A DNA stretch of 60,268 nucleotides, the filler included. It is 5 parts of 5 records of this genome, joined end to end, with 100 filler letters (N's around TTAATTAATTAA, not from the genome) between each part and the next. Parts side by side here need not be neighbours in the genome. Positions count along the whole stretch, not along the records: positions 7,931 to 21,226 come from SRR31156797_9541; 4 more parts are not named here. One strand, 5' to 3'. How positions within the stretch are numbered: position 1 is the stretch's first letter; the number at the start of each line of letters is the position of its first letter. The position numbers and the translations under genes are program-made. The notes beneath the pieces were generated by a model that worked only from the letters and a program-made list of their open reading frames with translations, did no database searches and was not told where the DNA came from. Shown here piece after piece: positions 1 to 60,268 of this stretch.

Positions 1-930
1 AAAGATAAAAAAGATATTGCTTGGGGTGTTAAAAATAAAGTTGACTATTTTGCAATTTCATTTGTTCAAAGTGCAAAAGATATGGAAACAGCGAGAGCTT
101 TATTAGGAGACTATAAAGGTAAACTTGTTGCAAAAATTGAAAAATTTGATGCAGTTGAAAATATTGATGAGATTATTAAAGCCAGTGATGGACTTATGGT
201 TGCAAGGGGTGACCTTGGTATTGAAGTACCTTATTATGAGGTTCCAACAATTCAAAAAAGACTTATTAAAAAAGCAAATGAAGCTTGCATTCCAGTAATT
301 ACAGCAACTCAAATGCTTTTATCAATGACAGAAAACGAAAGAGCAACAAGAGCGGAAATCTCAGATGTTGCAAATGCAGTTTTAGATGGAACTGATGCTG
401 TTATGCTTTCTGAAGAGAGTGCAGTTGGAGTTGATCCAATCAATACTGTTGAGACTATGTCAAATATTATCGCAAAAACAGAAGAGATTTATCCTTATGA
501 TAAACACGATAAGTTAGCTTATAATGATGAGTTTGATGTTATTCAAGCTACTGCTACAAGATTAGCTGATGATATTGGAGCAAAAGGTATTATTGCACTT
601 ACAAGTTCTGGATTATCGGGTATGAAAATATCTAGATATAGACCAAAAACAAATATCTATATGTTCTCTCACAAAAGAAGAGTTTTAAACCCTATGTGCG
701 CACTATGGGGTGTAAAACCAATCTCTAAAATCAAAGAAGCGGGAGCTTCAAGAATGATTCAAGTGATGTTAAAACAGTTACAAAAAAGAGCTATTTTAGA
801 TAAAAATGCAACATATATTGCTACATTTGGATATCCAGTTGGACAACCAGGAAGTACAAATACAATTAAAATTTTAACTCCATCTGAAATGGAATATTAT
901 TTAAATTTACCAGAAGTTAAGAAGAAGTAA
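1..930 (+). CDS. pyk: Pyruvate kinase, 5'-truncated by the window edge
   Basis: Frame is open from base 1 (KDKKDIAWGV...). Motifs AKIE, MVARGDLG, TATQML, RAEISDVANAVLDGTDAVMLSEESA. Confidence 0.97.
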   Translation, partial: KDKKDIAWGVKNKVDYFAISFVQSAKDMETARALLGDYKGKLVAKIEKFDAVENIDEIIKASDGLMVARGDLGIEVPYYEVPTIQKRLIKKANEACIPVITATQMLLSMTENERATRAEISDVANAVLDGTDAVMLSEESAVGVDPINTVETMSNIIAKTEEIYPYDKHDKLAYNDEFDVIQATATRLADDIGAKGIIALTSSGLSGMKISRYRPKTNIYMFSHKRRVLNPMCALWGVKPISKIKEAGASRMIQVMLKQLQKRAILDKNATYIATFGYPVGQPGSTNTIKILTPSEMEYYLNLPEVKKK

Positions 931-936
931 TTCTTC

Positions 937-2124
937 TTAACTAACTTTTGAATATAAATCTAATAGTTCTATTTGTTTTTGGTATTCGTAGATTTTAAGT
1001 TCTAAGGATTTTATTTTTTGCGAGTTTTGCAAAATATCAACATCTTGTTGTGTTTTAATTTCCGCATCTCTTTCTTGAACAATCACTTCTAATAAAGAAT
1101 CATAAAGTTTATAATCATCTTTTGCAATTTGTCTTTTTCTTTCTATCATTTTTAGTTTAGAAAGTTTTGTATTGTAGAAGTTTTTCTCTTCAAGTTCTAT
1201 GTTTTTTAGGTTTAGTTTTGAAGTTAGATATGTGATTTTTTGTGTTTCAATTTCATTAAATGCTCTTACATCTAAAGGCATTGATAAAGACAAACCATAA
1301 CTATAAGTATTTTCATTGTTTATAGTGTCTCTTTTGTCTTTATGGTATTGTGTATGGTTTGCATTTACACTTAAAGTTGGAAGATAGTTTGAAACAGTCA
1401 TATCTGACAGATAATCATCTTGATTAACTTGTGCTTTTGCTTTTGAAATTTCTAGATTTCTTTTGATAAACTCTTCTTTATCAACTAAACTTAGAGTTGG
1501 TAATTCAAAAGATTGATACTCACCACTTGCAATATTTGCAAAATTACTTAAAAGTTCATCTTTTTGGTAGTATAAATCTGCTAAATCATTTTTTATTTGG
1601 TTTGCATCTAAAATTGAGTTATCTAAAGTTGAAGTGTCCAAAAAGCCATTTAATACTTGTTCTTTTTTTACTGAAACATCAATATTTGCATTTTCTAAAA
1701 GTAATTCACTTCTTTTTATATTTAAATCTAAAATATGCAGATTAAAAAGCATTGTAACTGCTTGAGTAATTAAATCTTTTTTTTGAAGTTCAATATCGTA
1801 GTTGTTGTATTTAAAAGTTGCATTTGCATATTTTATGGCACTATAAATTCCACCACTTTTAAAAATAGGTTGGTCGATTTTTATTGCACTGTTTATTGTA
1901 TCTGCTGTATCACTTTTACTTTTTGAGTAAGACAAAGTTATAGGATTAATCCAATCTTTTTTTAACTTACTAGAACTTTCTTTATTTTTCTCTTTGTTGT
2001 ATTCGAATAGATTTAGTCTATCTTGTGAAAGAATATTTTCATCTACTTTATCTTGTGCCCCTAAAAATAAGGGTACAAGAAAAGAGCCCAAAATTAAAAG
2101 TTTAGCTGATTTTTGAAAGTGCAT
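937..2124 (-). CDS. TolC-family outer membrane efflux protein
   Basis: Signal-peptide-like N-terminus from ATG 2124 (MHFQKSAKLLILGSFLVPLFLGA), helical repeats and a YLPTLSV...YSYGLSLSMPL pattern. Overlaps the argD stop. Confidence 0.75.
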   Translation of the reverse strand: MHFQKSAKLLILGSFLVPLFLGAQDKVDENILSQDRLNLFEYNKEKNKESSSKLKKDWINPITLSYSKSKSDTADTINSAIKIDQPIFKSGGIYSAIKYANATFKYNNYDIELQKKDLITQAVTMLFNLHILDLNIKRSELLLENANIDVSVKKEQVLNGFLDTSTLDNSILDANQIKNDLADLYYQKDELLSNFANIASGEYQSFELPTLSLVDKEEFIKRNLEISKAKAQVNQDDYLSDMTVSNYLPTLSVNANHTQYHKDKRDTINNENTYSYGLSLSMPLDVRAFNEIETQKITYLTSKLNLKNIELEEKNFYNTKLSKLKMIERKRQIAKDDYKLYDSLLEVIVQERDAEIKTQQDVDILQNSQKIKSLELKIYEYQKQIELLDLYSKVS

Positions 2125-3286
2125 TATTAAGTCTTTTGAAGCCTTCATTAATCTCTTCTTTTGATATTGTTAAAGGTGGTAAAAATCTTAGCGTGTTTCT
2201 TCCTGCTTTTAAGATTAAGACTCCCTCCTCAAAACTTTTTGTAATAACATCTTTTAAGATATCTGCATCTTTAACTCTTAGTCCTCTCATAAGTCCTAAA
2301 CCAACTTGTGCTGTAAATATATTTTGATACTTTTCATAAATCTCGTTTAGTTTTTCACCAAAATAGATGATGGTTTCATCTAGCTTTCCTGAATCTTTGT
2401 ATTTTTCTAAGATATCTAATACTTTGTTCCCACTTGCACAACTTAAGTAGTTCCCTCCAAAAGTAGAACCATGGTCACCAGCTTCAAATATATCTTTATG
2501 AGTTGTAATAACTGCACCAATAGGAGCACCTCCACCTAGACCTTTTGCCATAGTAATAACATCAGGTTTGATTTCATAAAGGTTAGAAGCTAAAAACTCA
2601 CCAGTTCTATATGCTCCTGTTTGTACTTCATCGATGATTAATAAAATATCTCTTTCTTTTAAAAATTTTGCTAACTCTTGAACTGCTTCTTTTTCAAAAG
2701 GTTGAACTCCACCTTCACCTTGAACTAATTCAATCATAACTGCAACTGTTTCATCATCAATTGCATTGTAAATATCATCAATAGCAGAATTAAAAGAAAA
2801 ACCATCTGGATATGGAGCAAAGTTTGGACTATGGAAAGACGCTTGTCCTGTTGCTTTTACTGTTGTAATTGTTCTTCCATGAAAAGAGTGTTCTAAAGTG
2901 ATAACTTTGTATCTTTTTCCATCATATTTAGTTTTTCCATATTTTCTTGCAATTTTGATAGCACCTTCATTTGCTTCTGCCCCACTGTTTGCAAAAAAAG
3001 TTCTAACATTCATATTTGATAATTTTGCAATTTTTTCACCAAGTTTTGCTTGTGGTTCTATCGCATATATATTTGAAATATGAGTAATATTTGAAACTTG
3101 TTTATAAATAGCATCTGCTACTTCTTTATTTCCGTGACCTACAGATACAACTCCAATACCTGATGTAAAATCTATATAATCTTTATCTTTTTCATCAAAA
3201 AGTGTTGCATTTATACCTTTTTTAAAATTTACATAATTTCTTGCATAAGTGTGTAATACATACTTTTTATCTAATTCTTCTAGCAT
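2102..3286 (-). CDS. argD: Acetylornithine aminotransferase (class III PLP enzyme)
   Basis: DFTSGIGV, NSGAEANE, SFHGRT, ELVQGEGG, DEVQTG, MAKGLGGG, HGSTFGGN. Confidence 0.93.
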   Translation of the reverse strand: MLEELDKKYVLHTYARNYVNFKKGINATLFDEKDKDYIDFTSGIGVVSVGHGNKEVADAIYKQVSNITHISNIYAIEPQAKLGEKIAKLSNMNVRTFFANSGAEANEGAIKIARKYGKTKYDGKRYKVITLEHSFHGRTITTVKATGQASFHSPNFAPYPDGFSFNSAIDDIYNAIDDETVAVMIELVQGEGGVQPFEKEAVQELAKFLKERDILLIIDEVQTGAYRTGEFLASNLYEIKPDVITMAKGLGGGAPIGAVITTHKDIFEAGDHGSTFGGNYLSCASGNKVLDILEKYKDSGKLDETIIYFGEKLNEIYEKYQNIFTAQVGLGLMRGLRVKDADILKDVITKSFEEGVLILKAGRNTLRFLPPLTISKEEINEGFKRLNNALSKIS

Positions 3287-3415
3287 ATTATTTCCTAATT
3301 TAAACTCCTAGAATTATAGCTAATTTTGTTAAACAATCTATTAATTAATAAGGAAAAAAACTGCTAAAAATAGAGTTTATCAAGCTATATAAAACTATAT
3401 AGGTTATAATAGTTT

Positions 3416-4096
3416 ATGGAAAAAACAATTTATGAAAATATTAAAGTTCTTGTAGTAGAAGATGATGAAATAGCTAGAGAAAATGCAGTTGAATATCTGC
3501 AAGAGTATTTTTCTATTATTTATGAAGCTGCAAACGCTTTAGATGCTTTAAGACTTTATGAATCAAAAAAACCAGATATTATTATAACTGATATTCAAAT
3601 GCCTAAATTAGATGGTTTAGAGTTTGTAAAAAGAATTCGTCAAAAAGATAAAAAAGTTCAAGTTATAGTTTTAACAGCCTTTTGCGATAAAGATTATTTA
3701 CTAAAAGCTGTGGAGTTACAGTTGGTAAAATATTTAGTAAAACCAATAAATGAGCAAGAATTGGATTTGGCAATCAAAAACTCAATTGAAGCACTAAAAA
3801 CCGATGAAACAAATATTGTAAAAATAAAAGAAAATATAGTTTTTGATATGTTTAATTTAGTTTTACTAAAAGATAATGAAATTGTAAAACTAAGAACAAA
3901 AGAGTTAGACTTTCTAAAACTTTTGATAAAAAATAAAAATAGATATGTAAGTTATCAAGAGATTGAAAACTTTGTTTGGGATGAACAAGTTATGACAAAA
4001 GACGCTTTGAAAAGTTTAGTAAGGTCTTTGAAAAATAAAATTTCAAAAGATTTTATACTTAATCTATCTGGGACAGGATATAAAATTGCACTTTGA
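3416..4096 (+). CDS. OmpR-family response regulator
   Basis: Receiver motifs VEDD, TDIQMP, KP; C-terminal winged helix ending G.GY. Confidence 0.92.
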   Translation: MEKTIYENIKVLVVEDDEIARENAVEYLQEYFSIIYEAANALDALRLYESKKPDIIITDIQMPKLDGLEFVKRIRQKDKKVQVIVLTAFCDKDYLLKAVELQLVKYLVKPINEQELDLAIKNSIEALKTDETNIVKIKENIVFDMFNLVLLKDNEIVKLRTKELDFLKLLIKNKNRYVSYQEIENFVWDEQVMTKDALKSLVRSLKNKISKDFILNLSGTGYKIAL

Positions 4097-5405
4097 GTAC
4101 AGCATCCTTTTTTATGGAATAACATTTGGAATAGTTTTAATGACAATTGTTTATACTTTTATTAGATATATTTACTCTAGGGAGATTTTCTATATAAGTT
4201 ATTGTTTTATGCAATTGTTTTCTTTGTTTTATATTGTAGAGTATAGTAGTTTGTGGGTTTTGAATCCACTTTGGAAAGATGTTTCTTTGATATTTGCCAG
4301 TCTTAGTGCTTTGGTTTTTGCAATAAATTTTTTTCAAGGAAAGTTTATACCTGTAATGAAAAACTACAAAGAACTTTTTATTAATACTTTATTATTAAAT
4401 ATTGTGATTTTAAGCGCTTTTTATCATTATATGCTTTTTGAATATCTACCTTATACAATAATTTATGGAATACTTTTTATATCTGTTATATTCAATCTAA
4501 AAGATACATTTAAACCTATACTTGTATATGTTTTGGGTTGGTCTTTATTCTGTTTTTTACTTTTTGTTTTTGATTTTAAAACCTTTTATGAACAAAAAGG
4601 ATTCTTGGATTTAGTTTTATTGGCTTTTGCAATTGAAGCAATACTTTTTACTATCTCTGTTTCTTATAAATACAAAAACCTAAAACAAGAGAAAAAAGAG
4701 TTTGAAAATATGCTTTTTCAGCAGTCAAAACTTGCAAAATCTGGAGAAATGATTGCAAATATTACTCATCAGTTTAGACAACCTTTAAATAATCTTTCAT
4801 ATATACTTATTAATCTAAAGAAAAAGTATTCTAAAAATGAATTAACAAATGAATATTTTGAAAAAAAGTTTTCACAGGCAAATGAGCAAATAGAGTTTTT
4901 ATCAAAAACAATAAATGATTTTAAAGAGTTCTATCAACCCTCAAAGAAAAAAGAGATTTTTTTAGTTAAAGATGCAATCTCAAATGTAAAAACAATATTT
5001 GAAGAGGATTTAAAAAAGCACAATATAGCGGTGGAAGTTACTTTTAAAACTGATGAAAATATCAAAATCTATGGGATAAAAAATGAATTAGCACAAGTGT
5101 TTTTGGCTATTTTATCAAATAGTAAAGATGTTTTGAAAAATATAGAAAACCCAAAAATCATCATTGAAATTGATTCAAATAGTGCAGAAGTAGAGATTAG
5201 AATATCTAACAATGGACCAGAAATCTCAAAAGAGAATATTCAAAAAATATTTGAACCATATTTTTCCACAAAAGAAGAGGGTAGTGGTTTAGGTTTATTT
5301 TTAAGTAAGCAAATAATAGAAGAGAGTTTTAATGGAAAGATTGAGGTTTCTAACAACAATAAGAGAGTTTGTTTCTCTCTTATTATTGAAAAGGCTGTTA
5401 TTTGA
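4086..5405 (+). CDS. Multi-TM sensor histidine kinase
   Basis: Hydrophobic N-terminal ~190 aa, H-box ITHQFRQPL, NNGPEI, FEPYFSTK, GSGLGL. TTG start overlaps the regulator stop. Confidence 0.9.
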   Translation: MHFEYSILFYGITFGIVLMTIVYTFIRYIYSREIFYISYCFMQLFSLFYIVEYSSLWVLNPLWKDVSLIFASLSALVFAINFFQGKFIPVMKNYKELFINTLLLNIVILSAFYHYMLFEYLPYTIIYGILFISVIFNLKDTFKPILVYVLGWSLFCFLLFVFDFKTFYEQKGFLDLVLLAFAIEAILFTISVSYKYKNLKQEKKEFENMLFQQSKLAKSGEMIANITHQFRQPLNNLSYILINLKKKYSKNELTNEYFEKKFSQANEQIEFLSKTINDFKEFYQPSKKKEIFLVKDAISNVKTIFEEDLKKHNIAVEVTFKTDENIKIYGIKNELAQVFLAILSNSKDVLKNIENPKIIIEIDSNSAEVEIRISNNGPEISKENIQKIFEPYFSTKEEGSGLGLFLSKQIIEESFNGKIEVSNNNKRVCFSLIIEKAVI

Positions 5406-6741
5406 ATAGATCGTTTCTAGGATAGATAAAAGATAAATCCCAAGTTTGTTTTTTATCTATATTTTTATTTGCAAAAATATCAATTTTTATATCAAGTGGA
5501 GTATCTTTTTTATCTGATATATATAGTCTTTTTTTAGTTTTAACTCTTACAACTTTTTTCACTCTTTGATTAGGTAGTAAAACAAAAGGTTTAAATCTTT
5601 TTAGTTCAAAATCTTTATTGTTTTGTAGTTTCATTTCCATAGTAATACTTTCATCTTTCATATTTGAAAAAGTAAAAACATAGTTGTTTGATACAGTTTT
5701 ATCATCATTGATTTTATACAGTTGCGTAGTTTTATTTATGTTGATAATAAAATCTTTTTTCTCTACAACGGTTGTAGTTGCTAAAACAACACAAGCTATT
5801 AAACTAGCAAAATATGCCAAGTTTCTTTTTGATAATAGATTAGTTTTGATTCTATTTATAACACTATTTGTACTTCCCCATTCAATTAAAGATTTTTTCC
5901 CAAGTTTTCCCATAACTGTACTACAAGCATCAGAACACTCCAAACAGTTTATACATTCAACTTGCAAACCTTTTCTTATATCAATATGAGTTGGGCAAAC
6001 TTTTACACATGCTTCACAAGTTGTACACTCTTCGTTTGAAGTCCATTGTTTAACATCAAATATAGATTTTTCAGAGTTTTTATAAATATCTCCACCTCTA
6101 TTTGTGTTATAAACAACTTGCACTGTATTATCATCATATAAAACAGATTGGATTCTTGAGTAAGGACAAGTATATGTACAAAAATCTTCTTTCCAAAAAA
6201 CAATATCATATATAAGAAAACCTGCAATTGTTATTACAACTAAAATCATAAAACTATGCTCTTTAGGTGCTTGAATATATTGGAAAAAGTCTTCTGGTGG
6301 AACAAAGTACCACATAAAGTTTGAAGCAACTAAAAGCGATAAAACTCCCCAAATAATTATTGCTACATATTTTTTGATTTTATTTGTATGTTTATTATAA
6401 TCAATATCTTTTTGTTTGTTTTTTATTCTTCTTAGTTTCAAAAGTTTTGTTTCAATCAAATCCCTAAAGATAACTCTAAAAATAGTTTGAGGACAAGCCC
6501 ATCCACACCATACTCTACCAAATATAGTAGTTATTGCAAAAATACCTATAAAAAGAAGCATTAGCAAAAATGGCATAACATATAACTCATTTACATCAAA
6601 GACAAATCCTATAAAATGAAATTTAAAGTCTTCAAATGACAACATCAACATATGATTACCTTTTATTGTAATAAATGGTAAAATAAAAACAAAAATAGTA
6701 AGAACCCCATATGTTAGGTACCTTTTATTAGTATAACTCAT
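5398..6741 (-). CDS. ccoG: Cytochrome c oxidase accessory 4Fe-4S protein CcoG/FixG
   Basis: GRVWCGWACPQT, CTYTCPY, CTTCEACVKVCP, CINCLECSDAC. RBS AAGGAG precedes ATG 6741. Confidence 0.92.
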   Translation of the reverse strand: MSYTNKRYLTYGVLTIFVFILPFITIKGNHMLMLSFEDFKFHFIGFVFDVNELYVMPFLLMLLFIGIFAITTIFGRVWCGWACPQTIFRVIFRDLIETKLLKLRRIKNKQKDIDYNKHTNKIKKYVAIIIWGVLSLLVASNFMWYFVPPEDFFQYIQAPKEHSFMILVVITIAGFLIYDIVFWKEDFCTYTCPYSRIQSVLYDDNTVQVVYNTNRGGDIYKNSEKSIFDVKQWTSNEECTTCEACVKVCPTHIDIRKGLQVECINCLECSDACSTVMGKLGKKSLIEWGSTNSVINRIKTNLLSKRNLAYFASLIACVVLATTTVVEKKDFIININKTTQLYKINDDKTVSNNYVFTFSNMKDESITMEMKLQNNKDFELKRFKPFVLLPNQRVKKVVRVKTKKRLYISDKKDTPLDIKIDIFANKNIDKKQTWDLSFIYPRNDLFK

Positions 6742-6775
6742 ACAATCTCCTTTGATAATTAAAAATATATTTATA

Positions 6776-6797
6776 AAAAGTGTCACAAAAGTGTCAC
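6776..6797. promoter_or_regulatory. Tandem 11-bp direct repeat (AAAAGTGTCAC x2), OmpR/PhoB-type operator candidate
   Basis: Exact repeat at one helical turn spacing, in the divergent intergenic region ~35 bp upstream of ccoG. Confidence 0.55.
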
Positions 6798-6878
6798 ACT
6801 TAAAAAAAATGGTTAATTTTTTAATATTTGTAATTTTTTACAAAGAAGTAGTACTATTAATAAAATAAAGGATTTAAT

Positions 6879-7085
6879 ATGGATGTTTCTATTATAAATT
6901 CAAATGATGTAGAGGGACTAAACAAATACATTGGTGATAATATTCAAATTATCAATATAAAATTTAGAGAAGACCTTCACTTTGTAGAGATGACATCTAC
7001 AGATAATGAAGTATTTAGAGCCTTTGCAAACAATAGAAAAAAAGCTATTGAAAATACTCTAAAAGCTATTAAAAGAGTACACTAA
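6879..7085 (+). CDS. Small hypothetical protein (68 aa)
   Basis: RBS AAGGA upstream, fills the intergenic space, and is followed by a hairpin. Confidence 0.6.
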   Translation: MDVSIINSNDVEGLNKYIGDNIQIINIKFREDLHFVEMTSTDNEVFRAFANNRKKAIENTLKAIKRVH

Positions 7086-7094
7086 TACTCTTTT
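7071..7094 (+). terminator. Putative intrinsic terminator overlapping the stop codon
   Basis: AAAAGAGTA / TACTCTTTT inverted repeat. Confidence 0.4.
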
Positions 7095-7187
7095 ATCCTC
7101 ACAAAAAAATACTATTTTTTCCTTGCTTATGTAAATATTTATTAAACACTATTTAGATAAAATTCAAATCAAAATTAAAGGAAGAAA

Positions 7188-7830
7188 ATGCAGCATTTGA
7201 TAACTACAGGTGACTTTACTAAAGAAGAGATTCTAAAGATTTATGATGATGCAAAAATATTTTTAGATATGGAATCTAGTGAGGTTCTTAAAGGTAAAGT
7301 TATTGTTAACCTGTTTTTTGAAAACTCTACTAGAACAAGAGGTGCCTTTGAAATGGCTGCAAAAAGACTTGGAGCACAAGTTATCTCTTTAGATGTTGGA
7401 ACAAGTTCAACAAATAAAGGTGAAACGGTATTTGACACAGTTATGAATATCAATGCAATGAGACCAGATGCAATTGTTATTAGACACTCTGATTGTAATT
7501 TCCACAGAACTTTAGTTGATTATGTAGATTGTCCTATTATTAATGCAGGTGCAGGAAAAACAGCGCATCCAACGCAAGCTTTATTAGACCTATTTACTAT
7601 TAGAGAATATTTTGATGGTGAAGTTGAAGGTAAAAAAGTTGCAATTGTAGGTGATGTAAAATCTTCAAGAGTTGCAGGTTCAAATAAAGAATTACTTCCA
7701 AGATTTGGTGTAGATGTAAGTTTTGTTGCACCAGATTGCTTTAAATATGAAGATGAAAACTTAAAACAATACGACCTACTTGATGAAATCATAGATGACA
7801 TTGATGTTGTTATGAGTTTAAGAACTCAAC
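7188..7830 (+). CDS. pyrB: Aspartate carbamoyltransferase catalytic subunit, 3'-truncated at the contig end
   Basis: FFENSTRT, INAG, HPTQALLD, GDVKSSRVA, SLRTQ. Confidence 0.95.
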
Positions 7831-7930
7831 NNNNNNNNNNNNNNNNNNNNNNNNNNNNNNNNNNNNNNNNNNNNTTAATTAATTAANNNNNNNNNNNNNN
7901 NNNNNNNNNNNNNNNNNNNNNNNNNNNNNN
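7831..7930. other. Artificial contig linker
   Basis: 44 N + TTAATTAATTAA (stops in all six frames) + 44 N. Confidence 0.99.
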
Positions 7931-8386
7931 TGCTGGTCCACTTCCTACTACTGCTACTTTTTTCCCAATTTTTTCTTTTGGGAAAAGTGGTTTTAGTCCT
8001 TGCTCAAATGCTGTTTCACTAATATGAGTTTCAACTGCTCCAATAGTGATCGCACCATGAGTGTCATTTAATGTACAATCTCCCTCACATAATACATCTT
8101 GAGGACAGATTCTTCCAAGAATCTCTGGAAATGGTGAAGTTTCATTTGAAATATTAAATGCAAGCTCTAAATCTTTGTTTGCAGTTTGTTTCAACCATGC
8201 TGGGATAATATTGTGTAATGGACACTTATTATGACAATATGGGTCACCACACCCTATACATCTCTCAGCTTGTTCTTCTGCTTTATTTTTATCAAATACA
8301 TTATACACTTCATCAAAGTCTTTGATTCTCTCTAATACCCCACGTTTGCTTGGGTTATTTCTATCTACTTTTGTAAAGTTAAGCAT
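7931..8386 (-). CDS. gltD: Glutamate synthase small subunit, 3'-truncated
   Basis: RCIGCGDPYCHNKCPLHN, LGRICPQDVLCEGDC, VAVVGSGPA. Lies directly after gltB. Confidence 0.95.
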
Positions 8387-8389
8387 ATT

Positions 8390-11300
8390 CTAGTCTCCCT
8401 GCTCTGGACTTAGTGGTAATACTTTCATATCTTTTGGTTTTACCATCCAGAAATTTCTTATTTCTGATCTAAAATGCTCTAATATATATTCAGCATTTTC
8501 TGATTCTGTTTGTGATACATAATCTCTTAGTAAGTTTTTAAGATAGATTCTTTCTAACTCTGTATCATCTGTATCGATTCTAAGAGCTTCAATAAGCTCT
8601 TGGTTCATATTGTCTATAAACTCTCTATCTTTATCATAGATAAATCCAAGTCCACCTGTCATACCAGCACCAAAGTTGATTCCAGTTTTTCCAAGGATCA
8701 CAACAATACCACCTGTCATATATTCACAGGCACTATCTCCAGTACCTTCAACAACGGCGATACATCCAGAGTTTCTTACAGCAAATCTCTCACCTACCAT
8801 AGCTCTAACGTATAGTTTTCCACCAGTTGCTCCATATAGACAAGTATTTCCTGCACCTGCATACTCACTTCCTTGAAGCTGAGGCTTAATGATGATCTTA
8901 CCACCATTCATCCCTTTCCCAACATAGTCATTTGCTACACCATTAAGATTAATTGTAACTCCTCGTGAAAGAAAAGTACCAAATGATTGTCCAGCAACTC
9001 CTGTTAAGTTGTACGTAATAGTATCTTCTGCTAGACCTTCATCTCCATATCTTCTTGCAATCTCCCCTGAAGTAAGTGTTCCAAAACTTCTATTAAGGTT
9101 AGAGATCTCAGCTGCTACTGCAATTGGTTTAGATGGGTTTTCAATAGTACTCATCACTTTTCTAAGAAGTTTTTTAGACTCTTCATTCTTATCATATGGT
9201 TCATTTGATTCCACTTGACAAGTGTCAACTCCATCAACTCTTCGTAATACATTTTGGAAATCAAATTTCTGTGCAAATTCATCATCTAAAACTTCTAATA
9301 GATCACTTCTACCAATAATATCTTCCATCTTAGAGTATCCAAGATGAGCAAGAATCTCTCTTACATCTTCAGCTAAGAATGTAAAGTAAGAGATCAGTCT
9401 CTCAACTGTTCCACTAAACTTCTCTCTAAGATCTTCATCTTGAGTTGCAACTCCTACAGAACATTTATTTGTATGACAAATTCTAAGGATTTTACAACCT
9501 AATAGTGTCAATGCTGCTGTACCGAAAGCATATGATTCAGCTCCAAGCATTGCTGCTTTTACCACATCTATACCAGATTTTAATCCACCATCTGTTTGAA
9601 GATGCACTTGTGCTCTTAAATGGTTTGCTTTAAGTGCATTATGCGCTTCTACAAGTCCAAGCTCCCATGGGTTTCCTGTATATTTGATAGATGTAAGTGG
9701 TGCTGCACCTGTTCCACCATCTGCTCCAGAGATAATAATCTTATCAGCATACGCTTTAGCAACTCCTGCTGCAATAGTACCAACACCAATCGTTGATACA
9801 AGTTTTACTGTTACTGTTGCAGTTGGATTGATCTGTTTAAGATCAAAGATCAACTGTGCAAGATCCTCAATAGAATAAATATCATGATGAGGAGGAGGTG
9901 AAATGAGTGTTACTCCTGGTGTAGTATGTCTAAGCTTAGCGATCATCTCAGTTACTTTAGCTCCTGGAAGCTGACCACCCTCACCTGGTTTTGCACCTTG
10001 TGCTAGTTTAATTTGTAACTCTTCACAGTTTACAAGATATCCTGGAGTTACTCCAAAACGTCCTGATGCAATCTGTTTAATCTTAGAATTCTTCAGAGTA
10101 TTAAATCTAGCAGGATCTTCTCCACCCTCACCTGAGTTTGAAGCTCCACCAATCGTATTCATCGCAGTTGCAATTGCTTCATGAGCTTCAACTGAGATCG
10201 ATCCACATGACATAGCAGCTGCTGCAAATCTTTTAAAGATATCCTCTTTTGATTCTACTTCCTCTACTGCAATTGGTGTCTTATCAGTTTTAAATTTAAA
10301 GAAATCTCTAATAAACTTTTTATCTCTTCCTTCAACCAGTTTTTTCAATGTTTTAAAATCACTGATATCCTCTTTCCCTGTTGCGTTTTTATTATGCATT
10401 GCATGAGTAACTGCTGGAGCATAATCGTGATATTCTCCACCATCAAGATACTTATAAAATCCTCCCATTTCAAGAGGAAACATAGTTTTGTCATCATGAA
10501 ATGCTTCAAAATGGATCTTTTCAACTCTTTTTTCAATATCTTCGTAGCTAAGACCTGAAAGATCACTATTAGCATGATGGAAACAATCTTTTACGATCTC
10601 ATCATTTAATCCAATTATATCAAATAATGAAGAGTTTCTATAACTCGCCATTGTAGAGATACCCATCTTTGACATAATCTTTAAAATCCCTGCTCCCATA
10701 GCTTTGCTACTGTTTTTAAGCTTTTGTTGTAACTCATATGGTGAGATATTTTTTCTCTCATAAAATGATACAATTGAAGCATACATCATATATGGATAGA
10801 TCACTGCTGCACCAAAAGCAAAAAGTACTGCAGCTGCATGAGGATCATAGATCTCACTTGTAACACATACAATAGATACTGTACTTCTAATATTATCCTC
10901 TAAAAGCTGTTGATTAATATACCCAACTGCAAATACAATAGGAATCATTTTCTTATCAAGTCCTAGACTTCTATCATCTAAAATAACAATACTAACATTA
11001 TCATTGACAACTGCATCTTTAATATCTGTATAAAGTTTTTCAAGGCTTTGTTTTAAATCACCGTCAAAAGTTGTATTAAAAGTTCTATTTTTATAATCTT
11101 CATCATAATGAACACTCTTTTCATCACCAAAGCTTAAAAGTACATCATACTTTTCTTTCATTAGAATAGGAGATGCTGCTTTGATTCTTTTTGAGTTTTC
11201 TGGGCACTCTTCTAAGATATTATAGGCGTGTCCAAGTCCAGTGTTAAGTGACATTACCACTTTTTCTCTATATGGATCGATTGGTGGGTTTGTCACTTGC

Positions 11301-12826
11301 GCAAACTTTTGTCTAAAGAAATCTGTAAAGTTTCTATTTGCATTTGAAAAACATGCAAGAGGAGTATCATCTCCCATAGATCCTGTTGGCTCTTTTGCAT
11401 CATCAGCCATAGGGATGATCATCTGATCTAAAACTTCATAGGTAATATTTGCATATTTTTGTCTATGTGTAAGATCATCAAACATATAATCACTATGATC
11501 TAAAAATGTATCTTCAACATACTCTTGAAGATATTTCATATTATTTGTAAGCCACTTCTCATAATTTTGTGTAGATTTAAGATAATCGTTAATATCTTTA
11601 TTTTTTAAGATTGCTCCATTTTTAAGATCAATTGCGATCATTTGACCACTTTGTAATCTTCCTCTATCAATAATATCCTCTTCATCAAAAAGTACTGTTC
11701 CATATTCACTTGTGATAAAAATTCTATCATCTTTTGTTCTAAAATATTTTGATGGTCTTAAACCATTTCTATCGATCAGACACCCTACATGTCTTCCATC
11801 AGTAAGTGATACGGCAGCTGGTCCATCCCATGCTTCAAATCTAATGGCACTAAACTCATAAAATGATCGTAGTTCACTATCCATATATGGAGCATTTTGC
11901 CAAGGAGCAGGTACTAGACTTCTTGCTGCTTTAAAATAATCCATCCCATTTACCATCAAGAATTCAAACATATTATCTAAGCTAGCACTATCACTTCCAC
12001 CATCTTGTAAAATAGGGAAGATTCTTGAAAGCTCTTCATCACTAAATACTTCAGATTTAATTGATTCTGTTTTTACTGCTACATTAAATCTATTTGCTTC
12101 AATTGAGTTGATCTCTCCATTATGAGCAATTCCTCTAAATGGTTGAGCAAGTCTCCACTTTGGTAAAGTATTTGTTGAGAATCTTTGGTGAAATAGTGCA
12201 AAAGAGATCTTAAAATCTTCATCATTAAGATCTTTATAAAACTGCTTGATCGTCGTAGGCATTACAAGCCCTTTATACGCGATTACTTTTGCACTAAATG
12301 TTGGGATATAAAAATCCTCACTCTGCTTTAAATGATGCTCAGACTCTTTTCTTGCAAGATATAACATCGCTTCAAATCTTTTTGAAGAAACTAAAGTATT
12401 TGGTACTACAAATACCTGTACCATCTTTGGTAAGATTGAGAGTGCAAACTCTCCAAGAGCATCAGTATCAACTGGTACTTCTCTATTTAAAACAACTTTG
12501 AGATCATTTTTATCACAATAGCTTCTAAAAATATCTAATTGCTCTTCATCTTTTGCAAATACAAATGCTACAGCATACTGTTTTGGTAGATCCACTCCAT
12601 TTTGAAAAGCAACCTTTCTCATAAACTCATCTGGCATAGAAAGAAGTAATCCACTTCCATCCCCAGATTTACCATCAGCGGCAATCGCACCTCTATGCAT
12701 CATTCTTTCCAATGAAGTGATCGCATCTTCAAGGTTCTGATGTGTTGGTTTATTTTTTAGGTGAGCTAGTAGTCCAAACCCACAATTGTCTTTAAATGAA
12801 GTTAATTTATCTAAATTACAACCCAT
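8390..12826 (-). CDS. gltB: Glutamate synthase large subunit
   Basis: N-terminal CGFG, HQRFSTNT, FAQVTNPPID, QGAKPGEGGQLPG, CHTNKCSVGVATQ, GXGXG domain. Confidence 0.98.
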   Translation of the reverse strand: MGCNLDKLTSFKDNCGFGLLAHLKNKPTHQNLEDAITSLERMMHRGAIAADGKSGDGSGLLLSMPDEFMRKVAFQNGVDLPKQYAVAFVFAKDEEQLDIFRSYCDKNDLKVVLNREVPVDTDALGEFALSILPKMVQVFVVPNTLVSSKRFEAMLYLARKESEHHLKQSEDFYIPTFSAKVIAYKGLVMPTTIKQFYKDLNDEDFKISFALFHQRFSTNTLPKWRLAQPFRGIAHNGEINSIEANRFNVAVKTESIKSEVFSDEELSRIFPILQDGGSDSASLDNMFEFLMVNGMDYFKAARSLVPAPWQNAPYMDSELRSFYEFSAIRFEAWDGPAAVSLTDGRHVGCLIDRNGLRPSKYFRTKDDRIFITSEYGTVLFDEEDIIDRGRLQSGQMIAIDLKNGAILKNKDINDYLKSTQNYEKWLTNNMKYLQEYVEDTFLDHSDYMFDDLTHRQKYANITYEVLDQMIIPMADDAKEPTGSMGDDTPLACFSNANRNFTDFFRQKFAQVTNPPIDPYREKVVMSLNTGLGHAYNILEECPENSKRIKAASPILMKEKYDVLLSFGDEKSVHYDEDYKNRTFNTTFDGDLKQSLEKLYTDIKDAVVNDNVSIVILDDRSLGLDKKMIPIVFAVGYINQQLLEDNIRSTVSIVCVTSEIYDPHAAAVLFAFGAAVIYPYMMYASIVSFYERKNISPYELQQKLKNSSKAMGAGILKIMSKMGISTMASYRNSSLFDIIGLNDEIVKDCFHHANSDLSGLSYEDIEKRVEKIHFEAFHDDKTMFPLEMGGFYKYLDGGEYHDYAPAVTHAMHNKNATGKEDISDFKTLKKLVEGRDKKFIRDFFKFKTDKTPIAVEEVESKEDIFKRFAAAAMSCGSISVEAHEAIATAMNTIGGASNSGEGGEDPARFNTLKNSKIKQIASGRFGVTPGYLVNCEELQIKLAQGAKPGEGGQLPGAKVTEMIAKLRHTTPGVTLISPPPHHDIYSIEDLAQLIFDLKQINPTATVTVKLVSTIGVGTIAAGVAKAYADKIIISGADGGTGAAPLTSIKYTGNPWELGLVEAHNALKANHLRAQVHLQTDGGLKSGIDVVKAAMLGAESYAFGTAALTLLGCKILRICHTNKCSVGVATQDEDLREKFSGTVERLISYFTFLAEDVREILAHLGYSKMEDIIGRSDLLEVLDDEFAQKFDFQNVLRRVDGVDTCQVESNEPYDKNEESKKLLRKVMSTIENPSKPIAVAAEISNLNRSFGTLTSGEIARRYGDEGLAEDTITYNLTGVAGQSFGTFLSRGVTINLNGVANDYVGKGMNGGKIIIKPQLQGSEYAGAGNTCLYGATGGKLYVRAMVGERFAVRNSGCIAVVEGTGDSACEYMTGGIVVILGKTGINFGAGMTGGLGFIYDKDREFIDNMNQELIEALRIDTDDTELERIYLKNLLRDYVSQTESENAEYILEHFRSEIRNFWMVKPKDMKVLPLSPEQGD

Positions 12827-13087
12827 TATATTCCTTTGTTTGGTTATCTTAAGTCACGGTGATTAAGATTTTGTCTTATGTCATATCTCGAGATATTAAG
12901 ATATTAAGTTTATATTACTCATATAATTGAGAGAGTATATCTAAAATTTGTTTAAAAAGCTGTTAAATGGTATTTTTTTAGTTTACAAAATACTCATTAA
13001 TAAAATTTATTCTTATTTTAAAAGCTCTTTTGCTTATAGTTTTACTAAAAACTAAGTATAATGGGGAAAAATTTGTTAGGGTGTGGA

Positions 13088-13762
13088 ATGACTGTTGAAA
13101 ATGGAATTAAAAACTTAGATAAAATAATTACAAAAATTGAATTTGCAAGATTACAAAAAAGTGACCACCATATCGTCCAATTGCTTGCAATTAGTAAATA
13201 TTCAACAAGTGATGAGATAAAAGTTCTCTATCAAGCAGGTCAAAGAGCATTTGGAGAAAACAAAGTACAGGATCTAAAGAAAAAAATGGAAGAGCTTGAA
13301 GAGCTCCCTATTAGCTGGCATTTTGTAGGAACTTTACAAAAAAATAAGATCAACAACCTTATTGATCTAAATCCTGCTCTTATGCATTCTCTTGATTCAC
13401 TAGAATTAGCTGAAGAGTTAGATAAAAAACTAAAAGCTAAAAATAAAACTATGAATTGTCTTTTGCAGGTTAATTCAGCGTATGAGGAAACTAAAAGTGG
13501 AGTTGATCCAAAACTTGCAGTTGAAACTTATAAACAGATACAACAAAACTATCCAAATATACACCTTAAAGGGATCATGAGCATTGGTGCACATAGTGAT
13601 AATATAGAGTTAATTAAAAAAAGTTTTCAAGTCTCAAAAGAGATCTTTGATCAAATTGATGGAGATATTCTTTCGATGGGGATGAGTAGTGATTTTGATC
13701 TTGCTATTTTAAATGGAGCAACTATGGTCCGAATTGGAAGTGCTCTATTTAAGGAAAACTAG
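13088..13762 (+). CDS. yggS: PLP homeostasis protein YggS/PROSC
   Basis: AISKY, FGENKVQ, WHFVGTLQKNK, LSMGMSSDF, MVRIGS. Start may be 13061 instead. Confidence 0.93.
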   Translation: MTVENGIKNLDKIITKIEFARLQKSDHHIVQLLAISKYSTSDEIKVLYQAGQRAFGENKVQDLKKKMEELEELPISWHFVGTLQKNKINNLIDLNPALMHSLDSLELAEELDKKLKAKNKTMNCLLQVNSAYEETKSGVDPKLAVETYKQIQQNYPNIHLKGIMSIGAHSDNIELIKKSFQVSKEIFDQIDGDILSMGMSSDFDLAILNGATMVRIGSALFKEN

Positions 13763-13765
13763 CGA

Positions 13766-16744
13766 ATGAATTTTGTAACTAAACTTGTTTTTTCTATTCT
13801 CTTTTTTAGTACAACACTTCTTTATGCACAAAAAACTTTTACTGTCTCATACGATCCAGATTATGAACCTTTTTCATATCATGTAGATAATAAACCCCAT
13901 GGATTATTGATAGATATCTATACTCAATGGGCAAAAGCAAATAACTATAAAGTAAAATTCATCAATGGAAGAACATGGGATAATGCTGTAGAGCTTGCAA
14001 AGAATGGAAAAGTGGACTTTTTTTTAGGGACAGACCCTTATGAAGATTGGATGAAAGCCTCAACACCATACTATAAAACTAAAACATCTCTATTTCGTCT
14101 TATTTCATTAGATGAGAAGATCAAAACTATAGGAATCATAGGTGAAGACTACAAACAACTCCTTGAAAAAGAATTTCCAGGGATTAGAGTGCTCTCTTAT
14201 GAAACATATGATGATCTTATAAGTGACTTAGTTAAAAGTAAAATTGATGCAATCTATGATGATATCATCGCTTTATCAACTATTATTTTTCAAAAAAAAC
14301 TCAACCATTTAGTCAAACCAATACCAAAACTTTCTATCACCACGGATATTTGTGCCATATCTAATAAAAGTGAAAATACTCAGCTTTTCTCCAAAGGGTT
14401 TAAAAATATTTCAAATATAGATCTTCAAGAACTTGAAGCCAAATGGATCATCAATGAATCACAAAAATATTTTGTCAATAATCTAGGCCTTGAACTTACC
14501 AATGATGAAAAAAAATATATAGAGAGGAAAAAACTCTTAAATATCTGTATCAATCCATCTTGGGCACCAATAGAGTTTAAAAGAGAAGAAAATGCACTGG
14601 GGATCTCTTTTGATATTTTAAATATCTTAAAAGAAAAACTACAACTAGACTATCAAGTGATCACTACGTATTCTTGGAAAGAGTCCCAAGAGTTTTTAAA
14701 AGAGAAAAAATGTGATCTTTTACCAACTGCTGTAAAAACTAAAAAAAGAGAAAAGTTTGCAAACTTTACAAAACCATATTTAGAATATGATCTTGTAATC
14801 ATCACAAAAAGTGATGTGCCTGAGATTAAAAATATGAATACCCTTAGCTCTAAAACAATCTCTAGAAGAGAAGGGAGTGGATTAATTACTAAAGTAAAAA
14901 ACAACTACCCTAATATAAATGTTTTAGAGACAAAAAGTACAAAAGACTCTTTTGAAGCAATTTTAAAAGAGAAATCTGATTTTACTATTAGTACTATTCC
15001 TGTTTTTTTATACCATAAAAGTAAATATGATATACAAGGTCTAAAGATCAATGGATATACACCACTTAAATATAATCTAAGTATGGCAGTAAGAGATGAT
15101 GATCCTATACTTTTAAATATTTTAGATAAGTCTTTACAATCAATACCAAGTTCAACCTATAAACTTGTCCATGATAAATGGTCAACTGTTAAAGTAGTTG
15201 AAAAAACCAACTGGTCACTTATACTTCAAATCACAGCTTTTTTAATCGTAATAGTAATATTTATCCTTTTTTATAATAAAAAACTCTCACAAATGGTAAA
15301 AGAGAAAACTAAAGATATAGAGAAACAAAAAAATGAACTTAAAGAGTTAAGTGAATCGTTGGAGCTAAAAGTAAGTGCTAGAACAATTGAACTTGACAAT
15401 GCTATTAAAGAGATTGAAAATATTCATAAACACACCAAAGAATCGATCAGATATGCTTCACTTATACAAGGGGCTTTAATCCCTAACGATAAACTACTCA
15501 ACAGATACTTTAAAGAGAGTTTTGTTTACTGGATGCCAAAAGATACTGTAGGTGGAGATATTTGGCTCTTTAGCAAGCTACGGCATAAAGATGAGTGTTT
15601 ATTACTTTGTATAGATTGTACAGGACATGGAGTTCCAGGTGCCTTTGTAACTATGATCATAAAAGCAATTGAGAGAGAAGTGATAGCACTTATTAATGAT
15701 AATAAAAATATTGATGTAAGCCCTGCTTGGATCATGGGATACTTTAATAAAACTATGAAAGTGCTCTTAAAACAAAAAAATAAAAACAGTATCTCAAATG
15801 TTGGTTTTGATGGTGGAATCATCTATTATAATAGAAGAACTCAGATTGTTAAATTTGCTGGGGCTGAAACCTCTTTGTTTTATATGGATAAAAATAATGA
15901 ACTTCAAACTATCAAAGGAAATAGATACTCAGTTGGATATAAAAAATGTAATATGAACTATGAATATCAAGAAAATATTATTCATGTTGAAGAGGGGATG
16001 AAGTTTTATTGTACCACTGATGGATACCTTGATCAAAATGGAGGAGAGAAAGGTTTTCCATTTGGTAAAAAAAGATTTAAAGATATTATAGTAAACTATC
16101 ATAATAGTTCCATGGATGAACAAAAAGAGATCTTTGTAAACTCTATTTTACAATATGAAGCAGCTATTGAAGAGAATGAAAGAAATGACGATATGACCCT
16201 AATAGGATTTGAGATAGGACCACAATCAACTTACAAAGAAGATAATATCTTAGAGATCGTTCAATATTCAGGGGTCATTACCCAAAATGTTATAGCAGCA
16301 AGTATTGATAATATTGAATCAAAGATCGAAAATATAGGACTTATTGGAACACTGTCTACAATCACTATAGAGTACTTTCAAAATATGATGCATTATGCTA
16401 AAAATGAAGATATGGGTTCAAGACAGATCGTACCTGCAGGATCTATAGATGTGCAGCTTATCAATAATGAATATTATAAGGTCACTGCTACAAATATCAC
16501 CTCAATAGATGATAAAAATCGAATTGAACCAAGACTAGAAGAGATCTCAAAACTAGATCGAGCAGGAATTAGAAAACGATATAAAGAGCTTCGAAAAAGT
16601 GGAGAGAATACCCATGAAAAAGGTGGAGGGATTGGAATGTATGAGATTGCTAAGATATCACAAAAAATTGAGTATACCTTTGATTCAATCAATGAGGACA
16701 AATACTATTTTACCATGTCATCCATTGTGGAGAAAAAGAAGTAA
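13766..16744 (+). CDS. Membrane sensor: two periplasmic binding (SBP family 3) domains + TM + PP2C/SpoIIE phosphatase + C-terminal SiaB-type kinase
   Basis: Signal peptide; YDPDYEPFSY and NPSWAPIEF PBP starts; TM WSLILQ...FILFY; PP2C motifs VGGD, DCTGHGVPGA, TDGYLDQ, DDMT; SiaB-like YSGVITQ, EYFQNMMHY, GGGIGMYEIAK. Confidence 0.85.
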   Translation: MNFVTKLVFSILFFSTTLLYAQKTFTVSYDPDYEPFSYHVDNKPHGLLIDIYTQWAKANNYKVKFINGRTWDNAVELAKNGKVDFFLGTDPYEDWMKASTPYYKTKTSLFRLISLDEKIKTIGIIGEDYKQLLEKEFPGIRVLSYETYDDLISDLVKSKIDAIYDDIIALSTIIFQKKLNHLVKPIPKLSITTDICAISNKSENTQLFSKGFKNISNIDLQELEAKWIINESQKYFVNNLGLELTNDEKKYIERKKLLNICINPSWAPIEFKREENALGISFDILNILKEKLQLDYQVITTYSWKESQEFLKEKKCDLLPTAVKTKKREKFANFTKPYLEYDLVIITKSDVPEIKNMNTLSSKTISRREGSGLITKVKNNYPNINVLETKSTKDSFEAILKEKSDFTISTIPVFLYHKSKYDIQGLKINGYTPLKYNLSMAVRDDDPILLNILDKSLQSIPSSTYKLVHDKWSTVKVVEKTNWSLILQITAFLIVIVIFILFYNKKLSQMVKEKTKDIEKQKNELKELSESLELKVSARTIELDNAIKEIENIHKHTKESIRYASLIQGALIPNDKLLNRYFKESFVYWMPKDTVGGDIWLFSKLRHKDECLLLCIDCTGHGVPGAFVTMIIKAIEREVIALINDNKNIDVSPAWIMGYFNKTMKVLLKQKNKNSISNVGFDGGIIYYNRRTQIVKFAGAETSLFYMDKNNELQTIKGNRYSVGYKKCNMNYEYQENIIHVEEGMKFYCTTDGYLDQNGGEKGFPFGKKRFKDIIVNYHNSSMDEQKEIFVNSILQYEAAIEENERNDDMTLIGFEIGPQSTYKEDNILEIVQYSGVITQNVIAASIDNIESKIENIGLIGTLSTITIEYFQNMMHYAKNEDMGSRQIVPAGSIDVQLINNEYYKVTATNITSIDDKNRIEPRLEEISKLDRAGIRKRYKELRKSGENTHEKGGGIGMYEIAKISQKIEYTFDSINEDKYYFTMSSIVEKKK

Positions 16745-16756
16745 TCTTATATACTT

Positions 16757-17671
16757 TTACAAAATATTAAGACTATTATTTTGAGTATCTTTCAAAGCTT
16801 CTAAATGAGCTTGATTAACCCTTTCTTCCAATGAGCTATATGTATCTTGTTCTTTATATTGCGTCATTCCAATACTAAAAGTAAAAGTTACATTTGAAAG
16901 TTTTCTAGGAACATTTATAGAAGAGATAACTTTTTTAGCATCTTCAATATTTAATTTAGGAAAAATAAAATAAAAAAGATTATCCATAAAATAATACACT
17001 ATACTTTTAGCTCCCAAACCTACAGTAAAAAACTTATGAAGCCCTTTAATAATAGTATCTACATCACTATTAACCATATCTAATTGTAAAACCTTTTCAG
17101 AAAATTCATCAATTGCTAATTTTGCAATAGTTAAATCTTCTCCATGAGTTTCTACTATTTTTACTTGTTTTGTAAGAAGTGATTGAAAACTCATATTTTT
17201 AATCTCACTACTATTAATATCTCTTGATTTTATTTGTGGCTTTGTGGTTTGTTCAAACTGATGATGTATCTCATCAGTTTTATTCAGTTCTGTTTCTAGT
17301 TGAGAGGTATATTTTCTAAGATCTCTTAACTCTCTTTTTAAATTATTGATGATCTCTTTATCAGTTTGGGAATGTTTTTGTAAAACCTCTTTTGTTTTTC
17401 GATGCTCTTCAATATTATAAAGTATTTTGTCTCTGGCTTTTTGAACTGTATAATGTACATTTTCTTTTAATTGTTCATTATCTTCAATAACAGATTTTCC
17501 TATGGAATCATTCATAAGAGTTGTTTTATTAAATCTTTTAACTACTTTTTTATATTCACTTAAAAGATTTTTATATTGAAGATATGCTTCACTTTCACTT
17601 TTATAAAGTTTTAATAGATCTTCTAAAATAAATTCACTATATTCAATGGTTTTTTCTTCTCTTGTTTTCAT
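16757..17671 (-). CDS. SiaD-like coiled-coil protein with a degenerate GGDEF domain
   Basis: N-terminal coiled coil. C-terminal GGDEF-fold pattern (LTIAKLAIDEF, TFSIGMTQY, RVNQAHLEA), but YFMDNLF sits where R.GGEEF is expected. Starts 7 bp after siaC. Confidence 0.7.
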   Translation of the reverse strand: MKTREEKTIEYSEFILEDLLKLYKSESEAYLQYKNLLSEYKKVVKRFNKTTLMNDSIGKSVIEDNEQLKENVHYTVQKARDKILYNIEEHRKTKEVLQKHSQTDKEIINNLKRELRDLRKYTSQLETELNKTDEIHHQFEQTTKPQIKSRDINSSEIKNMSFQSLLTKQVKIVETHGEDLTIAKLAIDEFSEKVLQLDMVNSDVDTIIKGLHKFFTVGLGAKSIVYYFMDNLFYFIFPKLNIEDAKKVISSINVPRKLSNVTFTFSIGMTQYKEQDTYSSLEERVNQAHLEALKDTQNNSLNIL

Positions 17672-17678
17672 TCTTTAA

Positions 17679-18056
17679 CTATTTCTCAATAAGTTTTATT
17701 GAAAGTTCTTCAAAATCTTCTTGATAACCCTCTCCTATTTCAAAACTTGGCTTATTTGCCTTATCATACAACCAGTTTATTTTTAAGAAAGTTTTATCTT
17801 TATTTTCATCAAGAAAGTCAAAAAAGTCAAAAAATAGCTTTGAACTACTTGAATTAAAATAAATAATTTCCAAATCAACAGTAGTTGTCTCTTTTACTTT
17901 TCCATCAAAATAATTTTCCATCCATTCAAAAACTGGCTTATAAAATTCAAGTGTGTTTTCTGGGTAAGACTTTCCTCGAATAGTGATATAGCCTTTCTCA
18001 TATAACATTTCAACTTGTGGAGTAAACTTTGTCTCTTCTATTATCAAATCTTGCAT
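17679..18056 (-). CDS. siaC: SiaC-family regulatory phosphoprotein (DUF1987)
   Basis: TPQV, GKSYPEN..EFY.PV..W, YFNSSSSK, INWLYD; AGGAG RBS. Confidence 0.9.
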   Translation of the reverse strand: MQDLIIEETKFTPQVEMLYEKGYITIRGKSYPENTLEFYKPVFEWMENYFDGKVKETTTVDLEIIYFNSSSSKLFFDFFDFLDENKDKTFLKINWLYDKANKPSFEIGEGYQEDFEELSIKLIEK

Positions 18057-18128
18057 TTAATAACACTCCTTTATATTTTTAATTTTTTAATTCTAACCAC
18101 TCTTAGATTAATTTAGTGTAAAAATTAT

Positions 18129-20183
18129 TTATATTTTTAATCCTATTACTGTTATATCATCATTTCTATCTTCATCCCCTTGATATTCTAATAACTCTTT
18201 TATTAGTATATCTTTTTGAGTATTACACTCTTTTTTGTAGCTTTTTTCTATTATAGATCTAAAACTATCTCTTCCAAAACAAAACCCTTTTTCTCCACCA
18301 TTTTGATCTAAATAACCATCCGTAGTCAAATAAAACTGCATCCCCTCTTTTACATCTATAATATGCTCTTTAAAAGTAAAATTAATATCTGATTTTTTAT
18401 ATCCTATAGAGTGACGTGACCCTCTAATTCTTTTGAATTCATTGTTTTCATCAATATAAAATAGTGCTGTCTCTGCACCTGAAAATTTTATTTGCTGTTC
18501 TTTTTTATTATAGTAAATAATCCCAGCATCAAATCCAGCATTGGAAATACTCGTAGAGTTTTCTTGTTTTAAAAGTTTTTTCATAGTTTGATTAAAATAA
18601 CTCAAAATCCATGAAGGACTCACCTCTATATCGTCATTTGATGCAATAACTGCTGCTATTTGTCTTTCAATCGCTTTAACTAACATAGTCACAAATGCTC
18701 CAGGAACTCCATGCCCTGTACAATCTACTACCATAAGTAAGCACTCATCATCATGTCGCAACTCTTCAAATAAATAGATATCTCCACCAACTATATCTTT
18801 TGGCTCCCAAATTACAAAAAAGTCACTAAAGTATTTTTTAAATACTTTATTATCTGGGACTATTGCTTGCTGGATCAAAGAAGCATACTCAATAGAATCT
18901 TTTGTATGTTTATGGAGTTCTTCAATTTTTTGTTTTTGTTCATCAAGTTCACTTATTACTTGATTAGTTAAACTTGTCAAAGCATCTAAAACTAAAAAAT
19001 GTTTATCATTAAAAAAATTATTACAAGTTCTGTTATTTTCAGTTTTATCTAAAACTATGTTTTGATTAAAGTCTTGTGTAGATTTTCTTTCAGATAACAT
19101 TAAAATAGTCAATGAAATATTTAAAAGATGGTTTTGTCCATTTTTATGAAATATTTCTCCATAAGTAAAAAAACCAGAAATTGGTGCTATATGATTGAGA
19201 GGTTCAAGTTCTTTTACAACATCAGATTGCATAAATGTAATTCTAGACGCACAACTATATGTAAACATTGCTTCAGGATAGTAATTGTTTAACTCTTTTG
19301 TTTTTTCTTTTGTACTATCTAAAACCATATTAACATTACCAAAAGCAAATCTTACTTTATCCCCTTCATATAGGTTACCAATTGTTTGCATTGATCCATC
19401 TTCAAATTGGTGTACAAAAGTACGGCATATCTCTAGACCGTTAGAATCTTTTTTAATAAGAGGAAACTCAATAGCTGAATGTGGTAAACTTTTTTTAATA
19501 TTAGGGCCTAAGTATTTACCATAAAGTTCACTTATATTTATGCCATCAATCTCATATAATCTTGTTCCATTTATTTTTGTAACAGTCATTTCTTTTCCAA
19601 TAGGTTGCCAGTTAAGTTGATAGTCTGTATAGACTTCTAAAACTTCACTTTGTAAAGAGACTGCAACTGCACCTTTATTATAAATCCCATCATTACAAAA
19701 AACAAAAGTATTTAAAAAGTTTCCATTGTCTCCCGACATCCCTCCAGCAATTGGAATACTATTATTTACTGAGGCAATACCATCTATGACATTACTTCCA
19801 TTAGTGAGCAATCCATCAATAAAAAGAATCATTGCTTTTGTATTACTTTCGTATAAGCTACTTGCTATATCAATACCAAGTGAAAACTCATCTTTATTGA
19901 CAAAGTAGCCACTTTTAATTGCAGTATCTGAAAATTCCATTACAGATATTACAATTCCTTGGGTTCCTATTTGTCCATTATATATTTCACCAGCTGTTGT
20001 AGTTCCTATAAAAGTTACTTTCGTATCTTTTGAAGTTATAATATCTATAACTTCTTGAATCTCTAGTTCTTTGATAAAACCACTAAATATTTGTAAGAGT
20101 GTTTTTTCTGAATTGATCTTTGATAGATCTAAATTTTGTTTTAATTCACTGATCGATTGAAAGTAGTGGTTTTTAACAGTCAT
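18129..20183 (-). CDS. FIST N/C sensor domains fused to a PP2C/SpoIIE phosphatase
   Basis: FIST motifs GTTTAGEI, IAGGMSGD, WQPIG, YSCASR, GFFTYGEI; PP2C motifs VGGD, DCTGHGVPGA, TDG, DDIT. ATG at 20183 preferred. Confidence 0.88.
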   Translation of the reverse strand: MTVKNHYFQSISELKQNLDLSKINSEKTLLQIFSGFIKELEIQEVIDIITSKDTKVTFIGTTTAGEIYNGQIGTQGIVISVMEFSDTAIKSGYFVNKDEFSLGIDIASSLYESNTKAMILFIDGLLTNGSNVIDGIASVNNSIPIAGGMSGDNGNFLNTFVFCNDGIYNKGAVAVSLQSEVLEVYTDYQLNWQPIGKEMTVTKINGTRLYEIDGINISELYGKYLGPNIKKSLPHSAIEFPLIKKDSNGLEICRTFVHQFEDGSMQTIGNLYEGDKVRFAFGNVNMVLDSTKEKTKELNNYYPEAMFTYSCASRITFMQSDVVKELEPLNHIAPISGFFTYGEIFHKNGQNHLLNISLTILMLSERKSTQDFNQNIVLDKTENNRTCNNFFNDKHFLVLDALTSLTNQVISELDEQKQKIEELHKHTKDSIEYASLIQQAIVPDNKVFKKYFSDFFVIWEPKDIVGGDIYLFEELRHDDECLLMVVDCTGHGVPGAFVTMLVKAIERQIAAVIASNDDIEVSPSWILSYFNQTMKKLLKQENSTSISNAGFDAGIIYYNKKEQQIKFSGAETALFYIDENNEFKRIRGSRHSIGYKKSDINFTFKEHIIDVKEGMQFYLTTDGYLDQNGGEKGFCFGRDSFRSIIEKSYKKECNTQKDILIKELLEYQGDEDRNDDITVIGLKI

Positions 20184-20369
20184 TTTATAGAACCTTTTAA
20201 CTAATTTGAAAGCCAAGTATTTTGATCTTGAGTAAAAAGAGTATCAAATGTAAAACTATACATAACAAGAATACATATGATACTCATAATATATTTAATT
20301 TTATTTACCAACAGATCAATCCTTGGAAATATATCTTTACATATTATAACTCAAACTCTATAAACTTCA

Positions 20370-20735
20370 CTATTTTACAGTTTCTAGACCTTTATCAATC
20401 CATCCATAATTGATTCCACCATCAAGCTCATATACATTTTTATAACCAAGCTGTAAGCCCATAAGCTCACCAATTGCTTTTGTTCTATTAGCATGAGCAC
20501 ATACTAAAATAAAAGGTTGCTCTTTATCTACTACAACTTTGGTAAACTCTTCTAAAAACTTATCAAGATCGTATCTTCCAAACTCATCAAAAAAAGTGAT
20601 CTTATGACTCCCCTCAATAATTCCATAATGCTCCCACTCTTCAACTCGTCGTACATCAATAACAGCATATCCTTCTTGCTGTTTTTGTTTAAACTCTTCT
20701 GTTGAGAGTGATTTAAATGGTCCAAAATTTAACAT
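20370..20735 (-). CDS. Rhodanese-like domain protein
   Basis: IDVRR.EEW...GII.G, LVCAHANRT, YELDGGI..W. Confidence 0.88.
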   Translation of the reverse strand: MLNFGPFKSLSTEEFKQKQQEGYAVIDVRRVEEWEHYGIIEGSHKITFFDEFGRYDLDKFLEEFTKVVVDKEQPFILVCAHANRTKAIGELMGLQLGYKNVYELDGGINYGWIDKGLETVK

Positions 20736-20763
20736 ATGATTTCCTTTGTCTTAATTTAAAATG

Positions 20764-21226
20764 TTATTCGTTACGTAACACATCAAGTACATCAATTTGC
20801 GTTACTTTTTTAGATGGATAGTATGATGAGATAAATACGATTATAACACTCCCAATCACTATAGAAATAAAATCGATCATATCAAGATCAAGTGGTAGTT
20901 TACTCGTTCCATATACATCAGCAGGGAGTGATACAATATCAAAGTTATCTAAAAGATACATTCCAAAAAAACCTAAACCTATCCCTACTATAACCCCTGC
21001 ACATCCTATAATAATACCTAGTCTTAAAAAGATCTGTTTTACTTCTTTTACGGAGGCTCCTAAAGATAAAAGAAGTGCAATCTCTTTTCTTCTACTCATC
21101 ACTGTCATTAAAAGGGAGCTGATAATATTTAAAGATGCTATTAAAATGATAAGCATCAATACTATAAATAAGGCTTTTTTCTCCATCTCCATTGCAGCAA
21201 AAAAGTTTCCATTTTGTTGCCACCAA
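20764..21226 (-). CDS. Lipoprotein-releasing ABC permease LolC/E, C-terminal fragment
   Basis: WWQQNGNFFAAMEMEKKALF, NIISSL, RRKEIALL, YYPS...LRNE. 5' end is cut by the linker. Confidence 0.88.
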
Positions 21227-21326
21227 NNNNNNNNNNNNNNNNNNNNNNNNNNNNNNNNNNNNNNNNNNNNTTAATTAATTAANNNNNNNNNNNNNNNNNN
21301 NNNNNNNNNNNNNNNNNNNNNNNNNN
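21227..21326. other. Artificial contig linker
   Basis: 44 N + TTAATTAATTAA + 44 N. Confidence 0.99.
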
Positions 21327-21366
21327 ACTAGGGAAAGATAGAAAGGAGTTCGAAAACTTAATAAAA

Positions 21367-21449
21367 CTGACCTCCTCCCTTGTTAACGGTTTCTCCTCAG
21401 GTCAGGAGAAACCTATCGCGCGGATAGCGGGAAAAATTTCAGTCAGCCT
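21367..21449. repeat. GC-rich nested-hairpin element at the contig edge (IS end or structured RNA; unresolved)
   Basis: GGTTTCTCCT/AGGAGAAACC stem at 21388-21413, TATC/GATA stem, and outer CTGAC/GTCAG. Confidence 0.4.
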
Positions 21450-21487
21450 AATTTGATTTATAGGATGCTTAATTTTCTTAAACAATT

Positions 21488-21518
21488 AAAAATCCCTCTT
21501 CAAATTTATGAAGAGGGA
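21488..21518 (-). terminator. Intrinsic terminator of the DUF116 gene
   Basis: TCCCTCTTCA/TGAAGAGGGA stem followed by a T-run on the minus strand. Confidence 0.75.
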
Positions 21519-21527
21519 AAATAAATT

Positions 21528-22646
21528 CTATTTCTGTTCTACTATTTTCAATAATTGTGATACAAATAGTTCAGTAGCTCTGTCACCGTCCCAATGTTTA
21601 GAACATCCTGCGAAGTTAAGCAGGACACATTGTGAAGGGATGTTAAGCCTTCTCATTTCATAACCTCCTGTTAGGAGATTAAGTAAACAAGCGACTCCAA
21701 TTATTCCTGTATGTTCCTGATCACGCCAATTTTCCAACCAAACAGAAAAATTTGATGAATGTGGAATAAGTGCAATTTCAAAATCATGCATTTTACTGAT
21801 TTGAACTATTTTACTTATATTACAGCTCTTATTACACTCAGAACATTTGTATGCTTTGTCAGTTTTTACAGCTTTACACGCATTACCTATGTTCATACAT
21901 GTAGGGAGTAAAACAATTTTTTTCTTAGTTTTAATAAATTTTTTCTTATAAACTCTATTTAATATTTCTGCACAGACCATATTTAAGTAATATTCATTTG
22001 GTTTTCGACCTGTAAAGATAATATCTTCTTTGAACCTATATTTCTCTTTTTGAGTATTAAGAAATAAAGCAGTATTCCCTAAATAACTCTTTAGAAAATT
22101 TGAAGATATTTTATTTAAATAGATAGAAAATTCAAGTGATGAGTAAATTATTGAGTTGAACTTTACATTTGAAATCTCCTTTGAATATGCTTCCCATATT
22201 CTTAACCTTTTGACTTCTTCATTAAATTCATGCGAAGCTTCAAGCCATCTGATTAATTTAGAAAAAATATTTTTTGAAATTGTGATGCCGTTATAATCCT
22301 CTTTAAGAAGGAATCCGGTATTTAATACACCTCTGACTTTGTCAACATAAGGCTTCAAAGTCTTATTCTTTTTTCTTAGTTTGTATAGAGTATTGAGTAA
22401 ATTTGCTTCTGGTTTTGAAAGCTTTACAGCGTTTTTAGTATAATTTTCCCAAAGAGTTCCAATCATCAGTAGTTCGATCAAATACTCTTCTCGTGTTCTC
22501 AATTTTTCAATGTTATGTGAATTGATAAAATTTGAGAAATCCTTAATAATGTTCTTATACTTTTTACCATATGAAATCATTTGATCAGTAGCATGTGATA
22601 CGTCTTCATAATAGTTCTGACCTAAGTAATAGGTTTTAGGAAACAT
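21528..22646 (-). CDS. DUF116-domain protein with a long helical N-terminal region
   Basis: C-terminal LLPTCM, CSECNKSC, IPHSS, GIIGVAC..NL..G, IPSQCVLL...GC..HW. Confidence 0.75.
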   Translation of the reverse strand: MFPKTYYLGQNYYEDVSHATDQMISYGKKYKNIIKDFSNFINSHNIEKLRTREEYLIELLMIGTLWENYTKNAVKLSKPEANLLNTLYKLRKKNKTLKPYVDKVRGVLNTGFLLKEDYNGITISKNIFSKLIRWLEASHEFNEEVKRLRIWEAYSKEISNVKFNSIIYSSLEFSIYLNKISSNFLKSYLGNTALFLNTQKEKYRFKEDIIFTGRKPNEYYLNMVCAEILNRVYKKKFIKTKKKIVLLPTCMNIGNACKAVKTDKAYKCSECNKSCNISKIVQISKMHDFEIALIPHSSNFSVWLENWRDQEHTGIIGVACLLNLLTGGYEMRRLNIPSQCVLLNFAGCSKHWDGDRATELFVSQLLKIVEQK

Positions 22647-22875
22647 TGGTTCACCCTAACTCTCTATAGTTTAAAATTTATTTACTCAAAATTTACTATT
22701 AAATTCTACTACAAAAAATAAACTTTTTGAAGTATTATTTTTAATAAAAACAAGGAAATTGTGTATTTTCTTAGAAAATAATAGTAATATTTACTTTATT
22801 TTTTCATAAAACTTAAGATATAATTATATAAAGACTTAATTAGCGCAATTATTTAATTTGTTAGGAGGGAGAAAA

Positions 22876-23766
22876 ATGAGTAAATTACAATTTGTAGATT
22901 TACATGTTCATACCGAATTTAGTAGAGGAAAATCTCTCAGTAATATTAATGAAATAGTGGAAAGGGCATTAGAGTTTAATATGTCGGCTTTAGCAATAAC
23001 TGATAGTGAGTCACTGTCAGGAATACCTGAATTTTATATAAAATGTAAAGAAGCAGGTATTAAACCTATTCTAGGTGCCGGTTTTAATTTTGAACCTGAT
23101 TATGGTTTTTCTGATGATCACAGAAAATACCATATAGTTTTACTGGCGAAAAATAAAAAAGGTTATAGGAACTTATTAAAATTAATGAAAGCAGCATATG
23201 AAGATACTCCTAAAGAATTACCTAGATTAGATATGAAATTGTTAGCCGAATATGCAGATGATTTGATTTGTTTAAGTGGTGGTTTTGGAGGAGTACTTGA
23301 TAAATTGCTTCTGGAAGATGAAAAAACTAAAGCAATAAGAGTCGTAGAATTTTTTATAGAAAATTTTGGTTCAGAAAATTTTTATGTTGAATTGCAAGAT
23401 CATGAATTTGAAAATAATAAACATAAAATGGTGGAGTTTGTTAATTTTTCACTTGAAGCTAATCTCAATGTGGTTGTAACTGGTGGGAGCTTTTATGTGA
23501 TGAGAACAGATTCAATTTGGAATGATGAACTGCGTAGAAATAAAAATCAGAATGAATTAGATGGAAATTCATATTATTTCAAGTCTCCTGATGAGATCTT
23601 TGATGTTTTTCATGATCAAATGAAAGGTATAGAAAATTCTATTAAAATTTCAGATGCCTGCAATGTTGAATTAGACGAAAAATTACTTAAGAGCTTGAAG
23701 TTTAATATTGATGATGATGAGCTAACAAATATTGATAAACAGTTAGAAGTTTTATTTAGTGAATAA
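22876..23766 (+). CDS. Stand-alone PHP domain of the DNA polymerase III alpha (DnaE) type, metal site degenerate
   Basis: LHVHTEFS, ALAITD, GIKPILG, HIVLLAKN..GYRNL, LICLSG, FYVELQ, YFKSPDE. AGGAGG RBS before ATG 22876. Ends after the PHP region. Confidence 0.85.
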   Translation: MSKLQFVDLHVHTEFSRGKSLSNINEIVERALEFNMSALAITDSESLSGIPEFYIKCKEAGIKPILGAGFNFEPDYGFSDDHRKYHIVLLAKNKKGYRNLLKLMKAAYEDTPKELPRLDMKLLAEYADDLICLSGGFGGVLDKLLLEDEKTKAIRVVEFFIENFGSENFYVELQDHEFENNKHKMVEFVNFSLEANLNVVVTGGSFYVMRTDSIWNDELRRNKNQNELDGNSYYFKSPDEIFDVFHDQMKGIENSIKISDACNVELDEKLLKSLKFNIDDDELTNIDKQLEVLFSE

Positions 23767-23773
23767 GAAAAGT

Positions 23774-23808
23774 GGCAGCTTGATAAGTATATTAGCTTAT
23801 CAGCTGCC
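23774..23808. terminator. Bidirectional terminator between convergent genes
   Basis: GGCAGCT(T)GATAAG / CTTATCAGCTGCC stem. Confidence 0.7.
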
Positions 23809-23817
23809 TTATTTTAA

Positions 23818-25287
23818 TTAAACACTAGTTAATATAGGTGTTTTAATATTTTCTTTTTTAAAGTCTGGTGTTTTTCCAGTTTTCTGAGCCCCAATAGAGT
23901 GTAAAAAATTAATTATTTCAATATTATTAGTTGCAATTGCATAATCAAGTGCAGTATAGCCTTCTGAATCAAATGAATTCATTAATTCAAAATCACTACT
24001 AACAATTTTTTTAACTAATTCCAAATTTTCATTTTGGCAGGCTGTAATCAATATATTTTGATTATTCATATCTTTAGTGTTGGTATTTGCATTTTTCGAC
24101 ATAAGATATTCTGCTATTCTTGTTTTATTTTCGAAGACTGCATTGTGTAGAGCTGATTGACCAAAGTCATTTTTAGCTTCAATATTTACACTGTTATCAA
24201 GTAAAAATTTAACTGTTTCATATTTTTCGAAATATATTGCAAACATAAGAGGTGTTTTTCCATAAACTGCTTTTGAATTTATATCAACACCTTTATCTAA
24301 TAAAAATTTAATAGCTTCGTTACTACCATTTCCGGCAGCCATTGTTATAGGTGTTAGATCCGCAAGAGATTTGTAATTAATGTCCGCTCCGGCTTCGAAT
24401 AATGCATTTACTATTGTCATATTATTTGAAGTAATTGCAAGCATAAGAGGAGTTAATCCTTGCGAGTCCTCAAAATTAACATTAGCACCTTTATCTATTA
24501 AAGTTTGAACTAAAGATGAGTTAATACTGCCAATAGCATAATTTAAAGCTGTGTCTTGATTAATATCCACTAAAGAAATGTCTGCATTCATTTTAATTAA
24601 ATAGTTAGCTATTTGTTTTTGATCTTTTGATATCGCAAACATTAACGGTGTAGTATCCTCGAATCCTCTTGCGTTAATGTCTACACCAAATTTAATTAAT
24701 GCTTCAACAAGCTGAAAATTACCTGATGCTATTGCAAGTTCTAAAGCTGACATAGATGTTGGAGTATTTAAGGTTGCATCAGCACCATTCTCCAGTAGGA
24801 AGCTAAAAATATACATAGAATTATTAACCATAGCAGTTACCAATGGTGTCGCTCCTTCTTTAGCGAACGAGTTAACGTCGGCTCCAGCATTTACGAGACT
24901 TACTACAGCGTCATAATTTCTTAATTCAGTTGCAATTTGAATGGCTGTAATACCATCATCAGTTTGAATATTAACATCAGCTTTATATTTTATTAATATA
25001 TCAATTATTTCTAAATTCTGTAATTCTGTTGCATATATTAGAGCTGTTTTTCCATTCATATCTTTTGTATTTGGACTGTATCCTCCTTCTTTTAACCAGT
25101 ATTCAACATCCCAAACATCTTGCTTTTTAGTTGCTAATATTAACTCAGTTGTTTTTCCATCAACAACTTGCATGAAATTGGAATTATTAGAACAACCTAA
25201 AATAAAAAGTAAAACGAGTGATAATAAAATTGTAATAACTTTTGAGTTTTCACGACCAGCTTTCATTAATTTCCCTTGTAGTTTCAT
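23818..25287 (-). CDS. Ankyrin-repeat lipoprotein (~12 repeats)
   Basis: Repeated G.TPL..A/G.TAL..A...GADVN units; lipobox FILGC after a hydrophobic stretch; RBS AAGGGG. Confidence 0.9.
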   Translation of the reverse strand: MKLQGKLMKAGRENSKVITILLSLVLLFILGCSNNSNFMQVVDGKTTELILATKKQDVWDVEYWLKEGGYSPNTKDMNGKTALIYATELQNLEIIDILIKYKADVNIQTDDGITAIQIATELRNYDAVVSLVNAGADVNSFAKEGATPLVTAMVNNSMYIFSFLLENGADATLNTPTSMSALELAIASGNFQLVEALIKFGVDINARGFEDTTPLMFAISKDQKQIANYLIKMNADISLVDINQDTALNYAIGSINSSLVQTLIDKGANVNFEDSQGLTPLMLAITSNNMTIVNALFEAGADINYKSLADLTPITMAAGNGSNEAIKFLLDKGVDINSKAVYGKTPLMFAIYFEKYETVKFLLDNSVNIEAKNDFGQSALHNAVFENKTRIAEYLMSKNANTNTKDMNNQNILITACQNENLELVKKIVSSDFELMNSFDSEGYTALDYAIATNNIEIINFLHSIGAQKTGKTPDFKKENIKTPILTSV

Positions 25288-25474
25288 AACAAATACCCCT
25301 TTTAATTTAATATTGTAAAACATCTCGTTTATTATATCACAATTTTTTCAAATTACAACACTCAAAAAAACTCCTCGATTATTATATGAAAATGATTCGA
25401 AATTTCATTTGTCATAAAATCTAAAAACGAGTCAAATTTATTAAAAAAATGAGTTTATAGTCTTATTTGGCAAT

Positions 25475-25505
25475 AAAAAAACACCTGCACTTTCATGCAG
25501 GTGTT
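25475..25505 (-). terminator. Intrinsic terminator
   Basis: AACACCTGCA/TGCAGGTGTT stem with a minus-strand T-run just after the stop at 25510. Confidence 0.8.
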
Positions 25506-25509
25506 ATAT

Positions 25510-26325
25510 TTAATCCCAACTATCTGTAAATTTATTAGCCAGTTTCATTATTTTTTCGTTTTTTAACTCTTTTATTGTTTCAAAATTACGAAGAGCTATC
25601 TCCATTCTAGCAAGCATTACTTCCTGTGCATATGGCTTGACTATATAATCATTAGCACCAGCTAGTAATACATGCGAGATCGTCTTAGAGTTCGCAATTG
25701 ATGAAACAGCTATAATAGGAACATGTTTATCAACGTCTCTAATTTTCATTATTACTTGTTCGCCGGATGAATCTTTTAGAACCATATCAATTAGATATAG
25801 ATCAAATTTGACTTCGGATTTAATGATCTCCTTTGGATCGTAGTAGTAAGTAACATTAGTAATATTGTTTGCTCCGAAGATCTCTTTTAATCGCTCAAGC
25901 TCAAATTTACTGTCATCCAATACAGCAATTTCTGAATCTCTTAGTAATTGTAATAGTTCCGATTCTTTAGTAAAACTTATTATGTTCTTAACTATTTCTT
26001 CGATAGGTGTACTTTTTAGTATGTAATCGACAATTCCCAGTTCAAAAATTTTCATTCTTTTTTCAATATCAGTGTTAGAAGTAATAACAAAAATAGGAAC
26101 ATTTTTGAAATCACTTTTACTTAACTTATTGATAAAGGACTCAACATCTTCATCTTCAAATTCAACAGCTGTTAAGATAATATTTATTTTAGGATAATTT
26201 TTTAAAGCAAGTGAAGCTTCTTCAAGTGATGAAGCACCAATATATTTAAAACCTGCTTTAGAAAAGAGATCAGCAAATATCTTTCTGAAAAAATAACTTG
26301 CATCTATATGTAAAACTGTATACAT
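25510..26325 (-). CDS. Tandem receiver-domain protein without an output domain
   Basis: REC1 (HIDAS, ILTAVEF, DYILK) and REC2 (VLDDS, LIDMVL, DYIVKP); GGAGG RBS. Confidence 0.85.
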   Translation of the reverse strand: MYTVLHIDASYFFRKIFADLFSKAGFKYIGASSLEEASLALKNYPKINIILTAVEFEDEDVESFINKLSKSDFKNVPIFVITSNTDIEKRMKIFELGIVDYILKSTPIEEIVKNIISFTKESELLQLLRDSEIAVLDDSKFELERLKEIFGANNITNVTYYYDPKEIIKSEVKFDLYLIDMVLKDSSGEQVIMKIRDVDKHVPIIAVSSIANSKTISHVLLAGANDYIVKPYAQEVMLARMEIALRNFETIKELKNEKIMKLANKFTDSWD

Positions 26326-26577
26326 TTATTCGCCTCCAAGAGTAAGCTATATTTGAATAATATTCTATTATCTATTAAATAATACTTCTTTTAAGAAAAA
26401 AAGTCAAAAAATAAAAGAAAATAGTTTGTAAAATGTCAGTTGAATAAATTGAACAAAAAATATTTTTTATTAAAATATAGCAGTTCTAGATATTTTTTCA
26501 ATAATCATGTATACTGTGATATAGAAATCATGAGAGTTTAAACTTAATAAACTTATGATAGTTTGGGGGAATTAATT

Positions 26578-27792
26578 ATGAAAATTTTGCATTGTTCGGA
26601 TATTCATTTAGGGAAACGTCCTTTAGGTGGAGTTGGTGATTTTTCAAAAAAGAGATATGAAGATTACTTTGCTTCATTTAATAGAATAGCTGAAGCTGCA
26701 ATTGCAAATAAGATAGATGTAATGTTGATTAGTGGTGATTTTTTTGATAAAAAAAATATTTCTCCGGAAATATTAGAAAGAACTGAAGTGATTCTTAAAA
26801 GAATTTATGAACATAATATAAAAGTACTTTTAATTGAGGGGAATCATGACAATATAGTAAAAGGAAGCGAATCAGGTTCGTGGATTGTATATCTTGAAAA
26901 CAAAGATTTAGTAAAGAGGTTAAGTTATTCGCTTGAAAAAGTAGAAGATGAAAGAGTATATAAGTTTGAAAAAATTGAAATAGATAATATAGATTTTTAT
27001 GGACTTGGGTATCCCGGTATAATGGTTGATGAAGTGATGAATGAATTAAATGAGCAAATTGATTCTGAACGAAAAAATATAATTATGGTTCATACTGCTA
27101 TTTCGGAGAATGACTTCCTGCCCGGTACTGTAAAGAGAGATACAGTTAATAAATTTAAAGATAAGGCTATATATATTGCCGGAGGACATTTTCATTCTTA
27201 TACAGCATATCCAAAGGAGAACCCTTATTTTTTTATTCCTGGTTCAAGTGAGTATTGGAATATCTTGAATGAGAAAAAGCAAAAGAAAGGTTTTATAATA
27301 TTTGATGCGGAAACTTGTGAGCATGAGTTTCACGGGGTAAAAACTAGAAATCAAATATACCTGCAATTAGAAATTTTAGCAAATGATCAAGAGGAGTTTA
27401 GAGAGGAATTGGATAAAAAAGTATCTGAACTTGAGATTGAAGAAAATGAAGATATTGTTATTCTTGAATTAAAACCTGTGAATAATTTTTATATTAATAT
27501 TGAGGAGTGCGAAAAGATTTTAACTGAAAAAGGTGCGTTAAAAGCCTATGTTAATGTTAAATATCCTATTTTAAATGAAGTTAATTTAGATAGTGATCTA
27601 TTATCAATAGAAACCGTTGAAAAAAATATTATTTCCAAAGATTGGGCAGAATTTAGCGGAGAAGCTGAAAAAACAGCCGAATTTTTAAAAAATCTTAAAG
27701 AGTTTCAAAGAACAAGTGAAAAAGATCTATTCACTGATACTTTTGACTCAATGATAGAAACAATAATTGGGGATGAGAATAGTGAGAATTAA
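26578..27792 (+). CDS. sbcD: SbcD/Mre11 nuclease
   Basis: SDIHLG, GDFFD, GNHD, MVHT, GHFH metallophosphoesterase motifs; overlaps sbcC. Confidence 0.92.
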   Translation: MKILHCSDIHLGKRPLGGVGDFSKKRYEDYFASFNRIAEAAIANKIDVMLISGDFFDKKNISPEILERTEVILKRIYEHNIKVLLIEGNHDNIVKGSESGSWIVYLENKDLVKRLSYSLEKVEDERVYKFEKIEIDNIDFYGLGYPGIMVDEVMNELNEQIDSERKNIIMVHTAISENDFLPGTVKRDTVNKFKDKAIYIAGGHFHSYTAYPKENPYFFIPGSSEYWNILNEKKQKKGFIIFDAETCEHEFHGVKTRNQIYLQLEILANDQEEFREELDKKVSELEIEENEDIVILELKPVNNFYINIEECEKILTEKGALKAYVNVKYPILNEVNLDSDLLSIETVEKNIISKDWAEFSGEAEKTAEFLKNLKEFQRTSEKDLFTDTFDSMIETIIGDENSEN

Positions 27793-30634
27793 TAGAGTAG
27801 AATTAAAAAATTATAGAACTCATGCTGAACTTGAAGTTGAGTTTAGTGAAGGGATAAACCTTTTGCTTGGTAGTAATGGTTCGGGGAAAACTTCAGTGCT
27901 AGAAGCTATTGGAATAGCAATGTTTGATACAGGGAATAGAAGTACAATAAAAGAGAGTATAAAAAACGGTGAAAAAAGTGCTTCAATTAATATAGATTTT
28001 ACCGGAAATGATGGATTGGATTATATAATTGAGAGAAAAATAGGTACTGTAACAAGACATAGAATATTTGAAAAGGATAATCCTGAAAATGAATTAAGCG
28101 GAAAGAGTGAAGTTGTAGGTAAAGTAACAGAACTCTGTGGAATTAAAAAGAATTCGTCAAAAATATATGAAAGTGTAGTTACTGTTAGGCAGAATGAAAT
28201 AGTTAATCTATTCATGGGAACAAATAGTGAAAGAGAGGCTGTTTTTAATGAAATATTTGACACTGAGATATATAGAGATATTTATAAAAATTACTCAAAA
28301 AATGTCTTAGATAGATACAAACAAGATGTCGAGATAACTAATGCAAAAATAGGCGAGATAACAGGTATGTTAATTGATGTTGAAGAGTTACAAAGTAGAT
28401 TATCACTAAATAGTGAGAAAAAAGAGAAGATGGAAATATCTAAAAATGAGTTTAATTTAGAATATAAAACTCTGGAAGAAAAAAAAGATAAATTAGAAGT
28501 AACACAACGTGCAATTAAAGAAGCTGATTCAGCTAAAGATACAGAAACTACTTTGCTTAATTCCTTAAATAATCAGCTTGTTAAAAATAAGATTAATTTG
28601 GAAAAAGCAGAAGAAGCAAAAGAGATAGTAATTGATAAACGAGATGCATTTCTTGAATTTAGAAATAGTAGCAAAGAATTAAGAGATGTGCAGGAGAAGT
28701 TGAGAGAGTTAGAGAGTTATAAAAAACAGAAAGAGCATTTGACTACTGAAGCTGTTAAACTGGAAAAATCAGTTTTATCAATGAGAAATGAAATTGACAA
28801 AAATAATGAACAAATTAAATTAACAAATAATATAATAAGTGATTTAGAAGTACAACATAGTAAAAAATCTACCAAGTATGAAGAAGTAAGAAAAAAAGAG
28901 GAATTAATAAAAACTGATTTAAATAAAGTAATTGCAACTCAAAGTGAGCTGGAAAAAGAATTAATTACTCTAAATGAAATAGAGAAAGATTATATAATTA
29001 AGAATTCGGAAATAATAAAGTTAAAAGAATTTATAGATAACTTTGATTTAGATAATTATAAATATAGTTGTGAAGAACTGGATAACAATTTAAAAGAACA
29101 TGAGAAACAGAAACAAGAGAAAGCTGAACTGGAAAAGAAAAGACAGGAGCAAATAATATTATTAAATCAAAATAAGGAAGCCAGTGAAATTCTTGGTGAG
29201 GGAATGTGTCCTTATTTGAATGAAAATTGTAAAAATATAGCTGCTGATGATGATGTATCTGCTTACTTTAATATTAAAGAGAAGTCACTAAATGAAATGC
29301 TTGCAACAATCGAGAATGATCTAGAAGGATTTACTTCGATTGATACCACTGAAAAGAAATTGAGGCAGGAAAAAAATAAACTTGAACTTGAAATAAAAAC
29401 CTTAGATAAAAAGAAAGAAGATTTAAAGTATTTTGAAAAAGAATTAGAAAACTTAAAACTTTTGGAATCAAATAAAAAGTTTGAAATTAAAGAGAAAATC
29501 AAATCAGATGATTTGGAAGAGTTTTTAGATTATTTTAATGATTTTAAATTTAATGAACTTAATGAAAAGTTAAAAGAGAAAAAGATTAATTTAGAAGCTA
29601 CTTTATTTAATCTAAATATTGAGGAACAGAAACAAGAGTTACATAAATTACATCTTGATATTAAACTAAAGAATGCTGAGATACTAAATATAAAAGAAAA
29701 TATTAAAAAAGCGGAAATATCTATATTAGGTTTTGAACAGGAAGTAAAATCTATATCAAAAAAAATAGATGATATTAATGAAAAACTTAGTGAGCAAAGC
29801 CAATTGATAGATAAAGAAAAAACACTGATTAGCTCTGTGGATGAATTAAAGGCAGATTATGAAAAATATATGGAGTATATTAATACTGCTAAAACATACC
29901 ATGATGTTAAAGCAGAAAATGAAGAGTTAAATACTAAAATAGCTGATAGAAAACAAAAAATTGAGGAGCTATTAATTAAACTAGGTGAACTTAGTGAGAA
30001 CTATAATGAGGATGAATATAACAAAGCAAAAGAAAAAATCATTGAATTAAAAACAAAACTGGAGATAGCTCAGAAAGAATTATTTGATATAGAGTATCAG
30101 ATAAAAGATGATGAAAAAGAACTATCCAGGTTTAAGCAAAATCAAAAGAAAATTAAAAAACTTAAACAAGAAAATACTAAGTTAAATAAAAAAATTAATT
30201 TAACTGAAAAATTTAGAGAGTATATCAATAAAATTGGAAAAAATATTTCAAAACAGATGATTGAGAAAATTTCACTTATATCTACTGAAAATTTCCGTGA
30301 AATAACTGGTAGAAGTGAAATGTTAGAATGGCGTACAACTGACAAGGAAGCTTATATGCTTTACTTAGTTGATGATAAAACTGCACGGAAGTTTAACCTT
30401 CTATCAGGAGGAGAGCAGGTTGCAGCAGCATTAGCTGTACGGGCAGCTATGGCTTCAGCCTTGAGTAAAGCTAATTTTGCAATATTTGATGAACCAACTA
30501 ACAATCTTGATGAAGAAAGAAGAAAAGCACTTGCAGATTCATTATCAAAAGTACTAGAGGGAATCAAACAGAGTATAATAGTTACACATGATGATACTTT
30601 CCAGGAAATGGCAAATAAAATAATTAGATTATAA
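27782..30634 (+). CDS. sbcC: SbcC/Rad50 SMC-type ATPase
   Basis: Walker A GSNGSGKT, long coiled coil, central CPYLNENC, LSGGE, FDEPT, VTH. GTG start at 27782 likely (27773 alternative). Confidence 0.92.
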   Translation: MRINRVELKNYRTHAELEVEFSEGINLLLGSNGSGKTSVLEAIGIAMFDTGNRSTIKESIKNGEKSASINIDFTGNDGLDYIIERKIGTVTRHRIFEKDNPENELSGKSEVVGKVTELCGIKKNSSKIYESVVTVRQNEIVNLFMGTNSEREAVFNEIFDTEIYRDIYKNYSKNVLDRYKQDVEITNAKIGEITGMLIDVEELQSRLSLNSEKKEKMEISKNEFNLEYKTLEEKKDKLEVTQRAIKEADSAKDTETTLLNSLNNQLVKNKINLEKAEEAKEIVIDKRDAFLEFRNSSKELRDVQEKLRELESYKKQKEHLTTEAVKLEKSVLSMRNEIDKNNEQIKLTNNIISDLEVQHSKKSTKYEEVRKKEELIKTDLNKVIATQSELEKELITLNEIEKDYIIKNSEIIKLKEFIDNFDLDNYKYSCEELDNNLKEHEKQKQEKAELEKKRQEQIILLNQNKEASEILGEGMCPYLNENCKNIAADDDVSAYFNIKEKSLNEMLATIENDLEGFTSIDTTEKKLRQEKNKLELEIKTLDKKKEDLKYFEKELENLKLLESNKKFEIKEKIKSDDLEEFLDYFNDFKFNELNEKLKEKKINLEATLFNLNIEEQKQELHKLHLDIKLKNAEILNIKENIKKAEISILGFEQEVKSISKKIDDINEKLSEQSQLIDKEKTLISSVDELKADYEKYMEYINTAKTYHDVKAENEELNTKIADRKQKIEELLIKLGELSENYNEDEYNKAKEKIIELKTKLEIAQKELFDIEYQIKDDEKELSRFKQNQKKIKKLKQENTKLNKKINLTEKFREYINKIGKNISKQMIEKISLISTENFREITGRSEMLEWRTTDKEAYMLYLVDDKTARKFNLLSGGEQVAAALAVRAAMASALSKANFAIFDEPTNNLDEERRKALADSLSKVLEGIKQSIIVTHDDTFQEMANKIIRL

Positions 30635-30657
30635 TGATTGTCTAAATCTAAAGCACA

Positions 30658-30757
30658 NNNNNNNNNNNNNNNNNNNNNNNNNNNNNNNNNNNNNNNNNNN
30701 NTTAATTAATTAANNNNNNNNNNNNNNNNNNNNNNNNNNNNNNNNNNNNNNNNNNNN
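30658..30757. other. Artificial contig linker
   Basis: 44 N + TTAATTAATTAA + 44 N. Confidence 0.99.
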
Positions 30758-31195
30758 ATAAAGTGTATGAAAACCATTATCCAAACCACTTAAATCTGCT
30801 ATAAAAGAAATGTCTTGATCAACACCAGTTGTAACAGGAACCTCAGTTCCTAGACCAATTCCCGGGTCAGCATCGATAAAATATTCAAGGTAAGCAATGT
30901 CTGGTTTATTTGCGCTAACCGCAAAAATGGTAAAAGGGTGATTGTACACATGACTCCAGCCACTATCGTTAAGCGCCCGAACATAAAGCATATGAAAGCC
31001 ATTATCCAGGGTCGATAGGTCGGCATTAAAGTCAAGGTGTATGTCATTTGCCGGAGTAAAGCTTATTGCTGTACCATTCCCAAAACCGGGATCGGTATTG
31101 ATAAAATACTCGGCATAATTAATATTTTGAGCCAGTAATTGAAAGGCAGATAAAAATAACCAAACAAACAGGCTCGTTTTATAGAGCACCTTCAT
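30758..31195 (-). CDS. Secreted Bacteroidota repeat protein (EYF..DPG.G.G Ig-like repeats), 3'-truncated
   Basis: Signal peptide; two repeats AEYFINTDPGFGNG / LEYFIDADPGIGLG, each followed by DLS.LDNGFH.L. Confidence 0.75.
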
Positions 31196-31198
31196 ATT

Positions 31199-32182
31199 TT
31201 AATCGTTTGAGCGAATTTTCACCTGAACATTCAAACCACCAGAAGTGGATCCAGAAGTCGGAATAATGGCATTGTAAATATATGGTACAGGGGGCATTCC
31301 CGATAATTTATATGGGTTTGTACCGCTAAATACGCCACAATCGCTTACACCATCAGAGGCTGCGCCAATGGCAGGGGAACCTTCTTTTAATTGCCATTTA
31401 CCATCTGTACTACCGCTCAGTTTAAATACGGAATTCATATCCACATTATATTGGTTTCCAACCGAATCAGTGCCGGCGTTTGCGAACAGATTATGTTGCA
31501 GTGTTGTATTTGAACTTGTTACAAAACCATCATAAAAAATATTGTTCTCAACTGTTGAACCATTAAAAGTATTCTCACTATTTGATCCATTTGCACATAT
31601 AATATTATTTCTAAAAGTACCCGATGAACCACTGTTCATTTGGATGTAACCTCTTATTATATTATTGCTTATAATATAGTTACTGAAATAATAATTTGAA
31701 GATGAAGATGCTTCTAATATACTTGCCGATATGTAATTTTGTTCAATAATACACTCGGAAGAAGTAGAATAATTGGTTAAATAAACTGTGGAAAGTCTAT
31801 TCCTTCTAATTACAATATTGCTTTCTTTTATTGATAAGACGGAGTTAACATAAAGACCCTGAATTACACTATTAGCAGATCCGATTTCAAAAGTTATTTC
31901 TCCAACAATTGTTCCCGCTTTTTGGGCCGGAGTAGAATCGTTTTCACCCAGAAAATACCCCATACCAATTACAGTTAATTCTTTGGTAAAAATGCAATCT
32001 CCATAGCCGGTTGATGAATTTTCGAGATAAATGACATCGCCTGCTGTGGCACCGTCATGGGCGGCTTGTAAGGTAGTATAATCTGCTAAAATTCCAGCAT
32101 TGTTATTCACACGAATAGTGTCCTGCGCATGGACAAATATGATAAATGCCATGCTTACTAATAGTAAAAATGATTTTTTCAT
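31199..32182 (-). CDS. Secreted right-handed beta-helix (pectin lyase-like fold) protein
   Basis: Signal peptide, LQAAHD.A..GDVIY, Asn-rich I.NNII repeats, L..GSPAI.A. Confidence 0.7.
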   Translation of the reverse strand: MKKSFLLLVSMAFIIFVHAQDTIRVNNNAGILADYTTLQAAHDGATAGDVIYLENSSTGYGDCIFTKELTVIGMGYFLGENDSTPAQKAGTIVGEITFEIGSANSVIQGLYVNSVLSIKESNIVIRRNRLSTVYLTNYSTSSECIIEQNYISASILEASSSSNYYFSNYIISNNIIRGYIQMNSGSSGTFRNNIICANGSNSENTFNGSTVENNIFYDGFVTSSNTTLQHNLFANAGTDSVGNQYNVDMNSVFKLSGSTDGKWQLKEGSPAIGAASDGVSDCGVFSGTNPYKLSGMPPVPYIYNAIIPTSGSTSGGLNVQVKIRSND

Positions 32183-32702
32183 GATTGAGATTTTTGATGA
32201 TGAATATTTGATCTATCTTTTGTTTTTTCCTGAACCCAAATAAAAAGAATATGCTCGAACAAGTGACGGCACATTATGCATGCAATTTGTATAAATGTAC
32301 AACATAATAAAAAGCAAGTCAAGTTTATAACATTACATTAAGCTTTTCATTATCAATGATGTGTGTTGATTTCTAACGCAATGGTGCATGAACAGTATGC
32401 TAAGAGAAATTCAAAACAAAATCCATCAGAAAATAGTTTTGCATGAGGTCCAAAATTGCATTTAGTTACATTTCAGATCAATCAAACAAATCTTTGTTAA
32501 ATATTAGGAAAGATTAGACATATATGGCCTTTAGCCAACCGAAACTCACCTAAATTAAATTTCATTCAAAAATAAAATTTGCGATTTGGAAAGCGAATTA
32601 TAAAACTTTAACCAATGCTAAATGAACCGAGCACAACGATTCCGGCTACCTAAAATATTTTCAAATCAATACTCTTTGATGTGTAATATTATTAAGAGTT
32701 TT

Positions 32703-32741
32703 AAAAAAAAAAAGGTGTTTATCCCTCAAGATAAACACCTT
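32703..32741 (-). terminator. Intrinsic terminator
   Basis: AAGGTGTTTATC/GATAAACACCTT stem with a long minus-strand T-run. Confidence 0.8.
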
Positions 32742-32760
32742 AAATTATTAAAAATATCGA

Positions 32761-33441
32761 TTAAAATCTTACACCAAGTGTAAGTGTTATGATATTAACT
32801 GAAGTTTCAACTTCTACATCAGTTTCATTATAAGGATCAGACATATGGGCATCTACCGTATGCTCTCCAAGGCCATAATAATCAAGTGCGAATGATATTT
32901 TATCAGAAATTAATACCCCACCACCTATTTTAAGACCAGTACTACCAGCAGGATCATAGGTCATAGATACCAAGGTGTTGCCTTCATATTCTAATTCTGT
33001 GGGAGTAATTATTAGCGTATTATAAACTACACCAGCTCGTGCAAATATTTTGAGTGGTTTAACTAATTCATGTTCAAAATCAACTCCAATAGCTAAAGGA
33101 ATATTCACATACTTTTGAAACGTAGCATCAATATCACCGGTAGTCATACCAGCTAAAGCTTCTTCAACATCATCCTCATAATCATCTTCTAAAGAATTAT
33201 AATGCACATCTATACCTCCAAAAACTCCAACACCTGTTGGCCCCAATGGAATTCGAAAATCAGCACCGAAGTTAAAACCAGTAGCTGCTCCTGAAGCTTC
33301 AGTGTTGTTAATATCGTCTGAGCCAAAATCTAATACAGGAATAGATGGTCCAATATGAAACGAAGATTTCACTTGCCCATATAAATTTAAAGTAAAACAA
33401 ATTGCAATACACGCAATTAAAAGAGTTTGAAATTTTTTCAT
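32761..33441 (-). CDS. Outer membrane beta-barrel protein
   Basis: Signal peptide from ATG 33441, amphipathic strands, YVNIPL, C-terminal LTLGVRF. Confidence 0.8.
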   Translation of the reverse strand: MKKFQTLLIACIAICFTLNLYGQVKSSFHIGPSIPVLDFGSDDINNTEASGAATGFNFGADFRIPLGPTGVGVFGGIDVHYNSLEDDYEDDVEEALAGMTTGDIDATFQKYVNIPLAIGVDFEHELVKPLKIFARAGVVYNTLIITPTELEYEGNTLVSMTYDPAGSTGLKIGGGVLISDKISFALDYYGLGEHTVDAHMSDPYNETDVEVETSVNIITLTLGVRF

Positions 33442-33631
33442 TTGAGTAATTATATAGTTATTAGTTTTTAATGCAGACACAATTTACTACCAAACAGGTT
33501 TGGTTCTGGTAAATTAGTTACTGAACAAAAATAATAAAATGAATTATTTTTGAAAATACCTATATAACAGCAAAGCTTAGTATTTTAATATTGAAAACAA
33601 GTATCAAATTGATTTACAATACAATATCTAC

Positions 33632-35761
33632 TTATCTCCTTATCACCACTTTTTTCGACATTGTTATGTTAGGGGAAGTGATGTTCACAATGTAAATCCC
33701 GTTCGTAAAATCATCAATATTATTCAATATAATGATATTACTACCGGAAACTAAATAGGCATCTTTAGAAATAATAGTCTGTCCCAGCCCATTACTCATT
33801 TTGATCTGAACCGTTTCATTGTAATCAGATTCAATCTTTACATTCAATTTATTCCTTACAGGATTCGGGTAAATATTCACACTTGCCTGATTCATATTGC
33901 TTTCAATTCCAACAAAACTCGATGTGTAATTAAAACTCCAACCACTAGCAGTATTAGTTGGCCCTGTAGAGAATTGCAGAATGATCTTACCTGATGGAAT
34001 CGTCAATGACGTAGGAATATTTGTATAATTGAAATTTCCAACCAATGTGGCTGCTCCAATACTATCGTGGTGTATTAAAATTCGGTCACTCATACTTTCT
34101 TCGAGATCAAATTCAGTGAATTCCAATGTAATGCTATTCATGCCTTCTGGCTCCAATACCCATTTACAGTATTCCGAATTATTGTAATCACAATCATCAG
34201 ACCCATCACTAATGGTTCCGCTAGTAGCTGTAATCTCCTTATATTCATCACAATAACCCGAAGTAAAGGAAATATCCCAACCATTGGCTACATCTGAACC
34301 ATCGGTAATAAACTGAATTAGAACTGCACCAGCATCAACACGTGTCCAGGTTGGTTCATTAGAATTACTCAATTCCGGAGGATTAGCATAATTGAATGTA
34401 GCTGCAACACCAGAACCAACATCTGCTCCATTATAGATTATTACATTGTCACCTTCACCCAAATCAAATCGATCGAATACAATATTCACATACTGACCAC
34501 ATTCTGGTTGGATAATCCAACTGCAACTCAAGTTATCCTCATAATTATGCAAGCTACTTCCATCATTGAGTGTACCACTATTTCCTGAAACAACTTGATC
34601 TACACTGCATCCGGTTGGATAAGAATAATTACTTGTGTCAGGATAAATATCCTTAATTACTTCCTGGTGATAATTAAAGTTATAACCTGACGGATTGAGA
34701 TTATCCAAATAATAATAGCCATCTGATGTGCCGCCCCAACCCATGTTCAAATGAAAATATTCTTCCGTTTGATATCCATCCATTACCATAGCATGTCCAC
34801 TTTCAGGGTCAGTTGGATGCCAACCAGCATAATACATTGGTTTTCGATCGTCTAAATTGGTCAATAAAATACTATCCCAGTTTAAATCTGTAGAATCTCT
34901 GAAAATATAATGTGTTTCAGGGCTATATTTAAAATAAGTACGAAGCGCTTTATCAGCACTATAATTCCACATTCCTGAAGAAGTTGGACCATATTCCATA
35001 TCTACAGCTACGCCGGCATGATGCATCAGTTGAGCAACTTCAAAATTAGGCTCATGCAACTCATTGAGCATGTTATTCCATCCATAGGTTGCTTCGTCAT
35101 AATTAACAGATATTGTTCCATATACCGGATGCTCATACGAATAAGAACCAATACCTGTTTCTGGAAACTTATGATAATACATTAACTGTGCAAGTGCAGT
35201 GGCCACACAACCTGTAACAGCATTCCCTCCAGCACCATTTTCATCTTCCGGACACATATCGTTGTAATAATTACCCTGAGCCCAGGTAGTCACTACCATA
35301 GGCTCCAAGGCTCGTTCATGACAAATTGCGAGCTGATTTTTATCTGAAAGTCTTGCCCATCGCTGCTGAATTTGGTCTGTTGCTTCTAAATTGTTCTCTT
35401 TGGCATATTGAATTTGTTCTTTGTACCTAGCCAACCACATATTAAAAGCTGGTGGATAATTATTTATATCAAAATTATCTTCAAGGCTATAAAACAATAC
35501 TGGAATGGTACTTCGTGAGGTTGAAACACCCACAAATCCCAAACCGTCTAGTTCAACTATATATAAATCAGTTTGATCCTCTCCAATGAGATGGATTGCT
35601 TTGGTTTTAATTTCATTCAAATCAACTTTCTGAAATTGATTAGCTCGTTCATAAAAGAAATGCTTTGCAATAATTTCTGCTTCTGAAGATTTAACTGTTT
35701 GCGCAAAACTGTGTGCGACAATACTTAAAACTATTACTGGAATGGTCATAAACTTTTTCAT
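33632..35761 (-). CDS. C10-family (streptopain-like) cysteine peptidase with propeptide, two CUB domains and a T9SS C-terminal domain
   Basis: TGCVATA.AQ (Cys), GHAMVMDGY (His), HLNMGWGG; CUB motifs Y.DN..C.W.I...F..F; IYPNP...GIYIV...KKVV. Confidence 0.9.
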   Translation of the reverse strand: MKKFMTIPVIVLSIVAHSFAQTVKSSEAEIIAKHFFYERANQFQKVDLNEIKTKAIHLIGEDQTDLYIVELDGLGFVGVSTSRSTIPVLFYSLEDNFDINNYPPAFNMWLARYKEQIQYAKENNLEATDQIQQRWARLSDKNQLAICHERALEPMVVTTWAQGNYYNDMCPEDENGAGGNAVTGCVATALAQLMYYHKFPETGIGSYSYEHPVYGTISVNYDEATYGWNNMLNELHEPNFEVAQLMHHAGVAVDMEYGPTSSGMWNYSADKALRTYFKYSPETHYIFRDSTDLNWDSILLTNLDDRKPMYYAGWHPTDPESGHAMVMDGYQTEEYFHLNMGWGGTSDGYYYLDNLNPSGYNFNYHQEVIKDIYPDTSNYSYPTGCSVDQVVSGNSGTLNDGSSLHNYEDNLSCSWIIQPECGQYVNIVFDRFDLGEGDNVIIYNGADVGSGVAATFNYANPPELSNSNEPTWTRVDAGAVLIQFITDGSDVANGWDISFTSGYCDEYKEITATSGTISDGSDDCDYNNSEYCKWVLEPEGMNSITLEFTEFDLEESMSDRILIHHDSIGAATLVGNFNYTNIPTSLTIPSGKIILQFSTGPTNTASGWSFNYTSSFVGIESNMNQASVNIYPNPVRNKLNVKIESDYNETVQIKMSNGLGQTIISKDAYLVSGSNIIILNNIDDFTNGIYIVNITSPNITMSKKVVIRR

Positions 35762-36082
35762 GATGGTAGATTTAAATTGGGATATAAAGATAAGGGTTTA
35801 ATGCATAACAAAATAAATCGGACACTTTGATTTTCATAACTTAACCCATATACACCTCATTTTCGTTGGAGTTAGAGTTGAATTACTATTAATATTCCTA
35901 ACTTTATAATCATATAAAATAGATTCATGCGAGCAGTCAAAATTCTCGTGTGTTATAAAACTAAACATGTGAAAGTATTATGCCAGGAACTCTAGCCATC
36001 ACTTTTAGATGATAAGCTAAACGACCGACAGAGGATCAATGATCACAACATACTAATTATAAATGAGTTGACTACTTGATTT

Positions 36083-36784
36083 TTATATTTCAACAATTTT
36101 AAGAAAATAACCAACTAAATCAACTGTATACTTTTTACCTGCTTCGAATTCATGAGTAAATTCCTTAATTTTTCTTGATGAAGATATTCCACTTCCTCCG
36201 GATACTTCTGCCACTAAATTATGTTTACCAGGTTCTAAATAAATTGTAAATGTACCATTCATCCCATTATGAAAACCAAGTCTTGATGGCCCCCAATAGT
36301 CATCTATTCTCCTTAATCGAAAATGTTTAGGGCCTCCAATATTTCCTTCTTTTTGATATTGTTCTTTACTAAATGTAAGTATTGCAACTTTACTATCTTC
36401 TGTTTCTTTTGTCAGTCTCGAAACTCCATTTTTGTTTTCCACACTTACTTTTTTGAATGCCACTTCCTTCATTTTCTTTCCATTCTCTTTCAATGTTAAA
36501 GGTTTGCCTTTGCTCAACTTATAAGTAGCACCTGGTTTCATATCAATAGTAAACTGATATACATCTTTCCATGTAGTAAAAACAAAAGTATGCGATCCGG
36601 GATCAAGCTTAACAGTAGCCTTTTTGTAAGCATTACTGTAAAAGAAAATATAGTTATCACCATACTTATCATCAATTGAATACAAAATACCTTTACTTGC
36701 TGTAAATGTTGATTTTTGTGCATTCAATCCCAGATTAATGAGTACAATTAAAACTGTTAATGCTGAAATTACAAGATTTTTCAT
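36083..36784 (-). CDS. Secreted hypothetical protein with two similar small beta domains
   Basis: Signal peptide; L.PG.H...PG/AG.TY/KY pattern occurs twice. Confidence 0.6.
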   Translation of the reverse strand: MKNLVISALTVLIVLINLGLNAQKSTFTASKGILYSIDDKYGDNYIFFYSNAYKKATVKLDPGSHTFVFTTWKDVYQFTIDMKPGATYKLSKGKPLTLKENGKKMKEVAFKKVSVENKNGVSRLTKETEDSKVAILTFSKEQYQKEGNIGGPKHFRLRRIDDYWGPSRLGFHNGMNGTFTIYLEPGKHNLVAEVSGGSGISSSRKIKEFTHEFEAGKKYTVDLVGYFLKIVEI

Positions 36785-36868
36785 GATTTAAAATATTAAT
36801 AATAATTACCTTAAAAATAGAAAACTAATTCAATATAACAAAGCATAAAAACCAAGCCATTTGAAAAA

Positions 36869-38221
36869 CTAATACCTCTTCTTCCGTCTCCTATTCGCTC
36901 CTTTATCGCCTTTTGTCTTAGGCTTCTTGTATTTTGATATCATTTTTTGGCGTTTACCGCCGGAATTTTGCTTTTGGCGCTTTTCGCTCTTCTCATGAAA
37001 AGCATCTCCTTTTTCAACCTTAGGTCGTTTTAGTTTCGAAGAGATTTCAACTTGACGTGGGCGCTCTTCTGGTATTAATTCTCTGGAAATTTCCACATCT
37101 TCGGGGAATTTCAATTGTGGTATCGGGTAATCCATCAATCGTTCAATGGCTTCTTTGGCTTCTCGCTCTTTACTGGTAAAAAACAGGATTGATCTTCCCA
37201 TCTCCTCTGCCCTTCCTGTGCGTCCAATACGGTGAATGTAGTTCTCCGGATATTTGGGTACGTCAAAATTAAATACGTGTGATATTTGGCTAAAATCTAA
37301 ACCACGGGCCATTACATCTGTGGCTATTAATATGCGGTGTTTGCCCTCTTCAAATTGCGAAATGGCTTTTTCTCTAAAATTCTGACTTTTATTTCCATGG
37401 ATAATGCCCAATTCAGATGCATGCGTCTCCTCTAAAGATTCAAATAATCGATTAGCCAGCTTTTTACCAGAGATAAACACCAGCACCTTTGTAAATTTCT
37501 CACGATCAGCCACAAGGCTACGAAGTAAATTTATTTTGGTATTGAAATTCTGCACAAAGTAAGACTGTTGCCTGATATTTTTCAAAGGTTCACCACTCAA
37601 CGCAATGGTAATACGTTGAGGGTTAACAAAATAATCATCTATCAAAGCATCAACTTCTTCTGTCATGGTAGCAGAGAACATTGTATTTTGGCGCTGCTTA
37701 GGCAAGATCTCCAAAATACTTTGAATTTGTGGTCGGAATCCTGTATCGAGCATCACATCCACCTCATCAATAACCAACTTTTTCACATGCTTCAAAACCA
37801 ATACTTTGGTTACGGCAATATCAAACAAGCGTTGCGGCGTAGCCACAAGCACATCTACTCCTTCAGCTACTTGTTGTTTTTGCACATTGATATTGCGTCC
37901 ACCGTAGAGCCCTAAAATGCGCACATTCATATACTTTGTAAGACTTTCTACTACCTCTGCAACCTGCAATACCAGTTCCCTCGTTGGAACTAGTATCAAA
38001 ACACGCGGTGCATCAATCTTTGCAAATTTCAAATCGTGTAAAATTGGAAGCAAATATGCCAGTGTTTTTCCGGTTCCGGTTTGAGCTATACCTACTATAT
38101 CTCGTCCTGATCGCACTGCAGAGAAGGCTTTCTCTTGCATTGGTGTTGGTTTTGTAAAACCTAATTCTTCAACCGCATTAAATAATGGTTTAGTAAGATC
38201 AAACTGTGTGAACGCATTCAT
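36869..38221 (-). CDS. DEAD-box RNA helicase (DEVD variant, basic C-tail)
   Basis: AQTGTGKT, PTREL, DEVD, SAT, ARGLD, HRIGRTGR. Confidence 0.93.
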   Translation of the reverse strand: MNAFTQFDLTKPLFNAVEELGFTKPTPMQEKAFSAVRSGRDIVGIAQTGTGKTLAYLLPILHDLKFAKIDAPRVLILVPTRELVLQVAEVVESLTKYMNVRILGLYGGRNINVQKQQVAEGVDVLVATPQRLFDIAVTKVLVLKHVKKLVIDEVDVMLDTGFRPQIQSILEILPKQRQNTMFSATMTEEVDALIDDYFVNPQRITIALSGEPLKNIRQQSYFVQNFNTKINLLRSLVADREKFTKVLVFISGKKLANRLFESLEETHASELGIIHGNKSQNFREKAISQFEEGKHRILIATDVMARGLDFSQISHVFNFDVPKYPENYIHRIGRTGRAEEMGRSILFFTSKEREAKEAIERLMDYPIPQLKFPEDVEISRELIPEERPRQVEISSKLKRPKVEKGDAFHEKSEKRQKQNSGGKRQKMISKYKKPKTKGDKGANRRRKKRY

Positions 38222-38242
38222 TTTGAAACAAATTTTAGATTG

Positions 38243-38299
38243 CAAAGATAGGTAAAAGTCTCGTTTATATAATTTATCATGATTTTTCACGTACATTTG
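38243..38299. promoter_or_regulatory. Divergent Bacteroidota -7 promoter boxes
   Basis: TAnnTTTG on the plus strand (TACATTTG 38292-38299) and on the minus strand (TATCTTTG 38250-38243). Confidence 0.6.
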
Positions 38300-38324
38300 C
38301 GGTTCAATTCGAAATAAATCAATT

Positions 38325-39467
38325 ATGCCATTTTCTACCTTAGGTCTTTCTCAAGAGTTATTACAAACTATTAATAGTCAAAACTATAAGGAACCATTTC
38401 CAATACAAAAAGAGGCTATTCCTGCTATTTTGAAAAACAAAGATGTGCTGGGAATTGCCAAAACCGGAGCAGGTAAAACTGCCAGTTATGTGCTACCTAT
38501 TCTCATGCAACAGCAAAATGCAAAACCTAAAGAAAATAGACATATAAATGTATTGGTTCTTGTACCCACAAGGGAATTAGCAAATCAGGTGGTTGATGTA
38601 TTCAAATTATTTGGGAATACACTCTCCAAACCTATAAAAACAAAAGCTGTATTCGGTGGCGTGGCAATTAACCCGCAAATGAAAAGCTTGATGGGTACAC
38701 AAATTTTAGTTGCCACACCCGGACGATTAATTGAACTAATGGAATCCAATGCAGTTCATATTTCAGATGTTGATACGCTTGTGCTTGATGAAGCAGATAA
38801 AATGCTCAATATGGGCTTCAAAGATCAAATGGACGAAATACTTGCTAATCTGCCCAAAAAGAGACAAAATCTGCTTTTCTCAGCCACTTTAAACGAAGAT
38901 ATCAAACAGGTTGAAAAATTACTTTTAAACAATCCAATTACTATTTCTATTGGCCAGGAAAATGACCCTATAGACCTGATTCAACAGTTTGCCTATTTTG
39001 TCTCAGAAGAGAAAAAAGGTCCATTGCTCAGACATCTAATAAAAAGCAAAAATATGCAGCAAGTATTAGTCTTTACCTCATCGGTACAAAAGGCTACCCA
39101 AGTTGCCAATAAATTGCGTAATAATGGTATTGATGCTCAGGCTATTCACAGCAAGAAAAGTCAGGGTGCCCGCACTGATCTATTGACAAAATTTAAACAT
39201 GGCCATATCCGTGTGTTGGTAGCAACTGATTTATTATCTCGTGGAATTGATATTGAGTTTTTACCCTATGTAATCAATTATGAACTTCCCCGTTCTCCCA
39301 AAGATTTTATACATCGGGTTGGACGAACCGGCCGTGCAGAATCACCCGGAGAGGCTATTTCGCTTATCACACCTGGAGAAACACACCATTTCAAAGTGAT
39401 ATTAAAAAAATTGAAGAAATGGGTAGACAAAATCGATGGTAACGAAATTGTAGATAATATAAAATAG
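38325..39467 (+). CDS. DEAD-box RNA helicase (RhlE-like core)
   Basis: AKTGAGKT, PTRELA, DEAD, SAT, HRVGRTGRA. Confidence 0.93.
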   Translation: MPFSTLGLSQELLQTINSQNYKEPFPIQKEAIPAILKNKDVLGIAKTGAGKTASYVLPILMQQQNAKPKENRHINVLVLVPTRELANQVVDVFKLFGNTLSKPIKTKAVFGGVAINPQMKSLMGTQILVATPGRLIELMESNAVHISDVDTLVLDEADKMLNMGFKDQMDEILANLPKKRQNLLFSATLNEDIKQVEKLLLNNPITISIGQENDPIDLIQQFAYFVSEEKKGPLLRHLIKSKNMQQVLVFTSSVQKATQVANKLRNNGIDAQAIHSKKSQGARTDLLTKFKHGHIRVLVATDLLSRGIDIEFLPYVINYELPRSPKDFIHRVGRTGRAESPGEAISLITPGETHHFKVILKKLKKWVDKIDGNEIVDNIK

Positions 39468-39478
39468 ACTCTAATATT

Positions 39479-40807
39479 GTGGATAGCAAATACAATACAT
39501 TCATAGAATCAGTGCTAAACAAGTTCGAAGTAGCATCACTCACACCCATGCAGGAAGAAGCTTACAAAGTGATTCAGTCCAACTCTGATGTGGTATTGCT
39601 TTCTCCTACAGGTACAGGAAAAACACTGGCTTATTTGTTACCTCTCGTTGAAAAACTCGACCCTGAGAATACTGACATACAGATGCTTATACTAGTGCCT
39701 TCGCGTGAACTGGCCATCCAGATTGAGCAAGTGATTCGAAAAATGGGTGCTGGGTTTAAAATTAACGCAGTATATGGTGGAAGATCCGGAACATTGGATA
39801 AAATGGAGCTCAAACATCGCCCAGCCATTCTTATTGGCACACCCGGTCGTGTAGCTGACAGATTTAGAAGAGATAACTACACTTTAGATCATATTCAAAC
39901 GCTTGTATTAGATGAGTTTGATAAATCGTTGGAAGTTGGTTTTGAAAACGAAATGATTGAAATTGTAGATGCACTGGACAATTTAAAAACCCGTGTACTT
40001 ACTTCAGCTACCACCCAGCCTAAAATCCCTCCGTTTGTGGGATTGCAGAAACCCAAGTTTATCAATTATTTGACAGAAGAAACATCTCAACTTAGCGTTA
40101 AAACCATATTGTCTCCAGAAAAAGACAAACTTGATACTTTAGTAAAAACGCTGAACCATCTTGGTGACCAGCCAGGGATCATTTTTTGCAGTTTCAAAGA
40201 TGCATTGCAACGCGTTAGTGATCACCTAAATACAAACCACATAACTCATGAGTGTTTTCATGGCGATATGGAACAAATTGATCGCGAAAGAGCATTAATT
40301 AAGTTTCGTAATGGCACACATCAACTGCTAGTAGCAACAGATTTAGCTGCACGCGGCTTGGACATACCAGAAATTAAATTCATTTTACATTATCACCTTC
40401 CTCTACACAAAAGGGAATTTACTCATCGTAATGGGCGAACTGCCCGCATGAACCGTGATGGAGCGGCATATATCTTACATTGGGAAGAAGAAAATGTACC
40501 AGAATATTTGCAAAAAATTGATATTGAAACCCTCAAAGTAAATGATTTAAGCAAATCTACTGAAAGTAAGTCTCAGCAATGGAAAACACTCTACATTACA
40601 GGAGGCAGAAAAGATAAAATATCCAAGGGTGATATCGCTGGTTTATTCTTAAAGCAAGGAGAACTGAGCAAAGAACAACTAGGAATCATTGAATTGGGTC
40701 TAAATAGTTCATATGTTGCAGTACATGCAGAAATCGCACAACAAGCCATTGATAAAACCAATAATAGTAGGTTAAAGAAAAAGAAAGTGAGAATTAGTGA
40801 GCTTTAA
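39479..40807 (+). CDS. dbpA: DbpA-like DEAD-box helicase with a C-terminal RNA-binding domain
   Basis: SPTGTGKT, DEFD, HRNGRTAR; C-terminal GGRKDKISKGDIAG. Confidence 0.85.
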   Translation: MDSKYNTFIESVLNKFEVASLTPMQEEAYKVIQSNSDVVLLSPTGTGKTLAYLLPLVEKLDPENTDIQMLILVPSRELAIQIEQVIRKMGAGFKINAVYGGRSGTLDKMELKHRPAILIGTPGRVADRFRRDNYTLDHIQTLVLDEFDKSLEVGFENEMIEIVDALDNLKTRVLTSATTQPKIPPFVGLQKPKFINYLTEETSQLSVKTILSPEKDKLDTLVKTLNHLGDQPGIIFCSFKDALQRVSDHLNTNHITHECFHGDMEQIDRERALIKFRNGTHQLLVATDLAARGLDIPEIKFILHYHLPLHKREFTHRNGRTARMNRDGAAYILHWEEENVPEYLQKIDIETLKVNDLSKSTESKSQQWKTLYITGGRKDKISKGDIAGLFLKQGELSKEQLGIIELGLNSSYVAVHAEIAQQAIDKTNNSRLKKKKVRISEL

Positions 40808-40834
40808 AAAAAGCTATTCTTCCACATTCTTAAT

Positions 40835-41554
40835 TCATGTAATGGGAATTTCTTTCAGTTTTCGCTTATAAAATACACTAATTAGAATGCCAATTGTTAT
40901 TAAAACTAACCAATTAATCGAAATGGTAGCTACTTCAAAACGGTAATCTCTTTCTATACCAAATTGAATTGCATAAGCAATAAACGCCATGATGTTCAAA
41001 ATAACCTGACCAACAAGAATATACCGAAGTGTTTTCTCCAATGCCTTATTTCCTGAAAACAAAGGTGCTAAAAACAAAAGTGCAATACTCATGGTAATAT
41101 AGCCAAGCTCTTCCAGCGCGATGAAAAATCCATGTCCATTGTATTGCGTTATCAATGCAATACCTTCTGTTTCATTATTCATCATGCTCACCGGGACAAT
41201 AGAAAACTGTGTATAGTATGCGATGAGTAAAACAGTGGCAGAAATAAAGGCAAAAGCCATGCTTATGGAGCTAAATAATCGCTTCTCGACATTAGCAATA
41301 TTGTGATTTACCACCATAAAAATTAAGAATGCAAACAACTGAAAAATAGCCAAATACATCCAAATATAATCTCTTGGATAATAATCAAGTAAATCAGTAT
41401 AGGGATATGTCATACAGTTACCCGGGCAATAGGGACCGGAAGGTGGTACAGCCATCATGGCCAACCCAAAAGTTATAAAGGTTAAAATAGCCAAACTCAA
41501 TGAAGCGTAAAGGCCAAACTTTAGTTTATGATTATGGATTTGTTGATCTGCCAT
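40835..41554 (-). CDS. Hypothetical multi-pass membrane protein
   Basis: About six hydrophobic segments; PPSGPYCPGNC loop. Confidence 0.7.
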   Translation of the reverse strand: MADQQIHNHKLKFGLYASLSLAILTFITFGLAMMAVPPSGPYCPGNCMTYPYTDLLDYYPRDYIWMYLAIFQLFAFLIFMVVNHNIANVEKRLFSSISMAFAFISATVLLIAYYTQFSIVPVSMMNNETEGIALITQYNGHGFFIALEELGYITMSIALLFLAPLFSGNKALEKTLRYILVGQVILNIMAFIAYAIQFGIERDYRFEVATISINWLVLITIGILISVFYKRKLKEIPIT

Positions 41555-41692
41555 TGTACGAAATTAAAATACACAATAGACTATTCACATTTAAAATTAG
41601 ACATATTATTCTCGACAAAAAAGTTATATAATAAATTAAATTATGTATAATCCTTCAAAATGAAAGAGATAAATACCTTATCCAGAATTGTA

Positions 41693-42100
41693 TTATTCTA
41701 ACTCAAAGCTTTTAAACCACTCAATTGCTTCCTCTTCTGAGTTGAATAGCTTCAGAGGTAAACCAAACTTACCAGATACTTTAATAATCATATTTAGATA
41801 ATATTTTTTAAAAACATTACCATCAAAAACACTACCTGCCCTTTTTAGTCCGGATTTCATGGCCTTTGGTAACATTTCTGCTTCAAACCATTTACGGTTT
41901 TCAGGTGAAACCACTCCCTGATTTCTAATATCAGATAAAAAATTATCCACAGGATTCGTTTTACTGTAATTAAGCATTGTCTCAAATGCTCCCCTGTACT
42001 CTTCATTGGAAGCTTTTTTCTTCCATACTACTTTGCCTAGTTTTAATTCAGGTACATAAGAGATCTCAACAACTTCACTATCAAAAATAATATTTTTCAT
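41693..42100 (-). CDS. STAS/SEC14 (SpoIIAA-like) small protein
   Basis: LSDIR...SPENRKW, C-terminal F.SEEEAIEW. Confidence 0.7.
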   Translation of the reverse strand: MKNIIFDSEVVEISYVPELKLGKVVWKKKASNEEYRGAFETMLNYSKTNPVDNFLSDIRNQGVVSPENRKWFEAEMLPKAMKSGLKRAGSVFDGNVFKKYYLNMIIKVSGKFGLPLKLFNSEEEAIEWFKSFELE

Positions 42101-42212
42101 TGGTTTAAATAGTTGGTTATTAACTCAAAATTAAAATAAATACTGAAATTTCAGCCATGTGAATTGAAATTTATTCGCATTTTGATATAACAATCATGAA
42201 ATCAGATGGAAA

Positions 42213-42581
42213 TTAATTGCTTTTAAGCCAATTATTTGCTGCTTCTATTGTTGAAAAAACATTTCTAATGGTTTTCTCATTAGACTTTCCTGACTTAAAT
42301 AAAATAGTAAGTGCTGTATCTTTAGGATTAGAAACAACTAAAGCAGTTCTTATGCTTTTATACTTAGTAGTCGCTTTTTTGGCTAATCGTATAACTTCGT
42401 CAACCTCATCAATATCGATTTTCAACTTTGCTTTTCGCAAATCGTACAATAGTAAAAGATCTGTTGGCAAACTAGTAAACTGTTCAAATGCAACTAAATA
42501 ATCGTTAATATCCTTTGCAGTAACCAAATCAATAAAGGTCACATAAAAAACCTCGTTATCTTTAAATTCATAGGATATCAT
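42213..42581 (-). CDS. STAS/SEC14-like small protein
   Basis: LYDLR, ALVVSNP, FSTIEAANNWL. Confidence 0.65.
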   Translation of the reverse strand: MISYEFKDNEVFYVTFIDLVTAKDINDYLVAFEQFTSLPTDLLLLYDLRKAKLKIDIDEVDEVIRLAKKATTKYKSIRTALVVSNPKDTALTILFKSGKSNEKTIRNVFSTIEAANNWLKSN

Positions 42582-42732
42582 TGCATCTGTTTTGATAATT
42601 TAATATGCATATGCCAATTAAACAAAAGTTGAGAGAGATAATTGAATGTCTTAAGAAAAACTTTAGGCTAAAATTAACCCAATTTTCAACTGCTTCCAAA
42701 AATAATTAGATGACGAGGCGATGTTCATTGAA

Positions 42733-43107
42733 TTAACGAAGAAATTCATATGCTGCTTCTATTGTTGAAAAGAGTTCAACGTAAAAATTGTTTCGTTTGG
42801 CTGATTCACTTCCAACCAAAAAAGAGAGGGTATATTCTGCAGGGTTATTTACAATCACAGCATTCCGTTTCCCGCTAATTATATGATTTAATGAATCCAG
42901 AAAACCATCAATTGGTTTTAACGCCTCTTGAGAAAATGTAAATTTAGCATCTGTGTAGTCGGTTAACAAGTTATATCCATTTTCCGTAAATTCTTGCATA
43001 GACAATAAATGCTTCCATACATCTTCAAGTTCTTCCATAGAAACATCACCCGTATGTTTATTAATTACTACTTTATTTTTATGGTCTATGTCAATGGTGT
43101 AGCTCAT
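42733..43107 (-). CDS. STAS/SEC14-like small protein
   Basis: LTDYTDA, AVIVNNP, FSTIEAAYEFL. Confidence 0.65.
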   Translation of the reverse strand: MSYTIDIDHKNKVVINKHTGDVSMEELEDVWKHLLSMQEFTENGYNLLTDYTDAKFTFSQEALKPIDGFLDSLNHIISGKRNAVIVNNPAEYTLSFLVGSESAKRNNFYVELFSTIEAAYEFLR

Positions 43108-43241
43108 AATCTGTTTAATAATCTTTTACTCTAATTCGTTAAAATGCAATACATTATATACAACTATTTAAAAGACCTAATGTTTAAAGATTTACATATG
43201 TTAAAATATAAATAATCTGGAAACCATTGGCTGCAATGAAT

Positions 43242-43277
43242 AAAAAATGCCTTTAAAACTATTTAGCTTTAAAGGCA
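43242..43277 (-). terminator. Intrinsic terminator
   Basis: TGCCTTTAAA/TTTAAAGGCA stem plus a minus-strand T-run. Confidence 0.65.
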
Positions 43278-43302
43278 CAAATTGAATATTTCCAGCAATT
43301 AT

Positions 43303-44049
43303 TTAATCATCGGCTAAACTATTTACTTTCTTAAATGCAAAACCAGGAGCCCATCGGGAAACTTTATAGAGCAATTTTGCTCCTGCAATGCGAATCTCAA
43401 GCTTTCCTTTATCAAGGCCATTTATCATTTCATCTACAGCTTTCTTCGGTGAAATGGCAATTTTTGGAGGATTACCGTTATGCCAGGGTGTGTCAACAGC
43501 GGGAAACATCACTTCAAAAATTTTCAGCTGCGTTTGCTCAGCCTGTTTTCGCAACACTTGAGTAAAGGAGTGCAAAGCAGCCTTTGTAGCATTATAAAAT
43601 GGATAATCGGCTCTTGGAGTATAAATCAAACCCGTTGTAACATTTACAATTGCAGGATTACTATTCTTTTGAATTATCCCGTTTAATTGATGAATTAAAT
43701 GAATGGGAGCCAATAGATTTGTAGCTATCTCCTTTTCTGCCATATTCATTATCTCATCAGTCTCAAAAAATGATGTCTTATGCACAATTGCTGCATTATT
43801 TATAAGCAAATTCAAATCCGGATGTTCTTTTTTAAGTGAGGATACCAATTCTTGAGTTTGAGCTTTATCAGCAATATCACATTGATATATTTCGAGCTCA
43901 GGCAACTTTTGTTTTGCCTCTTCCAGTTTTTGAAGTGATCTGCCACAAATAATTACTTTATTCTTTTGTGCAACAAATCTTTTGCTTAATTCAAAACCAA
44001 TTCCGGAACTTCCGCCGGTAATAAAAATTGTGTTTCCAGTTAATTTCAT
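43303..44049 (-). CDS. Short-chain dehydrogenase/reductase (DltE-like)
   Basis: ITGGSSGIG, INNA, YNATKAALHSFT, PAVDT. Confidence 0.9.
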   Translation of the reverse strand: MKLTGNTIFITGGSSGIGFELSKRFVAQKNKVIICGRSLQKLEEAKQKLPELEIYQCDIADKAQTQELVSSLKKEHPDLNLLINNAAIVHKTSFFETDEIMNMAEKEIATNLLAPIHLIHQLNGIIQKNSNPAIVNVTTGLIYTPRADYPFYNATKAALHSFTQVLRKQAEQTQLKIFEVMFPAVDTPWHNGNPPKIAISPKKAVDEMINGLDKGKLEIRIAGAKLLYKVSRWAPGFAFKKVNSLADD

Positions 44050-44117
44050 GATTATACTTTTAAGGTTAATTATTACCCAAAAGTATATCAGCAAAATTAA
44101 CTGTGCATTGATGTATG

Positions 44118-44696
44118 TTAAGTATGGATTTTTTTTCTTATTCTACTTAGACTTTCCGGCTGTATTCCAAGGTAAGAAGCAATTATTGTCTGACTAATTC
44201 TTTTTTCAACTTCAGGAAATTCTTTTAGAAAATTTTGATACCGCTGTTCAGCATTTAACAATAGCAAATCACGTTCTCTTTTCTCTTTAATCATGAATCC
44301 TTTCTCGACAAATTTCAATAAAAACTCCACCCAAAATGGATCAGAATTGAGCAAATCTTTCCATTTTGTATAGGGTATTCTCAATACCTCGGAATGCTCT
44401 AGTGCCTCTATGTAAAAATATGAAGGTGTTTGAGTTATCATCGCAGAATAAGCACTTATAAAGTTGTTTTCGGGAATTATACCTTTTGTAAATTCGTTGC
44501 CCTTATCATTTATGTAAACATATCTGAATAATCCTGATGAAACAAATGCCATTTTTTGAGGTATTTCCCCTGCCCTAATGAAATACTCATTCATTTTAAT
44601 GCTTTCAATTGTACAAATTGCTAGCATTTCCTTAAGTTTATCCGGAGGCAATAATTGCTGTAACATATCTCCAATAAAATATTGATTGTTTATCAA
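44118..44696 (-). CDS. Crp/Fnr-family transcriptional regulator
   Basis: SGLFRYVY, AEQRY..F, IASYLGIQPESLSRIRK. Confidence 0.9.
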   Translation of the reverse strand: MINNQYFIGDMLQQLLPPDKLKEMLAICTIESIKMNEYFIRAGEIPQKMAFVSSGLFRYVYINDKGNEFTKGIIPENNFISAYSAMITQTPSYFYIEALEHSEVLRIPYTKWKDLLNSDPFWVEFLLKFVEKGFMIKEKRERDLLLLNAEQRYQNFLKEFPEVEKRISQTIIASYLGIQPESLSRIRKKIHT

Positions 44697-44704
44697 TCCT
44701 ATTT

Positions 44705-45103
44705 CTACTCAACCTTTATACGTGTTTCAATAATATTATTTCCGTCCTCAGTATAAGACAATGTCAGAATATTGTCATTTACCTGATATACAAAATTCTG
44801 TCCGTTATCAATTGTCAGCGTATTTGTTTCAACGTTAACATCGAAATACCCACTACTTTCAAATCCTGATCCATAATTTAAATACTCACCACTGAAATCA
44901 TTGCTATCATCATCATCTGAAAACATCAGAAAATCACAACAGCGAATTGACATATCCATTATCCCATTGACTTCATAGGTTTGTATTTCCCAATTTCCAA
45001 TAAGCCCTGTTTGTGTAAGTTTATATTGATTATCATCTTCATCTTCTTGACAAGCTAAAAAAAGAAAAACTAAGGTCAATAATGCTAGTAAAGTCTTTTT
45101 CAT
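44705..45103 (-). CDS. Lipocalin-like lipoprotein
   Basis: Lipobox FLAC followed by an acidic stretch; LIGNWEI. Confidence 0.7.
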   Translation of the reverse strand: MKKTLLALLTLVFLFLACQEDEDDNQYKLTQTGLIGNWEIQTYEVNGIMDMSIRCCDFLMFSDDDDSNDFSGEYLNYGSGFESSGYFDVNVETNTLTIDNGQNFVYQVNDNILTLSYTEDGNNIIETRIKVE

Positions 45104-45121
45104 CGTTATTAAAATCTAAAT

Positions 45122-45550
45122 TCATCTTTTTTCATCAAATGATCCTTTAATTTGGAGCATAAACTCCTTGATCTGGAAACCTTCAATTTTCTTCTTCTGA
45201 AAATAGTCATTAAGCAGTACATCTAACTCTTCATCAACATAATCTTCAATTATATCGCCATTTTCAGCATACAAATGATGATGATTGGACATGATACCAT
45301 CATAGCGCATCACATCATTCTCAGTAGTAACCTTTTTAATGAGTTTATGTTCAACAAATGTTTCCAATACTTTGTAAACTGTACCCGATGCAATATTTGG
45401 ATTACTCTTCCGAATATGAGCAATTATTTTCTCAGCAGTTGGATGTCCTCCCAGTTTGTGAATGGCATCCAATATAGCAATTCGTTGTGGAGTTACTTTT
45501 AAGTGTTTTTCGGAAAGTAAATGCCTTATTTTATCAATTGAATTGCTCAT
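45122..45550 (-). CDS. Fur-family regulator, PerR-like
   Basis: TPQRIAIL, HPTAE, TVYKVL, RYD, HHH, IED; lies downstream of katG. Confidence 0.88.
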   Translation of the reverse strand: MSNSIDKIRHLLSEKHLKVTPQRIAILDAIHKLGGHPTAEKIIAHIRKSNPNIASGTVYKVLETFVEHKLIKKVTTENDVMRYDGIMSNHHHLYAENGDIIEDYVDEELDVLLNDYFQKKKIEGFQIKEFMLQIKGSFDEKR

Positions 45551-45590
45551 AAATTTAAGTTGAAATAATTACTACAAAAGTACTATCGAT

Positions 45591-45740
45591 TTTGAAAGAG
45601 GCTGTCTCATAAGTAAAAGACGTCATCTTGATCTCCCGCATAGAGGTGAAGCAATCTCTTTACACTAGTAATTAAGAGATTGCTTCGTCATACTTCCTCG
45701 CAATGACGTAGAGTTTTGACTTTTGAGACAGCCTTTCAAA
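45591..45740. mobile_element. Nested palindromic MITE/REP-like element
   Basis: Outer AGGCTGTCTCA/TGAGACAGCCT, middle ACGTCAT/ATGACGT, inner GAAGCAATCTCTT/AAGAGATTGCTTC. Confidence 0.6.
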
Positions 45741-45750
45741 TTAATCTATT

Positions 45751-47985
<2,235 letters not shown>

Positions 47986-48010
47986 TCACTCTAATTTTGA
48001 CACAAAACTT

Positions 48011-48029
48011 AATAAGAATAATTCTTATT
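48011..48029. promoter_or_regulatory. Perfect 9-1-9 palindrome, Fur/PerR box candidate
   Basis: AATAAGAAT-A-ATTCTTATT, 53-71 bp upstream of the katG start. Confidence 0.65.
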
Positions 48030-48087
48030 TAGAGAACATTCAAGTTACAACTTTATTGGATAAAAGTCAAGAAATGAGGAAATTATT

Positions 48088-48765
48088 TTATAAAAACTCC
48101 ATTATAATTGGAACTTCATTAGCCGTTTCTATAAGTATCTTTATATCATTGAGGCCAATTGCACCTTTGAAAATATTTTGTAATTGATTCAATTCATTTA
48201 ACTCTTTATGTAAAACCTTAGAATTAGCTTTGCTAACCTTCATAACGCAATCATAATTCAAATCATAAAGCATTTGCGCAAAAGTAGCTCCTACCCATCG
48301 GATTCTGGATAGATCTGTAAGTTTTGCAAGGAGGATAAGTTCCTCTTGCTCAATATCCATTTTATTAGCAAATTCTTTTCTTGATGTATTGTCGATTACA
48401 AATGGGAAAAGCTTTTTGGTATTGGTTATTTTTTGCTGTTTGAGTTTAAGTAATGTGTCAGAATTAATATGATCAAAATCAGCAAGTTTGTTTGGATTTG
48501 GTTGTAAACTCTTAATTTCGCGAAGTAATATTTTCAAATAATCATTTGTAAATAAAGGATTTAATTGATATTCTTCAATAAAGCCTTTCTTTTTTAAAGC
48601 TTTTAATAACTCTTCAAGATTTCGAATGCCCATTGTTTCAAAAAAACGAAATCGATTTTCAATATTATCTCTTAGTAATCGCCTACTTGGTGGTAAATAA
48701 CATGTAACAAGTTTATTAGCGTAATCTTTCAGTGAGATCTTTGCAAAATCAATATGGTAGCTCAT
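48088..48765 (-). CDS. DUF4332-like (helix-hairpin-helix) protein
   Basis: LTDLSRIRWVGATFAQML. Confidence 0.65.
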   Translation of the reverse strand: MSYHIDFAKISLKDYANKLVTCYLPPSRRLLRDNIENRFRFFETMGIRNLEELLKALKKKGFIEEYQLNPLFTNDYLKILLREIKSLQPNPNKLADFDHINSDTLLKLKQQKITNTKKLFPFVIDNTSRKEFANKMDIEQEELILLAKLTDLSRIRWVGATFAQMLYDLNYDCVMKVSKANSKVLHKELNELNQLQNIFKGAIGLNDIKILIETANEVPIIMEFL

Positions 48766-48814
48766 AAGTATAAAATTGAATAATGAAAGGTAAAGAAAAA
48801 AGTTATTAGATTGT

Positions 48815-48853
48815 AAAAAAATATCCCCGAAACAGATTTCTGTAACGGGGATA
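48815..48853 (-). terminator. Intrinsic terminator
   Basis: ATCCCCG..ACAG / CTGT..CGGGGAT stem plus a minus-strand T-run. Confidence 0.7.
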
Positions 48854-48876
48854 CAATTTGTAATGTGTTTTATTAA

Positions 48877-51800
48877 TTATTTACCATTCAGGAAGTTAAA
48901 TACTTTACCTTTATTTGGACCATCGGCATAAATTAACTGAAACTGTTGTGCAGGACCATAATGAGTAGTCCACTCAATTAAATGTGTTCCGTTATCGTGA
49001 ATTTTACCACTTTTCATATCTACTGATTTCCATGATTTGGTTCTTAACGAGAAGGTAGTAGGAGATGTAAATTGAACCGCAAATTTCTGATCATTACTTC
49101 CGGATTTATCCCAAATCTGAATTTTTTCTCCATTTTTTCCACCTTTTCCAACAATATCAAAAACTTTCCCTCCATTTTGAATCTCTACAAAAACCCAACT
49201 ATGATCTCCAGAAGGTTTAAACCTATATTTTCTATCTGCACCGCCATCCAGACTCCAAATTTTCACCTTCTTACCGTTTTTATTGGTTTCACCTCCAGTA
49301 CCTCCTATATCCCAATATTTGTCTGAATAAGCCGCTTTTACATGAAAACTCTGGTCGGCTGGTGGCATTTGCCATACATTTACATGGTTCAATCTCCACT
49401 TTTGATTGTCTTTACCATTTCTATCCCAAAGTTGAATAGGACAACCATTGTTCTTTATATTGCTGTGAGAGGCATCAATAAATTTATCAGAAACAGGATT
49501 TTGTATTAAAAATGTCATAGGTGAACCTGCAAATATAAATCGGAATTGCTGCCCTGCTCCTCTATGAAGATCCCACAATTGTAATTTAGTACCATTAGCA
49601 TGTTTTCCACCTTCCATATCCCATACATATTCGCTATGCATTGGTTGAATAAAAAAGTGATCTTCTATATGTGAAGGAATCAACAGATTATATCTATCAG
49701 GTCCATGGTCCATATCCCAAAGTTTGATATGAGTATCTTTTCCCCGAATATTTTCCCCAGAACCTCCTAAATCAGTATATTTACCAGCCATCACATTTTG
49801 AAATGAATAAATATCATTTGGTATATCTGCCATATCTGAAGCAAAAGCAGGTTCTAAAATCCATTGTTGATTCTTACCTCGTGTAAACTCTTGTTGTGTA
49901 ATGCTCTGGCTTTTACCATTACTAGTTAAATAAAGGTCGCTAACCATAGATTGGAAGTAAAAAACATCTGATTTTCCTCCGACAGAAATCATTCTGAATT
50001 TTTGATTTGGGTTATTAGGATTCAGATTCCATAAATGTATTTTTCCACCAGCATTTTTCGAACCGCCGGCTACATCTAAAACTCTTTCACTATGTTGCGG
50101 TTGAATAAATACATATCCTTTTTCTTTGGCAGGAATAATTTTAATGAATCTGTCAATTCCTCGATCTTTTTTATACATACTTACCTTAGCACTATTTATA
50201 TTTTGCGCATTAAAATGGTATCCAGGAATGTCTATATATAATTCATCAGCAGCGTTACGTACGAAATAAATATTTTCAAGCTCATTAATTTCCTCTGGAA
50301 TAGGTTTTGGCACAAAAGATTCCGTCATAAGCTTATGCCATAGTTTCTTTCTATAAGCCAGATGTTTGTCTCTCTCTGCCCTTACTAGTTTTCTAAACTT
50401 ATTACCACCATCTCCCGCACTGCTAGGTTTGAGATAAAATCTAACATAATTTCGGTCTCCAATTATTCGTTCCCAATCTTTATCAATCTTTGCACAAAGC
50501 TTATTCCATTCAGGCCTCACCAATTCACTTCTTAGAATGCTGGTTTCTTCAGGGTCTTCGCCAACTATCCGGCTCAATTTAGGTATAACATCGTAATAGA
50601 AAGTTTCTATTGCATGGTTGGTACCTTTTAACATTGGTTTTGAAAGCTTTTTAGCTCTTTTGGGCACACATTTGTTATCGCAATCACTTTTTGAATGAAA
50701 TGCATGATCTTTAACAATAATGGCTTCATCTGCTAGTTTTCCCACTGTACCCCAAGCAGATTCAGCTACTTTCATAGAAGCTTTTCCTGCTTTTGTGACT
50801 TCATGAGCTACTTTTTTAGTCATTTCAGCGACCTGATTACCACCATGTTTCTTAATCTCGTTTACGATTTTATCAACAATTCTCTTGGGATCTATTGAAC
50901 CTTCTACGCTGAAATCAACATTTTGACCTAAAACAGCCAATTTAATATGCGTCTTACCGGATAGTACAAGGTTTTGATCAGCTTTTAGCATTAAATAAAC
51001 CCTTTTAATCTCCAATGTTTTCATAATTTGACCCAATACAGGACCTAGCGTAGGAACTTTTTTCAATTCTTTCTCAATTTCCCTTCTTAAGCTTCCTTGC
51101 TTAAAATCAAGTTCCAGGTAAAAACCATTCTCAAGATTGGCATAAAAATCAATAGATCCGGACATCATTTTTGAAAACTTCACTTCACCACGTAATGCAA
51201 ATCCCTGCTCAATTTCGAATTCTCCAACTTGTCCACCATTAGGTGAAAACAGAACGTATGCATCTTTGATGTAAATATCATTTGGGAAAATATCCGGTAC
51301 TTCTAATTTAAATCCTTCACGCATAATCGTCGTAAGGTCATTCATTGTCATCTTATTTCGATGAGCTTTAAATGCTAGTTCACCATTGGCAGGCGACAAT
51401 GCCACCATGAATCCAAAATCCAAACTGAACAACTTAGCTTTTTCAACTCCAAATCCTAACGTAGTAGGTGAAGGTGAACCCGGAATCCAACCCAAAGACA
51501 AGCCTGTATTTTCAAGCATTATAGCATCTTTGGGAAAGTGTTTTGATAATCCAAATGGGTTTGACCATGTATCGACCATACTACCACTGGCTAGGATTTC
51601 CTGGGTAATTAAATTATATGATAGCTCTAATATTGTATTTAATTCCGGATCCCATTTTGTGGGTTTCATTTTCATGTTAGCCTTAATACTCAGCTCGGCA
51701 CCTATTCCATCATTTGATGCAAATAGCTCAAGCCTATCCATTCGCATGGTGGTTCCTGATTTCTTTGATAATTCAAGAGTTTTAGGATTAGCTGAAAAAT

Positions 51801-52224
51801 CCAGCGAAGCTCCTAAAGCAAAATTTGATCCTTCAAAATGTACATTAACACCAATATATGGTTCACTTATTTTAAGAAAATCAGATAATATTTTTAATTT
51901 CCCTTTGGTATCGGCATTGGCTTCAATGAAAAAACCTTCCGTGGAGATTCTCAAGAATATATCCTGTAACCCCATATTTTTCATCACTTTATAGCCTGGT
52001 ATTTTCTTTAATTCATCAAGTGAAGCCTCAGTTTCAAGCTCAAGAGGATTAATTGAACCTTTGAATTCAAAAGTTCCATAATTTTTAAGTTTAATTTGGA
52101 AATTTTCTCCTGACTTAACCACGGGCAAACTTCCAAAACCAGGAATGTTAATGTTTTGTTGCGCAAACAGTTGCGACATTGCTAACATCAAAGCAAATAC
52201 GAAAAGTGTTAATTTTTTAAACAT
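48877..52224 (-). CDS. Large secreted protein: unknown beta-rich N-terminal half + helical segment + three ricin B-type lectin domains
   Basis: Signal peptide; C-terminal repeats such as VLDVAGGS...IHLW...NQKF and NQQW/NQKW, in three blocks. Confidence 0.8.
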   Translation of the reverse strand: MFKKLTLFVFALMLAMSQLFAQQNINIPGFGSLPVVKSGENFQIKLKNYGTFEFKGSINPLELETEASLDELKKIPGYKVMKNMGLQDIFLRISTEGFFIEANADTKGKLKILSDFLKISEPYIGVNVHFEGSNFALGASLDFSANPKTLELSKKSGTTMRMDRLELFASNDGIGAELSIKANMKMKPTKWDPELNTILELSYNLITQEILASGSMVDTWSNPFGLSKHFPKDAIMLENTGLSLGWIPGSPSPTTLGFGVEKAKLFSLDFGFMVALSPANGELAFKAHRNKMTMNDLTTIMREGFKLEVPDIFPNDIYIKDAYVLFSPNGGQVGEFEIEQGFALRGEVKFSKMMSGSIDFYANLENGFYLELDFKQGSLRREIEKELKKVPTLGPVLGQIMKTLEIKRVYLMLKADQNLVLSGKTHIKLAVLGQNVDFSVEGSIDPKRIVDKIVNEIKKHGGNQVAEMTKKVAHEVTKAGKASMKVAESAWGTVGKLADEAIIVKDHAFHSKSDCDNKCVPKRAKKLSKPMLKGTNHAIETFYYDVIPKLSRIVGEDPEETSILRSELVRPEWNKLCAKIDKDWERIIGDRNYVRFYLKPSSAGDGGNKFRKLVRAERDKHLAYRKKLWHKLMTESFVPKPIPEEINELENIYFVRNAADELYIDIPGYHFNAQNINSAKVSMYKKDRGIDRFIKIIPAKEKGYVFIQPQHSERVLDVAGGSKNAGGKIHLWNLNPNNPNQKFRMISVGGKSDVFYFQSMVSDLYLTSNGKSQSITQQEFTRGKNQQWILEPAFASDMADIPNDIYSFQNVMAGKYTDLGGSGENIRGKDTHIKLWDMDHGPDRYNLLIPSHIEDHFFIQPMHSEYVWDMEGGKHANGTKLQLWDLHRGAGQQFRFIFAGSPMTFLIQNPVSDKFIDASHSNIKNNGCPIQLWDRNGKDNQKWRLNHVNVWQMPPADQSFHVKAAYSDKYWDIGGTGGETNKNGKKVKIWSLDGGADRKYRFKPSGDHSWVFVEIQNGGKVFDIVGKGGKNGEKIQIWDKSGSNDQKFAVQFTSPTTFSLRTKSWKSVDMKSGKIHDNGTHLIEWTTHYGPAQQFQLIYADGPNKGKVFNFLNGK

Positions 52225-52471
52225 GTGCAGTACAAATTAGTTAGGATTTTCATTTTGGTAGCCTAAAATAGTGACAACTTTTTTAATTATTTAAGTAAGA
52301 TTACCTGTTTTAAAAGTGGATTAATAATTTAGAACAAATCCAGACTATTTAGTTCTTTTAAAAGAAACAAAAAGCAAGTATTATACGTTATGGATGTGTT
52401 TAACAATTCATTCGTATTGAATATTGATTAAATGTGTATCTTGCACAACTTTAGAATAAAAATTTTTACTT

Positions 52472-52987
52472 ATGGCAGACGATATTATATTAGTTGACAA
52501 ATATGACAATCAGATAGGAACTGGTGAAAAAATGGAGGTTCACCGCAAAGGGATTCTACATAGAGCGTTTTCAGTGTTTATTTGGAATGATGAAGGTCAT
52601 TTAATGTTGCAACAAAGAGCTTTAACAAAATATCATACACCCGGTTTATGGAGTAACACATGTTGTAGCCACCCTATGCCCGGTGAAAACACAATTGAGG
52701 CAGCTAATCGCAGAATGAAAGAAGAAATGGGTTTCAGTTGTGATCTTAAGGAAGAAATGAGCATTATCTATCGCTCACAATTTGACAATGAACTTATCGA
52801 ACACGAATACGATCATGTTTTTTTTGGTACATATAACGGAGAACCTAATATTAACCCGGAAGAAGTAAACGACTGGAAATGGATATCAATCAATGAATTA
52901 CTAAATGATGTCAAAGCAAATCCAGATAACTATACGGTTTGGTTTAAGATTATATTGGACAGGCTAAGAAACGAGAATGTATTCTAG
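52472..52987 (+). CDS. idi: Isopentenyl-diphosphate delta-isomerase (type 1)
   Basis: LHRAFSVF, QQRA..KY, WSNTCCSHP, EHEYDHVF. Confidence 0.95.
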   Translation: MADDIILVDKYDNQIGTGEKMEVHRKGILHRAFSVFIWNDEGHLMLQQRALTKYHTPGLWSNTCCSHPMPGENTIEAANRRMKEEMGFSCDLKEEMSIIYRSQFDNELIEHEYDHVFFGTYNGEPNINPEEVNDWKWISINELLNDVKANPDNYTVWFKIILDRLRNENVF

Positions 52988-53025
52988 TACTTTCAAGTCT
53001 CATTAAGCTTAAAACAGATTTTTTG

Positions 53026-53095
53026 AACCATTAAGAAGTTCAGATTATTAAGCTAGGTAATTACCTTCTTAACTATTCTTAACTTCTTAATGGTT
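53026..53095. repeat. 15-bp perfect inverted repeat with a 40-bp spacer
   Basis: AACCATTAAGAAGTT / AACTTCTTAATGGTT. Confidence 0.7.
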
Positions 53096-53132
53096 TAATT
53101 TTTAAATTTGTATTGGAAATAAATAACATAAA

Positions 53133-53750
53133 ATGACTGAACCGGAATTACCTTCAAAACTATTAGAACAGGCTGTCAAGGAAATGTCGCGTTTGCCGGG
53201 AATTGGCAGGAAAACAGCGTTGCGCTTAATTCTACATTTACTCCGGGATAAGAAAGAAGATGCACTTAAATTAGGTGAAGCTCTTACCACTTTGGTTAAA
53301 GACGTTCAGTATTGTACCATTTGCCATAACATCACAGAGAAAGAGGTATGCGATATTTGCTCTGCTCCTCATCGCGACAAAGACACAATTTGTGTTGTAG
53401 AGGATATAAGAGATTTGTTAGCCATTGAAAACACCCAACAATATAGAGGACTATATCATGTTTTGGGTGGTATTATCTCTCCTATTGATGGCATTGGACC
53501 AAAAGATTTAACCATTGATTTACTAAAGAAACGTGTACAAAAAGGCAACATTCGAGAAATCATATTTGCACTCCCTACTACTATGGAGGGAGACACAACC
53601 AATTACTATCTCCACAAACAAATTACCGGACACGTAGAACGTATCACAACACTGGCTCGAGGGTTAGCATTTGGTGACGAATTACAATATGCAGATGAAA
53701 TTACACTGGGTCGTTCTCTTATTGAAAGAGTTGATTATCAGAGTACTTAA
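53133..53750 (+). CDS. recR: Recombination mediator RecR
   Basis: LPGIGRKTALR, C4 zinc finger, ICVVED, YHVLGG.ISP.DGIGP, EGDTT. Confidence 0.96.
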   Translation: MTEPELPSKLLEQAVKEMSRLPGIGRKTALRLILHLLRDKKEDALKLGEALTTLVKDVQYCTICHNITEKEVCDICSAPHRDKDTICVVEDIRDLLAIENTQQYRGLYHVLGGIISPIDGIGPKDLTIDLLKKRVQKGNIREIIFALPTTMEGDTTNYYLHKQITGHVERITTLARGLAFGDELQYADEITLGRSLIERVDYQST

Positions 53751-53790
53751 ACACACCCTAAAATATTTTACAGAAAAAATTCACAAGTTT

Positions 53791-53821
53791 TTTGGCAAGT
53801 AAAGGAAAAGATGTACCTTTG
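53791..53821 (+). promoter_or_regulatory. Bacteroidota -33/-7 promoter of the tRNA
   Basis: TTTG at 53791 and TACCTTTG at 53814-53821. Confidence 0.6.
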
Positions 53822-53832
53822 CATCCGCAATC

Positions 53833-53878
<46 letters not shown>

Positions 53879-53978
53879 NNNNNNNNNNNNNNNNNNNNNN
53901 NNNNNNNNNNNNNNNNNNNNNNTTAATTAATTAANNNNNNNNNNNNNNNNNNNNNNNNNNNNNNNNNNNNNNNNNNNN
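53879..53978. other. Artificial contig linker
   Basis: 44 N + TTAATTAATTAA + 44 N. Confidence 0.99.
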
Positions 53979-54107
53979 TATAAAAGTTAAGTTTGCTACT
54001 TTGCTAGGTGTTTCATTTGCATTTGAATAACTTGAATATACAAACTCTAAATCTTCATCAGGATTTTTATCAAGTCCATAAAGTTTATTAAACCACTTTT
54101 TTATCAT
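53979..54107 (-). CDS. N-terminus of a probable HlyD-family T1SS membrane fusion protein (not in the ORF track)
   Basis: ATGA overlap with the ATPase stop; reads MIKKWFNKLYGLDKNPDEDLEFVYSSYSNANETPSKVANLTF; operon position. Confidence 0.7.
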
Positions 54108-56260
54108 TTTTTTGTACCTCTTGGTTTATTAAAAACTTCTTCTTTAGGACCATCAAAGGCAATTTGTCCATTTTCTACAATAATAACTCTATCCACTAAA
54201 TGAAGTAATGATGTCTTATGAGTAACTATCACTACTGTTTTATCTTGAATAATTTTTTCTATCTTTCTAATAAATGCTTGCTCTGTCTGTTTATCCATTG
54301 AGTTTGTTGGTTCATCAAGCATTATAATATTTGGATTTGAAATAAGGGCTCTTGCTAAAGTAACTGATTGTCGTTCACCTCCACTTAAGCCTTCACCTCT
54401 TTCTCCAACCATTAAATCAAATCCTGCTTCATGTTTTCCTAAAAACTCATTAAGCCCTGCAACTTTTGAAACTTTTAAAAGTTCTTCATCAGATACGTAT
54501 TGTTCTCCAATTGTTATATTATCTTTTATAGTTCCCATAAATAAGAAAGGTTCTTGAGGTACACACCCAATAGCTCTTCTTAAATCAACAGGGTCAATTT
54601 GTCTTGTATCTAAATCATCAACTAAAACAGAACCCGTAGTTGGTTCATAAAGGTTCATAATAAGTTTAAGAAGTGTTGACTTTCCAGAACCAATTTTTCC
54701 TAAAATAGCAACCTTTTCTCCGGCTTTTATACTTAAGTTTATATTTTTAAGAGTTTGGTGATTTTGCTCTTTGTATGCAAAATTTACATCTTTTAATTCA
54801 ATTTTACCTTTTAATATAGGTCTACTAATATAAGTTTTATTCTCTTTTTCCACTGGCATTTTCATAACTTCATCTAAGTTACTTAATGAAAGCATTGTTT
54901 TATCAAACTTAATAATAAGCCCTACTAATTGAGAAACAGGAGCAATTACTCTTCCATTTAGAATCATAGCTGCAATAATTGCACCCATTGTTATATCACC
55001 CTCACTTGCAAGGTAAACTCCCCCTGCAACAATTGCAATATTTGAAAACTGTGAAATAAAAGCAGTAAAATAAGTAATACTTTGAGATAAAAAATGCCCT
55101 TTATCCGCATAATGAACCGTTTTATTTACTGAGTTGTCCCAATTTGTTCTCATTCTATTTTGAGCTCTTACACTTTTAATGATTTCTAAACCAGTAACTG
55201 TTTCAATCATTGTAGTTTGTTTTATTTGCTCTTCTTTTACAGATTTTTCAATTATCTCTTTTAGAGGTCTTTGCATATACCAAGAAACAAGAATAGAGAT
55301 AATCACTGTAGCAATAGTGATATATGCTAAAGGTCCAGCGATATAAAAAACAACTATTACAAATATAATAACAAAAGGAAAGTCAACAAAAGCCGCTATT
55401 GTAGCACTTGTGAAGAACTCTCTAACACTTTCAAAGGATTGTAGTCTACTTACAAATTGACCCGTAGAAGCTGGTTTTGAGTTTATCTTTATATTTAGAA
55501 CATGATTAAAAATTTTATTTGAAATGATAGTATCTGTTCTTTTACTTGCAACACCCAAAAAATAAGAACGCAAGACTTTTAAAACAAAATCAAAAAGCAT
55601 TACAATACTAATACCAATAAATAATGCCCACATAGTCTCAATTGCATTATTTGGTAAAACCCTATCATAGACATTCATTGTAAATAAAGGGGTTGCTAGA
55701 ATAAATAAGTTAATAAATAAAGAGACTAAAATAACTTGTTTATAAATACTTTTATTTCTAAATAGAGTTCCCCAAAACCATTGTTTAGGACTTTCTACTT
55801 CTATCTCTTTTTCTATTCTATTATTGAAGTTAAACTCTGGTTTTAAAATAACTAATTCACCAAGGTATTCAGAGTTTAATTTTTCTAAAGTCATCTCTGT
55901 TTCACCAGAACTAAGTCCAGGAAGAATAACTTTAGCTACTCCTTTTTTTTCATCATAATCAAGTAAAATACAAGATCTATTTTTTTCAAGTAAAAGAACT
56001 GCGGGTAAAGCAAGTTTAGTAAGCTTTGTAATCTCTCGTTCAACAACCTTACTTGTAAGTCCTATTCTTTTTGCAGCATCGATAAACATATCTAAATCTA
56101 AAGATTTGTTATGTACTGGTAAGTTGAATTTTAAAGACTCGGCAGAAGCTTCTCTTTTATGATATTTTGATAGGAATATTAAACACTCTAAGAGAGAATC
56201 GACAGTTCTTCTATCTTTTAGAGTATTAAGACTTTCGTCTAACTTAGGCTTTTCTTGCAA
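54104..56260 (-). CDS. Type I secretion ABC permease/ATPase (LapB/LssB-type, with C39-like N-domain)
   Basis: PLFTMNVYDRV, GKIGSGKS, LSGGERQ, LDEPT, VTH. Confidence 0.92.
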   Translation of the reverse strand: MQEKPKLDESLNTLKDRRTVDSLLECLIFLSKYHKREASAESLKFNLPVHNKSLDLDMFIDAAKRIGLTSKVVEREITKLTKLALPAVLLLEKNRSCILLDYDEKKGVAKVILPGLSSGETEMTLEKLNSEYLGELVILKPEFNFNNRIEKEIEVESPKQWFWGTLFRNKSIYKQVILVSLFINLFILATPLFTMNVYDRVLPNNAIETMWALFIGISIVMLFDFVLKVLRSYFLGVASKRTDTIISNKIFNHVLNIKINSKPASTGQFVSRLQSFESVREFFTSATIAAFVDFPFVIIFVIVVFYIAGPLAYITIATVIISILVSWYMQRPLKEIIEKSVKEEQIKQTTMIETVTGLEIIKSVRAQNRMRTNWDNSVNKTVHYADKGHFLSQSITYFTAFISQFSNIAIVAGGVYLASEGDITMGAIIAAMILNGRVIAPVSQLVGLIIKFDKTMLSLSNLDEVMKMPVEKENKTYISRPILKGKIELKDVNFAYKEQNHQTLKNINLSIKAGEKVAILGKIGSGKSTLLKLIMNLYEPTTGSVLVDDLDTRQIDPVDLRRAIGCVPQEPFLFMGTIKDNITIGEQYVSDEELLKVSKVAGLNEFLGKHEAGFDLMVGERGEGLSGGERQSVTLARALISNPNIIMLDEPTNSMDKQTEQAFIRKIEKIIQDKTVVIVTHKTSLLHLVDRVIIVENGQIAFDGPKEEVFNKPRGTKK

Positions 56261-56288
56261 TTTATAACCTTGATGATATTAATTTGAG

Positions 56289-57869
56289 TTAACTAATATT
56301 ATCACTATATTGCTTATTTAACAATTCAAAAGAAGATAGAGTCTTTTTACTTGAAGAATCCTCATTTTTATTTAGAATATCATTAGTTTTTCCATCTAGT
56401 TCTAGCTCTTTTTTTAAATCAAGATTTAACTCTTTTCTAATTAACTCACTATCTGTATCACTAATTAAACCTTCAAGTTCAGCCTCAATGTTGTTATCTC
56501 TCTTTTTAGGTTTAAAATCAATAATTCTTGGAGCGATGTTTGCACAATCCTGATTTTTAGAATTCACAACAGAGTCAGTAAGGTTTGATAAATTAAACAT
56601 TAAATCATAATAGTTATTTATTAAAGCATACTCTACTTCAATTAATGTTTTAGTTGACTCATAAAGTTCTCTTTCTGCATCTAAGATATCAACAAAAGTT
56701 CTTGTTCCTGCTTGAAACTCACTTCTATAAACATCTACAATATTTACATTTGCTTTTACATATTGTTTTAACTCAGACACTCTTCTTTTATATTTATCAT
56801 GTTTTCCAAATAAAGATTTTATTTCAGCAACTATTTCTTGAGTAATATCATCTAATGTTTTCTTTTGCTCTGATAAAAAAACTTTTTCTTGAGCAGAAGT
56901 GATACTGTCTTTATTTCCATTAAATAAGTTCCAGTTTAAATTTAATCTAACATACCTTTCATCTGTTTGACCATTTTCTGGTAATTCTAAATCTTCATCA
57001 ATTGAAGCTTTTAGTTCTAAATCTATTTTTGGCAAAAATGCTGAGTTTGCTTGAGCAATTTTTTCTCTTTGCATTTTTATTTTTTCTATTTGTTCTAATA
57101 TTTTATAGTTACTAATAACTGCTTTTTTTATAGCATCATCTAAATTACTAGGGATTTTTGTTTCATCAATTGTAGGTCTACATGTTTTACCTTTAGGATT
57201 TTCACCTACTAATTTGAAATATGTAGCTAATGTTGTATCTCTTTTATCTTCTTCATCAATATATCTATCTCTTATAAAGTGCAGTTTTGATGAAACTTGA
57301 TATGTTTCTAAAACCTCTCCACTAATACTCTCTTGCTCTTTTGCAATTGCTAAATTTTCTTCGTTTATTTTTATCATTGACTCAGTTAATTTCAATACTT
57401 CATCTGATTGAACAAGGCCAGTGTAAGATTTTACTGTTTCTAAAATTGTATTTTCTATAGCATAAAAACTTCTATGTTTATTTGCTAAATCTTGGTATTT
57501 TGTTTGTGCAACCTGAGAAGGAGTTAATCCACCATCATAAATAAGCTGTCTTAAAACAATTGCAGCATTGTATCCATTTTGTTTAGTCCACTCTCCATCA
57601 GTATCAGGGATTGGATCCTCATCTCTTTTTTCTCTTTCTCTTCCACTTTGATAGTAAGACTCTATATCTAATGTAGGTAAATAACTTCCTCTTCTCTCAT
57701 CTACATACATTCTATAGGCTTCTTGATTTTTTCTTTCTGCCATTACATTTGGATTTGTACTTAATACTTTCTCAACACTATCTTTTAAACTAGTAGCAAA
57801 AAGTGATGTCACAGATTGATATAAAAACAAACTCAAAAGAATTACTTTTATGTTATTATTAGATTTCAT
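56289..57869 (-). CDS. TolC-family T1SS outer membrane protein (LapE/AggA-like)
   Basis: Signal peptide, YLPTLD, RQLIYDG, FLPKIDL, WNLFNG, GTRTFVDILDAE. Confidence 0.88.
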   Translation of the reverse strand: MKSNNNIKVILLSLFLYQSVTSLFATSLKDSVEKVLSTNPNVMAERKNQEAYRMYVDERRGSYLPTLDIESYYQSGREREKRDEDPIPDTDGEWTKQNGYNAAIVLRQLIYDGGLTPSQVAQTKYQDLANKHRSFYAIENTILETVKSYTGLVQSDEVLKLTESMIKINEENLAIAKEQESISGEVLETYQVSSKLHFIRDRYIDEEDKRDTTLATYFKLVGENPKGKTCRPTIDETKIPSNLDDAIKKAVISNYKILEQIEKIKMQREKIAQANSAFLPKIDLELKASIDEDLELPENGQTDERYVRLNLNWNLFNGNKDSITSAQEKVFLSEQKKTLDDITQEIVAEIKSLFGKHDKYKRRVSELKQYVKANVNIVDVYRSEFQAGTRTFVDILDAERELYESTKTLIEVEYALINNYYDLMFNLSNLTDSVVNSKNQDCANIAPRIIDFKPKKRDNNIEAELEGLISDTDSELIRKELNLDLKKELELDGKTNDILNKNEDSSSKKTLSSFELLNKQYSDNIS

Positions 57870-57958
57870 TATGTTCCCTTAAATAATCATTTCTTGCAAA
57901 ACTGATTATTTTATTATATAATTATTTTTACATTCTATCATAAAAAGATTAAAAAAAC

Positions 57959-58678
57959 ATGGAAAATTACAAAGATAATAAAAAAAGTTTTAAAATTATA
58001 AAAGAGCATTTAAATATTCTATATTTAGAAGATGAAAAGAATATAAGAATCAAACTAAAAGAAGCTCTAGAGCTTATTGTGTCGAATGTCTATGATTGTG
58101 AAAATACTGAACAAGCAAAAGAAATTTTAAATAATAAACGAATCGACATAATAATTTCTGATATTAATTTAAAAGATGAAAATGCACTTGATTTTATAAA
58201 AAATATAAGAAAAGATTATTCTACCATTCCAATAATTTTACTATCTGCATACACTGAAAAAAATTATTTATTGGAAGCAACAAAATTAAAACTTGTAGAT
58301 TATTTAGTAAAACCTATTGATTTTAAAATACTAAATAATGCGATAGAAAATGCGGCCCAAGAGCTAATTGACTATGGAAATTATATTGTTGATTTTGAGA
58401 ATAATACCTCTTATAATGTTCTTCATAAGAAGTTATTATCTAAAGATACCAATAAAGAGTTAACATTAACAGCAAAAGAGATAGAACTACTTGAGTATCT
58501 TATTTCAAACAGTAATAGAGTACTTTCACATGATGAAATAAAAAATAAGTTATGGATTGATGCATATGAAATTACAGACTCGGCACTTAAAAACTTAATA
58601 AATAAATTAAGAAAAAAAGTAGGAAAAGAATCAATCAAAAATATTTCAGGTGTTGGTTTTAAAATAGAGTTATCTTAA
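57959..58678 (+). CDS. OmpR-family response regulator
   Basis: LEDE, SDINL, KP, LT.KE..LL, LRKK, GVGF. Confidence 0.9.
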   Translation: MENYKDNKKSFKIIKEHLNILYLEDEKNIRIKLKEALELIVSNVYDCENTEQAKEILNNKRIDIIISDINLKDENALDFIKNIRKDYSTIPIILLSAYTEKNYLLEATKLKLVDYLVKPIDFKILNNAIENAAQELIDYGNYIVDFENNTSYNVLHKKLLSKDTNKELTLTAKEIELLEYLISNSNRVLSHDEIKNKLWIDAYEITDSALKNLINKLRKKVGKESIKNISGVGFKIELS

Positions 58679-59781
58679 AACCTTAACTCTTTAAACTCTT
58701 TGACTAACTCTAATTGTCTTTGAGAAATATAATGCTCTAGAATTTTCCTATCTCCAAATGACAACTCATAAATAAAGATTATTTTACTGTAGTCATTATC
58801 AAGTTTTTCTACCTTATAAACTAAAGCTTTTATGGCAATTCTTTCTTTATGGACTATTTTATTGTCAAAAGAGGCTTCATGTTCTGTTTTGAAACCTATT
58901 ACAATATCTACCTTATCACCTGAACGCAACTTATTTGTTATATTTTTTGCCCTAAAAGAGATTGCGTTTGAAGCAAGAGATTCTACTTTGTAGTTATATC
59001 TTTCACTATTTGCAAAAATAGAAGCTGTAAAAAGTTCATCAGGGTCAACCCTAACTGTTTTTCTATCTTTAGCACTTGTATCTACTTCATGTAAATCTTT
59101 TAAACAAAGAGTATTACTAACCTCATCATAGCTATCAAACTTTGCATTTACAATTTTATCTTCAAAATGAATAGTTGTCTTTTTTTCATATTTGATTGCT
59201 TTTACTTGTATCTTTTCAGCTTTTACTCGTATTTTATCTTTTTCGATATTTACAATAGAAGCATTATGAATAAAAGGAACTCCCCTGTAATGGTTTATCA
59301 ACTCAAGTTGATTATTATTTAACTTTAACTCATATAAATCTTTATATAAATCATCTTCACTCTCTTCTTCACTACTCTCAATTTTTTCAATTGAAGTTAA
59401 CAGTGATGAAATCAAAGTATCATAGTTCACAGGCTTTTGAATAAACTCATTTATTCCAAGCTTTTTAAACTTCATAATATTTTCTTCATATGCATGGGCA
59501 GATATAATTATAACTTTAGTATTAGGACTAAATTCCAATAGTTTTTCAATAAACTCATGTCCATCCATTTGAGGCATTGTTAAATCAGTCAAAACTAAAT
59601 CAGGTAAATTCTTTTTAAAAACCTCTAATCCAATTAGCCCATTATCAGCGACATAAACCTCTTTAAAAAGTTTACCCACAAAGTTTTTCATCTGCTTTTG
59701 AATATGTTTACTATCTTCTACAACTAAAACACTATATTTACTAGCTTTATTTTTTAACTTTATTAATTCAGACACTTTCAC
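58675..59781 (-). CDS. Response regulator with a C-terminal PilZN/PilZ-like region
   Basis: VEDS, TDLTMP, KP; YRGVP, RKTVR, YISQRQ. Confidence 0.75.
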   Translation of the reverse strand: MKVSELIKLKNKASKYSVLVVEDSKHIQKQMKNFVGKLFKEVYVADNGLIGLEVFKKNLPDLVLTDLTMPQMDGHEFIEKLLEFSPNTKVIIISAHAYEENIMKFKKLGINEFIQKPVNYDTLISSLLTSIEKIESSEEESEDDLYKDLYELKLNNNQLELINHYRGVPFIHNASIVNIEKDKIRVKAEKIQVKAIKYEKKTTIHFEDKIVNAKFDSYDEVSNTLCLKDLHEVDTSAKDRKTVRVDPDELFTASIFANSERYNYKVESLASNAISFRAKNITNKLRSGDKVDIVIGFKTEHEASFDNKIVHKERIAIKALVYKVEKLDNDYSKIIFIYELSFGDRKILEHYISQRQLELVKEFKELRF

Positions 59782-60268
59782 CCCTTAGTACTATTTCAAA
59801 ACAAGCACCATCATCTTTATTGTATGCTTTGATTTTACCTTCTAAATGTTTTTCTACAATTGTCTTTGACATATAAAGTCCTAAACCTGTTCCTTCTAAT
59901 TCATCTTTAGTAGTAAAATATGGCTCAAAAATCTTATCTTTAATCCCCTCAGAAATACCACCTGCATTATCCAAAACTTGAATAACTATGTTTTCACCAT
60001 CTAAATATTCATAAACATCTATTTTTTTGTGTTCTATTTCTCTTTGAACTAAAACTTCTTTTGCATTTTTTAAAATGTTTATAACTACTTGTAAAAACTC
60101 TTTTTCAAAACTATTAACTTTTCTATTTGAAGTAAACTCTTGATTCACTTCAATATTATTATTCTCTAAAGTTTTTCCCATAACAGAAAAGGCATCTTTA
60201 AATACATCTTTTATATAAAAACTCTCTTTTTGCTTATTAGGTTTAAAGAAGTTTCTAAAGTCTTCAAT
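59768..60268 (-). CDS. Sensor histidine kinase, C-terminal ATPase fragment
   Basis: NILKNA, DNAGGI, FEPYFTTK, GTGLGL; frame continues to the window edge. Confidence 0.9.
   Translation of the reverse strand: MEDFRNFFKPNKQKESFYIKDVFKDAFSVMGKTLENNNIEVNQEFTSNRKVNSFEKEFLQVVINILKNAKEVLVQREIEHKKIDVYEYLDGENIVIQVLDNAGGISEGIKDKIFEPYFTTKDELEGTGLGLYMSKTIVEKHLEGKIKAYNKDDGACFEIVLRGESV

Follow-up and report, generated by a model that had tools for sequence, protein, structure and literature searches.

A membrane receptor gene joining SiaA-like phosphatase and SiaB-like kinase domains in a marine Arcobacter-like bacterium

A single uninterrupted reading frame of 992 amino acids from a marine Arcobacter-like bacterium encodes a PP2C domain and a SiaB domain in one chain; this fusion is confirmed and is not chimeric. 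Our preferred reading, to which we assign a probability of roughly 60%, is that the protein is a transmembrane receptor whose output consists of a covalently joined SiaA-type PP2C phosphatase and SiaB-type GHKL Ser/Thr kinase. Were both domains to function as proposed, a single receptor would house writer and eraser of a Ser/Thr phospho-switch. In Pseudomonas, SiaA and SiaB are separate proteins according to the available passages of PMC12834913 and PMC8457831, as the initial annotation of this DNA had stated for the characterised system.

Architecture of the fusion protein

The features of the gene and of its neighbourhood are collected in Table 1. The periplasmic part contains two SBP_bac_3 stretches (Pfam, E 3.5e-30), and PDB sequence searches matched it to the BvgS periplasmic domain (4q0c, aa 135–472, E 1.7e-17), to EvgS (9ilw, E 9.1e-14) and to 7ejg (E 4.5e-23). 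The region of the predicted membrane helix is the sole 19-residue window of the protein with a Kyte–Doolittle mean above 1.8. Tandem solute-binding domains followed by a single membrane helix, and then by a cytoplasmic helix, are the arrangement of BvgS-type sensors (4q0c, 9ilw). In BvgS and EvgS, however, this input drives a histidine kinase phosphorelay, whereas here it precedes a PP2C and Ser/Thr kinase pair. The helix before the PP2C domain aligns to that of SiaA, starting from aa 515 in the NF038263 profile and from aa 530 in structure 6k4e.

Table 1. Features of the fusion gene and the convergent siaC operon. Positions count along the window, the whole stretch of 60,268 nucleotides that was analysed.
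Feature	Position	Strand	Evidence
Whole gene, transmembrane SiaA–SiaB fusion sensor	13766..16744	+	One ORF and Pfam, NCBIfam and PDB domain matches
Putative signal peptide or anchor, hydrophobic, aa 1–21	13766..13828	+	MNFVTKLVFSILFFSTTLLYA, read from the translation
Two tandem periplasmic solute-binding (Venus-flytrap) domains, approximately aa 22–235 and 244–475	13829..15190	+	Pfam, PDB
Single transmembrane helix, aa 483–505	15212..15280	+	Kyte–Doolittle
Cytoplasmic coiled coil or signalling helix, aa 506–589	15281..15532	+	Alignment to the SiaA helix preceding PP2C
PP2C (SpoIIE) phosphatase domain, SiaA-type, aa 590–816	15533..16213	+	PF07228, 6k4e
Short interdomain linker, aa 817–830	16214..16255	+	Low conservation (121-row alignment)
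SiaB-type kinase domain, DUF6272, GHKL fold, aa 831–992	16256..16741	+	PF19788, AF2, Foldseek
SiaD-like stalk and degenerate GGDEF-fold protein, 304 aa, likely SiaC partner	16757..17671	-	NF038266, AF2, Foldseek
SiaC (DUF1987) phosphoprotein, likely substrate; Ser69 codon 17850–17852	17679..18056	-	PF09345, E 2.5e-35
Second SiaA-type phosphatase, cytoplasmic, FIST_N-FIST_C-PP2C, 695 aa	18129..20216	-	PF08495, PF10442, PF07228

The phosphatase half

An intact PP2C domain had been proposed from the sequence, and the profile, structure and motif evidence agree on it. The SpoIIE family PF07228 covers aa 611–815 (E 2.6e-14, 54 bits against a cut-off of 25), and the SiaA-PP2C structure 6k4e matches aa 530–816 in a PDB sequence search (E 1.6e-48). 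VGGDIW (aa 595–600), DCTGHG (aa 617–622), TTDGY (aa 750–754) and NDDMT (aa 807–811) each occur once, and they contain GGD, DxxGHG, TDG and DD, which we take to be the acidic metal-site motifs of PP2C. All four align identically to SiaA 6k4e, and GGD, DCTGHG, TDG and NDD are at least 95% conserved in an alignment of 121 rows (the query and 120 fused homologues). The SiaA equivalog profile NF038263 matches aa 515–817 over profile positions 369–657 (E 6.8e-70), with a score of 236.4 bits against a cut-off of 700. Judged by these matches, the fusion carries a SiaA-like output half, yet it is not SiaA itself.

The kinase half

The frame had been said to continue for about 170 residues past the PP2C domain; we count about 176. 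EYFQNMMHY (aa 869–877) and GGGIGMYEIAK (aa 953–963) are found once each, and thus all six motifs that had been pointed out are present once each in the 992-aa translation. The C-terminal domain matches PF19788 (DUF6272) at aa 863–982 (E 1.5e-21, 76.9 bits against a cut-off of 26.6) and, in a PDB sequence search, the SiaB structure 6kko (E 7.6e-9). E-values as low as those of the domain matches of the fusion lie far beyond chance. The broader family profile NF038262 (SiaB_fam_kinase) matches aa 831–987 with 82.5 bits, slightly below its cut-off of 85, and the SiaB equivalog NF038264 gives 47.9 bits, below its threshold of 225. Across the whole protein, neither a HATPase nor a Response_reg Pfam family was found at E ≤ 0.01, and the C-terminal domain hit DUF6272 only.

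An AF2 model of this domain (pLDDT 94.3) has SiaB as its top Foldseek match (6kko_A, TM 0.76, E 5.1e-8), followed by the anti-sigma-factor kinases SpoIIAB, UsfX and RsbW (probability 0.99–1.0, E 2e-3 to 6e-2, TMt 0.57–0.71); histidine kinases, PDK and Hsp90 are lower-scoring matches. Together with an N-box (E..QN) and a Gly-rich GGGIG, these fold matches place the domain in the GHKL (Bergerat-fold) group. Conservation among the query and 120 fused homologues reaches at least 95% for both the N-box and the Gly-rich box (KGGGIG). SiaB catalytic residues were assigned from family conservation: 89 SiaB sequences, fused and stand-alone forms with the query among them, show no variation at E869, N873, Y877, G955 and G957 (E46, N50, Y54, G132 and G134 in domain numbering). 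Invariant residues and a SiaB fold thus coincide in this domain, and the SiaB/GHKL-like character suggested for it at the outset is borne out by PF19788, 6kko, the fold and the invariant residues.

Integrity of the junction

Contigs from two sequencing runs cross the junction (about 16200–16260). Logan contigs of run X1, possibly the source of this DNA, cover 15400–16800 with 0 differences. A 735-nt contig from an independent marine-sediment run, X2, spans 16088–16795 with 14 substitutions and no indel; the substitutions cause six amino-acid changes, and the frame remains open. All that came from two further runs, X3 and X4, were pieces, short or partial and for the most part 90–95% alike over conserved PP2C stretches, which are uninformative on the fusion gene.

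The independent bridging contig with its open, indel-free frame argues strongly against two separate genes having been joined by misassembly or read-through. So do the identical architecture of all 120 listed homologues and the length of the closest 50%-identity cluster representatives, 46 of 59 of which have at least 400 residues with the domain at the C-terminus. We regard the chance of such an artefact as negligible.

Recurrence of the fusion in related bacteria

The best 120 homologues of aa 560–992 all contain both PF07228 and PF19788. The arrangement is therefore neither rare nor unprecedented, and the earlier reading was overstated in this respect, given these 120 fused homologues and the established logic of HsbR and CrsR (available parts of PMC6482189). 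The shared cassette of about 430 residues is 54–72% identical among the listed homologues, in which PAS, SBP_bac_3, Cache, REC, FIST, GAF or NMT1 sensors stand ahead of it. Provided that both domains act as proposed, reuse behind so many sensor types would make PP2C–SiaB a compact, transplantable signalling cassette. The linker, measured from the DDxT to the Y.G motif, is 16–22 residues long across the 121 rows, 84 of which have 22.

Five related genomes carry ten PP2C–SiaB frames, two of which have siaC beside them; the other eight are without a SiaC match on their own contig. At L013 and L015, in two related genomes, siaC directly follows the fused gene, and at L013 a weak-GGDEF protein comes after siaC; L009 and L011 have no SiaC within the flanks examined. 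Both siaC-adjacent frames fall outside the clade of the query, and most members of that clade are therefore orphans whose substrate is presumed. In four of these five genomes, the fused copies, several per genome and mostly orphan, equal or exceed SiaC in number. Related genomes with fused forms also harbour SiaB genes that stand alone, each encoding about 180 aa. An HD-GYP-like protein is the Sia output in relatives.

A FastTree phylogeny of 252 SiaB domains has one clade that takes in 150 of the 153 fused rows; 29 short rows, in many cases probably fragments, also fall there. A quick IQ-TREE analysis was run on 69 rows, a random subsample with 22 fused and 34 stand-alone forms plus the sequences of the locus. 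A single origin of the fusion was rejected, since the fused or alone label needs eight changes, at least five of them forced by starred branches; gains and losses of the fusion are indistinguishable in a tree without a root.

The convergent siaC operon

On the opposite strand and convergent to the fusion gene lies an operon encoding, in order, a FIST-PP2C protein, SiaC and a SiaD-like protein. siaC is 935 bp from the fusion gene, and the opposite strands leave no co-transcription of the two. The fusion gene follows a YggS-like gene at a distance of 3 bp. Neither promoter-like sites (50 in 12800–20500, against 44.8 ± 6.8 in shuffled sequences) nor terminator-like sites (2 against 2.2 in the same region) were informative.

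SiaC matches 6kko_C and 6k4f (E 4e-17), and its Ser69 aligns to Thr68 of the Pseudomonas protein, providing a phosphorylatable residue at that position. Ser69 and the NSSS motif of SiaC are invariant in 13 of 13 sequences. The 304-aa SiaD-like protein has no Pfam match; it matches the NCBIfam profile NF038266 for SiaD (E 2e-4), and its AF2 model (pLDDT 81.8) has SiaD 7e6g as the top Foldseek match (E 2.9e-10). FMDNLF occupies the GGEEF position of 7e6g, and none of 22 family members retains a GG[DE]EF signature. The protein is hence SiaD-like in fold and lacks the active-site signature, and the output is therefore probably not c-di-GMP synthesis. The FIST-PP2C protein has no kinase domain and ends where the linker of the fusion begins; the PP2C domains of the two proteins are 59% identical. 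The 60-kb window contains no further SiaB or SiaC, and a kinase gene is absent from the siaC operon itself.

Predicted kinase–SiaC complex

The kinase domain and SiaC were predicted to form a complex with a score of 0.61, against 0.00 for the best control; 51 of 78 solved complexes attain this mark, as do 2 of 108 mismatched pairs, and the pass may reflect memorisation by the predictor, as a like complex (6kko) has already been solved. At least 87% of contacts are shared between the prediction runs, and the partner pLDDT is at least 90. Residues 65–69 of SiaC are predicted to contact residues 42, 45, 46 and 49 of the kinase domain, which would place Ser69 against the kinase N-box. A pass of this kind cannot tell which family member binds.

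Relation to known systems

All four protein types of the P. aeruginosa SiaABCD system (the PP2C phosphatase SiaA, the kinase SiaB, the DUF1987 protein SiaC and the diguanylate cyclase SiaD) have homologues at this locus: the PP2C domain with its helix corresponds to 6k4e, the kinase to 6kko_A, SiaC to 6kko_C and the stalk–GGDEF protein to 7e6g. The acceptor position of SiaC is retained, with Ser in place of Thr68. In contrast to that system, SiaA and SiaB here form a single chain, two tandem periplasmic solute-binding domains serve as the sensor, the operon contains an extra FIST-PP2C phosphatase, and the SiaD-like protein is without the GGDEF signature. Gene order and strands differ as well. 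A chimera of SiaA with a known sensor, CusS–SiaA, has been made in earlier work (PMC12834913).

The available sections of PMC6482189 describe HsbR of P. aeruginosa and CrsR of Shewanella oneidensis as single-chain REC-PP2C-GHKL kinase/anti-sigma partner-switch regulators. Their domain order is that of the present fusion, with a GHKL Ser/Thr kinase behind a PP2C domain in the same chain, and their target is a small phosphoprotein of STAS-like fold. By the same passages, they differ in being soluble with receiver-domain input, whereas ours is a transmembrane receptor; in having a kinase of the RsbW/HATPase type rather than DUF6272; and in acting on a STAS rather than a DUF1987 substrate. CrsR, as described there, also sequesters RpoS. 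The fusion lacks the combination of receiver, RsbW-type HATPase and STAS substrate that marks the HsbR/CrsR type. By analogy, it would work like HsbR and CrsR, sharing their logic without being a member of the group.

Proposed mechanism and alternatives

Bifunctionality of the fusion protein is well supported, as judged from its sequence. Of the earlier proposal of a bifunctional, ligand-switched Ser/Thr kinase-phosphatase, the two-activity part stood, with both domains in one chain, family-invariant residues and SiaC nearby; its ligand-driven switching of both activities, as in a bifunctional histidine kinase, is conjectural. In the mechanism that we favour, ligand binding to the two BvgS-like domains would, by way of the membrane helix and the coiled coil, chiefly affect the phosphatase. 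The kinase domain would phosphorylate SiaC at Ser69, and the PP2C domain would remove that phosphate. The tethered kinase would provide a fixed, stoichiometric counter-activity, so that the receptor would set the unphosphorylated fraction of SiaC. Unphosphorylated SiaC may in turn bind the helical stalk of the adjoining SiaD-like protein, and with a degenerate GGDEF the output would probably be a protein–protein or c-di-GMP-binding event. The FIST-PP2C protein could add a second input, a cytoplasmic one, to the same pool of SiaC.

A ligand might instead flip the receptor between a kinase-on/phosphatase-off state and its reverse, like a bifunctional histidine kinase. The short, near-constant linker would permit conformational coupling of the catalytic domains, and HsbR, with identical domain order, is described in the available part of PMC6482189 as switching modes with receiver phosphorylation. 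The entire PP2C domain, however, lies between the signalling helix and the kinase, and the signal input in Pseudomonas is placed at SiaA (PMC12834913, in the passages available); we consider such flipping somewhat unlikely. With the kinase behind the whole PP2C domain and far from the signalling helix, it is no less likely that a constitutive tethered kinase opposes a regulated phosphatase. The near-invariance of the N-box E and N and of the Gly-rich box in the fused clade would be unexpected for a pure docking domain, which makes it very unlikely that the SiaB-like domain is non-enzymatic and, much as an anti-sigma factor would, docks or sequesters SiaC, either keeping it close to the phosphatase or blocking it, while a separate SiaB encoded elsewhere in the genome phosphorylates it. 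The stand-alone SiaB genes (about 180 aa) that accompany fused forms in related genomes would fit such a role, as would the partner binding by which the third domains of CrsR and HsbR also work (PMC6482189, available sections) and the NF038262 score slightly under the cut-off.

A receptor that acts on any SiaC pool or on another substrate, its adjacency to the siaC operon being incidental, is an unlikely alternative to the favoured mechanism in view of the absence of another SiaB or SiaC from the window, of a kinase gene from the operon and of the passed complex prediction. It would nonetheless accord with the eight of ten fused frames without SiaC on their contig, with the SiaC-free flanks in L009 and L011, and with the gene's convergent orientation relative to the siaC operon and its place 3 bp behind a YggS-like gene. 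Counting against the favoured mechanism itself are the NF038262 score just under and the NF038263 score far under their cut-offs, the convergent orientation, and the siaC adjacency of two in ten frames in relatives.

We tentatively raise a wider reading, doubtful as it stands: PP2C–SiaB may be the transmitter of a large, unstudied class of two-activity Ser/Thr receptors in Campylobacterota, here driving a dead GGDEF scaffold. Such a class would parallel the bifunctional histidine kinases. With fused copies at least as numerous as SiaC in most genomes checked, many sensors would feed into a single SiaC switch, and a catalytically dead GGDEF scaffold as output would be independent of c-di-GMP synthesis.

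Novelty and implications

Our literature search found no paper on a Sia-type (SiaA–SiaB) fusion and none that names DUF6272; DUF1987 is named only in PMC8457831, in which the word ‘fused’ is absent. Among the matches listed for SiaA/SiaB/SiaC fusions, none concerns a SiaA–SiaB fusion by its title or the start of its abstract, and those listed for SiaB in Campylobacterota include Mo et al. 2022 only. Passages checked for fusions came from the available parts of 10.1101/674879, PMC12834913, PMC8457831 and 10.1101/2022.03.11.484041. The last of these, the survey by Mo et al. 2022 of Campylobacterota, the same phylum, in the portion available mentions a bifunctional PP2C-kinase with an N-terminal REC domain and cites the SiaABCD precedent. 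That survey, by the same portion, searched SpoIIE (PF07228) with HATPase (PF13581) and names a STAS target, in contrast to the domains found here; its main text, as far as available, does not contain DUF6272.

The single-chain design of PP2C and GHKL kinase is thus known already from HsbR and CrsR (PMC6482189, available sections). The Sia-type version of that design is real and recurrent in related bacteria. With both domains active, the fusion would offer a test bed for whether joined opposing enzymes make the output insensitive to protein levels. Outside Pseudomonas, Sia-type switches seem to be wired to outputs besides an active diguanylate cyclase, namely a degenerate GGDEF protein here and HD-GYP-like proteins in relatives. 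Several homologues already bear the NCBI name ‘SiaB family protein kinase’; as this names one activity of two, we suggest renaming them fused SiaA/SiaB-like phosphatase-kinases.

Domain architecture of the fusion protein

The fusion gene is an uninterrupted open reading frame of 992 aa, in which all PP2C and SiaB/GHKL motifs quoted in the initial annotation were found. Pfam assigns it two SBP_bac_3 stretches, a SpoIIE domain and a DUF6272 domain, the last with 76.9 bits against a cut-off of 26.6. In NCBIfam, aa 515-817 match the C-terminal half of SiaA (E 6.8e-70) and aa 831-987 score 82.5 bits with the SiaB family model, slightly below its cut-off of 85. A PDB sequence search retrieved the solved PP2C domain of SiaA (6k4e, E 1.6e-48) and SiaB (6kko_A, E 7.6e-9), and related the periplasmic part to the tandem Venus-flytrap domains of BvgS (4q0c, E 1.7e-17) and EvgS (9ilw). 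Past the N-terminus, aa 483-505 form the sole strongly hydrophobic stretch. From these matches and the hydrophobicity, the predicted order is a signal peptide, two periplasmic solute-binding domains, a membrane helix, a coiled coil, the PP2C domain, a short linker and the SiaB-like domain.

Coordinates of the features discussed (nt, position along the window unless a locus from a related genome, L014-L022, is named; aa, residues of the fusion protein)
Feature	Position	Strand	Remark
YggS-like PLP-binding protein	13061-13762 nt	+	Ala_racemase_N
Fusion gene	13766..16744 nt	+	992 aa
VGGDIW (GGD)	aa 595-600		single occurrence
SpoIIE	aa 611-815		Pfam
DCTGHG	aa 617-622		single occurrence
TTDGY (TDG)	aa 750-754		single occurrence
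NDDMT (DD)	aa 807-811		single occurrence
DUF6272	aa 863-982		Pfam
EYFQNMMHY	aa 869-877		single occurrence
GGGIGMYEIAK	aa 953-963		single occurrence
SiaD-like protein, 304 aa	17671..16757 nt	-	no Pfam match; SiaD-like model
SiaC/DUF1987	18056..17679 nt	-	PF09345, E 2.5e-35
FIST_N-FIST_C-PP2C, 695 aa	20216..18129 nt	-	Pfam
Ankyrin-repeat protein	23818-25323 nt
C10 peptidase, CUB domains, Por_Secre_tail	33632-35761 nt	-	type IX secretion sorting domain
Ricin-lectin protein, 1115 aa	48877-52224 nt
LapD_MoxY_N-GGDEF-EAL-DUF6272, 794 aa	L018:8004-10388	-	different SiaB fusion
HD_5 (HD-GYP-like) proteins	L014:4926-6281; L018:2375-3820; L021:3611-4381; L022:2877-4280		adjoin SiaB-SiaC pairs

The fusion is real and abundant in metagenome catalogues

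The claim that phosphatase and kinase are joined in one frame, rather than by a chimeric assembly, holds. Logan contigs of sequencing run X1, a possible source of the window DNA, cover 15400-16800 without difference. A 735-nt contig from X2, an independent marine-sediment run, spans 16088-16795 and bridges the junction; it differs by 14 substitutions, has no indel and leaves the reading frame open, with 6 amino-acid changes. The evidence from homologues is stronger. A search with aa 560-992 listed 120 proteins among its matches, 54-72% identical over the module, and both PF07228 and PF19788 occur in all 120. Their N-terminal parts carry PAS, SBP_bac_3 (22 of 120), Cache, REC, FIST, GAF, NMT1 and other sensor domains. 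Those with names are annotated by NCBI as 'SiaB family protein kinase' and come from Campylobacterota or Arcobacteraceae MAGs. When the SiaB-like domain was used by itself to search 1.84 billion cluster representatives (50% identity), 1150 matched at E <= 1e-3. Of the 59 that matched at E <= 1e-30, 46 have a length of 400 aa or more and carry the domain at their very C-terminal end. As a side observation, some proteins have two tandem SiaB-like stretches (P0260, P0263, P0266 and others, ~360 aa; P0199, 1439 aa), and 19 of the 320 gathered proteins were classed as tandem.

Plentiful as it is in metagenome protein catalogues, the fusion is limited to a minority of sampled species. In the sampled family of genome G001, 34 of 121 genomes have a DUF6272 match, mostly in stand-alone frames of ~185 aa, and 6 have a fused frame that reaches 400 aa or more; in the sample of its phylum, the figures are 16 (over the cut-off) and 2 of 401. 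In SiaB-domain trees, the query belongs to a clade of 13 rows, all fused, with good support (98*). The fused/alone label requires 8 changes on the tree, and starred branches force at least 5 of these, so fusion or fission occurred more than once.

Both catalytic halves look functional

Conservation in the alignment of the query and its 120 homologues (121 rows) is 95% or higher at all four acidic motifs of the PP2C domain and at both kinase boxes, the N-box (E..QN) and the Gly-rich box (KGGGIG..EIAK). The linker between the halves is short and nearly constant in length (16-22 residues; 22 in 84 of 121 rows). Domain residues E46, N50, Y54, G132 and G134 (E869, N873, Y877, G955 and G957 of the fusion protein) do not vary in a set of 89 SiaB sequences, fused-domain and stand-alone. 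The AlphaFold2 model of the SiaB-like domain (pLDDT 94.3) is nearest to SiaB 6kko_A (TM 0.76), followed by the anti-sigma-factor kinases SpoIIAB, UsfX and RsbW and, with lower scores, by histidine kinases, PDK and Hsp90, in support of its earlier designation as GHKL-like.

A convergent siaC operon with a degenerate cyclase

A minus-strand operon of three proteins (FIST-PP2C, SiaC and the 304-aa protein), convergent to the fusion gene, lies 12 bases past its stop. It is headed by the FIST-PP2C protein, which has a weak NosP-like match (E 3.2e-15, far below the cut-off). The PP2C domain of this protein shares 59% identity with the fusion's and ends exactly at the start of the fusion's linker, so the operon has a phosphatase and lacks a kinase of its own. 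No second SiaB or SiaC was found among the 42 other ORFs of the window that were scanned. FIST-PP2C-DUF6272 fusions occur elsewhere (for example, P0100 and P0104).

The SiaC of the window matches Pseudomonas SiaC (E 4e-17) and has Ser69 at the position of the phospho-acceptor Thr68 (PMC8457831, PMC12834913); all 13 SiaC sequences compared share its NSSS motif. The 304-aa protein is modelled (pLDDT 81.8) as a long helical stalk plus a GGDEF fold, and in structure it most resembles SiaD as solved together with SiaC (7e6g, E 2.9e-10). It has FMDNLF at the position of SiaD's GGEEF, and none of 22 members of its family carries a GG[DE]EF signature. The search for homologues yielded only 20, each ~300 aa long and most lacking a Pfam match. 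Given the missing cyclase signature, the output of the locus is probably not c-di-GMP synthesis. All four parts of the local module are thus Sia-like, but its kinase is fused, its phosphatase inputs number two and its cyclase is degenerate.

The YggS-like gene ends 3 bp before the sensor gene, a spacing at which the two may be co-transcribed. At a related locus (L001), an alanine racemase lies upstream of a REC-PAS-PP2C relative.

Proposed linkage of the fusion to SiaC

Complex prediction for the kinase domain and the neighbouring SiaC scored 0.61, a level attained by 51 of 78 solved complexes and by 2 of 108 mismatched pairs, against 0.00 for the best control; the score denotes likeness, not binding by this copy, and may reflect the predictor's familiarity with the solved SiaB-SiaC complex 6kko. 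Contact agreement between runs was at least 87% and partner pLDDT at least 90, with SiaC residues 65-69 placed against kinase-domain residues 42, 45, 46 and 49, the N-box. Gene order in two related genomes offers independent support: a fused SBP_bac_3 x2-PAS-PP2C-SiaB gene (1732 aa, L013) is directly followed by siaC and a weak-GGDEF protein, and a fused REC-PAS-PP2C-SiaB gene (803 aa, L015) directly by siaC. Against a simple one-to-one pairing stand the counts in five related genomes, with 4-7 SiaA-type PP2C, 2-6 DUF6272 and 1-6 SiaC matches per genome. Of their 10 frames that carry PP2C together with DUF6272, only 2 share a contig with a SiaC match, and both fall outside the query's clade. 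No siaC was found within the examined flanks of the fused genes at L009 and L011.

Proposed mechanism and relation to known systems

The analysis shows homology, intact motifs, a conserved cassette and an adjacent likely substrate. The kinase domain would phosphorylate SiaC at Ser69 and the PP2C domain would reverse this; the periplasmic domains would set the balance via the membrane helix and coiled coil. If the Pseudomonas system is a guide, SiaC in its unphosphorylated state would attach to the stalk of the 304-aa protein. Regulation most likely acts on the phosphatase, and the tethered kinase would supply a constant opposing activity, because the PP2C domain separates the kinase from the signalling helix. 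The initial annotation had proposed a reciprocal, ligand-driven switch of both activities; this is less likely, but it is the mode described for HsbR (PMC6482189).

SiaABCD is the nearest characterised system by homology, but here the SiaB-type kinase is fused, there are two phosphatases and the SiaD-like protein is degenerate. By logic, the nearest is HsbR/CrsR, described as a receiver, a PP2C and a GHKL kinase/anti-sigma domain in one chain acting on a STAS protein (PMC6482189). The fusion shares the single-chain PP2C and GHKL-type kinase, but differs by Pfam in receiver, kinase type and substrate and is not a member. A survey of Campylobacterota signalling (10.1101/2022.03.11.484041), based on searches for PF07228 and PF13581, mentions bifunctional PP2C-kinase proteins and refers to SiaABCD as well; its main text does not contain DUF6272. 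We found no description of a SiaA-SiaB fusion in the literature searched. The fusion is not a new principle; its interest lies mainly in a reusable two-activity transmitter cassette and a probable non-cyclase output.

Other SiaB arrangements and unusual window DNA

The HD_5 proteins beside SiaB-SiaC pairs at four loci suggest that the output controlled there is c-di-GMP breakdown, not synthesis. The cluster around the LapD_MoxY_N-containing fusion includes SiaC, an HD_5 protein, a LapD-like GGDEF-EAL protein and a pair of stand-alone SiaB genes. SiaC is also found next to a HATPase-CheX protein (L016) and to ~500-aa proteins without a family match (L017, L020, L022).

Within the window, the C10 peptidase with its Por_Secre_tail was unexpected in Campylobacterota-like DNA; the ankyrin-repeat and ricin-lectin proteins lie near its region. 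GC content is 0.31-0.41 across ~32 to 52 kb and 0.25-0.30 over most of the remainder, and about 32000-52000 may be acquired DNA or a mixed contig.

Follow-up and report, generated by a model that had tools for sequence, protein, structure and literature searches.

A four-gene locus in the window, i.e., the whole 60,268-nt stretch of DNA analyzed here, is most likely a variant of the known SiaABCD switch, with two-sensor input and a non-catalytic SiaD-like adaptor. In Pseudomonas aeruginosa, the PP2C phosphatase SiaA and the kinase SiaB set the phosphorylation state of SiaC, which in turn controls the diguanylate cyclase SiaD. The locus described here encodes the same four protein families, but there are several ways in which it differs from the P. 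aeruginosa system. First, the P. aeruginosa genes form one siaABCD operon of four genes, whereas the genes here form two convergent units. Second, the kinase is fused behind the phosphatase in one membrane sensor, and there is a second, FIST-linked phosphatase. Third, the sensor domains are different, consisting here of two SBP_bac_3 domains and FIST. Fourth, SiaD is an active cyclase in P. aeruginosa, whereas its homologue here has neither a GGDEF motif nor an RxxD site, meaning that c-di-GMP synthesis would be lost as an output. Lastly, all four proteins miss the NCBIfam equivalog cutoffs of the Sia families. Here, we describe the locus, its relatives, and the possible mechanisms by which it acts.

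Organization of the locus

Five contigs make up the window, with N/TTAATTAATTAA linkers between them. All four Sia genes are in one 13.3-kb piece (positions 7931-21226), and because the whole locus lies inside this piece, the adjacency of the four genes is genuine for the contig. An initial annotation, made from the DNA sequence alone, had recognized all four Sia-type parts, had placed one gene on the strand opposite the other three, and had described the contig as Campylobacterota-like. Matches in Pfam, NCBIfam, PDB, and Foldseek bear out the presence of the four parts, with Pfam scans finding SBP_bac_3, SpoIIE, DUF6272, SiaC, and FIST; the ORFs lie where the initial annotation had put them, with the 992-aa gene on the plus strand and the other three on the minus strand; and the names of related records (Arcobacteraceae, Campylobacterota MAGs) are consistent with the suggested phylum. 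By sequence comparison, the Pfam and PDB matches of the locus proteins are far beyond chance.

The minus-strand operon consists of FIST-PP2C, siaC, and siaD-like, with gaps of 72 nt and 7 nt. Since the 992-aa gene is convergent with these three genes, the two sides are separate transcription units. Predicted regulatory sites between positions 12700 and 21600 are about as frequent as in shuffled sequence: 53 promoter-like sites vs 47.6 +/- 6.3 in shuffles, and three terminator-like sites vs 2.4 +/- 1.6. None of the terminators called in this region is between the convergent genes. No Rfam family reaches its gathering score in the window, and hence there is no c-di-GMP riboswitch. PADLOC assigns no defence-system family to any of the four locus proteins, and a Pfam scan of the ORFs finds no HD-GYP gene on this contig.

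Two sensors with SiaA-type phosphatase domains

The 992-aa gene (13766..16744, plus strand) begins 4 nt past the yggS stop codon and encodes a sensor with fused phosphatase and kinase. From the N- to the C-terminus, the protein comprises a signal/anchor peptide, two SBP_bac_3 domains, which are periplasmic binding domains of amino-acid type, a single transmembrane (TM) helix, a coiled coil, a SiaA-type PP2C domain, and a SiaB-type kinase domain; Pfam domains and hydropathy both agree with the PBP-PBP-TM-PP2C-SiaB fusion proposed initially. The N-terminal hydrophobic segment covers residues 3-21 (hydropathy). Pfam finds SBP_bac_3 in two stretches (3.5e-30), the first a weaker copy at about aa 24-235 on the plus strand, with an NCBIfam ArtI-like match at 6-171, and the second with its best stretch at aa 258-473 (14537..15184, plus strand). 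The single TM helix, at about aa 482-503 (15209..15274, plus strand), corresponds to a Kyte-Doolittle peak of 2.94 over 480-511; by hydropathy, the other three locus proteins have no TM helix. The SiaA-type PP2C domain and the helix preceding it (aa 542-817; 15389..16216, plus strand) match NCBIfam SiaA at 6.8e-70 over 515-817 and Pfam SpoIIE/PP2C at 2.6e-14 over 611-815.

The C-terminal domain (aa 831-987; 16256..16726, plus strand) is a SiaB-type (DUF6272) Ser/Thr kinase domain, an assignment on which the initial annotation had made its reading depend. Pfam places DUF6272 at 863-982 with an E-value of 1.5e-21 (76.9 bits vs a cutoff of 26.6), the domain matches PDB SiaB (6kko_A) at 7.5e-9, and NCBIfam SiaB_fam (NF038262) scores 82.5 bits, just under its cutoff of 85. 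No other kinase/HATPase family is found in this protein by Pfam at E <= 0.01. The position of SiaB E61, the predicted catalytic Glu (PMC7647112), is also Glu in the 992-aa protein, with residues counted in an unlabelled 6kko_A alignment.

The second sensor is a cytoplasmic protein of 684 aa (18129..20183, minus strand) in which Pfam and PDB matches identify a FIST/FIST_C sensor and a SiaA-type PP2C domain, with no kinase domain. Its longest ORF, 18129-20216 on the minus strand, has an in-frame TTG at 20216 and is 695 aa long; an in-frame ATG at 20183, which is the end coordinate given in the initial annotation, has AAAGG ahead of it. In the 695-aa protein, Pfam finds FIST (4.6e-43), FIST_C (3.3e-21), and SpoIIE (4e-19). 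At E <= 0.001, the PP2C part has a single PDB match, the SiaA PP2C structure 6k4e (3.7e-52), and the FIST part has no PDB match by sequence at E <= 0.01. The PP2C domains of the two sensors are 58% identical over 276 aa, and both keep the GGD, DCTGHG, TDG, and NDD motifs. Matching just the C-terminal portion of the NCBIfam SiaA model, the whole proteins score 236 and 245 bits and so fall short of its equivalog cutoff of 700. With just 72 nt from the FIST-PP2C stop codon to the siaC start codon, there is no space for a SiaB remnant.

The SiaC phosphoprotein

The siaC gene (17679..18056, minus strand) has an AAGGAG ribosome-binding site upstream and encodes a SiaC-family phosphoprotein of 125 aa. 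It matches Pfam SiaC at 2.5e-35 (121 bits vs a cutoff of 24.5) and PDB SiaC (6kko_C) at 4e-17, and scores 98.4 bits against NCBIfam SiaC, for which the equivalog cutoff is 150. In the 6kko_C alignment, Ser69 (codon 17850..17852, minus strand) is aligned with T68 of P. aeruginosa SiaC, which is the phospho-acceptor according to the accessible text of two studies (PMC8457831, PMC7647112). The hydroxyl residue is kept; S69 and the YFNSSSSK string are unchanged across all 77 sequences aligned.

Clustered at 90% identity, relatives of SiaC fall into at least 1480 groups. We built a quick tree with 77 rows, i.e., the window SiaC, 75 chosen from the 120 matches listed, and the SiaC of a related locus, L001 (see below). 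The window SiaC is a long-branch outlier in this tree, set apart from the 75 other SiaCs by 1.57 changes per site. The five SiaCs that are linked to a SiaD-like gene require four changes, with 47 of 500 shuffles being equally low; three of the five are in one 20-row group (SH-aLRT 93). The SiaD-like sequences P0019, P0015, and P0020 have longest contigs equal in size (11741, 4376, and 1047) to those of the SiaC sequences P0202, P0261, and P0172, a match that is only suggestive of co-occurrence.

A SiaD-like protein without cyclase motifs

The ATG of the siaD-like gene (16757..17671, minus strand) is 7 nt past the siaC stop codon. Profiles, AlphaFold, and Foldseek together describe the 304-aa product as a pseudo-cyclase with a helical N-terminal stalk followed by a degenerate GGDEF-fold domain. 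Pfam finds no match with the full-length protein; the C-terminal 147 aa match Pfam GGDEF (PF00990) with an E-value of 0.0083 and 16.3 bits, under the gathering cutoff of 23.8. NCBIfam SiaD matches at 2.1e-4 (20.8 bits vs a cutoff of 290), and a profile of the SiaD-like family matches solved GGDEF domains (DosC, 7.7e-5). For the AlphaFold model (pLDDT 81), the best Foldseek match is P. aeruginosa SiaD (7e6g, 3.5e-10), with GGDEF domains next. Of 88 PDB matches with E <= 0.001, those listed at the top comprise SiaD and other GGDEF domains; their target-normalised TM scores are 0.6-0.75, and roughly 150 columns superpose with an rmsd of about 2.4-3 A. The modelled protein therefore has a predicted GGDEF (palm-like) fold.

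The catalytic residues of this fold are not retained. In the register given by the DosC profile alignment, the A-site reads M229-D230-N231-L232-F233 (16973..16987, minus strand) in place of G-G-D/E-E-F, and the first Asp of the DxD region and the substrate-binding Asn position are likewise replaced. The I-site position reads G-A-K-S. Degeneracy extends across the family: [GAS]G[DE]EF occurs at the A-site in none of 47 aligned members and RxxD in two of the 47, and this A-site motif is found in 0 of the 68 best representatives vs 59 of the 81 next ones. Judging by these residues, the protein cannot be a canonical cyclase, and it belongs to a small unnamed family (20 clusters at 90% identity; 75 representatives at E <= 1e-10). 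The initial annotation was thus correct in describing a SiaD-like protein without the GGDEF motif. Since the usual output enzyme has no catalytic motif, the switch probably controls something other than c-di-GMP synthesis, as had also been claimed initially; the degenerate A-site and the lack of an intact motif in all 47 members support this claim well.

Conservation in the family is highest in the stalk, at aa 40-62 and 84-96, with mean column identities of 0.50 and 0.51 vs 0.37 in the GGDEF-like part. The motif at aa 40-62 (YKK..KRF.KT..MNDS.GK.VI; 17486..17554, minus strand) is the predicted SiaC-binding site, given its conservation in 47 members and a modelled interface at aa 45-62. The interface comes from a complex model of two copies of stalk 1-175 with two SiaC, made without use of alignments and alongside three controls. 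The SiaC-stalk ipSAE of 0.81 vs 0.61 for the best of the three controls gives a margin of exactly +0.20, a marginal pass; in a calibration whose format had no such copies, 51 of 78 solved complexes attained the mark, as did 2 of 108 mismatched pairs. Contacts agree between runs in at least 96% of cases, with a partner pLDDT of 90 or more. SiaC 66-80 (including S69) and 102-114 contact stalk 45-62 in the model, which puts on the stalk the same face of SiaC as in the P. aeruginosa SiaC-SiaD crystal structure, as far as the accessible text of PMC8457831 describes it. However, a like complex, 7e6g, is already solved, and the predictor may have passed by having memorized it. A search of the ESM Atlas with stalk aa 1-150 gave best scores of 0.76 and 0.75, under the level of a usable lead.

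Related proteins and loci

The initial annotation regarded the fusion of PP2C and SiaB as a distinctive rewiring. This is not borne out: the same fusion is present, behind varied sensor domains, in 120 of the 120 best relatives listed, and the family already has the NCBI label "SiaB family protein kinase". To judge from these relatives, the PP2C-SiaB fusion is not peculiar to this contig: it is the usual architecture of a very large family in Campylobacterota. Among the 120 PP2C-SiaB matches listed, there are six pairs whose longest contigs are equal in size, which suggests several PP2C-SiaB paralogues per genome or neighbourhood.

A contig scan for related loci (600 stretches; at least two confirmed loci) yielded a single locus with context among the matches listed, L001. 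It contains REC, a stand-alone SiaB, SiaC, HD-GYP, and a SiaD-like protein, with no PP2C within the 7.4 kb examined. Its siaD-like gene overlaps the HD-GYP phosphodiesterase gene, the HD and HHExxDGxGYP motifs of which are intact. As for co-occurrence of the four genes elsewhere, SiaB, SiaC, and a SiaD-like protein are found together in L001, but this one context-bearing locus differs from ours, and the exact four-gene set was not found elsewhere among the matches listed. On visual inspection, the HD-GYP protein of L001 looked as if its N-terminal helix carried the VKR..K.....D motif of the stalk; we rejected this likeness, for which hhalign finds nothing (probability 0.1, E-value 0.73).

Possible mechanisms

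With a probability of roughly 55%, we favor a partner switch of the SiaABC type, in which two sensors provide the input and SiaC targets the non-catalytic SiaD-like adaptor. By homology, the SiaB domain would phosphorylate SiaC on S69, and either PP2C would take the phosphate off. The ligand state of the periplasmic domains and that of FIST would jointly set the SiaC-P/SiaC ratio. Using its alpha2/alpha3 face, as in the SiaC-SiaD pair, unphosphorylated SiaC would clamp the stalk of a SiaD-like dimer at aa 45-62, and phosphorylation of S69 would block clamping. Because the GGDEF-like domain is unable to make c-di-GMP, the signal would exit via the adaptor, whose shape or oligomeric state would change in a SiaC-dependent manner and which would act on another protein. 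Speculatively, that protein could be an HD-GYP enzyme that degrades c-di-GMP, or some other partner with its gene elsewhere, and the output of the switch may be c-di-GMP turnover. Both the joint action of two signals on a single SiaC and the substrate relations are only inferred.

PP2C-SiaB and SiaC paralogues are very numerous, and cross-talk or another cognate pairing is therefore possible. The locus might consist of two independent, abutting modules, with the PBP-PP2C-SiaB protein acting on a SiaC-like substrate elsewhere and the FIST-PP2C/SiaC/SiaD-like module taking its kinase from another paralogue. Separate transcription of the convergent genes fits such an arrangement, as do the large PP2C-SiaB family, with its suggested paralogues, and the abundance of SiaC clusters. 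We nevertheless consider it improbable: the minus-strand operon has no kinase, the 48 scanned ORFs contain one SiaB domain, in the convergent 992-aa gene, and one SiaC, ~1 kb from it, the stop codons of the 992-aa and siaD-like genes are 12 nt apart, and SiaB is beside SiaC and SiaD-like in L001 too.

It is similarly improbable that, instead of being the output that carries the signal, the SiaD-like protein acts as a sink or buffer of SiaC in its unphosphorylated form, with SiaC having its true target in another protein. The clusters of SiaC relatives vastly outnumber those of SiaD-like proteins, and hence most Campylobacterota SiaCs must act on something else; moreover, the stalk is better conserved than the GGDEF-like domain. 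However, siaC and siaD-like are tightly coupled, and a GGDEF-like domain with conserved fold motifs such as TFSxG is kept in all 47 near-full-length members, which argues that the domain does something. It is very unlikely that the SiaD-like protein handles nucleotides, as a non-canonical cyclase or a GTP/c-di-GMP receptor with a directly nucleotide-based output, since the GGDEF fold, the invariance of D188 (one Asp of the DxD region) in 21 close relatives, and the overlap with an intact HD-GYP gene in L001 are set against the replaced active-site residues, the lack of GG[DE]EF and scarcity of RxxD among the 47 aligned members, and a Pfam GGDEF score under its gathering cutoff.

Beyond the two-sensor switch at this locus, we tentatively raise a broader reading that has perhaps a modest chance of being right. 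The Sia switch of Campylobacterota would be a many-paralogue system, in which dozens of sensors on PP2C-SiaB pairs, often several per neighbourhood, converge on SiaC-like phosphoproteins. SiaD-like proteins would then be a dedicated, never-catalytic adaptor family (SiaC-binding stalk and dead GGDEF domain) that passes the state of SiaC to effectors such as HD-GYP phosphodiesterases.

Comparison with other systems

Input, PP2C, and kinase are likewise combined in one polypeptide in HsbR-HsbA(-HsbD) of P. aeruginosa and CrsR-CrsA of Shewanella oneidensis. As described in the accessible part of PMC6482189, a GHKL-type Ser kinase and a PP2C in HsbR/CrsR set the phosphorylation of a small partner-switch protein, one target of which is a GGDEF protein. 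On that description, the kinase there is RsbW-like, of HATPase_c type, and acts on STAS, whereas here it is DUF6272/SiaB with a SiaC/DUF1987 neighbour; the input there is a receiver domain, whereas here it is periplasmic binding domains, with no sigma/anti-sigma partner evident. Closer in phylum are the clusters of Mo et al. (bioRxiv 10.1101/2022.03.11.484041, published in mBio as PMC9239204). According to the accessible text, these authors searched 82 Campylobacterota genomes with SpoIIE (PF07228) and HATPase (PF13581), spoke of STAS targets, noted PP2C + stas_STYK + STAS clusters by c-di-GMP enzymes as well as a bifunctional REC-PP2C-kinase, and likened the clusters to SiaABCD. So far as that text goes, phylum and logic are shared with our locus: next to a c-di-GMP enzyme, a small phosphoprotein is acted on by a periplasmic-sensor PP2C and a kinase. 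The accessible main text has no mention that we found of DUF6272, DUF1987, SiaC-type modules, or the degenerate SiaD-like family. In the literature searched, we found no experimental SiaABCD work outside P. aeruginosa.

SiaABCD in P. aeruginosa serves to switch a diguanylate cyclase on; here, the switch appears to be kept and the cyclase chemistry dropped family-wide. A conserved SiaC-binding stalk without a cyclase would mean that the clamping of a stalk by SiaC is separable from c-di-GMP synthesis, and it predicts other outputs. The locus is also a compact test case for periplasmic and cytoplasmic input on one phosphoprotein. The very large PP2C-SiaB fusion family suggests an under-described signalling layer common in Campylobacterota; if the broader reading is true, the locus would be the first worked example of a phosphoserine layer missed by STAS/HATPase-keyed surveys.

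Catalytically dead GGDEF proteins such as PelD and PopA act as receptors or adaptors, binding c-di-GMP via an RxxD I-site. A GGDEF fold without cyclase activity is common to these and the SiaD-like protein, but here the I-site is replaced and the conserved part is the N-terminal stalk. Lastly, NosP-type FIST sensors share with the FIST-PP2C protein the order of FIST and FIST_C ahead of a signalling output, which is PP2C here; the NCBIfam NosP model matches at 3.2e-15 (56.1 bits vs a cutoff of 450), i.e., with only a general FIST-family likeness.

Organization of the locus

The window is made up of five contig pieces rather than a single molecule, joined by 100-nt linkers (7831–7930, 21227–21326, 30658–30757 and 53879–53978) that each consist of 44 N, TTAATTAATTAA and another 44 N. 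Genes that meet across a linker are not truly adjacent. The Sia locus lies entirely within the second piece (7931–21226; 13,296 bp); therefore, genes beyond position 21226 are not neighbors of the locus. This piece carries, in order, a gltD fragment (7931–8386; model positions 3–153 of 467), gltB, a YggS-family gene, and a plus-strand gene for a 992-aa sensor, followed on the minus strand by siaD-like, siaC, a gene encoding a FIST-PP2C protein, a rhodanese gene, and a lolC/E fragment (20764–21226; positions 262–411 of 411). The gltD and lolC/E genes are incomplete because they are cut by the two contig ends, not because of mutation. The same is true at window or contig ends of a pyruvate kinase gene (82–930), of which only the C-terminal part is present, and of pyrB (7188–7830; model positions 1–220 of 297).

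The initial annotation described a rearranged Sia locus in which a gene for a sensor-phosphatase-kinase fusion faces convergent genes for FIST-PP2C, SiaC and a SiaD-like protein. Domain matches bear out this architecture, with all four Sia-type parts on one contig piece.

A fused membrane sensor and a second phosphatase

The sensor gene (13766–16744, plus strand) encodes a protein with a hydrophobic N-terminal segment and one transmembrane helix at about residues 482–503, as judged by hydropathy. SBP_bac_3 is matched in two stretches (Pfam, E = 3.5e-30) that lie between the hydrophobic segment and the helix, so both domains should be periplasmic. A coiled coil precedes the PP2C domain (Pfam SpoIIE, 2.6e-14), and residues 515–817 match the NCBIfam SiaA model (6.8e-70). 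After the PP2C domain comes a DUF6272/SiaB domain. This assignment, which had been proposed for checking with profile searches, holds at above-cutoff strength in Pfam (1.5e-21) and extends to the SiaB chain of PDB entry 6kko (7.5e-9); the score against NF038262 is slightly below the cutoff (82.5 versus 85 bits). The residue at the position of SiaB E61 is also Glu, as counted by hand in an unlabelled alignment; E61 is the predicted catalytic Glu of SiaB (PMC7647112).

The FIST-PP2C gene (18129–20216, minus strand) encodes 695 aa, although translation more probably starts from the ATG at 20183, which follows an AAAGG. Its product contains FIST, FIST_C and PP2C domains (Pfam). The PP2C domain is 58% identical to that of the sensor over 276 residues, and its sole PDB sequence match at E ≤ 0.001 is the PP2C domain of SiaA (6k4e, 3.7e-52). 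Both PP2C domains retain the GGD, DCTGHG, TDG and NDD motifs, which supply the aspartates that bind metal in phosphatases of this class. The FIST protein has no kinase domain: its sequence stops directly after PP2C, and the 72 nt to siaC leave no room for a remnant.

Among the 48 window ORFs scanned, the sole SiaB domain is that of the sensor, whose stop codon is 12 nt from the stop codon of siaD-like. This, together with the absence of a kinase from the minus-strand operon, is one argument for viewing the two convergent units as one circuit.

A SiaD-like protein that has lost its active site

The SiaD-like protein (304 aa, minus strand) matches no Pfam family over its whole length. Its C-terminal 147 residues match Pfam GGDEF below the gathering score (E = 0.0083), and a family profile built from the query and 20 homologues matches solved GGDEF domains, including DosC (7.7e-5), with a value of 0.092 for SiaD itself (7e6g). 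An AlphaFold2 model (mean pLDDT 81) comprises a helical region at the N-terminus, a helix of 73 residues and an alpha/beta domain. The top PDB match of this model in Foldseek is SiaD of the SiaC-SiaD complex (3.5e-10), and many GGDEF domains come next, so the modelled fold justifies the name “SiaD-like”.

The initial annotation had held that this protein lacks the cyclase motif, and the aligned family agrees. In the register of the DosC alignment, M-D-N-L-F occupies the GGDEF position (the A-site), and the first Asp of DxD and the substrate-binding Asn are likewise replaced. When 1.84 billion representatives were searched with a profile, 889 matched at E ≤ 1e-3, of which 75 reached ≤ 1e-10 and 30 reached ≤ 1e-30. 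We aligned 47 sequences of 240–360 aa from a set of 81 (the query and homologues P0012 and P0266–P0344), leaving out the other 34 as too long or fragmentary. At the aligned position, [GAS]G[DE]EF occurs in none of the 47, and at that of the I-site just two carry RxxD. The motif is absent from every part of the 68 representatives P0266–P0333, some of which are N-terminal fragments incapable of carrying it, but is present in 59 of the 81 ranked next after P0333. These counts argue that the SiaD-like proteins are a distinct clade, consistently non-catalytic as judged from sequence, rather than a recent pseudogene.

The most conserved segments of the SiaD-like protein are in the stalk, with mean column identities of 0.50 (residues 40–62) and 0.51 (residues 84–96) versus 0.37 for the GGDEF-like domain. 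An unlikely alternative is that the GGDEF-like domain retains residual nucleotide binding; its GGDEF fold speaks for this, and the replaced residues, the substrate-binding Asn among them, speak against it.

SiaC and its predicted binding to the stalk

The siaC gene (17679–18056, minus strand) encodes a 125-aa member of the SiaC family (Pfam, 2.5e-35). Aligned to P. aeruginosa SiaC (4e-17), its Ser69 stands at the place of the phospho-acceptor Thr68, and the YFNSSSSKLFFDFFD around it does not vary among 77 aligned sequences. In a quick tree, a branch of 1.57 changes per site leads to the window SiaC together with a metagenomic copy 98% identical to it, apart from 75 other Campylobacterota SiaCs, which lie much nearer one another.

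In P. aeruginosa, the dimeric SiaD stalk is clamped at two repeated motifs by four SiaC molecules, which use alpha2 and alpha3; T68 reaches in between the helices of the stalk, and its phosphorylation prevents binding (PMC8457831). We modelled two copies of SiaD-like residues 1–175 with two of SiaC. The score was 0.81 (runs 0.80–0.82) versus 0.61 for the best of three controls, a margin of exactly the required 0.20, with one control high. Of 78 solved complexes, 51 reach the tool's mark, as do 2 of 108 mismatched pairs; the present job was run without alignments, in a format unlike that of the calibration. Contact agreement between runs was at least 96%, and partner pLDDT at least 90. The modelled interface comprises SiaC residues 66–80, including S69, and 102–114, and, on the stalk side, residues 45–62 of both copies plus residues 1 and 3–4. 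Residues 45–62 form the conserved KRF.KT..MNDS.GK motif. Since the PDB contains a similar complex, this pass may reflect resemblance instead of binding.

Distribution of fused sensors and SiaD-like loci

The rewiring is not unique to this contig: PF07228 and PF19788 are both present in all of the 120 best relatives of sensor residues 560–992 (7999 candidates scored, 2475 at E ≤ 1e-10). Among these 120 fusions, SBP_bac_3 occurs in 22, a receiver domain in 20 and FIST in two; the remainder carry PAS, dCache, GAF or other domains, or none. Those with a named source belong to MAGs of Campylobacterota or Arcobacteraceae, and their label reads “SiaB family protein kinase”. Six pairs of fusions share a longest-contig size (2793872, 21763, 27860, 10948, 7142 and 9154). 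Some of these sizes are only 7–11 kb, which suggests, from the sizes alone and if equal sizes mean the same contig, that PP2C-SiaB paralogues often adjoin one another. Paired sensors may be a recurring design. SiaC relatives are as abundant as the fusions (at least 1480 clusters at E ≤ 1e-5), whereas the SiaD-like family is small compared with both.

At least two SiaD-like loci were confirmed in species-representative genomes. One (L002) is a 1.6-kb fragment. The other (L001), on a 7.4-kb contig of an Arcobacteraceae MAG, encodes a single receiver domain, a stand-alone SiaB (183 aa; NF038262, 134.9 bits), SiaC, an HD-GYP protein and a SiaD-like protein. Thus, SiaB, SiaC and SiaD-like are kept together in this one other readable locus; the sensors differ. 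The HD-GYP gene (1499–2293) lies between siaC and siaD-like (2287–3216), overlapping the start of the latter by 7 nt, so that the siaD-like (adaptor) gene is coupled here to one for a c-di-GMP phosphodiesterase. The HD-GYP product has a coiled coil at its N-terminus, and its HD and HHExxDGxGYP motifs are intact. The ORF domain scan found no HD-GYP gene on the window's locus contig.

A possible mechanism

We propose that the fused SiaB domain would phosphorylate SiaC S69, and that both PP2C domains would remove the phosphate. The periplasmic binding domains and the FIST domain could each bias this balance. Unphosphorylated SiaC would clamp the stalk of a SiaD-like dimer, and the SiaC-dependent conformation of this adaptor might, more speculatively, control another protein, for which the HD-GYP enzyme of L001 is our best single guess. 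Two less likely explanations rival this scheme. The two units could be independent modules with cross-talk inside a large paralogous network; the abundance of fusions and SiaCs speaks for this, the kinase-less operon and the 12-nt interval against it. Alternatively, the adaptor may be a SiaC sink; the far greater number of SiaC than of SiaD-like relatives and the stronger conservation of the stalk favor this, and the retention of the GGDEF-like domain in all 47 aligned members argues against it.

Relationship to known systems

The locus shares its protein families, and the proposed way of working, with SiaABCD. However, it lacks that system's defining active-cyclase SiaD and its operon of separate genes, and all four proteins score under the NCBIfam equivalog cutoffs of the Sia families; we therefore regard it as a SiaABCD variant rather than a member. 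HsbR/CrsR has a similar phosphatase-kinase fusion (receiver-PP2C-kinase; PMC6482189), but its kinase and substrate families are unlike those here. A survey of 82 Campylobacterota genomes reports PP2C, kinase and STAS clusters adjoining c-di-GMP enzymes, and bifunctional receiver-PP2C-kinases, and likens the clusters to SiaABCD; it was keyed on PF07228 and PF13581 and calls the targets STAS (bioRxiv 10.1101/2022.03.11.484041).

Neither the PP2C-SiaB fusion family nor the dead SiaD-like family is described in the open full-text literature searched, which likewise yielded no mention of DUF6272 or of SiaB-family, SiaC-family, SiaB-like or SiaC-like proteins, and no combination of FIST with PP2C. 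DUF1987 appears there in P. aeruginosa work only, and SiaC together with PP2C, among bacterial papers, only in that work and the Campylobacterota survey. Two things stand out: the dead-cyclase adaptor, whose conserved stalk is predicted to bind SiaC, and how large the family of fused sensors is.

Other features of the window

Ankyrin repeats (Pfam Ank_2, 5.3e-80) make up nearly the whole of a 501-aa protein (23818–25323), an uncommon feature in a free-living bacterium; the protein's NCBIfam matches are repeat-level only and all far under cutoffs. Near the window end, a 368-aa protein (58675–59781) with a receiver domain at residues 18–126 adjoins a histidine-kinase fragment, and its ~240 C-terminal residues match no Pfam family even at E ≤ 1.

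The fourth piece (30758–53878) has a G+C content of 0.31–0.41 per 2-kb window, versus 0.25–0.30 in low-GC stretches of pieces 1–3 and 5. Among its products is a C10 peptidase that also carries an I69 inhibitor domain, two CUB domains and Por_Secre_tail (33632–35761), a sorting signal typical of Bacteroidota type IX secretion. This contig may be mis-binned or horizontally acquired. In the region of 44118–47958 and 48877–52224, a KatG-type catalase-peroxidase gene (G+C 0.41) adjoins genes for a Fur-family regulator and a cNMP-binding protein; close by is the gene for a 1115-aa protein whose only recognised domains are ricin-type lectin repeats. Three consecutive DEAD-box helicase genes, one on the minus and two on the plus strand, occupy 36869–40807, the last encoding a DbpA RNA-binding domain.
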